Virus record (IMG/VR): IMGVR_UViG_3300025316_001101
DNA length: 64,000 nucleotides
Source: a virus
Taxonomy: Duplodnaviria; Caudoviricetes
Direction: 5' to 3' (one strand)
Below are positions 1-64,000 of this stretch, piece by piece. Under the pieces are notes generated by a model that saw nothing but the letters and a program-made list of their open reading frames with translations, made no database searches and was not told where the DNA came from. The position numbers and the translations under genes are program-made. Within the stretch, counting starts at the first letter, position 1; each line of letters opens with the position of its first letter.

Positions 1-178
1 AACTCTACCCAATACGTATGAATTTCTTCCTGAGTATCTGCATTTTTGCAGACCCGATAACAATCTTCTAAGCGATCACCTTCTTCAAGCAATCCCTTGG
101 GAAAAGGTATAACGGTTCCAAAGAACCCCTCTACCCACATGTCCGATAGGACTCGCACCCTATCTCCTACTTTGAAAG

Positions 179-535
179 TCATAGTACCAACGACTCCTTG
201 TTAAGAAGTTCTAAAATATCTACCACTTTAGACGGCAGAGTTTTCTTCACCTCTTCGGAACTACGGAACTTATGATTAAAAATCTTCGGCTCCTCATCCT
301 GATAACGATCTGCGTAATACGCTACCGTAAAACGATCTAACCCCGTATCTTCTGGAGAAGCCACTTGAATCCATTCATTGTTTTCTATTCTGCCTTTACA
401 CAAAATTTCTAACTTTTCATTGATTGCTTCTTGAAGATCAAATTCATCAAAAGGCAAATCGGCCGCTTCTTGCTGAGCCGAATCATGACACAATAATTCA
501 AAAACATCAAATACTCTAGTTGCTGTAATCTTCAT
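179..535 (-). CDS. hypothetical protein
   Basis: ORF track 179..547; the ATG at 535 overlaps the upstream stop (ATGA coupling). Confidence 0.6.
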   Translation of the reverse strand: MKITATRVFDVFELLCHDSAQQEAADLPFDEFDLQEAINEKLEILCKGRIENNEWIQVASPEDTGLDRFTVAYYADRYQDEEPKIFNHKFRSSEEVKKTLPSKVVDILELLNKESLVL

Positions 536-1239
536 GCTTTCACCCACGGTTGCACATTTTCTAAAAATTGTCGCACTTTGTCCAGATCAAGTTTCTGATC
601 ATCTTCGGAACGAACCTTAGATTCCACATCTATCCATGCAAAGTCTGGAGCTACCGATTCCAACTTCTCCAAAACACCCGCAACATTATCTGGTGATAAC
701 CCTCCCGCAAACCCGCAACGATTCATAGAAACTTGCTGAGGCCACTCTTGAGGCAATATACCGTGCCCACTAGAAACATCGTACATTGGGGCTACATTCG
801 TCACCTTAGATGCCGCCAATACAACAGGGTGATTTACATCTTCGACCTGAAGAATAATCTGCTGTTTTACTTGCAAGCCGGGCTCTTGTAGACCAATCAA
901 GAACCGACCAATATCAAGCCGATCCACCTCATGACTGAAATTTATTTGAAACCGTTTGAACATCGGCCAAAAAGGAAGCTCGTCAAAAATTCCCCATTTG
1001 CCTTTACAAACCTCACGCATCCATTTATCACAAATGTGGCCAGAGAAACGAATCGGAATTTTCGCCGCCTCTTGCATCCATTGTACAGACGGATAGCGTG
1101 GCGTCCCAGGCTTAGCCTGACTCAATAAAAGTCCCCATTCAACGAACGGAAACTGTTGTGAGAGCAATTGCAATTGGGAGGGCTCGACACTTTGGTCTGC
1201 TCCCGTTATCGTTACGAGGTCTAATATTTTCTTTACCAT
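532..1239 (-). CDS. phosphoribosylanthranilate isomerase (TrpF)-like TIM-barrel protein
   Basis: C-terminal FAGGLSPDNV...WIDVESKVR...LDLDKVRQF resembles the PRAI phosphate-binding end; divergent N-terminus. Confidence 0.6.
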   Translation of the reverse strand: MVKKILDLVTITGADQSVEPSQLQLLSQQFPFVEWGLLLSQAKPGTPRYPSVQWMQEAAKIPIRFSGHICDKWMREVCKGKWGIFDELPFWPMFKRFQINFSHEVDRLDIGRFLIGLQEPGLQVKQQIILQVEDVNHPVVLAASKVTNVAPMYDVSSGHGILPQEWPQQVSMNRCGFAGGLSPDNVAGVLEKLESVAPDFAWIDVESKVRSEDDQKLDLDKVRQFLENVQPWVKA

Positions 1240-1726
1240 AATCTTCCGCCAATAATTCTCTCATTTTCTTTCGTGCTCTATTCACCCTGGATAAAACCGT
1301 GCCCAAAGGAATATTCAAATGAGTAGCCACCTCTTGATGCGTCCATTCCATTACCGCTACTAAAAGTAATGTCTCTTTCATATCTTGTGGCAAACTGTCT
1401 AGTGCTTTTTGTATGTTGCTTGAAAACTCATGATCCACATAAGAATCATTTACGCCAACTTCTAAATCCTTATGATCTCTTAATTTTGGAAAAGGTTTTA
1501 ATCTAAATAAATCCGTCATTCTACGACGTAATATTTTTACCAACCATCCCATTCCAGTATCGTCAACATCCCGTAACTGAAAATCTGTATTTCCCGACCA
1601 AACAGATTTGAATGTTTCTTGAACTACATCTTCTGCCAAGTGAGATTGGCCTAAAGTGCGATAGGCTAAACGATACAGCCTACCACTGTGTAATTCAACC
1701 AATTGATTAAATTGCTGTACTTCCAC
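1139..1726 (-). CDS. ECF (sigma-70 group 4) RNA polymerase sigma factor
   Basis: LYRLAYR..AEDVVQETF (region 2) and LDSLP..KETLLLV..THQEVATHLNIPLGTVLSRVNRARKKMR (region 4); GTG start at 1726 with GGGAGA RBS. Confidence 0.9.
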   Translation of the reverse strand: MEVQQFNQLVELHSGRLYRLAYRTLGQSHLAEDVVQETFKSVWSGNTDFQLRDVDDTGMGWLVKILRRRMTDLFRLKPFPKLRDHKDLEVGVNDSYVDHEFSSNIQKALDSLPQDMKETLLLVAVMEWTHQEVATHLNIPLGTVLSRVNRARKKMRELLAEDYGKENIRPRNDNGSRPKCRALPIAIALTTVSVR

Positions 1727-1727
1727 C

Positions 1728-1937
1728 CTACATTTCTCCCAGCTTGACAAGCCAACGATTAGGAATGTCTATCTTTTTGACAGGAATTGTCTCGCCACAG
1801 GCGAGACAATTACAAGTATATGGCAACCGATGTCCAGAATCATCGCATTGAATGTCTCCGCATTCTACACCAAGAACCGCACAACATTTCGGACATTCAA
1901 TTTTGATATGGCTATCATGAATGATCCTCATCCACAT
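1728..1937 (-). CDS. small zinc-ribbon protein
   Basis: CPKC...CNCLAC motifs. Confidence 0.55.
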   Translation of the reverse strand: MWMRIIHDSHIKIECPKCCAVLGVECGDIQCDDSGHRLPYTCNCLACGETIPVKKIDIPNRWLVKLGEM

Positions 1938-2373
1938 TCTCCTTCATAGCAGTAGGTTTACTTTCGTGCCCAAAATGGCCAAAGCCATTTGCTTGAATAT
2001 CATCGTGTTCAGGATCATCAACCAATCTAGCTGCTTCGTTCGTTATGCGACCCTCAAATACATCGGCCACAACATCCGCAACTTCATAATAACCTAATGT
2101 AAATAAGTACGTGTTTAATGCATTGAACACATCATCACTTGCCCATCCCCCTGGATCATCGACAAACCGATTGCTATCGATAAACTTTTGCATATCCACT
2201 CGCCATTCAGGAGTGGTTTTCTTAGGATGTACAAAATAGGTTTCTTCCCGACCTTGATTGGTACTCAACCGAAGGCAAAAGATCCTTGCTCCAGTTGCGG
2301 AAATTTGTTGAAAAACTTCGTGCGAGTTCATGTTTGGATTCAATTCTTTCCACTGATTGTTCGATTTTTTCAT
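1915..2373 (-). CDS. hypothetical protein
   Basis: 152-aa ORF in a tightly packed minus-strand operon. Confidence 0.6.
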   Translation of the reverse strand: MKKSNNQWKELNPNMNSHEVFQQISATGARIFCLRLSTNQGREETYFVHPKKTTPEWRVDMQKFIDSNRFVDDPGGWASDDVFNALNTYLFTLGYYEVADVVADVFEGRITNEAARLVDDPEHDDIQANGFGHFGHESKPTAMKENVDEDHS

Positions 2374-2654
2374 AATTCTGCCAATCTATCATCCAATTCA
2401 AATGGATCACCGGCATCGGCCATTTTAATTTTGCCTTCCTTTTGCCATAAAATAACCGTATTGCTTCTAGCAATGGCAGGCATGGCATTACATTCTTCAG
2501 GAACGGTATAAGGAATGTGACCTTCCATCATTACCGCTTCTTCTGCATCGGAAATTTCCATCCCCACCAAACTATCCAAAAACAATTTTTTCATGTCTGT
2601 TCTCCTTTCGCCAGACATCATAGCACATTTGCCAAAAAAGAACAAGAGATGCCC

Positions 2655-3275
2655 TCACCTACTAGTTTCCAGATAGTGAATGGCACGATTCAGGATGTAA
2701 GCATTTTCTTTCAGCAAACCAATGGCTGTATTGCAATTCACACACAACAACCCTCTTACTTTATTGGTTTTATGGTCATGATCTACACAAAATCGTTTTC
2801 TTTGTTGCCCATAATTAGTCTTTCCTGTGATCCCCCCATCACAAATAGCGCACACCCCATTTTGCAATTGCAACATGTTTTTGTATTCTTGGAGTCCTAT
2901 GCCATACACACGCATGAGATCCAAATCGTCTTTACAATCATTGCAACTGGAATATAAACCATCCTTGAACGCACAATGCACAATGAACTCTTGTACTGAT
3001 TTTACAGCCCCGCACTTAACGCATTTTTTTAATCCATTCTGCGTGTGTCCATGAGCAATCGGACACTCCCAACCACAACTTTTAATGAGCCCTCTTGAAA
3101 CCTCTCCACATTTCCGCTCTATTTGTTTTCCGCAATCACATTTGAAATTAGCCCACTGCCTTGATTCGCCACGACTCACCCTGAATGGACTTGACACCAT
3201 AGTCAAATGGTTTCTTTTATCCCCCGGCTGCATGATCCACTCATTTTCTGGAACACCTCGCTTTTCTTCTGCCAT
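2655..3275 (-). CDS. recombination endonuclease VII-family (His-Me finger) homing-type endonuclease
   Basis: CAIC..CVDHDHKTNKVRGLLCVNCNTAIG motif; N-terminal WANFKCDCG zinc module; GAGGAGG RBS before the ATG at 3275. Confidence 0.85.
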   Translation of the reverse strand: MAEEKRGVPENEWIMQPGDKRNHLTMVSSPFRVSRGESRQWANFKCDCGKQIERKCGEVSRGLIKSCGWECPIAHGHTQNGLKKCVKCGAVKSVQEFIVHCAFKDGLYSSCNDCKDDLDLMRVYGIGLQEYKNMLQLQNGVCAICDGGITGKTNYGQQRKRFCVDHDHKTNKVRGLLCVNCNTAIGLLKENAYILNRAIHYLETSR

Positions 3276-3365
3276 AAATAAAAATCCTCCTCGCAAATGC
3301 CTATATCTTATATAAGCATCTGCGGGAGAAATTTTATTTCGGATCTTTTAGGAATTTACCCGCAT

Positions 3366-3983
3366 CTACCAATTCCACCACCAATTGCATTGTGGTTGAT
3401 AATATTGATAGCCCGGCCGCTGATAACCCGATGGTCTACAAACCGACTGCTGGTAAACCGGCTGCTGACAAACCGACTGCTGGTAAACCGGCTGCTGACA
3501 AACCGGCTGCTGACAAACCGGCTGCTGGTAAACCGGCTGCTGACAAACCGGCTGCTGGTAAACCGGCTGCTGACAAACCGGCTGCTGGTAAACCGGCTGC
3601 TGGTAAACCGGCTGCTGGTAAACCGGCTGCTGGTAAACCGGCTGCTGGTAAACCGGCTGCTGGTAAACCGGCTGCTGGTAAACCGGCTGCGATTCCCATT
3701 CCCTCACCGGCCGAATTTCATGAACATCCTGATGGGTATACGTCTCTCGCAATCCATTTCTCCACTCATGAATTGGCAATGAGCCAATCGGGTTCTGTTG
3801 AACCGGGATTGACTGGGCTACTACCGGCACCTGCTGTACCGGCACCTGCTGTACCGGCACCTGCTGTACCGGCACCTGCTGTACCGGCACCATTCCCATC
3901 GATCCTGGGGTATATGCTTCATACCCCTGCCCATACGCCACCGAACCAATCAACAACACAACCAACGTAACCAAAGTCTTCAT
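3366..3983 (-). CDS. secreted YQQPV/VQQVP pentapeptide-repeat protein
   Basis: signal peptide MKTLVTLVVLLIGSVAYG; ~17 15-nt YQQPV units and 4 QQVPV units. Confidence 0.8.
   Translation of the reverse strand: MKTLVTLVVLLIGSVAYGQGYEAYTPGSMGMVPVQQVPVQQVPVQQVPVQQVPVVAQSIPVQQNPIGSLPIHEWRNGLRETYTHQDVHEIRPVREWESQPVYQQPVYQQPVYQQPVYQQPVYQQPVYQQPVYQQPVCQQPVYQQPVCQQPVYQQPVCQQPVCQQPVYQQSVCQQPVYQQSVCRPSGYQRPGYQYYQPQCNWWWNW
3442..3691. repeat. coding 15-bp tandem repeat (GGCTGCTGGTAAACC unit)
   Basis: directly visible; variants GACAAACC/GACTGC. Confidence 0.95.
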
Positions 3984-4166
3984 AGCACACGATCCTTTCT
4001 TAGAAAAAACAAACTTCCTGTTTAATGTGCGATTAACAACACCTCAATCTGCTTCAGCCAATAACTGAAGTCTACTTTCATCGCTACAGCCGCTCCAAGC
4101 GCCGTAACTGTTACATCCAACAAGAAGCCAATAGTCCAACCGATAGCTTTCATGTTTCAGTTATCG

Positions 4167-4526
4167 TCACTTGGCTTCGGCGTCTTTAATCTGAATGTAA
4201 ATTTTCTTGGGGGCATTCTCAAAATATTTGAACAACGACGGACACAACCATCCTTCTTGCCCAACCTGTTCCCAGAGATATACGTTCCCACCCATTTCTT
4301 CTCGAACCCAAGTCAACTCAAACTCCGCAGTTGGAAATGGTGTTTCCGAAAATAGCAGTACAAAGCCCGCCTCTGGATTTTTGATCCCCTTATGTGCTGT
4401 AGCTAAATCAATCAACGTATCAGCCCCAGCTACGAAGGCTTCACGATATAAACCTACGGCAGGATCATCAAAAACCCAGATGTTTTCCCACTTGTACGGT
4501 TTGATTACGGCAATACTGTTACTCAA
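4167..4526 (-). CDS. conserved hypothetical protein (DUF6717-like)
   Basis: YKWENIWVFDDPAVGLYREAFVAGAD...WLCPSLFKYF pattern recalled from this family. Confidence 0.55.
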   Translation of the reverse strand: MSNSIAVIKPYKWENIWVFDDPAVGLYREAFVAGADTLIDLATAHKGIKNPEAGFVLLFSETPFPTAEFELTWVREEMGGNVYLWEQVGQEGWLCPSLFKYFENAPKKIYIQIKDAEAK

Positions 4527-4943
4527 TTTCTTTCCCTCGCTTGTTAAAACTTGTTGCTCACCCTGCGAATATTATACTCTGTGATTGAGGGTTGTAAACT
4601 AGAATCAGTAAAAAATACTGAACCCCCGGAGTGGCGTGTGTAGAGAATTGCCTGTAAGGAATAAACCTTACGACAAATTAGAGATTTTGCAAATTAAAAA
4701 CCAATTGCTGTTCTAAATTTTTTTCCAAAGTCTTTTCTAATTTATGCACACCCGCTTCAATTTCAGAAACTTGTGTTGATAAATTTTTCCATCGTCTATC
4801 TTCTTGAACATGGCCTTCTAATTCTTGTTTGCTGCGTACTCTATATTTCACAGTAGATGCCGGTTCCATTATTACCCCTATTATGATTAAATCATCGCCA
4901 ATAAATGTATATACAGTATCAGGAAAAAATCTTGTGAGATATC

Positions 4944-5375
4944 ATGAACGATAAACCCACGCTCAGCCAGAAATATGAGAACACTCAACGAACTCTACAA
5001 TCTGTAGTGGAAACACTCACAAGAGTTGACGTGCGGTTGGGTATTTTTATTGAAAATTTGGCCTCTCTGGAAGAGACTGTTAATTCCAATAAAGAAAAAG
5101 CCGACAGTTTGGGTATTCGCATTGCTGTCATTGAATCAAAAAGCTGTGACAGCCTTAAAGATTCAATTAAAGAACTAAAAGACGCCGTTAAAGATCTAGA
5201 CGAACGAGTAGATGACTTATCATCATCTCATCAAGAAATAAAAATGCTATCAGTCAGAAGCGATAGCTTGTGGAGCACTGTAGGCACCATCCTAATTAAA
5301 TTATTTGTGCCTATTATTATAGCTTTAACCACAGCCGCTATCATGTACCATTTTAATATTAGCAAAGGCCCTTAA
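4944..5375 (+). CDS. coiled-coil protein with C-terminal transmembrane helix (XhlA/holin-like architecture)
   Basis: heptad-rich body; hydrophobic ILIKLFVPIIIALTTAAIMY. Confidence 0.6.
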   Translation: MNDKPTLSQKYENTQRTLQSVVETLTRVDVRLGIFIENLASLEETVNSNKEKADSLGIRIAVIESKSCDSLKDSIKELKDAVKDLDERVDDLSSSHQEIKMLSVRSDSLWSTVGTILIKLFVPIIIALTTAAIMYHFNISKGP

Positions 5376-5692
5376 TAAACCGGCTCGTCCCCAAACGATA
5401 AGCTCATTTGGTTTGGAGCAGGACGATATGGCTCAGGTGGTGATTCTACCACACTAATAATTTCACATTGATAATCTGCGTCGTACTCTTCTTCGCCTAC
5501 ATAACTCCAAGTCTTAATAGTATCGGTATAGGCCATCTCTTCAACCATATCCTTGGCTTCATCCTCATCCTCAGCTTCAACAGTTACAGTGGTTCTTTCT
5601 GTTAAAGTTACTTCTGTTTTAGTTTCTCTTTCGATTTCAACCTTAAAATTTGGCATGGTATTAATCTCCTTGTCCGTATCATACCACACCAA
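5372..5692 (-). CDS. acidic hypothetical protein
   Basis: ORF track; the start may be the later ATG (MPNFK). Confidence 0.55.
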   Translation of the reverse strand: MVWYDTDKEINTMPNFKVEIERETKTEVTLTERTTVTVEAEDEDEAKDMVEEMAYTDTIKTWSYVGEEEYDADYQCEIISVVESPPEPYRPAPNQMSLSFGDEPVY

Positions 5693-5702
5693 TATTTCTT
5701 AA

Positions 5703-6098
5703 TCAAGCCGGATCTTTTGGGATGCGATGTTGATTGTTTTTCCACCAAGTTCTTATTCTCTTAGCAAGTTGTTCAATCATCTGCACCTTTTCTTCTGTTA
5801 AATCCTGAGGATTAGCTGGGCCTCCTGCAAGGCAACCCGTGCAATTAACAATGAAACCCGTGGCATACAACTGCTTATTAAATACCTCGGCCTTCTCCTG
5901 CATGCTTCGAACTTCTGATTTTAATCTTCTGTTCTTTTCCTCTAAGTCGGCCAAATGATGAGCCCTAGCAACTTGCTTTGGCGTCAAATAATGATTCACC
6001 AATCTCTCGGCCTTTTCCGCACGCTCTCTCCATTCATAATACTTTACAAACCAATCCTGACTGCTCTTTTTCCAAAACTCTACTTGATCTTCTGCCAT
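5703..6098 (-). CDS. hypothetical coiled-coil protein
   Basis: ORF track; AAGGAG RBS. Confidence 0.6.
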   Translation of the reverse strand: MAEDQVEFWKKSSQDWFVKYYEWRERAEKAERLVNHYLTPKQVARAHHLADLEEKNRRLKSEVRSMQEKAEVFNKQLYATGFIVNCTGCLAGGPANPQDLTEEKVQMIEQLAKRIRTWWKNNQHRIPKDPA

Positions 6099-6107
6099 AA
6101 TAACTCC

Positions 6108-6530
6108 TTATTCATTAACAACACCATATTTATGAAAATATCTTAACGGCCTATATTTCACTCCATTGACCCAAAAACCCCATTTACGATAGGGTCGGCC
6201 ACACAGGAGCAAAGTCCACGCACCCTCCTTCGATATATCCAAGTAGTGCCGTTTGTCTGCCTTGGAAACCCACCAACTCCCAGCCTTCACTTCAAATCTT
6301 CCTTCTGGCGTTACATTGGTGTATTTACCCTTCAAAATAATTGAAATGAAATCACAAGCATGATCATGAAAGAACCGCTTGTCGTCGGACCTAATCCAAT
6401 GGTGAATTCGTATGGTAAAACCAAACAATAGTATGGTCCAACGATACAAATAAGGTCGCCCAGGCTCACCCAGAGCTTCCTTCCATCGAATCTGAAAAAT
6501 TTTTCCAAATGGTTTCATATCATTCTCCAA
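6108..6530 (-). CDS. cupin-like (double-stranded beta-helix) hypothetical protein
   Basis: IHHWIRSDDKRFFHDH...SIILKGKY..H motif pattern. Confidence 0.5.
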   Translation of the reverse strand: MENDMKPFGKIFQIRWKEALGEPGRPYLYRWTILLFGFTIRIHHWIRSDDKRFFHDHACDFISIILKGKYTNVTPEGRFEVKAGSWWVSKADKRHYLDISKEGAWTLLLCGRPYRKWGFWVNGVKYRPLRYFHKYGVVNE

Positions 6531-6533
6531 AAG

Positions 6534-6685
6534 TCAGCGGTGAAGGACTCGAACCCCCGACCTCCGTGTAGTAGGCTCTGATACCCGGTGTAACTCGCTC
6601 CTGCTGCATTTGCAACCACAGCAATCGCTCGTAAGAATTCGTATCTTCGCCATCACGGTGCTCCAACCAACTGAGCTAACCGCCG
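6534..6685 (-). ncRNA. tRNA-like RNA with an 85-nt structured insert in place of the anticodon loop
   Basis: acceptor CGGCGGT/ACCGCTG, D-arm GCTC-AGTTGGTTG-GAGC, stem CCGTG/CACGG enclosing 6569-6653, T-loop TTCGAGT. Confidence 0.8.
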
Positions 6686-6689
6686 TCAG

Positions 6690-6763
6690 CCGGAAGTAAA
6701 GGATTTGAACCTCTATACCTACAACTTGCGTTGTAGTGCTCTAACCAATTGAGCTAACTTCCG
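6690..6763 (-). ncRNA. anticodon-less tRNA mimic (GCAA tetraloop)
   Basis: cloverleaf with anticodon arm CTACAAC-GCAA-GTTGTAG. Confidence 0.85.
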
Positions 6764-6835
6764 TCAACGAGAATGGACTTGAACCACCGACCTCCTACAG
6801 GTTTTGTAGGTGCTCTTTCACTGAGCTACTCGTTG
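6764..6835 (-). ncRNA. tRNA-like RNA with non-canonical anticodon loop
   Basis: CAACGAG/CTCGTTG acceptor; CCTACA-AAACC-TGTAGG arm lacking U33 and purine 37; T-loop TTCAAGT. Confidence 0.8.
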
Positions 6836-6839
6836 TCAG

Positions 6840-6913
6840 CCGAAGGTAAAGGACTCGAACCTCTATCCCTACAACTTGCGTTGTAGTGCTTTAGCCAATT
6901 AAGCTAACCTCCG
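6840..6913 (-). ncRNA. anticodon-less tRNA mimic (GCAA tetraloop), paralog of 6690-6763
   Basis: same CTACAAC-GCAA-GTTGTAG arm; compensatory changes in acceptor and D stems. Confidence 0.85.
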
Positions 6914-6916
6914 TTG

Positions 6917-6943
6917 ATCCGCCCGGCTTTGCCGGGCGGATCT
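6917..6943. terminator. perfect hairpin GATCCGCCCGGC-TTT-GCCGGGCGGATC
   Basis: 12-bp inverted repeat right after the stop of the 6953 ORF; terminator or processing stem. Confidence 0.6.
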
Positions 6944-6952
6944 TACAATCTT

Positions 6953-7438
6953 TTACTCCTCAAAATATTTCTTCGCTTCTTCATAAACTGCATTCACGGA
7001 ATATTCCAATTCCTTGTAATTCAAATCAATCCACTTTCCATCGCTCTTGCGAGCCATGCGATGCAAATTAAATTGAATCCCATGATTAACGTCATCAGGA
7101 TTTGCTTTAGGCATACGGGCATTCTTGTATGCTGCAATAATATTCAAATCATCGACAGCATTATGTAACACTCTGCCCGGTCTGGGAACAAATACTGAGC
7201 AATATATCGGTTCCGGGATAGGCCGATTGCTCCGCACTTTTTTATCAGTCTTATTGAGTCGGGGTTCCCAATAGAACTTATTCTTGGGTTCTTTTACATT
7301 CCAGCGATACCAACGGGCATAATCTTTCAACGTCTGGTAATACCACTTGTGAAGCTTCTTGAGCTTCAGATATGTTTCGTAATCACACGGATAAAATCCG
7401 TATTTACCTTCATTAACCATTTGCATGACAGCACTCAT
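6953..7438 (-). CDS. hypothetical protein
   Basis: ORF track; GAAGGAG RBS before the ATG at 7438. Confidence 0.6.
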   Translation of the reverse strand: MSAVMQMVNEGKYGFYPCDYETYLKLKKLHKWYYQTLKDYARWYRWNVKEPKNKFYWEPRLNKTDKKVRSNRPIPEPIYCSVFVPRPGRVLHNAVDDLNIIAAYKNARMPKANPDDVNHGIQFNLHRMARKSDGKWIDLNYKELEYSVNAVYEEAKKYFEE

Positions 7439-7777
7439 TTTCTTCTCCTTCATAAAGTTGTTCAGAAAGTTCATCAACACATTTAATCTCTTCATCGGGC
7501 ACCTCCTTCAAAAGAACTTCCTCTGCCTTTTTGTAGATGACCGTTTCGACCACTAATCCGCCACAGACCGCAGCTTCTAACGCACTGAGATCAATAGATC
7601 TTATTTTAGCTTCTTGCACCATATCGACCAAAGAAAATGATCGCACAATTTCCCATTCTGCACTGGGATACCCGCCAAGAGCATTGGCAATGTTCATAGC
7701 GGGGAAACAGTCAGAGCATCGCAAAGCGATGGCTTGTTTTAATTGTGCATCTGTGATAGGACGTTTTAATTCAAAAG

Positions 7778-8131
7778 TCATGCCACACCCCCTTGAACGC
7801 AATCAACGTTCCGAAGGCATTGATATTTTTGAAAATGGCGACGAGAATCGCCTGATTGGGGTTCTGTTGCAAAAGCCGTCATTTGACCATCAAGGTCAGA
7901 TTCAAAAAACGGTTTGCATTTAATGCCGAACCCAGAGATCCGTCTTAGAGCATTGATAAGCTGTTCTTCGTTACGAACAGACAGGGCAACCACAAACGGG
8001 TGATCGCCATCAGACGGAATAAGAGAATTTCGAGCAAGCTCGATAATTGCGTGGGTGGATTGAACAACTTGCTGCGGAAATGAAAGATCCCTACGAACAA
8101 AAGTGTAAACATAACTGTTTACCGTTTCCAC
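7778..8131 (-). CDS. peptidyl-tRNA hydrolase 2 (PTH2)-like protein
   Basis: YTFVRRDLSFPQQVVQSTHA...VVALSV..EEQL...FFESDLDGQMTAFATEP pattern of phage PTH2-like proteins. Confidence 0.7.
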   Translation of the reverse strand: METVNSYVYTFVRRDLSFPQQVVQSTHAIIELARNSLIPSDGDHPFVVALSVRNEEQLINALRRISGFGIKCKPFFESDLDGQMTAFATEPQSGDSRRHFQKYQCLRNVDCVQGGVA

Positions 8132-8345
8132 CTCATTAATCTACGTAAATCCGCTCATGTGCATTTTTCCTTTTTCGATAATCATTTTTGTTTTTGTAGA
8201 CCTGTTCAGTATTCGGGCATATAGCCTGACAAGGGTTGACAAGTCGTTCTTTGGGAGTAACTACAAGTTGCTCAGGTGGATAATCCACACTCCAAAGCCG
8301 GTGTCTTTCGACATCATACGTATTATACGCTCGTCAGCCCAAAAG

Positions 8346-9059
8346 TCAACTCCTGGCCAAATAATTTTTCTGAAGAGCGTCCTTTGACCACAATTTCCCC
8401 TGAACGAATCCATGTCGCACCATCTTAAAACGATGGGTAATCCAGCGATTATCCTTGCTAACCTTGATGTAAATACCTTCCCGTGGTTCCTTAGTCGTAA
8501 ATGGCGACGGTTGGAGAGTGAACTCCTCAATTTGGGGGTAATTCTCTACTGGGCCACTCCAAATCAACGGCACCAAATCAAATCCACAGACAGACAACAT
8601 CTCTCTGGCTTTGTCCGTCCTTACGAACTGCCCTTCGGCATAATCATAAAGATCATAGGCCACAAACCAGCCGGGTAATTTATCGTACTCCAAACCATGC
8701 TGGGCCACCATCCACTCGCCATAAACAGAAGCGTTTGGATAAACCCCTTCCAGAGCCTCAAAAAAATCCTGATGATCGTAAAACCAATTCCAAATCGCAA
8801 CAAATTGTCTCTTGGCTGGAGTGTCCTTTTGAAAACCCTTCTTGAGAATGTGATCCCGATTACGAATTACCGGATGTCCATCAATAAGAGCCATACCACA
8901 ATTCGCACCATCGATCTTCTCCTCAACATAAACATGCGGGAGTTGAAAAATGATGTCAGCGTCGTTTGCCGTTAGGTCGCCTCGCTGAGTGTTTGGCTTC
9001 CAAGGTAAATGCAACGTCCGAGGAAATTCCGGCAATTTGTGAAGGTTCTTAGGTTTCAT
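8346..9059 (-). CDS. ATP-dependent RNA ligase (Rnl1/Rnl2-type nucleotidyltransferase)
   Basis: FPRTLHLP, motif I EEKIDGAN, VYGEW, FVAYDLYD, EGIYIK, RFKMVR. Confidence 0.88.
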   Translation of the reverse strand: MKPKNLHKLPEFPRTLHLPWKPNTQRGDLTANDADIIFQLPHVYVEEKIDGANCGMALIDGHPVIRNRDHILKKGFQKDTPAKRQFVAIWNWFYDHQDFFEALEGVYPNASVYGEWMVAQHGLEYDKLPGWFVAYDLYDYAEGQFVRTDKAREMLSVCGFDLVPLIWSGPVENYPQIEEFTLQPSPFTTKEPREGIYIKVSKDNRWITHRFKMVRHGFVQGKLWSKDALQKNYLARS

Positions 9060-9244
9060 TTTATTGATCGTAATTCATATCGTGGATATCCCACCACCAT
9101 TTCTACCATTTGATGCGAATATCTCACGCCACATATCGGACAACGATATACGCTACGTTCCTTGTTGTCGTAAAACATCCGTATGAGACATTTCGGACAA
9201 AAGCAAGTGTATCTCGGTCGTTTTAGTGGATTCTTTCTACTCAT
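9056..9244 (-). CDS. small zinc-finger protein
   Basis: CFCPKC...CPICG. Confidence 0.55.
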   Translation of the reverse strand: MSRKNPLKRPRYTCFCPKCLIRMFYDNKERSVYRCPICGVRYSHQMVEMVVGYPRYELRSIK

Positions 9245-10110
9245 TTGATTAACGCTGGATTGGTGGTGACCACCAATTCAATCAATTCACGATCTGTGAT
9301 TATTACATCTGTTTTTTCAGGAATTGGATGATACTTCATTGTAAATGGCTGATTGTCTTTGCCGCCAAAGAAAATCAGTCCCAGGGCACGCAACATGCCC
9401 GTTACTTCTAGTTCCGTACCGTCCCATGATATAACATCCATGAGACGATCCAATCGCACACATTGATATCCCTTGATTGTTCCTGGTGGGATGTCTTTCA
9501 GCGTAGCTTTCAGGCTTTTAATTTCATCTATGTTGGTCGTCTTGGCCTTAATCGCCGGTTCTATTTCGACCGCATTAAGATACAATTCTAGAAACTGTTG
9601 CTTCAAATGGAACAAAAATTTTGGCACCTGTTCTTTTTGATAGGTGGTAATTTCTCCACCCATCAAAGCTTGCGGCCTAAATCTAACCAATGTGACGATT
9701 CGTTCTGGTGTTAATTCATTCTTAGGAACAAATGGCACACCAGAAATAAACAAAGAACTGTGCTGAACAAATGGCACTGCCTTACACATATCCATGTGTG
9801 CATATGGCAAGTAGTAATATTCTCCAATTTGTTGCATGCCACATTCATATGCACCTGCGGGCAATTTATATTTTACTGCGTCCTCTTTCATGACCTTGAC
9901 TTGATCACGATAGCTTTTAGCCCTTTTAGTCGGCGTTTTCTCCTGGCTACACTTTCCATAAATGCACCTCGACAACATACAAAGGTGAATACACTTGCCA
10001 ACATTAAGCAATGGGCATTCGCCACCTTCTAGTGAACAATAATATGTAACAGCAGTCGTCCGTTCGCTTTTCTTCTCAGCTTCACGAACCTGGATTCCTA
10101 GTGTCTTCAT
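9241..10110 (-). CDS. hypothetical protein (Cys-rich N-terminus)
   Basis: ORF track; plausible start MKTLGIQ at 10110. Confidence 0.6.
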   Translation of the reverse strand: MKTLGIQVREAEKKSERTTAVTYYCSLEGGECPLLNVGKCIHLCMLSRCIYGKCSQEKTPTKRAKSYRDQVKVMKEDAVKYKLPAGAYECGMQQIGEYYYLPYAHMDMCKAVPFVQHSSLFISGVPFVPKNELTPERIVTLVRFRPQALMGGEITTYQKEQVPKFLFHLKQQFLELYLNAVEIEPAIKAKTTNIDEIKSLKATLKDIPPGTIKGYQCVRLDRLMDVISWDGTELEVTGMLRALGLIFFGGKDNQPFTMKYHPIPEKTDVIITDRELIELVVTTNPALIK

Positions 10111-11005
10111 TAGGGCTTTCCATATATCCGGTGGGAACAGTTTCAATAACCTTACGATGAATAATGCTGCCTTTACGAAACAAAATCCTTGGCACAGTTC
10201 GGCCAGGACCAGTCCAATAAAGTGCAGTGTGAGCAATCCTTATATGAGGCGACATTTCCAAACGCTTACCAATATCCCAACCAACCTTACCTCTCCGATG
10301 TGCCTTTTCAACATATTTCTTGTCGCCAGTTTCATCAAATTTTGCACGATCTCTATTTAAGACATCGGCTGTGATTACATCTGGATCGTTTTCCAATAAA
10401 CACATGCAACAACAAAGCTTAATACAATCTCTTTGCACATCCTCTGGTATCACCACGCCTATATTAGCTGTTGGTGCCATAGGAAGATCACTAATTTCCT
10501 CTTCTAGCGATTTGCCCTTCCTGCATGAGAATGTACGATATGTATAAACTCGCTGACCAAGGCCGCTATCTACCATTCTGACTTCTTCACCGATATCGAT
10601 CCAAATAGACACACCAGATACTTTTTCTGACCTTATTTCGTCTATCTTCGCCATCATAATCCCTTGAACTTCGAATTTTTCTCCTTCAAATTCAAACTTC
10701 AATGGATTGTTTTCTACTGGCAATCTCAGAAATAATTCTGGAATGGGCGGCTGCATAAAACTAGCATCAACAGCTAGATTTAATTTCAATAATGGCGGTA
10801 CGATAGCTGGCCAAATACTGTAATATGGCTGATGTGCATTATACCAATTGGCCTCCATTCCCAATTGGGTATAAACTTCATTGTGCCGTCCGCTATATCC
10901 CGTCATCAATTTGCAATAAAAATCAAACGGCTTCAATGCATGAGCATCATGATCGCCCACGTTACGGTAGAATTGATAGATTGTTTGATATTCATGAAAT
11001 TGCAT
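10082..11005 (-). CDS. hypothetical protein
   Basis: 307-aa ORF. Confidence 0.7.
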   Translation of the reverse strand: MQFHEYQTIYQFYRNVGDHDAHALKPFDFYCKLMTGYSGRHNEVYTQLGMEANWYNAHQPYYSIWPAIVPPLLKLNLAVDASFMQPPIPELFLRLPVENNPLKFEFEGEKFEVQGIMMAKIDEIRSEKVSGVSIWIDIGEEVRMVDSGLGQRVYTYRTFSCRKGKSLEEEISDLPMAPTANIGVVIPEDVQRDCIKLCCCMCLLENDPDVITADVLNRDRAKFDETGDKKYVEKAHRRGKVGWDIGKRLEMSPHIRIAHTALYWTGPGRTVPRILFRKGSIIHRKVIETVPTGYMESPNEDTRNPGS

Positions 11006-11227
11006 TACCGCACCGTGTCATGGTCAATCCACTTTTTATCGATCCACAATTTTCTTTCTTTGTATGGCTGTTGAACAAGCACATGAACTTCATTTTCATT
11101 AAAGTCTAAAATTTCACAATCAATAGATTGTTTGCTACGACGATGAGCACCCGTAAATGCAGTTGCATTAATTTTAACTGTCTTGCCTTTTTCTAAATCC
11201 ATAAATTCTCCAAAAGTAAACACATAG

Positions 11228-11301
11228 CCCGTTTGGTGGGACTCGAACCCACGACATGCGACTTTAGAGATCGCCGCTCTAACCAACTGAGCTACAAACG
11301 G
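11228..11301 (-). tRNA. amber suppressor tRNA (anticodon CTA)
   Basis: canonical cloverleaf CCGTTTG/CAAACGG, GCGAT-CT CTA AA-GTCGC, T-loop TTCGAGT, G73. Confidence 0.9.
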
Positions 11302-11317
11302 TCATACGACCATTGTA

Positions 11318-11644
11318 CTACCGCTTAGGAGGTTTGTAAAGCGACCCCCGTTCGACCATCCTACGCTTGCGTTTCTTGGGAACTATTTTTTTGGCATCTC
11401 TCACTCTTTGTCTTGCCCGCTTCTGACAAGCATTTTGAGCCGGAAGGAACTCCCTGTGTTTACTGACAATATCCCAACAAGTCCGACCATCTTCTGTTTC
11501 GGTCAGTTCGCAGGCAACATATTTTGGAATAATAGCCACCCCTTGAAAATGAGATCGCCAAGTCACTCTGTATTTGCCCGTTTGATCAAGCCAATTCTTC
11601 TCCGTCAAAGTGTCGGTCGCCAATGTCCAAGTTAATGTAATCAT
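11318..11644 (-). CDS. basic hypothetical protein
   Basis: ORF track; GAAAGGA RBS. Confidence 0.55.
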   Translation of the reverse strand: MITLTWTLATDTLTEKNWLDQTGKYRVTWRSHFQGVAIIPKYVACELTETEDGRTCWDIVSKHREFLPAQNACQKRARQRVRDAKKIVPKKRKRRMVERGSLYKPPKR

Positions 11645-11659
11645 TTTATTTCCTTTCAG

Positions 11660-11778
11660 TGGCCAAGACAGGAATCGAACCTGTATACTCTAAGTTTGTC
11701 GCAATGGCTTACTATGAACAAAGCTCACGCTTTGGACCCCCAACTCCACCTAAAGTTTTACCATTAATATACTCGGCC
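11660..11778 (-). ncRNA. tRNA-like RNA with a ~54-nt insert in the anticodon loop
   Basis: acceptor GGCCGAG/CTTGGCC, T-arm ACAGG-TTCGATT-CCTGT, D-loop AATGGTA, stem TTAGG/CTTAG around the insert. Confidence 0.65.
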
Positions 11779-12559
11779 CACATATATATTTCAGGAGGGT
11801 TTCATATGATGATATTTGCTATTCTTATGTTGGTTGTAGGTCTTTTACTTTGTATAAAGGGTAAAGCGGAACAGAAAAAACAAACTGAAAAGAAAAGTTT
11901 TGTGGTACTATTAACCACATTATTTCTTGTCTATTTGTTCCCTGGTGCTACGCTAATAATCATTGGGGTCATCCTGCTCGCTTTAATGTTTGGCGGCATA
12001 ATGCCGTTCTGAACTATGTCCCTTGATAGACCAGCACTATTTTTCGGGTATTGTCGTTTAACCACTCTACATACTCTTCTGGCCCAAGACATTCTATTTC
12101 TTTTGGGACTGCGTAGACTCCGCCGTCTTGAGGAAAAGCAAGTCTAAAATACGGTCGCAAACCAGTAGAAACCTCGCCATCTTTCGGACCACCGACAAGA
12201 TGATACTGGTAAAAGATACAATCTTCGTAACCATCTAAACCTTCGCTCATGATATATTATGCTACGAAACCCATTGTTTGTAAAGTCACGACATGTAAAC
12301 AGCACCGGCTCCAGAAAATGGCACTTGATTGTTTTGTATGGCTGAAAGAGGTACGGGTTTAATCACCATTGTGCCACGCATAAACTTTGGTAAATTAAGG
12401 TTTATTTGTTGCAAAGCCATCTGTGCTTCTTGTTTGGTAGAATACATTTTATTACGAAAAGCATCATTCGGAGTGAAACTTGCCGAATCATGCCTGAAAA
12501 TACCGTAATACGTATAAATCTGTGTGACTGTAGGTTTGGTCATACCCTATTTAGCTATA

Positions 12560-13489
12560 TCACCAAGGAATCTTTTCATCAGTTCTGCGAGTTGCCGCCT
12601 CTACAAATTCACGATATAAAATTTTTGCATCTGTGAATGTGCCCGACAATTTCAATTTATTCAACAACAAATTACGTCTAGCCACTACTTCAAAATCAAA
12701 GAACCACATGATCGGCATAAATGGATTTACAAACACAGAATCATTAGTGGCCCCGGCAACCCGTGCATCTACATCTTCATACATCAAATGATTGCCGAAT
12801 TCGCCCTCGACCGCAGGGATAATTCTCGAATGAATGTGGCTCTTGCGTTTGGATTCTTTCATCACCGCACGGCACGTCCGATCATAACTCTTAAAACAGT
12901 CCATGTTTTTAGTGAGAGCACAGCATCCAAGAAAACCACCATCTTTAATAATGCCAGCCATATTCTCCAAAGCACGATAGTGGCACACCCCTTCTTCAGT
13001 CTCCGCACCAAATCCGATACACACAAGATATTTACATGGAATATCCAATTGCGCAATAGCTGACATCGAGATAAAATCTTCAAGAACAGTACCGCCACCA
13101 GTTTCGTCACCACGCATTAGCGAATCAACACCGCCATCAATTAGAAAAATTGTAGAAATTTTGTCTTGATGTTTCTTCAAAATCTCTTCGTAACCACGGC
13201 GTACAGTTTGTACACCTTCCCGACCGATCAAATAAACTGGAACATTTACCTTAGTAGACAACAGATATTCCGGGTCATCTCCCGGCTGTGCCACCCTAGA
13301 AAATATTCCACTTTTACTGGAATAATTTGCCATTGCCTTCACTAATGTTGGCCACTCATAAAATAATGGCAAACCACCACATATATCATACCCACCACCA
13401 ATACCGGCAAGCATAACACCACCTGAATATGCTATCCGATCTGCAATGGGACCAGGAATATTTAATTGGTTAGGCTTCGTCACTGCCAT
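12560..13489 (-). CDS. DUF1152 family protein
   Basis: AGIGGGYDICGGLPL, LIDGGVDSLMRGDE, GFGAE, HYRALENMA. Confidence 0.8.
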   Translation of the reverse strand: MAVTKPNQLNIPGPIADRIAYSGGVMLAGIGGGYDICGGLPLFYEWPTLVKAMANYSSKSGIFSRVAQPGDDPEYLLSTKVNVPVYLIGREGVQTVRRGYEEILKKHQDKISTIFLIDGGVDSLMRGDETGGGTVLEDFISMSAIAQLDIPCKYLVCIGFGAETEEGVCHYRALENMAGIIKDGGFLGCCALTKNMDCFKSYDRTCRAVMKESKRKSHIHSRIIPAVEGEFGNHLMYEDVDARVAGATNDSVFVNPFMPIMWFFDFEVVARRNLLLNKLKLSGTFTDAKILYREFVEAATRRTDEKIPW

Positions 13490-13901
13490 TCTCCCTTAAA
13501 TAAGCAACCACTAATTCCGCAGCTTCTTGACTTGCAAAAGAGCCATCTGCTTTACTAATTTCAAAAGGAGAATAACAATGAATTAACCATCCATTCTCCC
13601 GAAGAATGTCATCACGGGACTTTTCTCGCTTGGCCTTAATTTCTTCCAAAGTCGGCGGCTTGTGACCTACCAGCCACACATATACATCTTCTGCCGTGTG
13701 CTGCAATTCTTGTCGAGCTTCTTCAGCACGATCTTCATATTCCCGTTCTCTTGCCAACTCTTCTTCAGATGGTTCGTGATCCCAATGCGGAAATTGTAGC
13801 CACGTTTCACCCAGCAAATTCAACGCCTTGTGAATCAGAATATAAACCTGCCCTACATCGTGAGGATAGGCATTAAACGGACTAATTTGTCGGCCTTGCA
13901 T
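13470..13901 (-). CDS. hypothetical protein
   Basis: ORF track. Confidence 0.55.
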   Translation of the reverse strand: MQGRQISPFNAYPHDVGQVYILIHKALNLLGETWLQFPHWDHEPSEEELAREREYEDRAEEARQELQHTAEDVYVWLVGHKPPTLEEIKAKREKSRDDILRENGWLIHCYSPFEISKADGSFASQEAAELVVAYLRENGSDEA

Positions 13902-13902
13902 T

Positions 13903-14526
13903 TTATTGTCCCGCTTGCATTGCCATGAAATACGCTTGGGGATTGGTCAACATGTGATGTCGAGTCCAAGCATTGCCCAACACGTCAAAACATTTTGCTT
14001 CGTCTTTATAACGATAAGCTTCATACATTTGAATTGCACAAACTTCGTGTGGCATCTCGCCAACGGCTGTACCAAGACCAGGACATAAAACAGATTTGAA
14101 GTCATATTCCTTGGCCTTTCTTAATACAGCACGAAAAGCCAAATAGGCATTTGTTGTATGACCTACATTTTCAGGCACCCGCATTGTAGGCGCACTAATT
14201 AAATAGGGAATCGGCGTATCGGCCCGAGTGTTGCGAATGTCGATTACCTCAGCATCACCCACAAGAAGCTCACCAAAATGCTTGGTGTAAATTACTCTTC
14301 GCAATTCTTCCGACATACCCCAACCAAAATATTGTGAATACACATAATCGATCCCGCCATCCATGAAACCGAAACTTTGTGCTGGCGACACAACTGCATC
14401 TACACGCATGTGTTCGCCCGGTGCAAAAATATCACCGTGCGATACGTGGACATCCTGGCATCCTTCGAACACTTTGTTCCATGCCGCAATCATTTTAACA
14501 TTCAAATCTCTCAAATAAATCTGCAT
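13903..14526 (-). CDS. macro domain (Appr-1''-p processing / ADP-ribose hydrolase) protein
   Basis: GDIF..DAVVSPAQSFGFMDGGID, LISAPTMRVP, CPGLGTAVG. Confidence 0.9.
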   Translation of the reverse strand: MQIYLRDLNVKMIAAWNKVFEGCQDVHVSHGDIFAPGEHMRVDAVVSPAQSFGFMDGGIDYVYSQYFGWGMSEELRRVIYTKHFGELLVGDAEVIDIRNTRADTPIPYLISAPTMRVPENVGHTTNAYLAFRAVLRKAKEYDFKSVLCPGLGTAVGEMPHEVCAIQMYEAYRYKDEAKCFDVLGNAWTRHHMLTNPQAYFMAMQAGQ

Positions 14527-14867
14527 CTTTAATCCTTTCTACTTGCGCAATCATACATTGTGAAACTAGACGAATAATATCCGGCCTTTATCTGACGACT
14601 ACGGATCTCTCCATTGGTAGTCAAGCAAACGCATCGACTTGAACTCCAAGATTTTGACTCCCACTCCCACCATCCAAAAATCGTTTTCATCAGTCGGCAT
14701 CCCACATGGGGTCGTAAGTGGACATTGCTTTGCCGCCATCATAGAAGCCCTGCTCGTATGCTTTATATAAAAGCGATACCTGCGGATCTTCCATGTCCAC
14801 AAGCTTTCCCAAGGTCTTCTCGTACCATTTTTTGAAATCTATGCTACTGACTCTAAAGCCCATTGTT

Positions 14868-15173
14868 TTATTCCCGATCTGGCATTATACCCCGCAGCAT
14901 CGGACCCTTCGATAGGATGATGCCACTTCCGAATTTGGAATTATACGCATTGTACACTTCGTCTTCCAACTCCATTTGGCAAACAATGTGATCAGTCCTT
15001 ACAACAATCTCATTCCCTTTACAAAAAGGGGCGAACGGCATCATGCCCAATGAGTTTTCTGAAATGAAAAACTTAGCAGGATTTTTGAGAGATACTCCAC
15101 CCGATTCAATACCTTCCGTCACATCGGCAATGACATCTTCACCGGTAATCAACTTTACATATTTAACAGCCAT
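14868..15173 (-). CDS. conserved T4-like-phage small protein (Sm-like fold suspected)
   Basis: N-terminal VKLITGEDVIADV pattern common in T4-like phages. Confidence 0.45.
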   Translation of the reverse strand: MAVKYVKLITGEDVIADVTEGIESGGVSLKNPAKFFISENSLGMMPFAPFCKGNEIVVRTDHIVCQMELEDEVYNAYNSKFGSGIILSKGPMLRGIMPDRE

Positions 15174-15212
15174 TTACTTCTCCTTTAAGGTTATGATATA
15201 CAATAGAGTGAA

Positions 15213-16445
15213 TTACCCCGCCCCTAAAGAGGGCGGGGCTTCCGTTCCAACTAACAGCCCATCTTTGACGGGTCTTATGTCAGGACAAACGGCTATTCCT
15301 CGATTCCAGCGAGGAGTTATACCTTCATTGCGAATATTAGTCGCTGCATTTTCATCTCTATCGTGATTAGTCCAGCAATTCCAACAAGTCCATTCTCTAT
15401 CGGTAAGTTCCAAATCCTTGTTTTGCCAACCACACACCGAACAAAGTTGCGATGATGGATACCATTTATCTACTTGTCGCAACTCACGACCATACCATTC
15501 GCATTTGTATTTTAGTTTTTGGATGAACGACGAAAAAGAAGCATCATTTTGTTTTCTGTGATATGCTCGTTCTCTCCATCGTTCAATTTTCCGTGTTTCT
15601 GGATTTTGGTTCTTGAGCATTTCGGCTACTGACAATGTTTCTAAAACTACAACTTGGTTCTCATTGACAATTTTAGTGCTAACTTTGTGCTGGAAATCCT
15701 CACGAACATTATGGATATGTTGCTCAAGTATATTCAACTTGAGCCATGCTTTCTTTCGTCCTTTTCCTTCTGCTTTCGTTCTGTTCTTTGCTTTTTTCAA
15801 GAACCTCAATCTTTTAGCATATTTTGTTTTAGGAAGTGGGTTCTTATACTTTGTTCCATCGCTGCCAACTATTCCATGAACATTCAGGTCTAATCCAATG
15901 GTCTTATTCATTATCGGCAGAGGAGTAATTGTGCAATTGGCTGTGATACTAATGAAGTATTGCCCCGCTTTGTTCTTGCTAACTGTGGCAAACTCAATCT
16001 CGCCTTCTAATGGACGATGGAGATATATTTCAATACCTTCCTTGAATTTAGGAAAACTTACTTTCCCATCTTCAACTTTAATATTTTGTAATACCTTGAA
16101 CGATTGCTTGCCGTGTTTCTTTTTGAAACGAGGAAATCCTTTCTTTCCTTTCTTCTGCTTCTTGATGTTAGCGAAGAAATTATCGTATGCGTTTTGCAAT
16201 GCTCTGGCTGAATATTGTAATGCTTGACTTCCTGCTTCTTTCAACCAATCATAGGTCTGTTTTAGTTGTGGAATACTGGTGGCATTATCGTAATAGTTGA
16301 GAGTTTCTTTTTCGTTCTGATATTTATTGATACGAGTTTCAAGGAAGTGATTATACAGAAATCTTACACAACCGAAGTGCTTGGCGAGTAGCACTTCTTG
16401 TTCGGCTGTTGGATTCAATCTGTATTTGTAAGAAACTAAAGTCAT
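15213..16445 (-). CDS. tnpB: TnpB RNA-guided endonuclease
   Basis: YKYRLNPTAEQ..KHFGCVRFLYN; RuvC D (GLDLN), E (VLETL), D (DRDENAA); CSVC/CWNC zinc finger. Confidence 0.95.
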   Translation of the reverse strand: MTLVSYKYRLNPTAEQEVLLAKHFGCVRFLYNHFLETRINKYQNEKETLNYYDNATSIPQLKQTYDWLKEAGSQALQYSARALQNAYDNFFANIKKQKKGKKGFPRFKKKHGKQSFKVLQNIKVEDGKVSFPKFKEGIEIYLHRPLEGEIEFATVSKNKAGQYFISITANCTITPLPIMNKTIGLDLNVHGIVGSDGTKYKNPLPKTKYAKRLRFLKKAKNRTKAEGKGRKKAWLKLNILEQHIHNVREDFQHKVSTKIVNENQVVVLETLSVAEMLKNQNPETRKIERWRERAYHRKQNDASFSSFIQKLKYKCEWYGRELRQVDKWYPSSQLCSVCGWQNKDLELTDREWTCWNCWTNHDRDENAATNIRNEGITPRWNRGIAVCPDIRPVKDGLLVGTEAPPSLGAG

Positions 16446-16600
16446 TTGTCCTCGTTGTCTTCCACATACTTGACTACTAATTCCTTGACTACACTGGAAA
16501 TAGATGCGTATTTCCGCTCACAGATTTTCTTAAACCGCTCATACAAAGTCGGCTGAATGCGTATCTGTAATTGTCCTGTGTTTTGTTCTTTATTCTCCAT
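16442..16600 (-). CDS. ribbon-helix-helix (CopG-like) protein
   Basis: QLQIRIQPTLYERFKKICERKYASISSVVKELV; coupled to tnpB by ATGA overlap. Confidence 0.75.
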   Translation of the reverse strand: MENKEQNTGQLQIRIQPTLYERFKKICERKYASISSVVKELVVKYVEDNEDK

Positions 16601-16892
16601 ACACTTTATATAGTATGTCGCCACAATTTTTTACGACAAAATAAAAATAATTTTCCCAAGCCGTTTCAACTGATTTTCAGCCCATTTTGATGGGAGAACA
16701 TTGACCAAACTAAATCAGCGTCAATCAGTGGTGGTTTTGACTAATTTCCATTATGACGCCTTACATCCCGCTACCCTAAAGAGGTTTGCCCTGTTCATTC
16801 AGTCGTTCGCTAACGCTCACTCCCTCACTCACAGAGCAAACATTCCTTCGGAATGTAGGGGTTTTACGGCGTCCCAGATAAACAATACAATT

Positions 16893-17318
16893 TCACTCAA
16901 TCCACGTATAGCCTACGGCTACTTCTGATTTATCGACATTACACGCCCTAAAAAACTTCGTACTGCATTTATCGTGAGGACAAATTCTAATTGTACGATC
17001 CAGCTTTTTAGCTTTTTCTTTAGCTTTTTCTAACAATTGAGAACCATATCCACGCCGTCTATGTATGGGAATGATATAGATGTATGTCTTTACGCCTTTA
17101 CTATTTCTAGAACGATAAAAGTCCAACAGTGCCCAACCAACAAAAACTCCCCCAACATACATAATAATGGCAATATAAGAGCCCGCCTTTCGTCTATCAA
17201 CCACCTGACAGGCTTCTCTCATAAAATCTACAGCGCCATGCCAATTGGGTGTATGACGAGCAAGCAATTTACGAAATACTGGATCTATTTTTTGTAAATC
17301 TTTAATTTGCCATTTCAT
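16893..17318 (-). CDS. GNAT family acetyltransferase
   Basis: YIIPIHRRRGYGSQLL acetyl-CoA motif A. Confidence 0.75.
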   Translation of the reverse strand: MKWQIKDLQKIDPVFRKLLARHTPNWHGAVDFMREACQVVDRRKAGSYIAIIMYVGGVFVGWALLDFYRSRNSKGVKTYIYIIPIHRRRGYGSQLLEKAKEKAKKLDRTIRICPHDKCSTKFFRACNVDKSEVAVGYTWIE

Positions 17319-17320
17319 AA

Positions 17321-18034
17321 TTACTTAGCCAAGAGTCGCTTTTGTTCAGCTTCAAACTCAGCCTTGGCCTGTTCAAACTTACGACGAGCAACTTCCAACT
17401 GTCGCTTCTTAGCTTCTTGTTCCCGACGATCCCGACGACGCTGTTCTGCCAATCGCACCTGCTCCAAACGAGCTTTTTCATCGGATACTTCCGTGGCTAC
17501 TGTTGTAAACTTAACAATACTGGGAATATTGGTATTACCTGATTGTTTAGCATAATGAGTTACAATTGCACGGGCATGACCCAACTTGGCTTTTGAATAC
17601 AAACGGGCCTTAGTAAGGTTATCAACCCAACCCTTATCGGTCCTTTTGTTAAACCACTTACCATCAGTATTACGAATGGCATAGACATCCATTGCAATCT
17701 GAGGAGCAGCCGGTGCAGCCACATCAAAGGTTGTTCCACAGCCACAATCACATTGCGAACCATGTACATTCTTGGTAATATCATCAATAACCGTTTGAAC
17801 AGTAAGACCAAGCTCACTTGTCACTTCTAGGTTCTCCATTTTTTCTCCATATTGTAAAACATATTCCCTCAACGAAGGCTCGTTGCCACGCTGCCCACTA
17901 ACGTAATAAGCCAGCCGAGCCCTATAGTATTCTTGCGCATGTTCTTCACGTAAATTATAAATTACACCGTCGTCAAAACAGACATGAATGCCTCCCACAT
18001 GACGACTAGGAATTCTTATTTCCATCACCTTCAT
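17321..18034 (-). CDS. hypothetical protein with C-terminal coiled coil
   Basis: ORF track. Confidence 0.6.
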   Translation of the reverse strand: MKVMEIRIPSRHVGGIHVCFDDGVIYNLREEHAQEYYRARLAYYVSGQRGNEPSLREYVLQYGEKMENLEVTSELGLTVQTVIDDITKNVHGSQCDCGCGTTFDVAAPAAPQIAMDVYAIRNTDGKWFNKRTDKGWVDNLTKARLYSKAKLGHARAIVTHYAKQSGNTNIPSIVKFTTVATEVSDEKARLEQVRLAEQRRRDRREQEAKKRQLEVARRKFEQAKAEFEAEQKRLLAK

Positions 18035-18425
18035 TTTTATGCATCTTTTCTTTTAGAGAAGTTGGGTAAGTTTCAGGATGGCCCCAATCAATCATGGTCC
18101 AATCCTCATATTCAATAATTCCGACCTTCTGTAAGACCGCAATCAATTCTTCCTTAGTGTTAAAATATCCAGTCCAGCCCTGATCACTTTTTGTAGATGT
18201 TCTCCACTCACCATCGGCATGAAGGCAATAACTAAATGGTCCCTCATGAAATGCCCGCTGTAAATCCCAAGTCACTAAATCATTCCAATAACCCACTGAA
18301 GTAATTTCGTGAATGGATTTCAAAGGAAGCGGCTCAGATCTTTGCCGCATAGCATGAAACTTGCCGTTCAATTCTTCAGGATCATCTGGCGTGTCTGAAT
18401 GTTTTTCGATAATTATTCTTTCCAT
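18006..18425 (-). CDS. hypothetical protein
   Basis: ORF track. Confidence 0.55.
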   Translation of the reverse strand: MERIIIEKHSDTPDDPEELNGKFHAMRQRSEPLPLKSIHEITSVGYWNDLVTWDLQRAFHEGPFSYCLHADGEWRTSTKSDQGWTGYFNTKEELIAVLQKVGIIEYEDWTMIDWGHPETYPTSLKEKMHKNEGDGNKNS

Positions 18426-18697
18426 ACAGAATACGATATCAGAAAATTATGAAAAACACAAGATCAAGATCTTGGCGGTGCCCAAGTACCCCGTTTGCTC
18501 TTAGAAGAAGAATGATCGGGATGCCGACCACTGATCATATATGCTGCCCAACGGCCCGCCACACCCGATCTACAAGCCGTTACATAGCCTTCCGAAAAAC
18601 ACTCTCTCCCTCTGCTTAAAATATCACTTCCATTACTATGATGATAATGCCAGACAATTTTCATAATTTTTTATTTTAGGAGGCATAGATACGCATT

Positions 18698-18958
18698 ATG
18701 GAAAACAATAACGAAAAACCAGTCGAAGAAGTCAAGCAAGACTTGGCACCAGTAACCGAAGAAGTAGTTCAAGAAGTGGCTCAAGTGGATGCTCAGGCAG
18801 AGGCTCAGGCAAAGGAACAAGAAAAGCAAAACCGAGTAAATGAATGCGTTTCAACGGTTAATGCAGCAATGGACCGATTCCGTTGCCGCTTTGATGTTTC
18901 TATGCATGTTACAACCCAAGGGAATATTCCACGGGTCGTAATTGCACCTATCGACTAA
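18698..18958 (+). CDS. hypothetical protein
   Basis: ORF followed by a bidirectional terminator. Confidence 0.6.
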   Translation: MENNNEKPVEEVKQDLAPVTEEVVQEVAQVDAQAEAQAKEQEKQNRVNECVSTVNAAMDRFRCRFDVSMHVTTQGNIPRVVIAPID

Positions 18959-18980
18959 CAAGCCAATACGCTCATTAATT

Positions 18981-19013
18981 AAAAAACCCACCCGGCTTTG
19001 CCGGGTGGGTTTT
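18981..19013. terminator. bidirectional intrinsic terminator
   Basis: AAAAAACCCACCCGGC-TTT-GCCGGGTGGGTTTT between convergent genes. Confidence 0.85.
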
Positions 19014-19028
19014 ATCGATTTGCCAATC

Positions 19029-19343
19029 TTACGGGGTAATTGCCTGTAAGAAATTGCGAATTGGTTGCCCTTCAACGTAATACTTCGGATGCACGTACAC
19101 CTGTGGCGAACGGTATCCGTAGTACGTCGGCGTAGAGTAATAATACGTCGGCGTAGAGTAATCATACGTCGGCGGCGTATAAACCGGCATTGGGTAACAA
19201 ATTGGCGGCGTATAAACCGGCATTGAATAATACGTGATCGGAGGCGATACGTATACCGGCAATGTTTGATAATAACACTGCGCCGAGGCCGATGCGGCAA
19301 ACAAACTCATCAAGACCACACCCAACAAAACAATCTTTCTCAT
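19029..19343 (-). CDS. secreted Tyr/Pro-rich repeat protein, Planctomycete-type
   Basis: signal peptide MRKIVLLGVVLMSLFAASASA; YSTPTY repeats; C-terminal YYVEGQPIRNFLQAITP; AAGGAG RBS. Confidence 0.8.
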   Translation of the reverse strand: MRKIVLLGVVLMSLFAASASAQCYYQTLPVYVSPPITYYSMPVYTPPICYPMPVYTPPTYDYSTPTYYYSTPTYYGYRSPQVYVHPKYYVEGQPIRNFLQAITP

Positions 19344-19486
19344 AATACAACTCCTTTGTGACTTCTTTCCATACTCTCTGGTCTCCCAGAGAAACAACAC
19401 CATTATTATAGCACGAAATGGCTAAAAAGCAAGCCCGATTCGGCAACGCCGAATCGGGCTTGTTACAAACGATACAACCGCTAAAG

Positions 19487-19948
19487 TTACGCAACTGCTG
19501 GAATTGCCACCGGAGCGGTCAACTGGTCGATGGCCTTACGGATCATCGATTCCATTTTGAAACGCTTGGGAGTGCCGGGTACAACCGTCAGCAAATCGCT
19601 ATGACGGATACCAGCCTTGCGCAAGCAACGGCCCAAGCTTCGATTCCATGACAAAATGGTTTCTACACTGTGACCACTCCTAAAGCTAACATCGGGCCAA
19701 TCAAAAGTCACACCATCTTCGTAATGGGCGGCAGCGGCGATCAACACCTTGCCTACGGTACGATTGACAATGTGGGCCAAGAAGCGTAAAATCCTGGCAT
19801 CTACTGCCGAAATCACATCGGCACTGTGAGGGGATGCAACGGTTGGTGCAGGAGAGACAGCAGCACTGGTTCTACGAGCGACTGCTATAATCTCTTCTGC
19901 CCACCGTCGCTGTTCCTCAACGAACGGATCGAACGAAATCTGCGGCAT
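19487..19948 (-). CDS. hypothetical protein
   Basis: ORF track; GGAGA RBS. Confidence 0.6.
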   Translation of the reverse strand: MPQISFDPFVEEQRRWAEEIIAVARRTSAAVSPAPTVASPHSADVISAVDARILRFLAHIVNRTVGKVLIAAAAHYEDGVTFDWPDVSFRSGHSVETILSWNRSLGRCLRKAGIRHSDLLTVVPGTPKRFKMESMIRKAIDQLTAPVAIPAVA

Positions 19949-20042
19949 TGCTTTTCTCCTTATGCCGGAATACAGGACGATGCAAGCGGTGCTTGCTACT
20001 TTCGCCTGTCTGCATATATTCTACGCAAGCCACAGGAGGAAG

Positions 20043-20426
20043 TCAACCCCTGCACACATCTGTCCTGTCCTGTGTGGCGAAAAACGCACGCAACAACGCC
20101 GCCATAAAGCCATTTCTGGAAACACTTTGCATCCTTTTCATGTATTTTTTACGAAGTGTTATAAGCCTGTGCTGTCTCATAGCCAGTGGCGTGTTTACAA
20201 AGGTAGTGAGCATCTCATCGGTGCTCATCAATTTTGCCCATCTTGCCCATTTAGGTGACATTGCCATGAACATAAGACTCACATCGCCTGGGAATCGTTC
20301 CGACTTCTCAGCTAAACGATAGATCGATGAAAAAGTTTTCCAGGCCGTTCGTGCATCTAAAGGCTTACGGCCATTGGCTTTGATCTCGCTGTCCAAGTGA
20401 TTCGATAGCAATTTGTTGATACTCAT
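20043..20426 (-). CDS. hypothetical protein
   Basis: ORF track; AGGGGA RBS. Confidence 0.55.
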   Translation of the reverse strand: MSINKLLSNHLDSEIKANGRKPLDARTAWKTFSSIYRLAEKSERFPGDVSLMFMAMSPKWARWAKLMSTDEMLTTFVNTPLAMRQHRLITLRKKYMKRMQSVSRNGFMAALLRAFFATQDRTDVCRG

Positions 20427-21038
20427 TTAACATTTCCCCTTAGTTTGACGACTATATGGGTGGCGACCATCGCTTCCCTACTAAGACATACGCCACGTGT
20501 TATTGGTTATTTCACTAGGCAAAAAAATTTCACTTTTTCTGAGCGGGCGACCGCCGAAGTGGACCAATGGAAGTGAGGGCCACACTAGGAGTACGCTATG
20601 TTCTGGACAAATTTTCAAGAAAAAGTTTCGAGCGCCATGATTCACAGTGATTCTGATGCCGCCATGCTCAAATTGCGAAATCGAATCAATCGACTCGCCA
20701 GAATGGAACAGTTGCCCTATCCAGTACCACCATTCCTCATAGATCGAGAACTGGCATTAATTGCTCAAGCTGCTGTAGAGAAACTTATGTTCTCCGAATT
20801 TGATTACGATACACTATATTAAACCAAAGGAGAATTCTCATGAAAAACACTAAAGCAGTAGAAAAAATCAAGAGGCCATTCTGGTGGTCCAAGCGAGAAC
20901 GTACTTATACCGTAGAGGAAATTGCTGCCTTGTTGGCAGCAGTGAAAGAGTTCAACGCAGGATGCATCGATGTCTTACTCGATAAACATGTCGATAAGGT
21001 GTACAAAGAATGGCTTGCCAGTAATGGCTAACGCACAA

Positions 21039-21068
21039 GAAACTGCCCGGCCTTGGCCGGGCAGTTTC
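21039..21068. terminator. hairpin terminator between convergent genes
   Basis: GAAACTGCCCGGCC-TT-GGCCGGGCAGTTTC. Confidence 0.75.
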
Positions 21069-21072
21069 GTTT

Positions 21073-21966
21073 CTATAGCATTTTTACTCGTTGTGATTTG
21101 GGCACCACTAACAAATCTTCGATCTCTTTTTCATTAATCACAGCAATCCTACACTCTTCATCTTGATATCCATATGACAAGATCCATTTGCCATTTTTGT
21201 ATATTACTCCGCAGGGGAACACGCATGCTATGCCGTGCGTAGGTCCAATCATAATAGGATCTTGTGTTACCTGTAAAATGTTAAACTTTTCATCAAAAGT
21301 GCAACATCCTACCGCATATCGTTTATAGCCATCAAATCTATAACTTGAATGAAAAAAGGAATAAAACTTATTATCTTTCCAGATAGGAGGACAACCACCG
21401 CTGATTGCAATTGAACCGTATTTCCAACCTTGGAATATCGTGGTTGAATTAAAACTTCGCAGAACTTGCCAAATACTATCTTTCCATATAAGCACTACAA
21501 ACGATGGATGATGGCTATAGACCATACACAAATGATCTTTTATGATAAATGGCACCCAATTTTTTTCATTGCTGGTAATTTTATTAAATGGGCATTGTGC
21601 GGTAGCTTTACAACGGCCTTCTATATCAACCACTGCTTGCCACACTTGAGTGCGAGCGTAATCATGTGCCTGACTTCTAACAAAAAAGACCCACAATTGA
21701 TCCTTCCAACATATCAATCTTGGGTCTTCTTGTGTGGTAGCCCAATTATCGCCTACCAAATCAATCATGCAAGGGTTGCTTAATTGAAAATTGTCATCAA
21801 GTTGAGCCATCCCCAACCTGCTAGGAAACCCAATTCTATAAATCAAGATTGTCTTATCCCAGATGTTTATGATTCCAGGATTAAAACAAGGCGGCATGTG
21901 ATCGACAAGCAGAAGTGAATAAAGATCCAGCTTATGTGTTTCACCTTTACATAACAACTCATCCAC
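21073..21966 (-). CDS. GH130/PH1107-like beta-propeller glycosidase/phosphorylase
   Basis: FNPGI, QEDPRL, EKNWVPF, ISGGCPP, VFPCG, SYGYQDE. Confidence 0.75.
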   Translation of the reverse strand: MDELLCKGETHKLDLYSLLLVDHMPPCFNPGIINIWDKTILIYRIGFPSRLGMAQLDDNFQLSNPCMIDLVGDNWATTQEDPRLICWKDQLWVFFVRSQAHDYARTQVWQAVVDIEGRCKATAQCPFNKITSNEKNWVPFIIKDHLCMVYSHHPSFVVLIWKDSIWQVLRSFNSTTIFQGWKYGSIAISGGCPPIWKDNKFYSFFHSSYRFDGYKRYAVGCCTFDEKFNILQVTQDPIMIGPTHGIACVFPCGVIYKNGKWILSYGYQDEECRIAVINEKEIEDLLVVPKSQRVKML

Positions 21967-22004
21967 AAGCCGTTTACCCCACTTTAAGACCGATGTATGA
22001 GTAT

Positions 22005-22697
22005 TTACTTCTTGCTCGGATCTTTTCTAAAGCTGAATTTATCGAAGCCTTTGGCCGCAGCCAAATCTTTATCAGAGACTTCAGGAATGGGCCGGTTAGG
22101 CATTGCCATGCCGCCCAAGAACATAGAGATTTCTTGGAAAGCAGTAAATGGCTCGATCACCCGGAAAAACTCAAACGGCTTTAATTGTCCATCATAGACA
22201 AACTTCTTGTCACCGTGTCTACCCTCTTCACAACTGGCAATAAAAATGGGGCATTTATGTTTAAGGAAAATGTGCCCAAATGCATTCTGCTTGGCTTTCA
22301 TTTCCTCAAACCACTTTTCAAAAGCATTACGACAAAGTGCAGCATCCCAATAACGATGGTGCCGACTGTGTTTGAGCGGATACCGATATTCTTCCAATAC
22401 CTTTTCCCTATAATTAGCCTCCATGTAAACATCGACATCTTCAACATTGTGACAATAAGTGTTGTGCCCGCAATTGACTACAGGATATATCTTGCCACAA
22501 AATCCTATAGTGTATTGGCTCACAGAAGGATCAGACATTCTCGACCACCAACTCCAACGACGATGATAGGCAATCATCGGGAACGGATAATCCTTGGTTT
22601 CCTCTTCCACAGCTTTACGTAGGTAAAGAAGCGTCTGATCCTGACCGGTAGCCTGGACGGCATCGTAATAATCGTGAAAATCTGAAATAATTCGCAT
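22005..22697 (-). CDS. conserved phage hypothetical protein
   Basis: MRIISDFHDYYD...AFQEISMFLGG...GFDKFSFR. Confidence 0.7.
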   Translation of the reverse strand: MRIISDFHDYYDAVQATGQDQTLLYLRKAVEEETKDYPFPMIAYHRRWSWWSRMSDPSVSQYTIGFCGKIYPVVNCGHNTYCHNVEDVDVYMEANYREKVLEEYRYPLKHSRHHRYWDAALCRNAFEKWFEEMKAKQNAFGHIFLKHKCPIFIASCEEGRHGDKKFVYDGQLKPFEFFRVIEPFTAFQEISMFLGGMAMPNRPIPEVSDKDLAAAKGFDKFSFRKDPSKK

Positions 22698-22698
22698 G

Positions 22699-23070
22699 TT
22701 ATTTAATCACCACATAATTCATGCTTAGTAACGAAAACATCACCACAAAATGCAAAAATTGATCAAAGGCAATGGTGTTCCAGAATGCTTTGTCCAAATA
22801 TGGATTCTCTACCTTCTTCCTGCCGTACCACTGCCAAATTAGTCGATCCTGTACCGCATGGGCAACTGCGTATATCGATAAATAAACCGTAGCCCACACC
22901 ACATTAAAAAGAACAAAAGCTGGAATGGCGAACCCAGCAGCAATAATCAAAGTGTGCGAGATCAACGCCCAGTAATTCTTGGACTTGTTGACAGCAACCC
23001 ATCGTGGCTGAAGAATCCAATCAAAAAAGAAATGCTGAAAAATGACCAGCAAAATAATCCATAGACTCAT
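22699..23070 (-). CDS. DUF3307 family membrane protein
   Basis: HFFFDWILQP..AVNK, H..QD, FDQFLH. Confidence 0.75.
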   Translation of the reverse strand: MSLWIILLVIFQHFFFDWILQPRWVAVNKSKNYWALISHTLIIAAGFAIPAFVLFNVVWATVYLSIYAVAHAVQDRLIWQWYGRKKVENPYLDKAFWNTIAFDQFLHFVVMFSLLSMNYVVIK

Positions 23071-23203
23071 TTGTTTTCTGCCTTAAATTCCTCAACCCAG
23101 CGATTAACCCTTCCTGTTGCTTTATATAATCGCTGAATCTCATACAGTATCTACCATTATACCACACTAAATCAATCTTGTAAACTGCCCAACTAGATAG
23201 AAT

Positions 23204-23440
23204 ATGCTAAGTTTTAGACTGTTCCTTGAAGCTACTCGACCCATGATTACTAGCGTCTCAAAATACGCTGGCACCGTTTGGATAACGGTCATTATTAGAA
23301 CCAAGAAATACGTCTACCACTGCTACGATAATCCAAGAGTATGGCGAATCGTTCGGCAAATGAATGTTCAAGGTGCCGAATGGCACGCCCTGAACGCACT
23401 CAAAAAAGAAGCTGAATCTTTTGAGATGCACCCTATATAA
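23204..23440 (+). CDS. small protein with internal-head-protein-like N-terminus
   Basis: MLSFRLFLE; upstream TAGATA-N4-ATG. Confidence 0.55.
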   Translation: MLSFRLFLEATRPMITSVSKYAGTVWITVIIRTKKYVYHCYDNPRVWRIVRQMNVQGAEWHALNALKKEAESFEMHPI

Positions 23441-23456
23441 TCCGAGGAGAATTATT

Positions 23457-23777
23457 ATGTTACAAAGTTTTAATGAATGGTCAAATTCCCAAATCAAACT
23501 TAGCTTCCAAGAAAAGTACAATATGCTACAGCAAAGACTGAGCACTTTGCAATCATTGAAACTATCAGCAGATGCCAGTCTTAGATCGGCCGCTGGTGGC
23601 ATGGTCGGTTATGCTGTCATGGGTGGCTGTGGATGCTATGGTTCTGATAATCGATCCGCAGAAGATCTAGCCGCTGATGTGGACCTTATGTGGGCGGAAC
23701 TCAAAAAAGAAATAATTGCTTCAGTTCAAGAGCAGAAAAAAGCACAAAAGGTTAAGTTGAAAGATACAAAAAAATGA
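23457..23777 (+). CDS. small protein with MLQSFNEW N-terminus
   Basis: GAGGAG RBS; ATG at 23457. Confidence 0.55.
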   Translation: MLQSFNEWSNSQIKLSFQEKYNMLQQRLSTLQSLKLSADASLRSAAGGMVGYAVMGGCGCYGSDNRSAEDLAADVDLMWAELKKEIIASVQEQKKAQKVKLKDTKK

Positions 23778-24166
23778 AAACATTTCTAGAGTGGATGCAA
23801 ACATCTTTTTTAAGCGAAATACACAGACAAACCATGACGGGAAATGATTGGTCCAGCCCCGTCGATTGGGCCGTAATCGAAGATCACCTGCGAAAAAACA
23901 CTTGTCAAGAACGAAGGCGATATGGAAATTGCACCCATAGAAAATGCGAAATTGGAGAGAGTTTAGCTAATATTGCACGTACATATGATCTTGGAGCAAA
24001 TACTAGCAATCATGAAATCGATGTCATGATTCAATTCATACGATCTAAAACATGCGGCCCACATAGATCTACAGGACAATGTAATCATGCCGCCTGTGGA
24101 TACACCACACATTTAATTGATTGGCTAGAAAAACAACAGCATGGACAACAGAGACGAATTGCATAA
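23774..24166 (+). CDS. Cys/His-rich protein with MKTFLEW N-terminus
   Basis: two internal repeats C..(R/H)R..G.C.H..C. Confidence 0.6.
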   Translation: MKTFLEWMQTSFLSEIHRQTMTGNDWSSPVDWAVIEDHLRKNTCQERRRYGNCTHRKCEIGESLANIARTYDLGANTSNHEIDVMIQFIRSKTCGPHRSTGQCNHAACGYTTHLIDWLEKQQHGQQRRIA

Positions 24167-24186
24167 ATCGCTTACTATATTAACGC

Positions 24187-24975
24187 ATGGAAAATAACGT
24201 AGTGTTAAATGGTAATTGTATCGATCTTGCAAAAGCGTTTGATTTAGAATCCATTGATCTTATTCCCACCTCTCCACCCTACGCCGAACAACGTGGAAAA
24301 CAATACGGCGGCATCCCAGAAAAAGAATATCCCCAATGGACAGTAGAATGGTGCAATGCGTTCCGAAACGCCTTGAAACCCAATGGATCTATTGCCATCG
24401 TAATCCGACCAAATATTCGACAAGGAGAAATATCGGACTATGTTCTACTCACACGTCTAGAAATGCGCAAAGCAGGATGGATCGAGGCTGAAGAACTGAT
24501 ATGGATCAAACCCGATTCTCCTCCTCTGGGCCACATCGGCAGGCCCAGACGAGCATGGGAAAACATCTTGTGGTTTTCCAAAAATAGAAGACCGTTTTGC
24601 GATCCTAAAGCTAATGGTCATCCCAGTGATAGAGTTGGATTTGAAAGTATCAAAGGAATGGGCGATTATAAACGCAGCGGATCAGTCGCTAGAAACGGCA
24701 TCGCTCGCTGCCGAGACTATGTAGAAATTGGTACGGGAGCCGTAGACAAATCACCAGAAAATACACACCCGGCTCAATTTCCAGAAAAATTAGCAGCTTG
24801 GATTGTACGACTATTGTGCCCAAAAACCGGTGTGGTGGTAGACCCGTTCGTTGGCAGCGGTAGTACACTTGTGGCCTGTAAAAATCTCAACCAAAACGAA
24901 GATTATAACCTAAAATATTACGGAATTGAACTGCGAGAGGATTACTGCCAAATTGCCCGTAATAGATTAAAATGA
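24187..24975 (+). CDS. beta-class DNA amino-methyltransferase (probably N4-cytosine)
   Basis: TSPPY motif IV, HPAQFPEKL, VVDPFVGSGST motif I. Confidence 0.92.
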   Translation: MENNVVLNGNCIDLAKAFDLESIDLIPTSPPYAEQRGKQYGGIPEKEYPQWTVEWCNAFRNALKPNGSIAIVIRPNIRQGEISDYVLLTRLEMRKAGWIEAEELIWIKPDSPPLGHIGRPRRAWENILWFSKNRRPFCDPKANGHPSDRVGFESIKGMGDYKRSGSVARNGIARCRDYVEIGTGAVDKSPENTHPAQFPEKLAAWIVRLLCPKTGVVVDPFVGSGSTLVACKNLNQNEDYNLKYYGIELREDYCQIARNRLK

Positions 24976-25010
24976 AAAAAGCCCGCCAAACTTTGTTTAG
25001 CGGGCTTTTT
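24975..25010. terminator. bidirectional intrinsic terminator
   Basis: AAAAAAGCCCGC..GCGGGCTTTTT. Confidence 0.8.
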
Positions 25011-25043
25011 TGTTTCACGCAATCGTATCATACATCCCTGTGC

Positions 25044-26069
25044 TCATGCAACATTCTCTTTGCGAGACCGGGGTTTCACCACAATCTGCCGGGGTTTGAT
25101 TTGCAACCATGTAGACAACTGCTTGCAAAATTTAACGACCTCTGAGCGGTCGCCTCGACATAGATCAGGACAAATTTCCTTCACATCATCTTGGCGTTTT
25201 AGAATCTGAGCGACGACTTTTTCCATCTTCGGCAAAACCATCAATTTTGACAATTTGGCCGTCAAAATAAAACCAAAGAAACCAGCGCTCTTGGTGATCT
25301 TCATTACATTGGCCTTCCCCGCCTCCGCTTTAATGGAAAGAATCAAATCGCTCCAATATTGAATAGCTTCAACCAAAGCATCAGTATTTTCAGGAGAAAC
25401 ATGCAACAACTTCTTGCTTGGCAAATTGTTTGCAATGGCCGTCGCCTGTCCCCGCTTACTATACAGATGAGGGAAATTCCAATCTTCAGAACCCCGATCA
25501 ATTGTGCTCAACGACAAAAGCATACTGGACACTACCGTCCATCTCTTGTCGCCAATTCTTGCCTTACACTCATCGCTGAGTCGGTCTTTGATCTCATCCC
25601 AAACTTTACCAAATATCAAATTCGGGTTTTTAATTTTGTCATGCGTCCTGTGATTCGTCACAGAATTCATCTTCATATAGCTCTCAAGGAACTTCTCAAC
25701 AACCCTCACAGAAACCTTGGTTTTGTACTCCGCATCGGTCATCTTGCCATCCACATGACGCTTCAGAAATCCATAAAAACGGCTATGCTTATCGTTCATA
25801 TGCATGCAGCCGTTCCACAATCCAATTGTCAACTCTCCAATAACATCCTTGTCCACACCCGCTTCAGCGCTTTCGGCCGTAACAGGAGCCACATGCCCAT
25901 CCCCCCGATTATTGGCGTAACTAAGCACCTGTTCAGAAATAATCCAATTCAAAATTCCGCCAACAGTGTAATCGCTACCAACCGTTCCGGGAACGGTGGG
26001 AACATCGAAAATCTGTCTCGGAACCAGCTTGACTCCAGTCAAATCTATGTCAAAAAATCTCGCCATCAT
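25044..26069 (-). CDS. hypothetical protein
   Basis: 341-aa ORF; AGGAAAC RBS. Confidence 0.7.
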   Translation of the reverse strand: MMARFFDIDLTGVKLVPRQIFDVPTVPGTVGSDYTVGGILNWIISEQVLSYANNRGDGHVAPVTAESAEAGVDKDVIGELTIGLWNGCMHMNDKHSRFYGFLKRHVDGKMTDAEYKTKVSVRVVEKFLESYMKMNSVTNHRTHDKIKNPNLIFGKVWDEIKDRLSDECKARIGDKRWTVVSSMLLSLSTIDRGSEDWNFPHLYSKRGQATAIANNLPSKKLLHVSPENTDALVEAIQYWSDLILSIKAEAGKANVMKITKSAGFFGFILTAKLSKLMVLPKMEKVVAQILKRQDDVKEICPDLCRGDRSEVVKFCKQLSTWLQIKPRQIVVKPRSRKENVA

Positions 26070-26358
26070 CGTTTCCTTTCTTCTTGATCTCCGCTGGTAA
26101 CGAGTAAATTTTGTACCATCACCAAATGGTATCTCGTTACATCAACTGTGGAAATTATAGTCTAGCTACCGGCGATTGTAAAGCAGCCGGAATAACCGAT
26201 TTCCTAGAACATCTGTATTCTACGTCCACTTTTTGAAAAGTCAACCGTCAGACAGAAAAATGCGTTAAGCTAGAATGTTTAGCGAACATAGGCAATCAAC
26301 ATATTATACTACAATCACCCATAAGAACTACAAGAATGCCGCTCATCTGAATAGAATT

Positions 26359-26718
26359 TCACTTCTTACAAACCACCTGCTGTTCTTTCCCATCCAAAAC
26401 CATGATGCAGAATCCATGCTTCCACGGCTGAAAATGCAATTCTATGTCCCCATATTTGTAGATGTTTGGGACTCTATACTTCCTGCTAGTGTTTTTACTT
26501 ATGGAATCCGGCTCGCCCAAAAGACGAACCACATCCTCCCGATATACGCCCAATACCTGTTCCCACTGCTGTACCCGCTTTAGCTCATCTATGCAAACCA
26601 ACACTCCGTTTACAAAACCCCTCCAACGGATATAGTCTACATCTGTTGGTCCATACAACCTTGCCTGAGTTTCCCCATGCAACTGATAATTTTCTAAAAT
26701 TTTAAGAAGTGTGTTCAT
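26359..26718 (-). CDS. hypothetical protein
   Basis: ORF track; LLGEPD..YKYGDIELHF. Confidence 0.55.
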   Translation of the reverse strand: MNTLLKILENYQLHGETQARLYGPTDVDYIRWRGFVNGVLVCIDELKRVQQWEQVLGVYREDVVRLLGEPDSISKNTSRKYRVPNIYKYGDIELHFQPWKHGFCIMVLDGKEQQVVCKK

Positions 26719-26990
26719 CCCGTCACCGCTGGTTCTAAAAGTTTGTCATCCAACTCTACATGCAATGGCGTAGCCGTTCCTTCTATAAAATAGACACAAC
26801 AACATATCGGTACTTTAGGAGCGGTATATGGGCCAAAATTTCCAACGGATGGTGAACAGCAACCAGAAGATCCACTACAACCTACCGTACCCGTCGTTTC
26901 GCAGTCCTGCCTCTCAACGTACTTCTCCACCGTCATCTTCGGCCCACCACTCTTCAATATGACCACATCACCAATATCAAATTTTTTCAT
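26715..26990 (-). CDS. YodC/DUF2158 family protein with a Cys-rich insertion
   Basis: FDIGDVVILKSGGPKMTV. Confidence 0.75.
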   Translation of the reverse strand: MKKFDIGDVVILKSGGPKMTVEKYVERQDCETTGTVGCSGSSGCCSPSVGNFGPYTAPKVPICCCVYFIEGTATPLHVELDDKLLEPAVTG

Positions 26991-27071
26991 GAATTGCCTC
27001 CACTACCATCATACCTAAAACATACGTCAATTGCAATACTATAATGATGTCATGTGACCACAACTTATGCT

Positions 27072-29252
27072 TTACCATCGTACCAAACTGGTCATCTTCA
27101 TAAAAAAATTACTCACCCAGAATTCAACCACCTCTTCCATGTTATCGAATTGAGTATACTTAATAGCAAAATATGGAATCCCCAATGCACGACAGGTCTC
27201 ACGTTTAATCCTATCGCTTTTTTTATTTCTAGCCAATTGCTCCGCCCCAGATTTCTTCGTGCTACCAAAGCTGATTGGCTTGTAATGTTGCTCTCCATGA
27301 TATTCCCACAGACACATCTTGCCGCTAATTGTAACTTGAAAATCAAATGGCAGGTGTTTGATCATTTTTATATTCGGATGTTTATATTGCGGAATGCAAC
27401 TTTCTATTTGACCAGTCGCTATATATCGTTCTATTATAGAACGAAGTTTCTTCTCGCCCTTGGATTGTTTACAGTGCGGACACCCACACCCACGATCCTT
27501 GGTTCTATTATACAAGGTTGATAACCAGGATCGCTTGCATTTCGGACACTTAAACCAACATCTTCTCCCAGAGGTGGCAACTACATCATACGGAGTCAAT
27601 GGAGCGTTTTTCGTCGGATGCCACTGAGCCGCTATCTCAGAATATAAAGTCGCTAAACAATTCCCCGAATAAACCAATCTATTAGCACAATATGGACACC
27701 CGCAACCTTTCCCACTAGGCTGATTGTCACCTATTCTACTCCTCAGGCTTGCCAACCACGATTGTTTACACACTGAACAATAAAACCAATATTTGCTAGC
27801 AGAGCCAGCCACTACATCACACGGAGTCAATGGAGCGTTTTTCGTCGAATGCCACTGAGCCGCTATCTCAGGATATAAAGTTGCTAAACAATTCCCCGAA
27901 TAAACAAGTCTATTAGCACAATACGGACATCCACAGTCATCTTTTCCTGTTCTTGTGGTAATGGATGTTCGCCAATCCTGACCGCATACCGAACAGTGAA
28001 ACCAAAATTTTCTACTGGAACCAGCCGTTACATTATGCGGAGTCAATGGAGCGTTTTTCGTCGAATGCCATTGAGCCGCTATCTGGGAAATCAAAGCCAG
28101 TGGAGCGTTTTTCGTTGGATGCCATTGAGCCGCTATCTCAGGATGTAAAGTCGCCAAACAATTCCCCGAGTACGCCAAATTGCCAGCGCAATATGGGCAT
28201 CCCGAATTTTTTGATGTTCTATTGGCGATACGAACCTGCCAGTCCTGCCCGCATTCCGAACAACAAAACCAACATTTTTTATCAGAGCCAGCCACTACAT
28301 CATACGGGGTCAGTGGAGCGTTTTTCGTTGGATGCCATTGAGCCGCTATCTCAGGATGTAAAGTAGCCAAACAATTCCCTGAGTACACCAATTGATTAGC
28401 ACAATATGGGCATCCATTACCCTGTTTCCTAGCATAGACAAAAGCCTGCCAGTCCTGTCCGCATTCCGAACAATGAAACCAACATTTTTTACCAGAACAG
28501 GCAGTAATATCGTATGGGGTTAATGGGGCGTTCTTCGTCGGATGCCACTGAGCCGCTATCTCGGGATACAAAGTTGCCAGACAATTCCCCGAGTACGCTA
28601 ATTGACCAGCACAATATGGGCATCCACTGCCTTTTTTCCTATTATAGATAGGAGCCTGCCAGTCCTGTCCGCATTCCGAACAATGAAACCAACATTTTTT
28701 ACCAGAACAGGCAGTAATATCGCATGGGGTTAATGGGGCGTTCTTTGTCGGATGCCACTGAACCGCTATCTCGGGATACAAAGTCGCCAAACAGTTTTCA
28801 GCATAAGCTAATTGACCAGCACAATATGGGCATCCACTGCCCTTTTTTCTACTACAGACATTAGCCTGCCAATCTTGTCCACATTCTGAACAATGAAACC
28901 AATACTTTTTACCAGATCCCGGTGTAACATCGTATGGAGTTAATGGAGCATTTTCCGTCGAATGCCATTGAGCCGCTATCTCGGGATACAAAGTTGCCAA
29001 ACAATTCCCCGAGTACGCCAAGTGACCGGCACAATATGGGCATCCCCGATTGTTTGCTGTTCTATTACCAAGACGAGCCTGCCAGTCCTGTCCGCATTTC
29101 GAACAATGAAACCAATACTTTTTACCAGAATAGGCGGCGATATCATACGGAGTCAATGGAGCGTTCTTCGTCGGATGCCACTGAGCCGCTATCTCAGGAT
29201 GCAAAGTCGCTAAACAGTTTTCAGTAGCAGTTTTTTTACATTTTGTACACAT
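27072..29252 (-). CDS. tandem zinc-ribbon (DUF4379-like treble-clef) repeat protein with C-terminal PD-(D/E)xK nuclease
   Basis: 8 units of LATL.PEIAAQWHPTKNAPLTP.D..A.S.KK.WF.CS.CGQDW..GCPYC; tail SKGEKK..LPFDF..WEYHGEQHY; promoter-proximal ATG at 29252. Confidence 0.88.
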   Translation of the reverse strand: MCTKCKKTATENCLATLHPEIAAQWHPTKNAPLTPYDIAAYSGKKYWFHCSKCGQDWQARLGNRTANNRGCPYCAGHLAYSGNCLATLYPEIAAQWHSTENAPLTPYDVTPGSGKKYWFHCSECGQDWQANVCSRKKGSGCPYCAGQLAYAENCLATLYPEIAVQWHPTKNAPLTPCDITACSGKKCWFHCSECGQDWQAPIYNRKKGSGCPYCAGQLAYSGNCLATLYPEIAAQWHPTKNAPLTPYDITACSGKKCWFHCSECGQDWQAFVYARKQGNGCPYCANQLVYSGNCLATLHPEIAAQWHPTKNAPLTPYDVVAGSDKKCWFCCSECGQDWQVRIANRTSKNSGCPYCAGNLAYSGNCLATLHPEIAAQWHPTKNAPLALISQIAAQWHSTKNAPLTPHNVTAGSSRKFWFHCSVCGQDWRTSITTRTGKDDCGCPYCANRLVYSGNCLATLYPEIAAQWHSTKNAPLTPCDVVAGSASKYWFYCSVCKQSWLASLRSRIGDNQPSGKGCGCPYCANRLVYSGNCLATLYSEIAAQWHPTKNAPLTPYDVVATSGRRCWFKCPKCKRSWLSTLYNRTKDRGCGCPHCKQSKGEKKLRSIIERYIATGQIESCIPQYKHPNIKMIKHLPFDFQVTISGKMCLWEYHGEQHYKPISFGSTKKSGAEQLARNKKSDRIKRETCRALGIPYFAIKYTQFDNMEEVVEFWVSNFFMKMTSLVRW

Positions 29253-29314
29253 GCCACAATTATAGCACAAGCACCTAGCTTTGCAAGGCGAGTGGGGCAA
29301 GCATATATAATTTT

Positions 29315-29857
29315 ATGCAATTTAGACTTTGGTTAGAAAAACTGGAAAATACATTCACGTATAAGATCTGCCCCAATAATAAACGGGGTGATCCTCATGC
29401 GGAATATAAAACCTTCCACTATAAGGTCTACAAGAACCCCACTAAAGAAGAACTGCTCGAAGCCCTTAAAAAAGAAAAAGAAATAGGCTCATTCGAATTC
29501 CCTGATCATACCAATATGGAACATGAAGTCAGAGGAATGGTCATGCATAACGGCGATCTCTATATCTGGGCTGGAACTGCTTGCAATCATCCAGATATGG
29601 AAGGAATGGTCGGTGGCGCAGCAAGAGTCGTCTTCTATATCCTCCAAGACCTAAGCCTGCGTGTGTGGATGGACCCCCAATCAACACACGTCATAGAAGA
29701 AAATCCCCACTATAGAAAAATGATGGGGCAGCCGCCACTAGAACCCGGCACGCCTAAATCAAATTGGCAATATACCGCACCATCGTGGGAAGATGCCGTC
29801 AATAGAAAAGCCGTTCCAGGTGGACTACGAAAATTGCCGTATGAATCGGTTCAATGA
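29315..29857 (+). CDS. hypothetical protein (MQFRLWLE N-terminus)
   Basis: ORF track; TATATAAT upstream. Confidence 0.6.
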   Translation: MQFRLWLEKLENTFTYKICPNNKRGDPHAEYKTFHYKVYKNPTKEELLEALKKEKEIGSFEFPDHTNMEHEVRGMVMHNGDLYIWAGTACNHPDMEGMVGGAARVVFYILQDLSLRVWMDPQSTHVIEENPHYRKMMGQPPLEPGTPKSNWQYTAPSWEDAVNRKAVPGGLRKLPYESVQ

Positions 29858-30366
29858 TTCGGTTGAATTTTGGCAATTACACAATTATACTTTGACGAAT
29901 CTTTCAACCATTTTTTATACTGTGACTCGCTACATGTTTTATTCACGCATGTCAATCGATTAATCCAAAATGCTTCCACTACCAATGCGGACATTTGATC
30001 CGTAATGTCCAACACTGTCATAGTAGGTGCAACATTATTATCAATGGCAGCCGTCACCACTAATACACTGGCAGACTCGTCTTTGCATAAATGACATTCA
30101 TATCTTTGCAATGGATCTTTTGTCTGACCGATGTATCGTAAACCACATGCTTCCAATTGATATACATATCGCACATCTGGACGCATAACAATACAATCAT
30201 GCCCAGCAGCGATCAAATCATCGCTTAGTTTTACCAATGACCTAGATCGATATCTAAATTCTGCGTGAGGATACAAACCCTCAGTCACACCATGCGGAGA
30301 CGGTTTACAACCCAATAATTTATTGTAAAAATCCGTTCGCTGCGTCGGAGTATACTTGTGTTTCAT
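29851..30366 (-). CDS. GIY-YIG endonuclease
   Basis: YVYQLEACGLRYIGQTKDPLQRYECH..EAFWIN. Confidence 0.8.
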   Translation of the reverse strand: MKHKYTPTQRTDFYNKLLGCKPSPHGVTEGLYPHAEFRYRSRSLVKLSDDLIAAGHDCIVMRPDVRYVYQLEACGLRYIGQTKDPLQRYECHLCKDESASVLVVTAAIDNNVAPTMTVLDITDQMSALVVEAFWINRLTCVNKTCSESQYKKWLKDSSKYNCVIAKIQPNH

Positions 30367-30402
30367 TTAGAAAAATTGCCGTATGAATCGGTTCAATAAA
30401 GC

Positions 30403-31224
30403 TCACTCTATAAAACCCGGAATCCTAAATGGAAGCTGATGCTCTGCATCATAATATTCAAATTTGGCTTCGTCGCCAGAAACCGGCCTGCGAAATTGCC
30501 AACGGTCATTGAGCCGTAAGGCAAAGATTCCAAGCTCATTGGGTACATCCCACAGTTGCTCGTTTGTCTTTTCCCCATCCACATACAAATAATCTACATA
30601 CTCTGGTTTCATTATCTCACTGTGCGGAAATATCACCATAGCATTTTTGAAAATACTCACCACAATACTATAATCCATACCCTGTTCGCCCTTGCGAAAC
30701 ATCTGATGCATTGTTCCTTTACACAATGCTGTGTTCCACGCCGCTCCTGGTTTACCTTTACCATTCTTGATCTCAGGATCGAAAGTAAAAACATACCCAC
30801 CTGGAAAAGTTATTCGCACGTCTCCGCACATTTCACCACACAAAATAAATTCCCATGTAGCCGTTGGCACCATCTGTTTTACCAATTCAAGAAAAGCATC
30901 AATAGCCATCATGTTATAATATGCAGACCTATACACACTAAAAATGGGACGCACCATGCCATTAGCTGATTTTTTCGTCTGCACCTTTCCAAATATCGCA
31001 TTTTCTATAACTGCAATTTCGGAACTCAAGTTGCTCCAAATCGCATAGTTCAGCCAATTGTTGTGAAGAGCACGACCCATATTTAATAGTCTGTCTACGA
31101 GCATCCTGATTTCATCAGCTTGCGGATCTTCGGGCCACCGATTGAGAATATGCCTGTATACACCCCACCACATGCTACATTTATCAAAAGTATTCTTACA
31201 AGCTCTAGCATTAATTTTATCCAT
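30403..31224 (-). CDS. hypothetical protein (leaderless)
   Basis: TTGCGG-N17-TATAAT-N6-ATG at 31224. Confidence 0.65.
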   Translation of the reverse strand: MDKINARACKNTFDKCSMWWGVYRHILNRWPEDPQADEIRMLVDRLLNMGRALHNNWLNYAIWSNLSSEIAVIENAIFGKVQTKKSANGMVRPIFSVYRSAYYNMMAIDAFLELVKQMVPTATWEFILCGEMCGDVRITFPGGYVFTFDPEIKNGKGKPGAAWNTALCKGTMHQMFRKGEQGMDYSIVVSIFKNAMVIFPHSEIMKPEYVDYLYVDGEKTNEQLWDVPNELGIFALRLNDRWQFRRPVSGDEAKFEYYDAEHQLPFRIPGFIE

Positions 31225-31304
31225 ATCCCAATTATACGGAAAAGCCCCACTCGCCGCAAGGCGAGTGGGGCAAATTACTGCGCACCGTAATACTCTATTA
31301 TCAC

Positions 31305-31772
31305 ATGGCACACCCACAAAGACATTTCTTCAATAACAAATTCGTCTGTCACCCAGAAATCGACAAAGAAAAGAAGATCCTCAAATTCATAATCTTCGAT
31401 CCTCTAAATAATGTCCACATCCAAGAACATTACGAGGAAGCATTCATCGATTACTACTCGGCACCAGATTTAATCCTTCCTTATATGGACGGCGATACTA
31501 CTAAAGATGAGTTCCTACGCTATAGCCGCACAACTTTCAAAAATTTGCGACTCATTGATTGCGAAGAACTATTCCCTAATGATCCCATCACTGTCGTCTT
31601 CTCATTCGATGAAATGATCTATCAATGGATCGGATACGATGACCCATTCCACTATAGCGATGTGCCCCTGGGTAAATATTCCGGCCTCACCATAGAAGGT
31701 ATCGAAGCACGTAGAAAAAAGAAGTGGAATCTCGGCCCGTTTAAGAGGACGGAACCGGATTATGTGATATGA
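31305..31772 (+). CDS. hypothetical protein
   Basis: ORF track. Confidence 0.55.
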   Translation: MAHPQRHFFNNKFVCHPEIDKEKKILKFIIFDPLNNVHIQEHYEEAFIDYYSAPDLILPYMDGDTTKDEFLRYSRTTFKNLRLIDCEELFPNDPITVVFSFDEMIYQWIGYDDPFHYSDVPLGKYSGLTIEGIEARRKKKWNLGPFKRTEPDYVI

Positions 31773-32361
31773 GCGGTCCCGGTTTTCTTCGCTCTAATGC
31801 AATGCCGTAATTCCTTACCCACTTCTTAATCGAATTATCTCTAACGCCATATTTCTTTCCTAATTCGACATAAGTGTGCGACTGCAATTCTATCATCAAT
31901 TGCTCTTTACTTGGCCGATCCACTACTTTCCTCTGCGCTTTTTTAGCACATTCACCATCACAGTATTTTTGTTGATACCACTTTCTTCGAGACTCTTTTT
32001 TACAAAAAGCACATGTAATTGTCTTAGGATACATCTTTCTGTTTAACACCATCCGCTCTGATCGTAGTTCTTGATCTAATTCCCAATGCAATTCTTGATG
32101 ACACGTAGCACACAACAATAAACACTTATCCACTTCTGCTTTTTGTTTTTCAAAGGACAATGATTGACTGCTAATCCCAAAGTCTTTTTGTTCTGGGTCT
32201 TTGTGGTGGAAATGATATGCGGGCGGAATTCTTTTGTTATACCCACATGTCTCACACTTGCCGCCTTTGTAATCCACTAGTTTTAACTTTGTCCTATTTC
32301 TCCAATTCATTACTGCCATAGATCTTTTATTCATACCCACACTCCTTATATTAACAACCAT
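31741..32361 (-). CDS. HNH-like endonuclease with C-terminal HTH
   Basis: KGGKCETCGY..AYHFHHKDP..K..EVDKCLLLCATCHQELH; YVELGKKYGVRDNSIKKW. Confidence 0.8.
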   Translation of the reverse strand: MVVNIRSVGMNKRSMAVMNWRNRTKLKLVDYKGGKCETCGYNKRIPPAYHFHHKDPEQKDFGISSQSLSFEKQKAEVDKCLLLCATCHQELHWELDQELRSERMVLNRKMYPKTITCAFCKKESRRKWYQQKYCDGECAKKAQRKVVDRPSKEQLMIELQSHTYVELGKKYGVRDNSIKKWVRNYGIALERRKPGPLISHNPVPSS

Positions 32362-32390
32362 TGTAATATATAGGAGTGTAGGTTCAAAAT

Positions 32391-32422
32391 AAAAAGCCCA
32401 CGGAATAAATTCCGTGGGCTTT
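32391..32422. terminator. intrinsic terminator closing the tRNA operon
   Basis: AAAAAGCCCACGGAA-TAAA-TTCCGTGGGCTTT. Confidence 0.8.
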
Positions 32423-32424
32423 AG

Positions 32425-32495
32425 CTAGTCCCGGAGGATTTGAACCTCCACTAAGACAGTCAAAGTGTCTTGTGCTACCGTTACACTAGGGACTA
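32425..32495 (-). tRNA. tRNA-Gln(TTG)
   Basis: TAGTCCC/GGGACTA, AGACA-CT TTG AC-TGTCT, U1-A72, G73. Confidence 0.92.
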
Positions 32496-32499
32496 AAAG

Positions 32500-32584
32500 C
32501 TGTAGGGGTCAGAATCGAACTGACGTAGGCTTCCGCCACACGTGATTAACAGTCACGCCGAAGTACCAACACTTCATCCCTACA
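32500..32584 (-). tRNA. tRNA-Asn(GTT) with a long variable arm
   Basis: CGTGA-CT GTT AA-TCACG; extra arm GTGGC-GGAA-GCCTAC. Confidence 0.85.
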
Positions 32585-32589
32585 ATAAG

Positions 32590-32664
32590 CGCCCTCGGTG
32601 GGATTCGAACCCACGACCTTTAGCTTCGGAGGCTAACGCTCTCATTCCACTGAGCTACAAGGGC
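32590..32664 (-). tRNA. tRNA-Arg(CCG)
   Basis: canonical cloverleaf, TTAGC-CT CCG AA-GCTAA. Confidence 0.93.
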
Positions 32665-32749
32665 CAGCCGGATGCTCTACCATTGAGCCACACTGGAATG
32701 AATAAAAAAGCTCCAGCGGAAGGACTCGAACCTTCAACTGTCCGGTTAA
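32665..32749 (-). tRNA. circularly permuted tRNA-Asn(GTT): 3' half 32749-32711, 13-nt linker, 5' half 32697-32665
   Basis: 5' half TCCAGTGTGGCTCAATGGTAGAGCATCCGGCTG plus 3' half TTAACCGGACAGTTGAAGGTTCGAGTCCTTCCGCTGGAG make one complete cloverleaf with no gap or overlap. Confidence 0.85.
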
Positions 32750-32750
32750 G

Positions 32751-32823
32751 TACGCCCTCGGGGAGTCGAACCCCGAACCTCGACATTAAGAGTGTCTTGC
32801 TCTGCCAATTGAGCTAAGGACGC
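32751..32823 (-). tRNA. tRNA-Lys(CTT)
   Basis: GCGTCCT/AGGGCGT, loop CT CTT AA, A73. Confidence 0.9.
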
Positions 32824-32839
32824 ATATAAATTTTTCAAG

Positions 32840-32912
32840 CTATCCCGCAAGGTAACGCTCCTTGTCCCTCAGATTCAAATTCTGATGTGCAAAACTTCTA
32901 CACCACGGGATA
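32840..32912 (-). tRNA. tRNA-Gln(TTG), non-canonical T- and D-loops
   Basis: TATCCCG/CGGGATA; TCAGA-AT TTG AA-TCTGA; T-loop AGCGTTA. Confidence 0.75.
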
Positions 32913-32921
32913 TCATTCAAG

Positions 32922-32994
32922 CTGGGCAACTACGATTTGCACGTAGCACTCTAAGTTCAGAGCTTAGTGTGATTGCTGAATTCACCATTGCCCA
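32922..32994 (-). tRNA. tRNA-Gln(CTG), non-canonical loops
   Basis: TGGGCAA/TTGCCCA; CTAAG-CT CTG AA-CTTAG; T-loop TGCAAAT; D-loop lacks GG. Confidence 0.8.
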
Positions 32995-33009
32995 ATATAT
33001 TTTTTCAAG

Positions 33010-33136
33010 CTGCCGAGAGTCGATTCGAACGACTTCCTTTTGATTAACAGTCAATTGATGTAGTTCCAACTGCATGCGTTGCCGCCAAGGGTCGCTGAAA
33101 CTTTCATTTTTTATGCTACCATTACACCACTCGGCA
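33010..33136 (-). tRNA. tRNA-Asn(GTT) with a ~56-nt insert between D-arm and anticodon arm
   Basis: TGCCGAG/CTCGGCA; GTGT-AATGGTA-GCAT; TTGA-CT GTT AA-TCAA; AGTCG-TTCGAAT-CGACT. Confidence 0.75.
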
Positions 33137-33534
33137 ATGTTTATTTCAATCCTTTCATGGTCCCACCTCGATTACCAAAGCAGTTCCATTGTGCTTAACA
33201 GATTCAACACAAAGTTCTTCGGGATGACCCCACACATCAAGTTCACCTTCGTGAACTTGATGTGTGCCGATTACTTCGGTGCCATCGGGCACATCGGCAA
33301 TCAAAGCTCGTAATTCTTCAACCTTCATTTCTTCACCTTCTTCTTGTACCATTCTTTAGGTTTATGGGGCGGGAGCATAAAAACTCTCTCGCCCGTTGGC
33401 TGCACTACAACACGTACTACAAACCTACGACCGCATGTGGGGCAACGCACTCTTGTAGGGCGTTTAGCCGCACCGGCCGGAATTAGCGGTTTGTTGTCGA
33501 AACTACATGTGGCGTTCATGTTTTTAACTCCAAG

Positions 33535-33608
33535 TGAGACCACGGGGATTTGAACCCACGACCTACCTCGTTAAGAGCGAGGAATGCTGCCAGTAACACC
33601 TTGATCCC
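33535..33608 (-). tRNA. tRNA-Lys(CTT), second copy
   Basis: CCTCG-CT CTT AA-CGAGG; imperfect T-stem. Confidence 0.8.
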
Positions 33609-33766
33609 ATTAATGTTTTATGCATCCCAACCATGTTCTGTCCAGCGAAACGTACCAGATCCAAAAGCGATGTGTGGAAAACACATTATTTCTTCAACCT
33701 CCTCAATTACTTCTTCAACTTCCTCAATTAGCTCATCATAATCATCTTTCATCTTTATCTCCCAAT

Positions 33767-33803
33767 AAAAAAGCCTCCCCCAGGCGTTGCCTGGGGGAGG
33801 CTC
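33767..33803 (-). terminator. intrinsic terminator
   Basis: GAGCCTCCCCCAGG-CAACG-CCTGGGGGAGGC followed by a U-tract on the minus strand. Confidence 0.85.
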
Positions 33804-33922
33804 AATCTTTGTACGGAATAGACCATACCCCAGGCTGCGCCCTGGAGTTGATTTCCAGAGCGGTTAAGGCTTCTGATTATTCCGTTGCTTACGAGTCATT
33901 GTTTTAATCCTCACTGTATCTA

Positions 33923-33954
33923 TATTATACGCTGAAATTTTCGTTTGTCAAGTC
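33923..33954 (-). promoter_or_regulatory. sigma70-type promoter TTGACA-N16-TATAAT (32-bp exact copy at 55695-55726)
   Basis: perfect -35 and -10 hexamers. Confidence 0.85.
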
Positions 33955-34004
33955 AGAATCTTTCGAATCTACCGTATAGACGCATTGGTTCAGGAAAAGG
34001 TTCA

Positions 34005-34457
34005 CTAACTGCTCCAAATTTCGTCTGGGGCCTCGAAAAGCTTTTCAACCTCTTCCCGGCTGTTGTGCTGGGGGCAAAGGTTCCAGCATCGCATCTGAAT
34101 TTCGGCATATAACTCTGTCCATTCCCCGCAGACTTCACATTTGTGCTGAACATTCTCCCAGGCACCATTCAGGTGGAGTGCATGATCGAGGAGGTATGCC
34201 CGGTAGCAGGCTTGGGCTTCTTGGGCCGTATCGTGGCCGTCACCGTGGTGCTTGTCTTTGGTGGCCTCATTTGCTGCTCGGTAGCTTTCACTGATCCAAT
34301 TATCGTTGGGCAACTCATGATAAACCGAACAATATCCCACTGGCCATATCTGGCCATCATTCATGCAAGTATAATCGAATTTTCCATCTTTTCTTTGTCT
34401 GGCTTTGAAGTAGTTCATATTTTTCTCCCTAAATGATAAATAGTAATATGAAGACAT
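34005..34457 (-). CDS. hypothetical zinc-binding protein
   Basis: CEVCG..CPQH; the true start is probably MNYFK. Confidence 0.55.
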   Translation of the reverse strand: MSSYYYLSFREKNMNYFKARQRKDGKFDYTCMNDGQIWPVGYCSVYHELPNDNWISESYRAANEATKDKHHGDGHDTAQEAQACYRAYLLDHALHLNGAWENVQHKCEVCGEWTELYAEIQMRCWNLCPQHNSREEVEKLFEAPDEIWSS

Positions 34458-35017
34458 TTCAAGAATGGTTAATCGAAGTTCATCCCGAATCCGTAGATGA
34501 AGGATTTCTTAGTAAAACTCTAGGCGGATTAGGCATGGCTGCGGCATTAGCCACTGGAAGTGGGATGTCTGCACAGGGAGCCGAACCTGTAGCCAAGCCA
34601 GCTATTGCGGCTGAGGCAGGAGCTTCATTCCATGATCCATTTACTAATCAATGGGTCACAGTCAAAGACAGTGAAACATTTTCTTGGAAAGATGGAGTGA
34701 TGGCTAAAGTGATTCCAGAAAAAGGAAATCCAAACATCATTCATGTGAAATTTTTGGTAATGGACGGTTCTCCCATAGCTCAAATTTTAGAAGACAATCC
34801 TAGCAATATGGCTCAGGTGTTTGGCGGTAGAATTAAAGCTTCTCACATGTTAGTATTACAACCGCCTCCTGGTTATATGGGCATGGTGAAGTCTGTGCAA
34901 TTTGAAGGTCGCACAGAAAAAGAAGTGAATGGCAAGCCGGGCAAGATTTATAAATTCACCAGCACATCGCAAAAAATGACGCCAAAGCAAGCGATGATGA
35001 TGCAAAGACAAAACTAA
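34448..35017 (+). CDS. protein with MKTFQEW N-terminus and a hydrophobic segment
   Basis: TAAATA-N5-ATG; LGGLGMAAALATG. Confidence 0.6.
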   Translation: MKTFQEWLIEVHPESVDEGFLSKTLGGLGMAAALATGSGMSAQGAEPVAKPAIAAEAGASFHDPFTNQWVTVKDSETFSWKDGVMAKVIPEKGNPNIIHVKFLVMDGSPIAQILEDNPSNMAQVFGGRIKASHMLVLQPPPGYMGMVKSVQFEGRTEKEVNGKPGKIYKFTSTSQKMTPKQAMMMQRQN

Positions 35018-35244
35018 GTTCCGGCTACTTTTTCCATATCTGCTTTGCGATCACTACTAATATCTGAGTGTGATCGTGGCGTCCAACCAGACCCCTTAAA
35101 GATAAGACCGACACCACCGCTTATAAGCCTTTGCAATTTATCCTTGCCGCATTTTGGACAAGTCTTTTCCGGTTCGGCTTTAATACTATGAAAAAATTCA
35201 TGTATTGATTTGCAATCGCTGCATTGATAATCATATGTTGGCAT
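35014..35244 (-). CDS. FmdB-family zinc-ribbon protein
   Basis: MPTYDYQCSDC..CPKCG..RLIS..GLIFKGSGW. Confidence 0.88.
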   Translation of the reverse strand: MPTYDYQCSDCKSIHEFFHSIKAEPEKTCPKCGKDKLQRLISGGVGLIFKGSGWTPRSHSDISSDRKADMEKVAGT

Positions 35245-35391
35245 GAATTAAGATAGTATTATTTTGGCTTTTCAATTCCCAAGGAGGCCAAATAATCTTT
35301 AAGTTCTTTAGCCTCTTTGGGAGCCAATGCGACAATACGATCACCCAGATCTTGGATGTAATCATCAAATCCTGTAACTATTCTTGGATTT

Positions 35392-35670
35392 TTAGGCGGC
35401 GGAGCCTGAATCACTTGAGTTTCCATATTGTTCCTTCCAATTTAGATCGGCCAGATCCTCTTGACGGGTCTGATCCTTCCAACATCTTCTTGGATTACCG
35501 CACATATAGCAAGAGCAAGATTTTAGATGATCTGCTCGTTTGGCGGCTGCGTCTTCAAATTCTTGATTTCTCGGTTCACCCAATCGCCAACTATTGTTAA
35601 GGCGATACACTCTTCGAGCCTTGGCCTTCATTCGTTGCGAATCTAATCGTCGTTCTGCTCGTTTTGACAT
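35392..35670 (-). CDS. basic hypothetical protein
   Basis: CSCYMCGNPRR motif; GGAGA RBS. Confidence 0.6.
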   Translation of the reverse strand: MSKRAERRLDSQRMKAKARRVYRLNNSWRLGEPRNQEFEDAAAKRADHLKSCSCYMCGNPRRCWKDQTRQEDLADLNWKEQYGNSSDSGSAA

Positions 35671-35750
35671 TCAATTCTCCTTCTTCTATATTTATGCATA
35701 TGATCATATTTTTTGGGGGATAATTTGGGGGCAGCATACTATATAACTAC

Positions 35751-36155
35751 ATGAAAAGAAAATGCTCTACTTGCGGAAAAGAAAAAGAACTCAATGCTGA
35801 TAATTTTAGGCCAAAACTAGATCGTCCTGGAAAATCAAGACTATCTTACTCCTGTCGCCCATGCCAACAAAAACGACAAAGAAACATGCGGCAAATAAAA
35901 AAATCTATAGTGTTTACAAAACTCTCCGAACAACTTGGTTCACTCTGCCCCATTTGTGGGTCGCCAGCGACCGCCATAGATCACAATCACCAAACAAATA
36001 AAATAAGAGGATTGTTATGCATGTCATGCAATACGGGATTGGGATGTTTTGCGGATAATATTGACAACCTACGACGTGCGATTGTTTATCTAAAAAACAA
36101 TTGTGAGTTAGGTGAATGGGAAGAAAAAACAGGCGGTAAACTGTTTTCTACCTGA
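35751..36155 (+). CDS. endonuclease VII-family endonuclease
   Basis: CPICG..IDHNHQTNKIRGLLCMSCNTGLG..DN. Confidence 0.85.
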   Translation: MKRKCSTCGKEKELNADNFRPKLDRPGKSRLSYSCRPCQQKRQRNMRQIKKSIVFTKLSEQLGSLCPICGSPATAIDHNHQTNKIRGLLCMSCNTGLGCFADNIDNLRRAIVYLKNNCELGEWEEKTGGKLFST

Positions 36156-36196
36156 TCACGATTTTCTATTGTACTCCAAACCTCTCTGATTGTAAA

Positions 36197-36616
36197 CTAG
36201 TAATCGCTTCTCATAGTAAATCTGGGGGTAATGACCAATGTGCTACCATTCTGCATGTGCCTCACTTCGGAAAATGCCTCCACCCACAAAAGCTTACCGG
36301 ACGTACTTCCTACTACAAAATAACCATAAAGGTCATCTCCAGTTTCTCCCGCTAACCAATCCAATGTAGACGAATAAGTAGATTGTGCTACCCCATTTGA
36401 ATTCAAAGCTGCGTCCCCCCAACCTGATCGCAACAATGTTTTTCGCTCATACCCGGTAAAATCAGCTTCCGAATAATCATCTACTGTATCCGTCAGCATC
36501 GGGATGTTATTGTTATTGTAAAGTCGTACCGATAAAGTCTCATCATCCACCAATGCTATTTTAAGACATGTGTTTAATAAAACCAGTTGACCCTCGGTTG
36601 GAATAATTAAAGTCAT
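36197..36616 (-). CDS. putative virion structural protein
   Basis: LYNNN..EADFTGY..YGYFVV..LLWVEAF pattern of small tail-associated beta proteins. Confidence 0.55.
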   Translation of the reverse strand: MTLIIPTEGQLVLLNTCLKIALVDDETLSVRLYNNNNIPMLTDTVDDYSEADFTGYERKTLLRSGWGDAALNSNGVAQSTYSSTLDWLAGETGDDLYGYFVVGSTSGKLLWVEAFSEVRHMQNGSTLVITPRFTMRSDY

Positions 36617-36831
36617 AACAACTCCTGAAAAAATCTACTAGTATCTAGTATATATCGATAGGAGAAATTATGGAAACCAAAGAAGTAAAAGCCGAAACCA
36701 CAGTGCATCCCGATGGACGCATCGATGTTAACATATTGGTGCCCGGACTTACAATGCAACCAAAATTTAACTTTGGTAACCAAGAACCCTCAGAAGAGCA
36801 AAATCCCAAACAGGAATAATAGGAGCGTATT

Positions 36832-37254
36832 ATGGCTAGTGGCGTTTATAATATTTTCAAAGCTGAAATAATGAAAGGCACTTTTGCTTTACTGACTGAT
36901 GAGATTCGAGTCGCTTTAATGACTTCTTCACACAGCTTCAATGCAACACATACTACATGGTCCAATGTTTCTACTAATGAAATAACAGGTGCCACGGCCG
37001 TAGGATATGACACCCCTGGTTTTGTACTAGCATCCGCTGCCGTTACTGTGGATGGTGGAACCAGAGGTAAATTTACCGGTGCTGGCATTACTTGGTCTAC
37101 ATCTACCATTACCGCACGACATATAGTTCTACATGATGTGACGGCTGGAAACAGACTTATTTGCAGCATAGATCTAAGTACAGACTACATTTCATCGGCT
37201 GGCAATTTCCAAATTACTTGGGATGCTTCTAATGGTATTTTAACTATTACTTAA
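36832..37254 (+). CDS. putative virion structural protein
   Basis: MASGVYNIFK..EIRVALMT..GY..ITARHIVLHD..GNFQITWDASNGILTIT. Confidence 0.6.
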   Translation: MASGVYNIFKAEIMKGTFALLTDEIRVALMTSSHSFNATHTTWSNVSTNEITGATAVGYDTPGFVLASAAVTVDGGTRGKFTGAGITWSTSTITARHIVLHDVTAGNRLICSIDLSTDYISSAGNFQITWDASNGILTIT

Positions 37255-40127
37255 TTATCAAGTTGTTTCCAAGCAGTGCCATTATAGCCATAAAAGTGTT
37301 TATCGCCAGTATTGAAATATAAATCGCCAGCAACTCCTGATGGGTCTCCGCTATAACTACCTATTGTTAATAGATTATTGATTTTCATGTCTCCGCTTAC
37401 CAAAAGCTTTCCGGTATTATAATCTTGCGACATAATCTGCAATGTAGAAGCTGGATCTATATAAATTTTACTCAAATCGGATGTAAGCGACATTGACCCC
37501 ACCGCTCCAGCCGTTAAAATGTTTACATCTTTATTGCCACATCGTAGCATAGTTGCTGTTGCATTAATCATGGGAGTAGACAATGGACTAGCATCAGTCT
37601 GTATTCCAAATTCATAAGTAGTAACCATATTCCCCATGAAAAATACTGTTGGACTACCATTTAACTGCCAACATGTCTGACTTGGAGCACCCATTCTTGC
37701 TAACACATTATTTGTAAATATGCCCACCACTCCATTACCAGATAGTATCGAAAATCCGCCTAAGCTTACGCTCATTAACTTAGCATTATTCACAGTAGTG
37801 GTTACAAAATGAATCCCATCCGTTGATAAATTCAAAAATAATGGTATGTTTGCTGTAACATCACAAGAGGCATCATTGACAGTTAACGTGTTTGAAGCTC
37901 CAGACACATCATAAGCATCAATTGCTACGCCACCTACGCAAGAGCCCCAATCGATTCCAATTAGTCTTAACAAACCACCTGTGTATCGCACCAATCCCTT
38001 AGCTGCTCCTAAAATAGAAGCGCCTATTAACGCACAATTCTGTATTGCCGTTATGGCTGATGTAGTAAACAAATATTCATTTAACACATTGCTTGTATTT
38101 AATTGAATTCTAACTGACGTTTTATATGAAGCCCCAACAATATACACGTAATCCTTTAATATCATAGAATCTTCTACAAATACACCTGGACCAATGGATA
38201 TTGTATATCTGTGTGTTGGTCCAGCGTCATTAATGCTATCTAAAGCACTTTTAACCGAACTATAATCTCCGCCTACCTTTGCCACTATTATGATGTGATC
38301 ATCTTTTCCAGTAATGATAAAATAATCCGACTCAACGAGATGTTTACCAGCCTCCGAATATCCTGTAAATGTTCCGACTGCTGTGCTGTTTTCTATATGA
38401 AAATCCATTGTGTTATCATCGAAATCTACAGCCTCCATTCTAGCATATGGACTTACACCCGTGGTATCCACATAAACACCCTTACTCCAATTATTGATTT
38501 TCATGCTACTGCCAGCAAAATAACCACCTTCTCGAACCCATACTCCATATGATTGTGGAGCACCCGATGAATTGCCACTTATTGTAGCTCCTTGCATTGT
38601 CAAGACAGCTTTGGGACCATCCACCACTAGTCCAGATTCCGGCACCACAGACTGATACTGTATAAAAGTGTTTTCTGCATCTATTACTGACTCGTAATCA
38701 ACACCCTCCACTCGTATAGCATGCTCTTCACAGTCTACAAAATCTACATATTCTAAATACAAATATGAATCTACACTCGGAGAATTCATCTCAATTCCAA
38801 TGGCACAAGTGTCGAAACTACATTTGTGTATGGTAATCCAATCGCCTATATCCTCCAAATATACACCAGATTGATTTGCACCAGCATTTGCAATAGTTAT
38901 AAACATCAAACCACTACGATTACTAAGCTGAAACACATGATGAGTATCCGCATCCGGTTGAATCACAGTCATATCTTGTTGCCAACCCACAATATAAACA
39001 AACGAAGGCACCTGTAACAAAGGCTCAACAAAAGTTCCTGGACCTACATTGATTAAATATTTGTTGTCTTCGGCTGCATCTCCTAATGTGACAATATATG
39101 CAATGGCATCTGCTAGCGTCTTAAAATCGCCACCTTTTTTAGCCACCACTACAATGTTGGTATCTCTGTTAGCAACGAAAAAATCACAAGGTTTACACAC
39201 AGAATATTTCAACCGATCAGCACTTCCCACAAATTGACCGGTGGCTGTTAAATTATCTACCAAAAAATCCATTGTGTTGTCATCGAAATCTACAGATTGA
39301 AGCTTTAAGTATGGAGTGGTGCCAACATTGTCAACATACGCACCTATAGCCCAATCTTCTATTCTGGCAGACGATACATTAATATAACCACCATTTGTCA
39401 CCCTAATGGCATTACCCACCATGTCTTCTGAACCATATAGTCCCAATCCTTGAAAATTGGCTTCTGTTTTATTGCCACTTATTAAAATCACATCTACTGG
39501 GGGATCTCCGTCCGTATAGTCCACATACACATTTTCAGCGTTAAAAAAACATTCGTCCAATCCCAAATTTGTACATTTAATAGCGTGTTGTGTGCAGTTG
39601 GAAAAATCCACATACTCCAAATACATTGATGATGTAAAGCTTTGCGTTTCATGCAAAACTCCAATATAACAATCTTGAATAGTGACCTTGTGCATAACAG
39701 TGAAATAGCCACAGTCATGAGAATAAATAGCAGCATATCCTGATCCCGCTCCCTGTAGTGTCAAATCTACCATTCCTGCCCTATTAGACAGTTTTACAAT
39801 ATGATGATTCACATCATCCGGCTCGATTATTACAGCATCAATATGCGTACCTTTTAAGTATACAAATGGCGGCAAAACCAATTCTGGTTCTGTATATGTT
39901 CCAGGACTAATCCTTATTACGTATCGCCTAGCAGAGGAGCTATCTGTAATGTGGGCTATGGCCGCTGCAATTGTGATAAATTCTCCTCCATCTTTCTGCA
40001 CATAAAGAACATTCGGCCCCTCTCCCGTTTCGGAAATGGATAAATCTTCCCGCAGTGCCTCAAGGATTCTTGGATACCATTGTTGCGGATTAAAACAACC
40101 AAGTTCTGCTTCGGTCGGTGTTGACAT
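37251..40127 (-). CDS. large parallel beta-helix (pectin-lyase-like) repeat protein, putative tail-associated depolymerase
   Basis: three V(A/Q)KxGG(D/E)F/Y..I.I.PG.(Y/F).E modules; C-terminal LYFNTGDKHFYGYNGTAW. Confidence 0.7.
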   Translation of the reverse strand: MSTPTEAELGCFNPQQWYPRILEALREDLSISETGEGPNVLYVQKDGGEFITIAAAIAHITDSSSARRYVIRISPGTYTEPELVLPPFVYLKGTHIDAVIIEPDDVNHHIVKLSNRAGMVDLTLQGAGSGYAAIYSHDCGYFTVMHKVTIQDCYIGVLHETQSFTSSMYLEYVDFSNCTQHAIKCTNLGLDECFFNAENVYVDYTDGDPPVDVILISGNKTEANFQGLGLYGSEDMVGNAIRVTNGGYINVSSARIEDWAIGAYVDNVGTTPYLKLQSVDFDDNTMDFLVDNLTATGQFVGSADRLKYSVCKPCDFFVANRDTNIVVVAKKGGDFKTLADAIAYIVTLGDAAEDNKYLINVGPGTFVEPLLQVPSFVYIVGWQQDMTVIQPDADTHHVFQLSNRSGLMFITIANAGANQSGVYLEDIGDWITIHKCSFDTCAIGIEMNSPSVDSYLYLEYVDFVDCEEHAIRVEGVDYESVIDAENTFIQYQSVVPESGLVVDGPKAVLTMQGATISGNSSGAPQSYGVWVREGGYFAGSSMKINNWSKGVYVDTTGVSPYARMEAVDFDDNTMDFHIENSTAVGTFTGYSEAGKHLVESDYFIITGKDDHIIIVAKVGGDYSSVKSALDSINDAGPTHRYTISIGPGVFVEDSMILKDYVYIVGASYKTSVRIQLNTSNVLNEYLFTTSAITAIQNCALIGASILGAAKGLVRYTGGLLRLIGIDWGSCVGGVAIDAYDVSGASNTLTVNDASCDVTANIPLFLNLSTDGIHFVTTTVNNAKLMSVSLGGFSILSGNGVVGIFTNNVLARMGAPSQTCWQLNGSPTVFFMGNMVTTYEFGIQTDASPLSTPMINATATMLRCGNKDVNILTAGAVGSMSLTSDLSKIYIDPASTLQIMSQDYNTGKLLVSGDMKINNLLTIGSYSGDPSGVAGDLYFNTGDKHFYGYNGTAWKQLDN

Positions 40128-40218
40128 ACGATTCCCCTTTGCTGTATTTAGATTAACCAAATTGCATTTTCTGAACGATATATAACCTTGAATCATATTC
40201 TAAGGTCGAGGATGCACA

Positions 40219-42390
40219 ATGAAAGTAGCTGTAGAAAACTTATTGCAAGGAACCACGGCAGCATATCCTGGCTCCTACAGCCAAACTGCCGTCAATTTAG
40301 GCTCTCTTATTCAACAAAAAACTGGCGCAACTGCCCTGGATAAATTTATCGGCCCTGTACCTATTGCTCTTGCTAGGCCGATGGAAGAAAGCACTGCGAT
40401 TCCAGTGTTTTATCCTCACATCATTGCTTGGAGCAGCAATATTTATTGGATATTTTTAGCAGAGGCCACAACTACTGGAGCCGCCACCAGACGTGTTATA
40501 GCTTACACTTATACCAAATCTACCTCTACGTTTGCTTATAAAGGATATGTGACTCTTACCTACCCCACAGGAAGCACTCACACTATTCAAGGACATAGAG
40601 TAGCATATCGTACCTTTAGTACAGGCACCATCTCCTCTGTTACCAATGCTGCTCAATCTGTTGTGACTGGATCAGGCACGGCATGGGTTACCAATAAAAT
40701 TTGCGGTGGTGCCAGAATAGGCTTTGGCAGCACAGATCCTACACAAATATCAACATGGTATTACATTGGTTCTGCCGTGGGTACTTCTGGAGTTAGTGGA
40801 GAAACTACCATTACTCTCACTGGCACCGCCCCTTCTTTTTCTGGAAGCTATGTAATAGAAGAATTAACTATTATTCACGCTAATAGAAATGGTACAGCTA
40901 CTTCTGCTGGGTTATTTGTCATAAAAGGAATAAATTGGGATGATTTCCAACCAGCGGGCCTTACCATTTTATCGGCCACTACCGTTGATTTAGTTAAAGC
41001 CTGTTATTGGTTGAAAGATGCCGCTTCACCAGCCATGACAGCATCATGTGGCATTGGATTAACCACACCTACAGATGCTAACACACATTGGATTTATGTA
41101 ATCAATGCTGACGGTGCCGCATCAATGCGTGTGTATAAATACAATATTAGACAAGCATTGACATTAACCTCTGGTGCTATGTTGCTTCCTGTAACCGCTG
41201 GTTATCAATACACTTCTTGGTTCAAAACTGGAGCACAAGCAACCACTGGTAACATTAGTACAACCAACTGCTGTCGATTAATGACTTTGAATCATGGTCC
41301 AGGGGCGGGAGTTTCCTGTATTTATGGGGCTACTGCCTCTAGAGTATTTCGTATACCAGAGTCCGCAGTAATTGATTCCGGCACACAATTTATAGCAGAT
41401 AATATGGTAGAACTACCTCCTGGCTCTGTCAACACATTTGCCGCAACTGGTGGTTTAACATCAGTAGAGGATTCCTCTGTGTTGGATAGACTCTATATTA
41501 CGGCTGGTAGCGGGCAACGGCACTATTGTACACGATATAATCCTACCGCAGCTACATGGGATATTGTCTGGTCTAGTGATAACAAACAAATCGATCAAAG
41601 CACAGCCAGTACAGAACTTCAACCCTATCCTTCCACTGTTGCTGGTGGTTTTTCTATTTGGGCACAAGCTGGCTTATTGTTTGCAGTAAGAAATGGTCAA
41701 AATGCTCAAACCAACATTATGTACGCCTTCCCTGCGGGTGCCCATTGGGACTTTGCTTCAACTACCGGACAGAGACTTATATGCCCTGTGATGAGCACGG
41801 TAGGAGCCACTAGATTTTATCGTCTTTATATAAATGCCGAAGAAATACTAGGAGGAGACAATTTAGGAATTGCACCCGAGCCCTATAGAGCTTATATTCG
41901 CACAAGCGGAATTTCTGACGATAGCGGTACTTGGCAGTTAATCAATGATACTGGTGACCTTACTAGCATTATACCCGGATCACAGATTCAAGTAATGATC
42001 GAATTCAAAACTCTTGGCATGACCTGCGTTCCCGCTCGTATTTTTGGAGTTTGCATTACCTACGAAGATAACTCAACGGATAGTCATTATCAACCATCTG
42101 TCAAATGGTCAGATAGACTCAACAAGAAATTTGCATGGAGATTTGCAACAGCCTGGGGTGGAACCGTACCAACTCTTACTGTAAAACTATACGATGCCGT
42201 CACTGGAAATTTATTATTAACAGATACCACTGCCGCACAAGCCGCTGGTACTTTTGATAAAACTACCGATGATAGCAATTGGGTAACACCATATAACACA
42301 ACAGACAAAGGCAACGAAACAACGTACATTCGTTACACGCCTTCGTCGTTAGCCGACAATGTTAAGGTAAGAGCAATTATCACACAATAA
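40219..42390 (+). CDS. putative tail fibre/virion protein, paralog 1
   Basis: 723 aa, Thr/Gly/Ser/Ala-rich; extensive motif identity with the next gene. Confidence 0.65.
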   Translation: MKVAVENLLQGTTAAYPGSYSQTAVNLGSLIQQKTGATALDKFIGPVPIALARPMEESTAIPVFYPHIIAWSSNIYWIFLAEATTTGAATRRVIAYTYTKSTSTFAYKGYVTLTYPTGSTHTIQGHRVAYRTFSTGTISSVTNAAQSVVTGSGTAWVTNKICGGARIGFGSTDPTQISTWYYIGSAVGTSGVSGETTITLTGTAPSFSGSYVIEELTIIHANRNGTATSAGLFVIKGINWDDFQPAGLTILSATTVDLVKACYWLKDAASPAMTASCGIGLTTPTDANTHWIYVINADGAASMRVYKYNIRQALTLTSGAMLLPVTAGYQYTSWFKTGAQATTGNISTTNCCRLMTLNHGPGAGVSCIYGATASRVFRIPESAVIDSGTQFIADNMVELPPGSVNTFAATGGLTSVEDSSVLDRLYITAGSGQRHYCTRYNPTAATWDIVWSSDNKQIDQSTASTELQPYPSTVAGGFSIWAQAGLLFAVRNGQNAQTNIMYAFPAGAHWDFASTTGQRLICPVMSTVGATRFYRLYINAEEILGGDNLGIAPEPYRAYIRTSGISDDSGTWQLINDTGDLTSIIPGSQIQVMIEFKTLGMTCVPARIFGVCITYEDNSTDSHYQPSVKWSDRLNKKFAWRFATAWGGTVPTLTVKLYDAVTGNLLLTDTTAAQAAGTFDKTTDDSNWVTPYNTTDKGNETTYIRYTPSSLADNVKVRAIITQ

Positions 42391-42392
42391 TT

Positions 42393-44606
42393 ATGGCATT
42401 ACAAGCAATAGAAACATTGATGTCAGGGGCAACCTCTGTTTATCCACTATATGATCAAACAAAGATTAATATAGGACAATGGATAAAAAGCACATACGCA
42501 TCTACCGCATTAGGACCACAACAAATATGCGTTGGTCGTCCTATGGAAGAATCGACAGCTAATCAATGTTTCGTGCCTTGGATTGTACAATGGACAAGTG
42601 ATGTTTATTACGTATTTTTGGCAGACGCTACAGGTGGTGCAGCTACCAGAAAAATATATTGTTATAAATATGTCATCTCTAACAACACCCTTAGCTTTCA
42701 AGGATTTGTCACTCTTACATTTCCAACGGGTGGAACCCATACCATTCGTGGTTTCGCAGTAGAATATAGAACCTATAATACAGGTACTATTTCATCAGTA
42801 TCAAACGCTTCTCCCTCTATAGTTGCAGGTTCTAGCACCGCTTGGACCACTGCGGGCCTTGCAGGTGGTGCTAGAATTGGATTTGGTTCAGCATTAGACC
42901 CTTCTGCTATACCCAAATGGTATTACATTGCACAAACCATTACCACCTCGGGAATTGCTTCTGACACAAGTATTACTTTATCTGGGAATGCCCCTTCTTT
43001 TTCTGGGGTTTACATGATAGAGGAATTGCGAATTATCGTAGCCACTACTAATGGTACAGTTGCTCAAAGTGGACTATTTGTAGCAAAAGGCTTAACATTT
43101 GATGATTTCGCTTTAGCAGGCACCACTATTGCCGCTGGCACCACATTTGATAATACTAAAGCTGTTTATTGGCTACAAGACAACGCCACAATGACTAATA
43201 CAGCCGCATGTGGAATAGGATATCAAACAGCAGCAAGTGCGACATCTCAAACAATTTATGTTGCAAACGCTGATACCACTACCTCCTTAAAAATATTTCA
43301 ATACAATGTACGAATCGCACTTGGAGTAATGACTACCGGCACTTCTGCTTTAGCTTTTGTCCAAAAAACTGGCGCACAAGCCGTTACAGGAACCCTAGCA
43401 CAAATTCAATCTTGGACTCTAGCCAATCTAAGTCATGGTCCTGGAAACGGCGTCTTATCCATGTATGGACTAACAGCTTCTAGAGTGTTGCGTTGCCCAA
43501 CTACCGGCAGTGGATCAGCCTATATTACTAGCGGAAGCACAACATTTATTGTAGACACTAGCACAGAATGGGCACCGGGAAAAATACTACAAGGCGATAC
43601 ATTTGCAACCACTGGGGGTATGTCTTCCATTGCTTATGCCGACACCATTGATCGATTGGCTATTTTCAATGGATCTGGTCAACGATCTTATGTCACACAG
43701 TACAGTCCCACTGGCGGCAATCCACCGTCCACTGGTTTCGATCATGTCATGTTTCTAGATTCTAAACAATTAGACAAAACAACAAGTTTTGCTATGAATT
43801 ACCATCCAAGCAATACTGGATTTGCTTATACTGGCAATATAAAAAACGGCATGGCCTTTGTGTGCCGTAGCGGAACCGCTGTAGATTCTAATATCTTATA
43901 TGGATGGCCACTAGGAGCCCATTGGACATATGCTTATGGAGTTGTCGCCTTAGGTCAAAACAGACTTGTGACCCCAGTAATGAACACTACGGGAGCTAAA
44001 AAATTCTATCGTGTCTATGTAAATTTTGACAGAGATAATTGGATACAGACTGGAGATTTTGGAGCATTTCCTGAACCCTATAGAATATTCTATAGAACAT
44101 CGGGAATATCAGACAATACAGGAACTTGGCTTCCCGCTGGTCCAACTCGCATTCGTGCTGGAAATCTCACTTCTGTGACTGCGGCATCGACCATTCAATT
44201 TATGATTGAATTTAGAACTATTGGTATGACTTGCATTCCAAATAGCATTTTTAATGTATGTGTATTATATGAAGATGGAAACACAGATAGTCATTTCGAG
44301 CCATCTGTTTATCGATCCTCTATAAGCGAACGCAGATTTGCTTGGAGATTTGAAAATCCATTTGAAACCGCAGTTCCCACACTTAATATATCTATAGTCA
44401 ATGCAGATAGCGGCAGCGTGCTATTAACTGATAGTACCGTCGCTAGTGCTAATGGAACATGGGGAAAATCCACAGATGACGGAGCAAACTTTATCGCTTA
44501 TGGTACATTAAGTGACAAAGCCAATGAAACAACCTATATACGATATACTCCAACCTCACCTACATTTGGTGATAACACAAGAGTAAAAGCAATATTGACA
44601 CAATAA
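42393..44606 (+). CDS. putative tail fibre/virion protein, paralog 2
   Basis: shares RPMEEST, GARIGFGS, PEPYR, FAWRF and NETTYIRYTP with paralog 1. Confidence 0.65.
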   Translation: MALQAIETLMSGATSVYPLYDQTKINIGQWIKSTYASTALGPQQICVGRPMEESTANQCFVPWIVQWTSDVYYVFLADATGGAATRKIYCYKYVISNNTLSFQGFVTLTFPTGGTHTIRGFAVEYRTYNTGTISSVSNASPSIVAGSSTAWTTAGLAGGARIGFGSALDPSAIPKWYYIAQTITTSGIASDTSITLSGNAPSFSGVYMIEELRIIVATTNGTVAQSGLFVAKGLTFDDFALAGTTIAAGTTFDNTKAVYWLQDNATMTNTAACGIGYQTAASATSQTIYVANADTTTSLKIFQYNVRIALGVMTTGTSALAFVQKTGAQAVTGTLAQIQSWTLANLSHGPGNGVLSMYGLTASRVLRCPTTGSGSAYITSGSTTFIVDTSTEWAPGKILQGDTFATTGGMSSIAYADTIDRLAIFNGSGQRSYVTQYSPTGGNPPSTGFDHVMFLDSKQLDKTTSFAMNYHPSNTGFAYTGNIKNGMAFVCRSGTAVDSNILYGWPLGAHWTYAYGVVALGQNRLVTPVMNTTGAKKFYRVYVNFDRDNWIQTGDFGAFPEPYRIFYRTSGISDNTGTWLPAGPTRIRAGNLTSVTAASTIQFMIEFRTIGMTCIPNSIFNVCVLYEDGNTDSHFEPSVYRSSISERRFAWRFENPFETAVPTLNISIVNADSGSVLLTDSTVASANGTWGKSTDDGANFIAYGTLSDKANETTYIRYTPTSPTFGDNTRVKAILTQ

Positions 44607-44792
44607 AATGGCCATTACAGATATTTGTTTTTGCGAAAATGATAATCAAAAATTTATTCTAGAAATCCCTCAAGGAAGTCTAGGAACGCCAACAGATATT
44701 GTATCAGAAGCCGGTAGTGACACTGGTCCATTAGTAGAAGAGTTAGTGCAAGTCATCACCATTATCAATCAAAGAAAATTAGTGAGGTAATC

Positions 44793-45263
44793 ATGCGTGG
44801 AGTTTATACAGCACAGATAACTATAACCGGTGCTCAAGCAGCCAAAACCTTGGTCTATATTCAATCTCCAAGCACGTGCGTTGTAGAAATATTAAGTGCT
44901 AGCTTGGGCAATGCCAATCTAGGCACGGCCGAACAATGGAACATAGGATTATTTCGTGTAACAACCATTGGATCACCCACTGGAACCACAATTACACCAG
45001 AAAAGCATGAAGTCGGAGATGCAGTATCAGCAGCAGGAGCCGCTACAGGCGTTCTAGGCAATTTAACCGCTGAACCCACAACCTACTCATCTGTTGCCAT
45101 TGATAGACAGGGAGCATCAGATCTCGCTGGATACCGATATGATCCCATTCCCGAAGAAAGACCCATTGTTCCTCCTGGCGGTGCCATTGGACTAAGATTA
45201 TTGACTGCCACTAACGGTCAATTTACGGCTAATGCTCAAATTATCTTTAGAGAAATAGGATAA
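44793..45263 (+). CDS. putative virion structural protein
   Basis: beta-rich 156-aa ORF in the structural operon; GAGG RBS. Confidence 0.55.
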   Translation: MRGVYTAQITITGAQAAKTLVYIQSPSTCVVEILSASLGNANLGTAEQWNIGLFRVTTIGSPTGTTITPEKHEVGDAVSAAGAATGVLGNLTAEPTTYSSVAIDRQGASDLAGYRYDPIPEERPIVPPGGAIGLRLLTATNGQFTANAQIIFREIG

Positions 45264-45285
45264 CGTCCTTATCCTCCTAAATACA

Positions 45286-54791: not shown

Positions 54792-54872
54792 TAGGACCGA
54801 AGGGAATCGAACCCTTATTGCCCTTTCGAGCCCAGATTAAAAGTCTGGAGCATTCCAGTCTGCCACGATCCC
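54792..54872 (-). tRNA. tRNA-Lys(TTT) with a long variable arm
   Basis: CCAGA-CT TTT AA-TCTGG; extra arm GCTC-GAAA-GGGC. Confidence 0.85.
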
Positions 54873-54902
54873 ATATTGGTGATCGTTGCACGTTTAAGCC
54901 TG

Positions 54903-55178
54903 TTAAAATCCATCTTCCATTTCCTTAATCATTTGTTCAAGAGCAACTTCTTGCTCTGTAATTTTTTGATATTCTTCCGGCGTCATATCTGCCGCACAGT
55001 TGTTGTTACACAACTTCACCAACTTTTCATGTGTCGGTGACTTCCATTTCTCGGCTAACATTTCCTCACCACCGCCGATCAAGTCAACCCATCCCATTCC
55101 CATCGCATTTTCAAATGCGTCTTCTGCGCCACATCGGGTGCAATATGCTCCCGGCCAACCACTCCAATTATGTGCCAT
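54903..55178 (-). CDS. hypothetical protein
   Basis: AGGAGA RBS before MAHNWSGWPG; CTRCG. Confidence 0.6.
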   Translation of the reverse strand: MAHNWSGWPGAYCTRCGAEDAFENAMGMGWVDLIGGGEEMLAEKWKSPTHEKLVKLCNNNCAADMTPEEYQKITEQEVALEQMIKEMEDGF

Positions 55179-55236
55179 GTTAGTTCTCCTTTGGTGTCTA
55201 TTATACCGTAACTGATCCAACTTGTGAACACCAAAC

Positions 55237-55268
55237 AAAAAACCCCGGTTCTTCGAACCGGGGTTTTT
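55237..55268. terminator. bidirectional-type intrinsic terminator
   Basis: AAAAAACCCCGGTTC-TTC-GAACCGGGGTTTTT. Confidence 0.85.
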
Positions 55269-55504
55269 CCTAAAACTTATACCGGTTCGGGCTGTCCCGA
55301 CCGGCGTATGCCTTGGTTCAGGACGTAGTGTGGCTAATATGACCGTGTTTCGGCCAGCATTTACCACTACGTCTTGTAATCAAAGCAAATAACATTTTCG
55401 TTTCCTTTACACCTTAGACGCACCAAGCGTCCAAAAGGTTCACTAAAAAATGGGCCGGTCATATAGACACGGCCAACCTCTCACCAAGAGAGGGGAGTCG
55501 TAAG

Positions 55505-55577
55505 TGGCAGACCCAGGTTCCGACCCTGGAAGCCTCGGCTTATGAGACCGAGAAGGCGACCACGCCTACCATCTGCT
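55505..55577 (-). tRNA. tRNA-Met(CAT), 1:72 mismatch, non-canonical T-loop
   Basis: TCGGT-CT CAT AA-GCCGA; A1:C72; T-loop GTCGGAA. Confidence 0.75.
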
Positions 55578-55582
55578 ATAAG

Positions 55583-55675
55583 TGGTGGGGGCTGGGATCG
55601 AACCAGCGATCTTCAGGTTATTCTAGGGCTTGTCTGAGCCAAGAGCCTGACGAGATGCCTCTTCTCCACCCCACG
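55583..55675 (-). tRNA. initiator-type tRNA-fMet(CAT) with a 21-nt insert at anticodon position 34/35 (55622-55642)
   Basis: CGTGGGG start with C1:C72 mismatch; TCAGG-CTC[TTGGCTCAGACAAGCCCTAGA]ATAA-CCTGA. Confidence 0.8.
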
Positions 55676-55694
55676 TCATGTATTCTTATATATC

Positions 55695-55726
55695 TATTAT
55701 ACGCTGAAATTTTCGTTTGTCAAGTC
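55695..55726 (-). promoter_or_regulatory. sigma70-type promoter driving the 55.7-52.5 kb tRNA operon
   Basis: TTGACA-N16-TATAAT, identical to 33923-33954. Confidence 0.85.
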
Positions 55727-55803
55727 GGAATTTTTCAGAAGCTCATCGGAATTTCTCTGCCATCCAATTTCAACGAAGAAATCAACGGTAATATATAATT
55801 TCA

Positions 55804-56523
55804 ATGAAACAATCAGATTTGATCATCCTTAGCTCTACTCGGAACAAAACCATAGAGAATTTTGAAATTAAGATGCTTGATTCCTTTTGCAGGACGACTC
55901 CTCAAGAATGCAAAATGTTAGTCATAGAAAATAATTCCAATGCAGTGGATCATGCTCAATGGAAAGAATGTGTCGAATCAAAAGGCCAAACATTTATGTT
56001 TTTTGATGGAGAATTCAACATAAACAAAATGTACAATTTGGGGACCAAATTAACCACCAGTGAATATGTGATGTATGCTAATTCAGATATTGTATTTCAC
56101 ACGAACTGGTATCGTAATCTTTTGAATTGGTTTGATGTCACGCCCAATCTATTTGTCGTATCGCCTTTTTCTAAAGCCCTAGTTCCTGACGTAAATAGAC
56201 ATGGAGTATACAGAACCGATGTGATGCCCGTCAGATATATTCACGATACCGTTTACATACCTGGATGGTTTTATTGTTTGAAGCGATCAAGTCATTTCGT
56301 GTGGGATGAAAACTTCCGGGCACATTTTCAAGATGTGGATTTTGTTTATACGCTTGAAAGAATGAGAAAGAAAGACAATAGCATTAAAAGCGGAATAGCC
56401 TACAACAGCAGAGTTGATCACTTGTGTGGCGGCACGGCTCACAATGCATCTCAATACTATTACACCACACAAGGCGAATATGCTTGTTTCGCCAAGTGGG
56501 GAGTGGGCAAGAAGTGGAATTAG
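55804..56523 (+). CDS. glycosyltransferase family 2
   Basis: NINKMYNLG, YANSDIVF (DxD-like), WDENF..FQDVDF. Confidence 0.8.
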   Translation: MKQSDLIILSSTRNKTIENFEIKMLDSFCRTTPQECKMLVIENNSNAVDHAQWKECVESKGQTFMFFDGEFNINKMYNLGTKLTTSEYVMYANSDIVFHTNWYRNLLNWFDVTPNLFVVSPFSKALVPDVNRHGVYRTDVMPVRYIHDTVYIPGWFYCLKRSSHFVWDENFRAHFQDVDFVYTLERMRKKDNSIKSGIAYNSRVDHLCGGTAHNASQYYYTTQGEYACFAKWGVGKKWN

Positions 56524-57122
56524 TTGTGCAGTACCACTTTTATATTCCTGCTTTCCAACTGCTTGATCAATTCTTTAACTGATTCATCAGACTCAGTTGA
56601 CACAAATCTCTGGTGAAATTCGACGTGTAATTCGTCGATCCAATCGGCTATATTTCTTTCTAGCAAACTACGCAATACACGGAACTCAGATCCTTCAATA
56701 TCCATTTTAATCAAAATATAATCATCTTGATTAAAATTAGCCGTAATGAATCTTCCTAAATCTATTTTTGGCACCATAAAGGTGGCAATCAAAACATCAC
56801 TGATTGCGGTTGACTCGTTCTTAAATTTGCGCATAGCTTGACCGGCTTGCACTGCAAAGTCCTGATAAATAGAAGATCCGCCGTCATCATCTTTAGAAAC
56901 ATGAAACGCTGCGTTTCCATCTTCTATACCGATCACTGCATTCAACAAAGAAACCGTTACGCCTTTGAACGTAACTTTACCCGTACTACATACTAAAGGA
57001 TTGGCTTCAAATCCATAAACCTCCCAAGTAGAATCAATTTTATTTTGATCTATCATCACACCCATACCGTGTCCACGATGAGTGCCACAATCTAAGAAAA
57101 CTTTTTTATTCATTTGAAACAC
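56520..57122 (-). CDS. FkbM family methyltransferase
   Basis: FLDCGTHRG, GFEANP, LIKMDIEGSEF, LHVEFH. Confidence 0.9.
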   Translation of the reverse strand: MFQMNKKVFLDCGTHRGHGMGVMIDQNKIDSTWEVYGFEANPLVCSTGKVTFKGVTVSLLNAVIGIEDGNAAFHVSKDDDGGSSIYQDFAVQAGQAMRKFKNESTAISDVLIATFMVPKIDLGRFITANFNQDDYILIKMDIEGSEFRVLRSLLERNIADWIDELHVEFHQRFVSTESDESVKELIKQLESRNIKVVLHN

Positions 57123-57326
57123 ATTAAAAGGTTGCCTACTAAAATGAACGTGCCAATTATGGATATTACAGCGACGATGCCATATCCTATTTTAGCATCA
57201 GCACTTTGATGCCTACTTGAAGTCCACAATCCATAAGTAGCGATGGAGCCGCCGAAAATCATAATGAATACGGCGGCTACCAATCGCATTAAATCTATCG
57301 AGTTGTTTTCCATCAGTCAATTCTAC

Positions 57327-57878
57327 TTATTTTGACGGCTCAACTTTTTTCTCTTCGAGTTTAATGTCAGCTTTAGGCTGTTCGGCTTTCAATTCCTTTT
57401 CCAGCTTTTCCAGCTTGTTCTCAACCTGCGGCTGATCTTTAATTTCCGGCTTGGGGAGTTCCGTCTTCGGTGCTGGATTCTTGGGTTGAGTTTCAGGATG
57501 CAGTGGAACATATCTCCAACCGGCAATTTGTCCTGGGCCGTGATAGATGTCGATCTCTTTGCCCCACTGCTTGTCAATTGGAACGACCGCTACTGACCAA
57601 TTTTTGCCACTATGAACGGCTTTTTCCACATCAATCTTCGCCGGTTCAGTCTTATCAGATGTTGCGGCTGAAGCTGTTTTTGGTTGTGAAAGCCCAGAAA
57701 TATCGGATTCCCACTTGCCAAGATACTTTCCAATCACCATGCCTAACACCAACGATCCTAAACATCCCCATGCTACATAACGCTTATTCATTGTACTACT
57801 CCTAACAGAAAAACTACTCTCTTGGGGAACACTCCCAAGAACATTGCCATAGTATAACATTTTCACAAGGCTTGTCAA
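57327..57878 (-). CDS. membrane-anchored hypothetical protein
   Basis: TM segment VAWGCLGSLVLGMVIG; the real start is probably MNKRY. Confidence 0.5.
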   Translation of the reverse strand: MTSLVKMLYYGNVLGSVPQESSFSVRSSTMNKRYVAWGCLGSLVLGMVIGKYLGKWESDISGLSQPKTASAATSDKTEPAKIDVEKAVHSGKNWSVAVVPIDKQWGKEIDIYHGPGQIAGWRYVPLHPETQPKNPAPKTELPKPEIKDQPQVENKLEKLEKELKAEQPKADIKLEEKKVEPSK

Positions 57879-58393
57879 TCCCTTGGTCTGATGTATTCTT
57901 TAAGGGGGTCTTCCCAATTGACCCTTTCCCCTGCTTCGCTACGTTTTTGCGCATCCTTGAACCGCCAACTATTGACGAACTGATAACCATTCATGCACAT
58001 CTCCGTATGGCCATCGTCGCCGTGGTTATACCATGCTTCGCAAAGCCATACATCAGGATGATGAGCCGTACCCTTGAATTGTCCTTCTGACAATTTGTGA
58101 AATTCTTCGTAGTTGCCAATATAAAACAACTCATTATCATCCTCCGGTGGCAAGGCAAGCATTTCAGCCGGTGCCTCCCACACTTCTGGGCCTATCAACT
58201 CTACCCCCGGCTTGTTGAACAAGAAAAGCTCGCACTCGTACACCCGACCAAAATCTGGAATACAGAATTCTGGTTTGCAAAGCACTCTCTCGGTAGGCAG
58301 CCAGAACCGACCGCATGGAAATTGTAAAAATTTAGCCCACTCTGGTTTGAGTTCCCGATAGAGTTTCATCAACCTAATGTCTGTATAAGTCAT
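57875..58393 (-). CDS. hypothetical protein
   Basis: ORF coupled by ATGA overlaps. Confidence 0.6.
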   Translation of the reverse strand: MTYTDIRLMKLYRELKPEWAKFLQFPCGRFWLPTERVLCKPEFCIPDFGRVYECELFLFNKPGVELIGPEVWEAPAEMLALPPEDDNELFYIGNYEEFHKLSEGQFKGTAHHPDVWLCEAWYNHGDDGHTEMCMNGYQFVNSWRFKDAQKRSEAGERVNWEDPLKEYIRPRD

Positions 58394-58834
58394 TCGTCAT
58401 CATCCGCTAATGTTTTTTCTTCAAAGTGATTCAATTCCCGCATAGACCAAATAAACCCGCCGTCGCCGCTTCCAGAAAAGATTCTATGATCCCATGTACA
58501 CCACCCTTGTCTCGGATTCCACTTGCTCATAGCAATCAAAGTTCCAGGTCGTGTTTCAGAATAAAGCATTCCCGTGCGCCAACTCCCTTCGGCAAAAGGC
58601 AAGAATCCAATTCGTCGGATGAGCTTCATCGCCTATACTTTCTCGACCAAGCAGCAGCACGCTCATCAGCAAACCCAAGTGAAAATACCCCTCTAGAGCC
58701 TACACTGCGGGCTCTATTAATGGCGTTTGCAGAATTCAATGATGCATTTCCCATATTACAAGAGAACCCGCTAACCGGCCTATGATCTCGATGGCTCTCA
58801 CAAAATGGGAAAAATCCAATTTGACGTATGAGTT

Positions 58835-60085
58835 TCATTCGTAATCACTTAATTTGAATACATTGGATTCTTTAGGAATGTAATGTCGGCAATCATAGCT
58901 CAAAAACCAATACCAACGTTCGGGCTTCTCAGGTCGAACCGAATTACCCATGCCATCCGTAATCAAAAATACGGCTTCTGGATATTTGCAACCTTCGTTC
59001 AGCATCGTCTTTTGAATAAATGCTTCCAGAATACCGAATGATGTTCCACCACCGCCGTATATCTTACCCTTGGCAAGCTCCACTTCTTTCACCGCTGTAT
59101 CGAAGCAGAACAGTCTTACATCGAACCGCTTTGGATCAAGACTACGAGCCGCTTTGAAAAATCGATCTTTGAGATTCCAGCACGATCCACTGGTATCTTG
59201 AAACAAAAATACCATAATCTTGCCTTCGGTTTCGTGCTCGATTTCCATCTCCGTGGGCAGCATAAGCTTCTTATCCAAAGTGACGAATCTTCGATTCACT
59301 CTAGCCCACTGTTCAATGTCCTTCATTTCCGGCCGGTCGTATTTTCTGGACCACTCTTTTATTACAGTCTCCCACTTCTTCTTCTTTTTAACCGGCTTCA
59401 CATCAATGAAAGTCCAACCACCCGTGCCTACGCCCGCCTGTGACTCTTGCACTTCCGCTTCATAATGCTTTTCAATCGTGTCCTTGAGAGCATCTTTCTC
59501 TTCCTTGGACAACACCCCATCTAATTTACCGACTACCTCATCCCAATTAGATGTTCCCAATCCAGCATGATCATCCAACGTGCGAATCACCAACTTGAGT
59601 TTTTCTAAATTTTTGGGCATACGGTTGAAGTAATACTCAAACGATTTATCGTCAGGCATATCTTCGCCAACAAACACCGTATCGACCCAACAGCCCTTCT
59701 TGTTGAGATCGCCAAGAAGGGCTCGATCAAATCCAAATCCTCGCACCAAGGCATGATTCACAATAACATCTAGCAAATAATTTGCAACCTCATGATCCTG
59801 AGACCCCAAGGTTCTAATGCCATGATTCAAAATGATGTGCAAACATTCATGGCAGATTACAAATAGCCGTTGATACTCATTTAACGAATTCCAATACTTG
59901 GGATTGAACACGAATTCTACCCAATCGCCTTGAGAATCAAAACTAACCGCTGCCGTTTCAATCTCATTGGTGAAAACAGGACGACCCATTTTCCACAACT
60001 GATAAAAAACAGCATGGTATTCCTCTAGCTTCAAGCTCAAAGCCAGAAACTCATCGGCGCTAAGCGTCGGTGTTGGGATACTCAC
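58835..60085 (-). CDS. DUF2201-type metallopeptidase + vWA domain protein
   Basis: HECLH zinc motif, FQDTSGS MIDAS, GGGGTSF, FLITDG; GTG start overlaps the upstream TAG. Confidence 0.88.
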   Translation of the reverse strand: MSIPTPTLSADEFLALSLKLEEYHAVFYQLWKMGRPVFTNEIETAAVSFDSQGDWVEFVFNPKYWNSLNEYQRLFVICHECLHIILNHGIRTLGSQDHEVANYLLDVIVNHALVRGFGFDRALLGDLNKKGCWVDTVFVGEDMPDDKSFEYYFNRMPKNLEKLKLVIRTLDDHAGLGTSNWDEVVGKLDGVLSKEEKDALKDTIEKHYEAEVQESQAGVGTGGWTFIDVKPVKKKKKWETVIKEWSRKYDRPEMKDIEQWARVNRRFVTLDKKLMLPTEMEIEHETEGKIMVFLFQDTSGSCWNLKDRFFKAARSLDPKRFDVRLFCFDTAVKEVELAKGKIYGGGGTSFGILEAFIQKTMLNEGCKYPEAVFLITDGMGNSVRPEKPERWYWFLSYDCRHYIPKESNVFKLSDYE

Positions 60086-60223
60086 TACTTGCCCACTCCC
60101 ATTACGGCCACAGCCGCTATGATTGAAACGATTACACACTCTACGATCAAAAGCGTCAATCCAGCATTAAACGACCGATGTTGACACATCATCACCACCG
60201 CAATAATTGCCGCTGGCAAGCAA

Positions 60224-61722
60224 GTCAATTACCCCTCCCACAAGGGGAGGGGCTTGGGATTTGTCAAACTAATGTTTTAACTAATCGCTTAGAAGAAGTT
60301 TGACGAATTGCTTCAATCCTTATTCTTCTCGGTGTATTGACGACACCACTATTGAGTTGAGTAATTAAACTCTTCCCTTTACCTTCTTTTAACATTATAC
60401 CCAATGCTCCATTTACATCTGCATTAAGCACTATTCCTGTTGATGACTTAAATAATCCTCTTGGGTATCTTTTTCCCATATATTCATCATGATGACACAT
60501 TACTTCACCAGCAAGATGATCGCATTTACTTGTGTATGCTTCTTCCCTTGCTTTGAAACTAATACCATTTAACATTAGTTTTGATTTTAGTTTTTGAACA
60601 AACTTAGCAAAAGGAAGATTTACGAAGTTTTGGTTGTTCTTATCGCCGTGATTAACACCATTTTGTGCCATCCATCCTTCGCCAATTACCACATTACCAA
60701 CATCATTATTCAAACAATATTGAAGAATGAAATTAGAATAATTATTTAAGTAATCATTGATTTGTCGCCCTCGTCTTGCTCCAAGCCAACGAATACGCTT
60801 ACTGCTTTTCTTTCCTTGCTTTTCAAGTATTGATTGTAATTCTGCTTTTGTTTTGTTATATAATCTGTTTAGTGATTTAAGTTCCCGACCATCCATAATG
60901 AATGAGCGTCCAGATTTTTCATCAAGACAAGTAGCAAAATTATTTACACCAATGTCAATACTTAGACAATTCTTTCCTTCACTTGCTTTCGGTTCTTCTA
61001 CTTCATACACATATTCAATCTCAAAGTATTCAGCATCTAATTTGGGAATAATGCGTATTTCTTTAATTTTATGTTTTTTAATACATTCGGGTATTAGATA
61101 TTTGAATTCTTTGAGTCTGTATTTGCTTTTGAGAGTTGGTGTAATCCTAACTTTGATTTCAGTTTTCCATAATCCTTTATTGTTTGGAAGAATGAATGGA
61201 AAATATCCATCCTTGTCCAAGTATCCAGGTATTTTAACTTCTCCTACATAATGACCCAATCTCTTACTTCGTAATAATCCAAAGAATGAAGCGTATGCTC
61301 TATCAACCATCATCATTGACTGCTGACTTGCTAATGTTGGCATTGATTTGTATGAATGATGGTTTTTAACTGAATGATATGCTGTTGCGTAAGTCAGGCG
61401 TTCTCCACACTTAAAAAAATGTTGTCGCATTGCGTAAAGAGTGCTGTTGTAAACATCCTTACTTTTACGGCACATTGACTTCAAGAAGTAATGTTCTTTT
61501 TGCGTTAGACCTTTGAGTTTGTTTTTCAATACAAGTAGCATACTAAATTATATAGTATGCTAAGTTTATTTTTTCATAACTTTTTCAAAATAATTTTCAT
61601 TATGCGGGCTTACATCCCCCACCACAAGGGTTTGACCTAGTTCGCATTTTCGTTCGCTACGCTCACTCAACGCTCACAGGTCAAACATTCCTGCGGAATG
61701 TGGAGGTTTTCGCCCGCTTTCT
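60224..61722 (-). mobile_element. non-autonomous IS200/IS605-family element (tnpB only)
   Basis: TTTAT target 5' of the left end; right-end hairpin CCCCTCCC-ACAAG-GGGAGGGG followed by TAATTGAC. Confidence 0.85.
60264..61541 (-). CDS. tnpB: TnpB RNA-guided endonuclease
   Basis: RuvC D (SIDIGVNN), E (VIGEG / REEAYTSK), D (NADVNGALGI); reduced zinc finger. Confidence 0.92.
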   Translation of the reverse strand: MLLVLKNKLKGLTQKEHYFLKSMCRKSKDVYNSTLYAMRQHFFKCGERLTYATAYHSVKNHHSYKSMPTLASQQSMMMVDRAYASFFGLLRSKRLGHYVGEVKIPGYLDKDGYFPFILPNNKGLWKTEIKVRITPTLKSKYRLKEFKYLIPECIKKHKIKEIRIIPKLDAEYFEIEYVYEVEEPKASEGKNCLSIDIGVNNFATCLDEKSGRSFIMDGRELKSLNRLYNKTKAELQSILEKQGKKSSKRIRWLGARRGRQINDYLNNYSNFILQYCLNNDVGNVVIGEGWMAQNGVNHGDKNNQNFVNLPFAKFVQKLKSKLMLNGISFKAREEAYTSKCDHLAGEVMCHHDEYMGKRYPRGLFKSSTGIVLNADVNGALGIMLKEGKGKSLITQLNSGVVNTPRRIRIEAIRQTSSKRLVKTLV

Positions 61723-61798
61723 ATAAACCAATAGCGTGTCAATATACTCCACACGCACAGAAAGAACAAAATAATTGCAAATTCCACTTCATTATCTC

Positions 61799-63433
61799 CT
61801 ATTTACGAGTCCAACTTTTACCACCAAGCCCTCTGTATGTAGAGGGAGCAGGCACAGGTGTGGCTACCGGCACTTTCGGCGGTCTGCCACGACCACGCTT
61901 GGTTGGCAAAGCAATAGCACTTCCATTAGACGTAGATACGCCTGTAGCCCTGGGACAAAGGATTTTGCCGCCATGACCCGCCGCACACAACTTGTTCAAC
62001 AGATCGGGGAAAGCCCCACCGTACTTTTTATAAATTTCCGGCCAATGAATATTTTCATTCTTGGCAATTTGATCAATAGCGTGATTTGCCATTCCCACCA
62101 TACCATTCAACCGAATTGAATTTTTCAACGTGGTTAAATGTGACTTCTTACAAATTAACGCCAATATCTTCAACACTTCTACGGCTTCTGCACTTGTCAT
62201 GGTCGGCGGCAATCGACGAGCCATATCCTCCAAAACCTTCTTACGGTCGTAGGTCTGCTGTCTCTTGCCAAGCTGATTCTTCCAAAGATCGGTCGCAGCC
62301 CTAAACGGATTGCTCGGTGTATAAATTGCACCTGCGTGCGTATTAAACTTCGGCTTATCTGGCATGCTATGCCCGATCATCTCTCCACCACTGGTAATAA
62401 ATCCTACATTTAGAGCATTCAAAGCATCGGGATGACTCGCCAATGCCTTCTTCAGCTTCTTGGTCAATGCTTTGTTTTGATCGGCTGTCAAAATTTCCGC
62501 CACTATTGCACGTAACGACTCATTCGTATCTACATGCTTCATTGTCCAATCAAACACTGCATCTTCGGCAACGATCAGCGAACTAATCTTTTCATCAGAC
62601 ATCAGCGGAAGAAAGTAATCCCTAAACACTTCCTCATTCACAATATAATTAACGGCCGCTGCATAGGTATTTTCAGTCGTTACAAATTTCCTAGCTTCGT
62701 CCTTGTTGTTGGTAGACATCAATTCCCGCAAACGATCCATCACAGGACCAGTCTTAATGATCGTTAGCAACTTCGATACATTGGCCTTAGGTGGCAACAC
62801 ATCTCGTACATCCCCTTGCTTGGTCAAAATATCCAGGGCATAATCCAATCGCCGGGGCGAACAAGCATCCTTCATTTCAACTGGCAATTCATTCCACCAA
62901 GAAATTGCCGCTCTGGATGTATCGGCACCATAGACCTTGGTAAAATAATCTAGATCCGGCTTATAAGGAATGTCCAATGAAACGTGGAATCGGTCCTTTT
63001 GCGCCGGGTCCAATCGTTCAACATCGTATTCATCTTCATCGTCTGGGTTGATCGCCGCCCACACGATACGCAAATTCTTAAATTTCTTGCCGTTAATGCT
63101 CTTGAACTGCATCAACTCCATTACAGCATTACGCACCTTCTTATGAGCACGATTGAACTCATCGAAAAATAACGCCTCGATCTGGTCCAACTGAAATTCC
63201 AATGGTCGCACCAAATCAATATAAGGCACACCCTCGGCAGTCACTTGCTCTTTAGGAATTCCAATAAAATCTACCCACGGGTCCATCGTAGCAGCAGAGA
63301 AATACTTCCACCGCAAATTGGCCTTATCAAATGCCTGGGTGATTATAGCTGTCTTACCGACACCGTGACGACCAACAAACAATACGTTATAACCGTGCTT
63401 GATCCAAAACTCTAACTTCGCTTGACTAATCAT
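61799..63433 (-). CDS. MoxR-like AAA+ ATPase with C-terminal AT-hook
   Basis: Walker A GRHGVGKT, Walker B LFFDEFNR, AAINP, LDPAQKDRF; tail KRGRGRPPK. Confidence 0.9.
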   Translation of the reverse strand: MISQAKLEFWIKHGYNVLFVGRHGVGKTAIITQAFDKANLRWKYFSAATMDPWVDFIGIPKEQVTAEGVPYIDLVRPLEFQLDQIEALFFDEFNRAHKKVRNAVMELMQFKSINGKKFKNLRIVWAAINPDDEDEYDVERLDPAQKDRFHVSLDIPYKPDLDYFTKVYGADTSRAAISWWNELPVEMKDACSPRRLDYALDILTKQGDVRDVLPPKANVSKLLTIIKTGPVMDRLRELMSTNNKDEARKFVTTENTYAAAVNYIVNEEVFRDYFLPLMSDEKISSLIVAEDAVFDWTMKHVDTNESLRAIVAEILTADQNKALTKKLKKALASHPDALNALNVGFITSGGEMIGHSMPDKPKFNTHAGAIYTPSNPFRAATDLWKNQLGKRQQTYDRKKVLEDMARRLPPTMTSAEAVEVLKILALICKKSHLTTLKNSIRLNGMVGMANHAIDQIAKNENIHWPEIYKKYGGAFPDLLNKLCAAGHGGKILCPRATGVSTSNGSAIALPTKRGRGRPPKVPVATPVPAPSTYRGLGGKSWTRK

Positions 63434-63445
63434 TATCGCCCCTTG

Positions 63446-63982
63446 TTATTCTGCTTCTGTTGGTTTGCCATCTGCCATTTCGTCTTTAACTAGCTGCTCG
63501 AATCTGCTTTGCAATAGTTGTTCTCCATGCAGTTTCAATTGACGCACTCGCTCTTTTGTAACCTTTATTTTGCTACCAATGGCTTCGAGCGTCATTTCTT
63601 TAACATAATAGTCAAACACTATTTGCTTGCAACGAGCATCCTTTTCAGTATCCTCAGGATGTGATTCAAAGAATCTCTCAATCAACCATGTGGGCATTGC
63701 ATGATCATTACCACGATAATCAGGAATGTCTACCGTATCCCGACGATTCATTCGTTCCAATGATTCAGTCGGCAACCGTTCAGAACGCTTGCGACTACGA
63801 CCAGAATGAATAATGGAATTTTTCATACACATAAATGCCCAAGTGCTGAATTCTCCCCACTTAGGGTTATATGTCCTAATGGCCTGTGCAAGACCAAGAA
63901 GGGCATCAGAAAACTCCTCTGTGTCCATAAGCTCTTGCCCACGCCGACGACGAGCAAATTTCTTCGTCACTTCGATTGCCAA
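63446..63982 (-). CDS. sigma-70-family sigma factor (N-terminus may extend past the window edge)
   Basis: DALLGLAQAIRTYNPKWGEFSTWAFMCMKN (region 2); MTLEAIGSKIKVTKERVRQLK (region 4 HTH). Confidence 0.85.
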   Translation of the reverse strand: MAIEVTKKFARRRRGQELMDTEEFSDALLGLAQAIRTYNPKWGEFSTWAFMCMKNSIIHSGRSRKRSERLPTESLERMNRRDTVDIPDYRGNDHAMPTWLIERFFESHPEDTEKDARCKQIVFDYYVKEMTLEAIGSKIKVTKERVRQLKLHGEQLLQSRFEQLVKDEMADGKPTEAE

Positions 63983-64000
63983 GCCGAAATGATCCTCAGC

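Follow-up and report, generated by a model that had tools for sequence, protein, structure and literature searches.

A tnpA-less transposon of the IS200/IS605 family, bearing tnpB and a presumed omegaRNA, very probably entered an accessory membrane-protein gene in a recent insertion that is still polymorphic. The transposon, termed E4, is 1499 bp long and occupies positions 60224..61722 on the minus strand of the window, the 64,000-nucleotide stretch of viral DNA analyzed here, which forms part of a 259-kb record. The insertion into the phage gene is well documented yet represents an ordinary transposition event, and a genetic switch is not demonstrated.

Ends and architecture of E4

E4 lies within codon 22 of a 67-codon open reading frame (ORF), directly 3' of the pentanucleotide TTTAT (61723..61727, minus strand), which adjoins the left end on its 5' side and is both the insertion target and the predicted TAM of TnpB. 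The element is exactly the part absent from a metagenome contig, L013, and its ends are common to five sibling copies in the same record. The alignment with L013 stops at 61723, and similarity among the copies begins right after TT(T/C)AT. The siblings and the natural empty allele thus agree on ends that the earlier note had placed at base resolution, and on its choice of TTTAT as the TAM. As in other IS200/IS605 elements, terminal inverted repeats are absent and imperfect hairpins are found subterminally at the left and right ends. The target is not duplicated, since the occupied allele reads TTTAT-element-TTGCTT and the empty one TTTAT-TTGCTT. The occupied left junction is TTTAT-AGAAAGCGGG and the right junction TAATTGAC-TTGCTTGCC; the predicted excised circle would carry the junction TAATTGAC-AGAAAGCGGG.

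The non-coding left end (61542..61722, minus strand) contains a branched stem-loop at about 61604-61717 that begins at a distance of 6 nt from the tip and folds as DNA with -22.9 kcal/mol (z -3.5). This structure is kept in the aligned sibling copies with changed stems (GCGGGC/GCCCGC versus GACGCC/GGCGTC). The right end (60224..60263, minus strand) consists of a 9-bp G+C-rich hairpin (60231-60253; fold z -2.2) 8 nt from the tip, followed by TAATTGAC, and presumably doubles as the 3' terminus of the omegaRNA scaffold. The last 217 nt of the element, the presumed omegaRNA region, are predicted to be structured (fold z -3.2), and no Rfam family was matched for an omegaRNA of E4. The sequence CCCTTGTGG..GGGG is common to both ends. 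A palindrome (61536..61562, minus strand) whose arms are 10 bp long and whose loop contains TATAAT overlaps the tnpB start codon, and a comparable one stands before tnpB in sibling E2.

The flank TTGCTTGCCAGCGGCAATTA (60204..60223, minus strand), placed from the right-end boundary, would supply the guide. It is the guide that had been predicted for this element, and the boundary agrees with that prediction. Where the element is present, TTGAC and not the TAM stands before the guide match; because the TAM is missing there, the occupied allele should be protected. No further site with TAM and guide match was found elsewhere in the 259-kb record.

Empty-site allele

By the earlier note's own standard, its reading would fall if empty-site alleles in relatives had another junction or lacked the ORF, and the check came out in its favor. 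L013 carries the predicted junction, TTTAT-TTGCTT, exactly, together with an intact ORF. Its positions 54-2331 match window positions 64000-61723 and its positions 2332-5707 match 60223-56845, and the two flanks share 98.3% and 94.5% identity with the window. The first 18 of 18 bases of the guide flank are matched in L013, and position 19 is C, so that the guide-matching target over both alleles reads TTGCTTGCCAGCGGCAAT(T/C)A. Exact-pattern scans of IMG/VR, in a form from which records close to that of the window may be missing, returned no match to the empty junction or to the occupied right junction. On the best reading of these two alleles, the insertion is recent and polymorphic, and the intact gene persists in close relatives; the empty allele may be either ancestral or a revertant.

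The interrupted gene

The two halves of the ORF are on either side of E4 on the minus strand. A Shine-Dalgarno sequence, AGGAG (61796..61800), read from the sequence and identical in L013, overlaps the stop codon of the upstream gene and lies 8 nt before the GTG start (61787-61785). The 5' part (61723..61787) comprises this GTG, codons 1-21 and two bases of codon 22, and the frame is open as far as TTTAT at 61727-61723; its translation (P0001) equals residues 1-21 of the public protein P0003. The 3' part (60085..60223) comprises the last base of codon 22, codons 23-67 and the stop, and its translation (P0002) equals residues 23-67 of P0003. When base 61723 is joined to 60223, an ORF of 204 nt (67 codons plus TAG) results, as the note had it, and L013 contains this joined DNA exactly. 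The TAG (60087-60085) shares its G with the in-frame GTG (60085-60083) of the downstream VWA-like gene. By Kyte-Doolittle averages, the protein is most hydrophobic in three stretches, around residues 3-16, 22-34 and 44-65. The start codon, ribosome-binding site, length, three hydrophobic stretches and overlapping stop described in the note were each recovered.

The 67-residue joined protein is on record letter for letter (P0003 and P0005) from 11 public contigs, three from JGI and eight from Logan/ENA. The 34-residue fragment expected of the split allele is found on two contigs, one of 102 kb. A protein of 298 residues (P0006) clustered with this fragment is unrelated to it and was treated as a clustering artefact. 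The exact match of the joined sequence is far beyond chance, and the small ORF is coding by the substitution pattern given below. The annotation can thus be corrected: a real 67-codon gene was hidden by the insertion.

The opposite reading, that the 67 codons are spacer sequence left open by chance and that E4 landed in non-coding DNA, is extremely unlikely. The frame is short and hydrophobic, begins with GTG, has no homologues and is absent from distant operons, all as a chance frame would be. However, all five differences between the two alleles within the ORF are synonymous and at third codon positions, a pattern with a chance of ~0.1-0.4% if the frame were unconstrained (our own estimate). 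For comparison, each neighboring gene has 25 synonymous versus 3 non-synonymous differing codons. Moreover, a good Shine-Dalgarno sequence stands 8 nt upstream, the stop overlaps the next start, and independent pipelines called the frame as a gene. The reading was rejected on the substitution pattern, and the note's proposal of a true small membrane-protein gene split by a TnpB element is supported.

Neighboring AAA and VWA genes

Upstream in the operon is a gene for an AAA ATPase with a MoxR/dynein-like P-loop (61799..63433, minus strand; stop TAG at 61801-61799). It has weak matches to Pfam AAA_5, AAA_3 and AAA_7, matches phrog_1297 ('ATPase') with an E-value of 2e-17, and has tblastn matches in the giant phages LR756511 and phiRSL1. 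The downstream gene (58835..60085, minus strand) encodes a metallopeptidase-like and VWA-like protein with a Pfam DUF2201_N domain and HECLH and DTSGS...ITDG motifs; its relatives align from residue 5-8 counted from the GTG at 60085-60083. The arrangement resembles the MoxR AAA/VWA pairs, in that an AAA_5-like ATPase gene stands beside a gene that encodes an HExxH motif and a MIDAS-like DTSGS motif. It differs from them in the DUF2201_N metallopeptidase-like domain of the phage VWA partner and in the lineage-specific small gene.

In seven relatives of this operon (L006-L012, 41-46% identity), the AAA stop overlaps the DUF2201 start or lies within a few bases of it, and none of the seven contains a small ORF between the two genes. 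A phmmer search of 1.8 billion representatives found no homologue of the small protein beyond its own cluster, PHROGs gave no match, and its leads in the ESM Atlas are all sub-threshold (0.78 or less). Therefore, it is not a conserved partner of the AAA and VWA proteins, and the suggestion that it is the membrane partner of a MoxR/VWA complex is not supported. On the best reading of these comparisons, the small membrane gene would be lineage-specific, accessory and dispensable.

TnpB of E4

The tnpB gene (60264..61541, minus strand) encodes 425 residues with matches above cut-offs to Pfam OrfB_IS605 (8e-22) and to the Cas12f1-like TNB domain (8e-8), and belongs to an RNA-guided-nuclease family. 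The Asp-Glu-Asp triad of RuvC is present (D196, E288 and D375). Across the clade, D196 and D375 are invariant, and E288, the RuvC-II glutamate, is replaced in some members. The CxxC...CxxC zinc finger is absent from the TNB domain, where the region reads TSKCDHLAGEVMCHHDEYMGKR; the CxxC pairs are missing throughout the clade, Thermococcus homologues included. The absence is a clade trait and not decay. Given the lack of the zinc finger and the glutamate replacements within the clade, nuclease activity of this TnpB is not guaranteed.

TnpB has more than 5600 homologues. Searched as a single sequence with phmmer against PDB sequences it has no match; a 17-sequence profile matches Cas12f structures, with the RuvC region aligned to 8j3r. 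The missing zinc finger, and a sequence too distant for a single-sequence match to solved structures, set this TnpB apart from those of ISDra2 and IS608. The related-locus search with TnpB yielded one relative only (32% identity), and a 97%-identical TnpB is present on a 326-kb public contig.

Sibling elements and a candidate source of TnpA

The 259-kb record holds six elements with common ends, E4 and five siblings. The target on the 5' side is TTTAT in five of the six and TTCAT in the other, and all six right ends finish GGGGTAATT(G/C)AC, beyond which the sequences no longer match. Outside the record, this right end was also found at three places in further IMG/VR contigs, again with divergence beyond it. 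Six copies at unrelated sites, conserved ends and presence/absence alleles mark the element as mobile. Sibling E5 (15208..16877, minus strand) is also within the window; it has a TnpB of a different clade, the same end architecture and the TAM TTTAT. An exact-pattern scan of IMG/VR for its empty site gave no match.

No ORF for a Y1 (HUH) TnpA is found in the 181-nt left end of E4. An intact Y1 TnpA is encoded by sibling E1 (G000:C1:879-1304; PF01797, Y1_Tnp, 118.7 bits), with its HIH motif and C-terminal tyrosine readable. E4 is therefore a non-autonomous member with an autonomous sibling, as is known for IS200/IS605 elements, and the proviso of the earlier note that TnpA be supplied in trans has a candidate in the same record. 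E4 and E1 have hairpin stems of different sequence, so that cross-mobilization is no more than plausible. E1 is located at the extreme end of the record, which IMG/VR labels 'provirus', in a stretch of different GC skew, and could be host DNA.

Proposed life cycle

The Y1 TnpA of the autonomous sibling would mobilize E4 by single-strand 'peel and paste', with recognition of the subterminal hairpins and cuts just after the left-hand TTTAT and the right-hand TAATTGAC. The flank, TTGCTTGCCAGCGGCA..., would be transcribed as the 3' guide of the omegaRNA carried by TnpB, and TnpB would cut the element-free site (TTTAT plus guide match) in copies that arise by excision or are brought in when a second phage infects the same cell. 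Repair of the break by recombination with an occupied genome would restore the element. The abstracts of PMC8612924 and 10.1101/2023.11.20.567912 describe such a role of TnpB in homing and retention. On balance, a selfish element would have knocked out a small, dispensable gene in a way that withstands reversion, and would not act as a regulated on/off switch.

A regulated switch had been suggested in the earlier note: excision and re-insertion by TnpA would toggle the small gene (phase variation) and so tune a membrane partner of an AAA/VWA complex. In its favor, excision without a scar is chemically feasible, the restored allele occurs naturally (L013), TnpA is encoded in the same record, and both gene halves are still unmutated at the protein level. 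However, the last point is explained equally well by a recent insertion, and the seven more distant operons lack the small gene, whose product has no homologues. Moreover, no regulatory input or sign of regulated excision is evident, and the five siblings at unrelated sites are what selfish spread predicts. TnpB would also target the restored allele and bias the system against reversion; going by the abstract of 10.1101/2023.11.20.567912, TnpB is expected to cut the restored gene, so that retention is favored. A reversible switch is thus very unlikely.

Repair could in principle take place at the RNA level instead, with the element splicing out of the operon mRNA so that the membrane protein is still made. 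The abstract of 10.1101/2023.11.20.567912 describes IStrons, in which a group I intron is fused to an IS605-family element, and E4 shares with them a tnpB-bearing, IS605-family make-up and a sense orientation inside a coding gene, with an unusually elaborate left-end structure. In contrast, an Rfam scan of 59800-62000 with permissive filters and E-values up to 1 detected neither a group I nor a group II intron. Its sole hit, RAGATH-7, was at chance level (17 bits versus a gathering score of 112), and the 181-nt left end is too short for a group I core. Splicing of this kind is barely conceivable and was rejected: with no intron core detected at the element ends, there is no evidence of mRNA repair, and E4, unlike introns, disrupts its host gene and does not splice out.

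A further proposal is that TnpB and its omegaRNA act as a weapon between phages, cutting co-infecting, element-free relatives at the intact small gene and thereby excluding or converting them, in the manner of the free-standing homing endonucleases known from T-even phages. Both alleles circulate among phages that are 94-98% identical, the L013 target has the TAM and guide positions 1-18, the occupied allele lacks the TAM and is protected, and marker exclusion by phage homing endonucleases is summarized in PMC13565253. On the other side, the proposal is a consequence of the preferred reading, selfish transposition, and not a separate mechanism, and there is no clear gradient in the flanks that would point to a co-conversion tract or to an excess of target escape near the junction (synonymous changes in the 30 nt after the TAM number 3 versus ~1.6 expected, which is not significant). 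We consider it possible, though rather unlikely. Equally tentative is its extension to the whole giant phage lineage, whose TnpB elements might be RNA-guided homing or exclusion drives that spread by recombination, with TnpA only seeding new sites.

Comparison with known systems

E4 resembles tnpB-only, IS1341-like members of the IS200/IS605 family (with ISDra2 of Deinococcus radiodurans and IS608 of Helicobacter pylori as references) in its subterminal hairpins and scarless empty site. As in that family, tnpB is followed by the right end and by a guide, here predicted, that runs into the flank. As in ISDra2, insertion is 3' of a pentanucleotide that doubles as the TAM, TTGAT for ISDra2 and TTTAT for E4. 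In contrast to ISDra2 and IS608, E4 is carried by a giant freshwater phage rather than by a bacterial chromosome, and its left-end hairpin has a branched insert of ~70 nt.

Bacterial IS200/IS605 elements that carry TnpB are well understood. TnpB genes are also common in phages (PMC12607003). The kind of element is therefore not new; its value is that of a clean natural example in which the ends, the TAM, the flank that matches the guide and the corresponding empty target can each be placed to the exact base. Wild, closely related giant phages carry one or the other allele, and a candidate TnpA donor is present in the same genome. Together these provide a ready set of substrates for tests of TnpB homing and exclusion between phages.

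If E4 is a homing or exclusion drive, it would be a naturally occurring, RNA-guided analogue of the Seg and Mob endonucleases of T-even phages. It differs from the T-even enzymes, free-standing or intron-encoded, in that recognition would depend on guide and TAM and not on protein, and in having a transposase-dependent route as well. It shares with Seg, Mob and I-TevI a selfish phage nuclease gene directed at the allele of a relative that lacks the element, and a presence/absence polymorphism between near-identical genomes.

Organization of the interrupted operon

Every gene around E4, the TnpB element at window 60224–61722, is encoded on the minus strand. The AAA ATPase gene (61799–63433) ends in a TAG overlapped by an AGGAG, which lies 8 nt upstream of a GTG at 61787. 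The frame opened by this GTG is uninterrupted across TTTAT (61727–61723); in the occupied allele it then enters non-coding DNA and terminates after 37 codons. It resumes at 60223 and runs for 45 codons to a TAG (60087–60085), the G of which doubles as the first base of the in-frame GTG of the next gene (58835–60085). The product of that gene, assigned by Pfam and motifs, combines a DUF2201_N metallopeptidase-like domain, which contains HECLH, with a VWA-like C-terminal part containing DTSGS...ITDG. Joining 61723 to 60223 reproduces from the window sequence the 204-nt, 67-codon ORF with three hydrophobic segments that was described in the earlier note.

A natural element-free allele

Querying protein collections with the 3' half alone retrieved a 67-residue protein (P0003) that is letter-for-letter equal to the joined ORF and is encoded on three JGI contigs. 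A Met-start twin (P0005) occurs on eight Logan/ENA contigs, and a 34-residue fragment (P0004) on two contigs. Scanning metagenome contigs for the predicted junction identified contig L013 (Ga0194056_10005909, 5708 bp), in which, by blastn, nucleotides 54–2331 correspond without gaps to window 64000–61723 (98.3% identity) and nucleotides 2332–5707 to window 60223–56845 (94.5%). L013 lacks exactly 60224–61722 (1499 bp), with neither a duplication nor a scar, and therefore presents the predicted junction and the intact ORF, rather than a different junction or no ORF, in keeping with the proposal that E4 interrupts a hidden gene.

The window and L013 alleles of the small ORF differ at five of 204 nt, and all five differences are synonymous third-position transitions. 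In the AAA and VWA genes, the differing codons are in each case 25 synonymous versus 3 non-synonymous; thus, the small ORF evolves as its coding neighbors do. Judged from this substitution pattern, the Shine-Dalgarno sequence and the stop/start overlap, the ORF is accepted as a real small membrane-protein gene. Searches for relatives of its product (word-based search, phmmer against 1.8 billion representatives, PHROGs and Atlas) returned nothing usable.

The earlier note also cast this protein as the membrane partner of a MoxR/vWA complex, for which adjacency was the sole basis. Seven viral contigs contain the same operon, with VWA protein identities of 41–46%, and none has an ORF between the AAA and VWA genes, the AAA stop either overlapping the VWA start or lying within a few bases of it. 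The small gene is therefore a lineage-specific insert between coupled genes, not a conserved subunit of the AAA/VWA pair.

Element ends and sibling copies

E4 consists of a 181-nt structured stretch, tnpB (60264–61541, 425 codons, with a Pfam match), and 40 nt closing in a G+C-rich hairpin and TAATTGAC. The window corresponds to G000:C1:131025–195024, read on the minus strand, within a 259-kb IMG/VR virus record that appears to be a giant freshwater phage, in part because LR756511 (595 kb) and phiRSL1 match it in tblastn. The record contains six elements of this type in one common orientation: E1 (G000:C1:661–2580), E2 (18190–19762), E3 (63573–65263), E4 (133303–134801; window 61722–60224), E5 (178148–179817; window 16877–15208) and E6 (207119–208812). 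Left-end similarity starts directly 3' of a pentanucleotide, TTCAT in E2 and TTTAT in the other five copies; all six right ends finish at GGGGTAATT(G/C)AC, beyond which the flanks are unrelated. Other IMG/VR contigs carry the 33-nt right end at three loci, where it again finishes in TAATTGAC. One of the three, in viral contig L017 (IMGVR_UViG_3300029258_003252) at 2612–2941, is a miniature element of ~330 bp without an ORF; it is preceded by TTCAT, its left end is 86.5% identical to that of E4, and its right-end hairpin is the same. The ends and TAM of E4 proposed earlier are thus re-derived from ends common to its siblings, and by sequence E4 qualifies structurally as a non-autonomous member of the IS200/IS605 family.

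In E4 (window 61604–61717) and in all of its siblings, the left-end hairpin contains a conserved branched insert of ~70 nt, and its outer stem displays compensatory changes (GCGGGC/GCCCGC versus GACGCC/GGCGTC). The classical ends of IS608 and ISDra2 are far simpler, and the sole Rfam match was a chance-level RAGATH-7. A palindrome at window 61536–61562, whose 10-bp arms (TAGCATACTA and TAGTATGCTA) enclose TATAAT, extends over the tnpB start codon, and E2 has a similar one upstream of its tnpB. Its role might be that of a promoter/operator, or of a hairpin that restricts translation of tnpB. The common strand of the six elements is that with strong positive GC skew and the majority of genes. 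A single orientation for all six has a chance probability of ~3% and is consistent with insertion into the template of the lagging strand, or with selection for elements aligned with transcription.

Transposase and TnpB

E4 lacks tnpA. E1, whose ends have the same architecture, encodes an intact Y1 TnpA (PF01797, 118.7 bits; HIH motif and C-terminal RYIEEQ readable) divergently from its tnpB. A candidate transposase would thus be available in trans from the same record, as the earlier note had stipulated. Mobilization in trans should be viewed with caution, since the hairpin stems of E4 and E1 differ in sequence, as should the E1 TnpA itself, since E1 occupies the very tip of the record, where GC skew differs, although it adjoins large paralogs matching a phage family. 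At L019:4087–14029 (G000:C1 ~6586–16528), three adjacent paralogous genes of 993–1176 codons all match phrog_25468, a PHROG family of unknown function.

The E4 tnpB product matches OrfB_IS605 (8e-22) and a Cas12f1-like TNB domain (8e-8) in Pfam and has D196, E288 and D375. Its clade profile aligns over the RuvC region of Cas12f structures. The clade, which includes Thermococcus and Methanothermococcus homologs, lacks the CxxC zinc-finger pairs in the TNB domain (residues 338–352 in E4 TnpB, window ~60486–60530), and the RuvC-II glutamate is replaced in some members. For the last 217 nt of E4, the predicted fold is more stable than those of shuffled controls (z -3.2).

Predicted target and possible consequences of insertion

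By IS200/IS605-family logic, as set out in PMC8612924 and 10.1101/2023.11.20.567912, the omegaRNA guide would be the flank from 60223 onward, and the predicted TnpB target, TTTAT plus this flank, would be precisely the restored small gene. L013 agrees with guide positions 1–18, and no other TAM-plus-guide site occurs in the record. The occupied allele would be safe from TnpB because its guide match is preceded by TTGAC, not TTTAT. A regulated reversible switch, in which excision and re-insertion toggle the small gene, was suggested in the earlier note and is very improbable: nothing suggests regulated excision, and TnpB aimed at the restored allele would oppose reversion. The system instead appears built for retention and homing. 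Phage-against-phage homing or exclusion via TnpB would follow naturally from the TnpB mechanism, and occupied and empty alleles co-circulate; we regard this as a tentative and rather unlikely extension. TnpB genes are frequent in phages (PMC12607003), and a phage-borne TnpB element is of a kind already known; the merit of this case is that natural sequences define the element as well as its TAM, guide, target allele and candidate transposase.

IStron-like RNA repair of the split gene was rejected, as no intron family matched in the Rfam scan. E4 is co-oriented with the operon, with no convincing terminator after tnpB. In the occupied allele, the right-end tip (window 60226–60238) carries GGAGG followed by TAA and an in-frame TTG (60228), and this tip is conserved. 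The TTG opens a 47-codon ORF (60085–60228) that ends at the VWA start and spans the last two hydrophobic segments. Since this ORF reaches the VWA start, the VWA gene might remain translationally coupled despite the insertion, and the ORF borne by the right end might lessen polarity on that gene.
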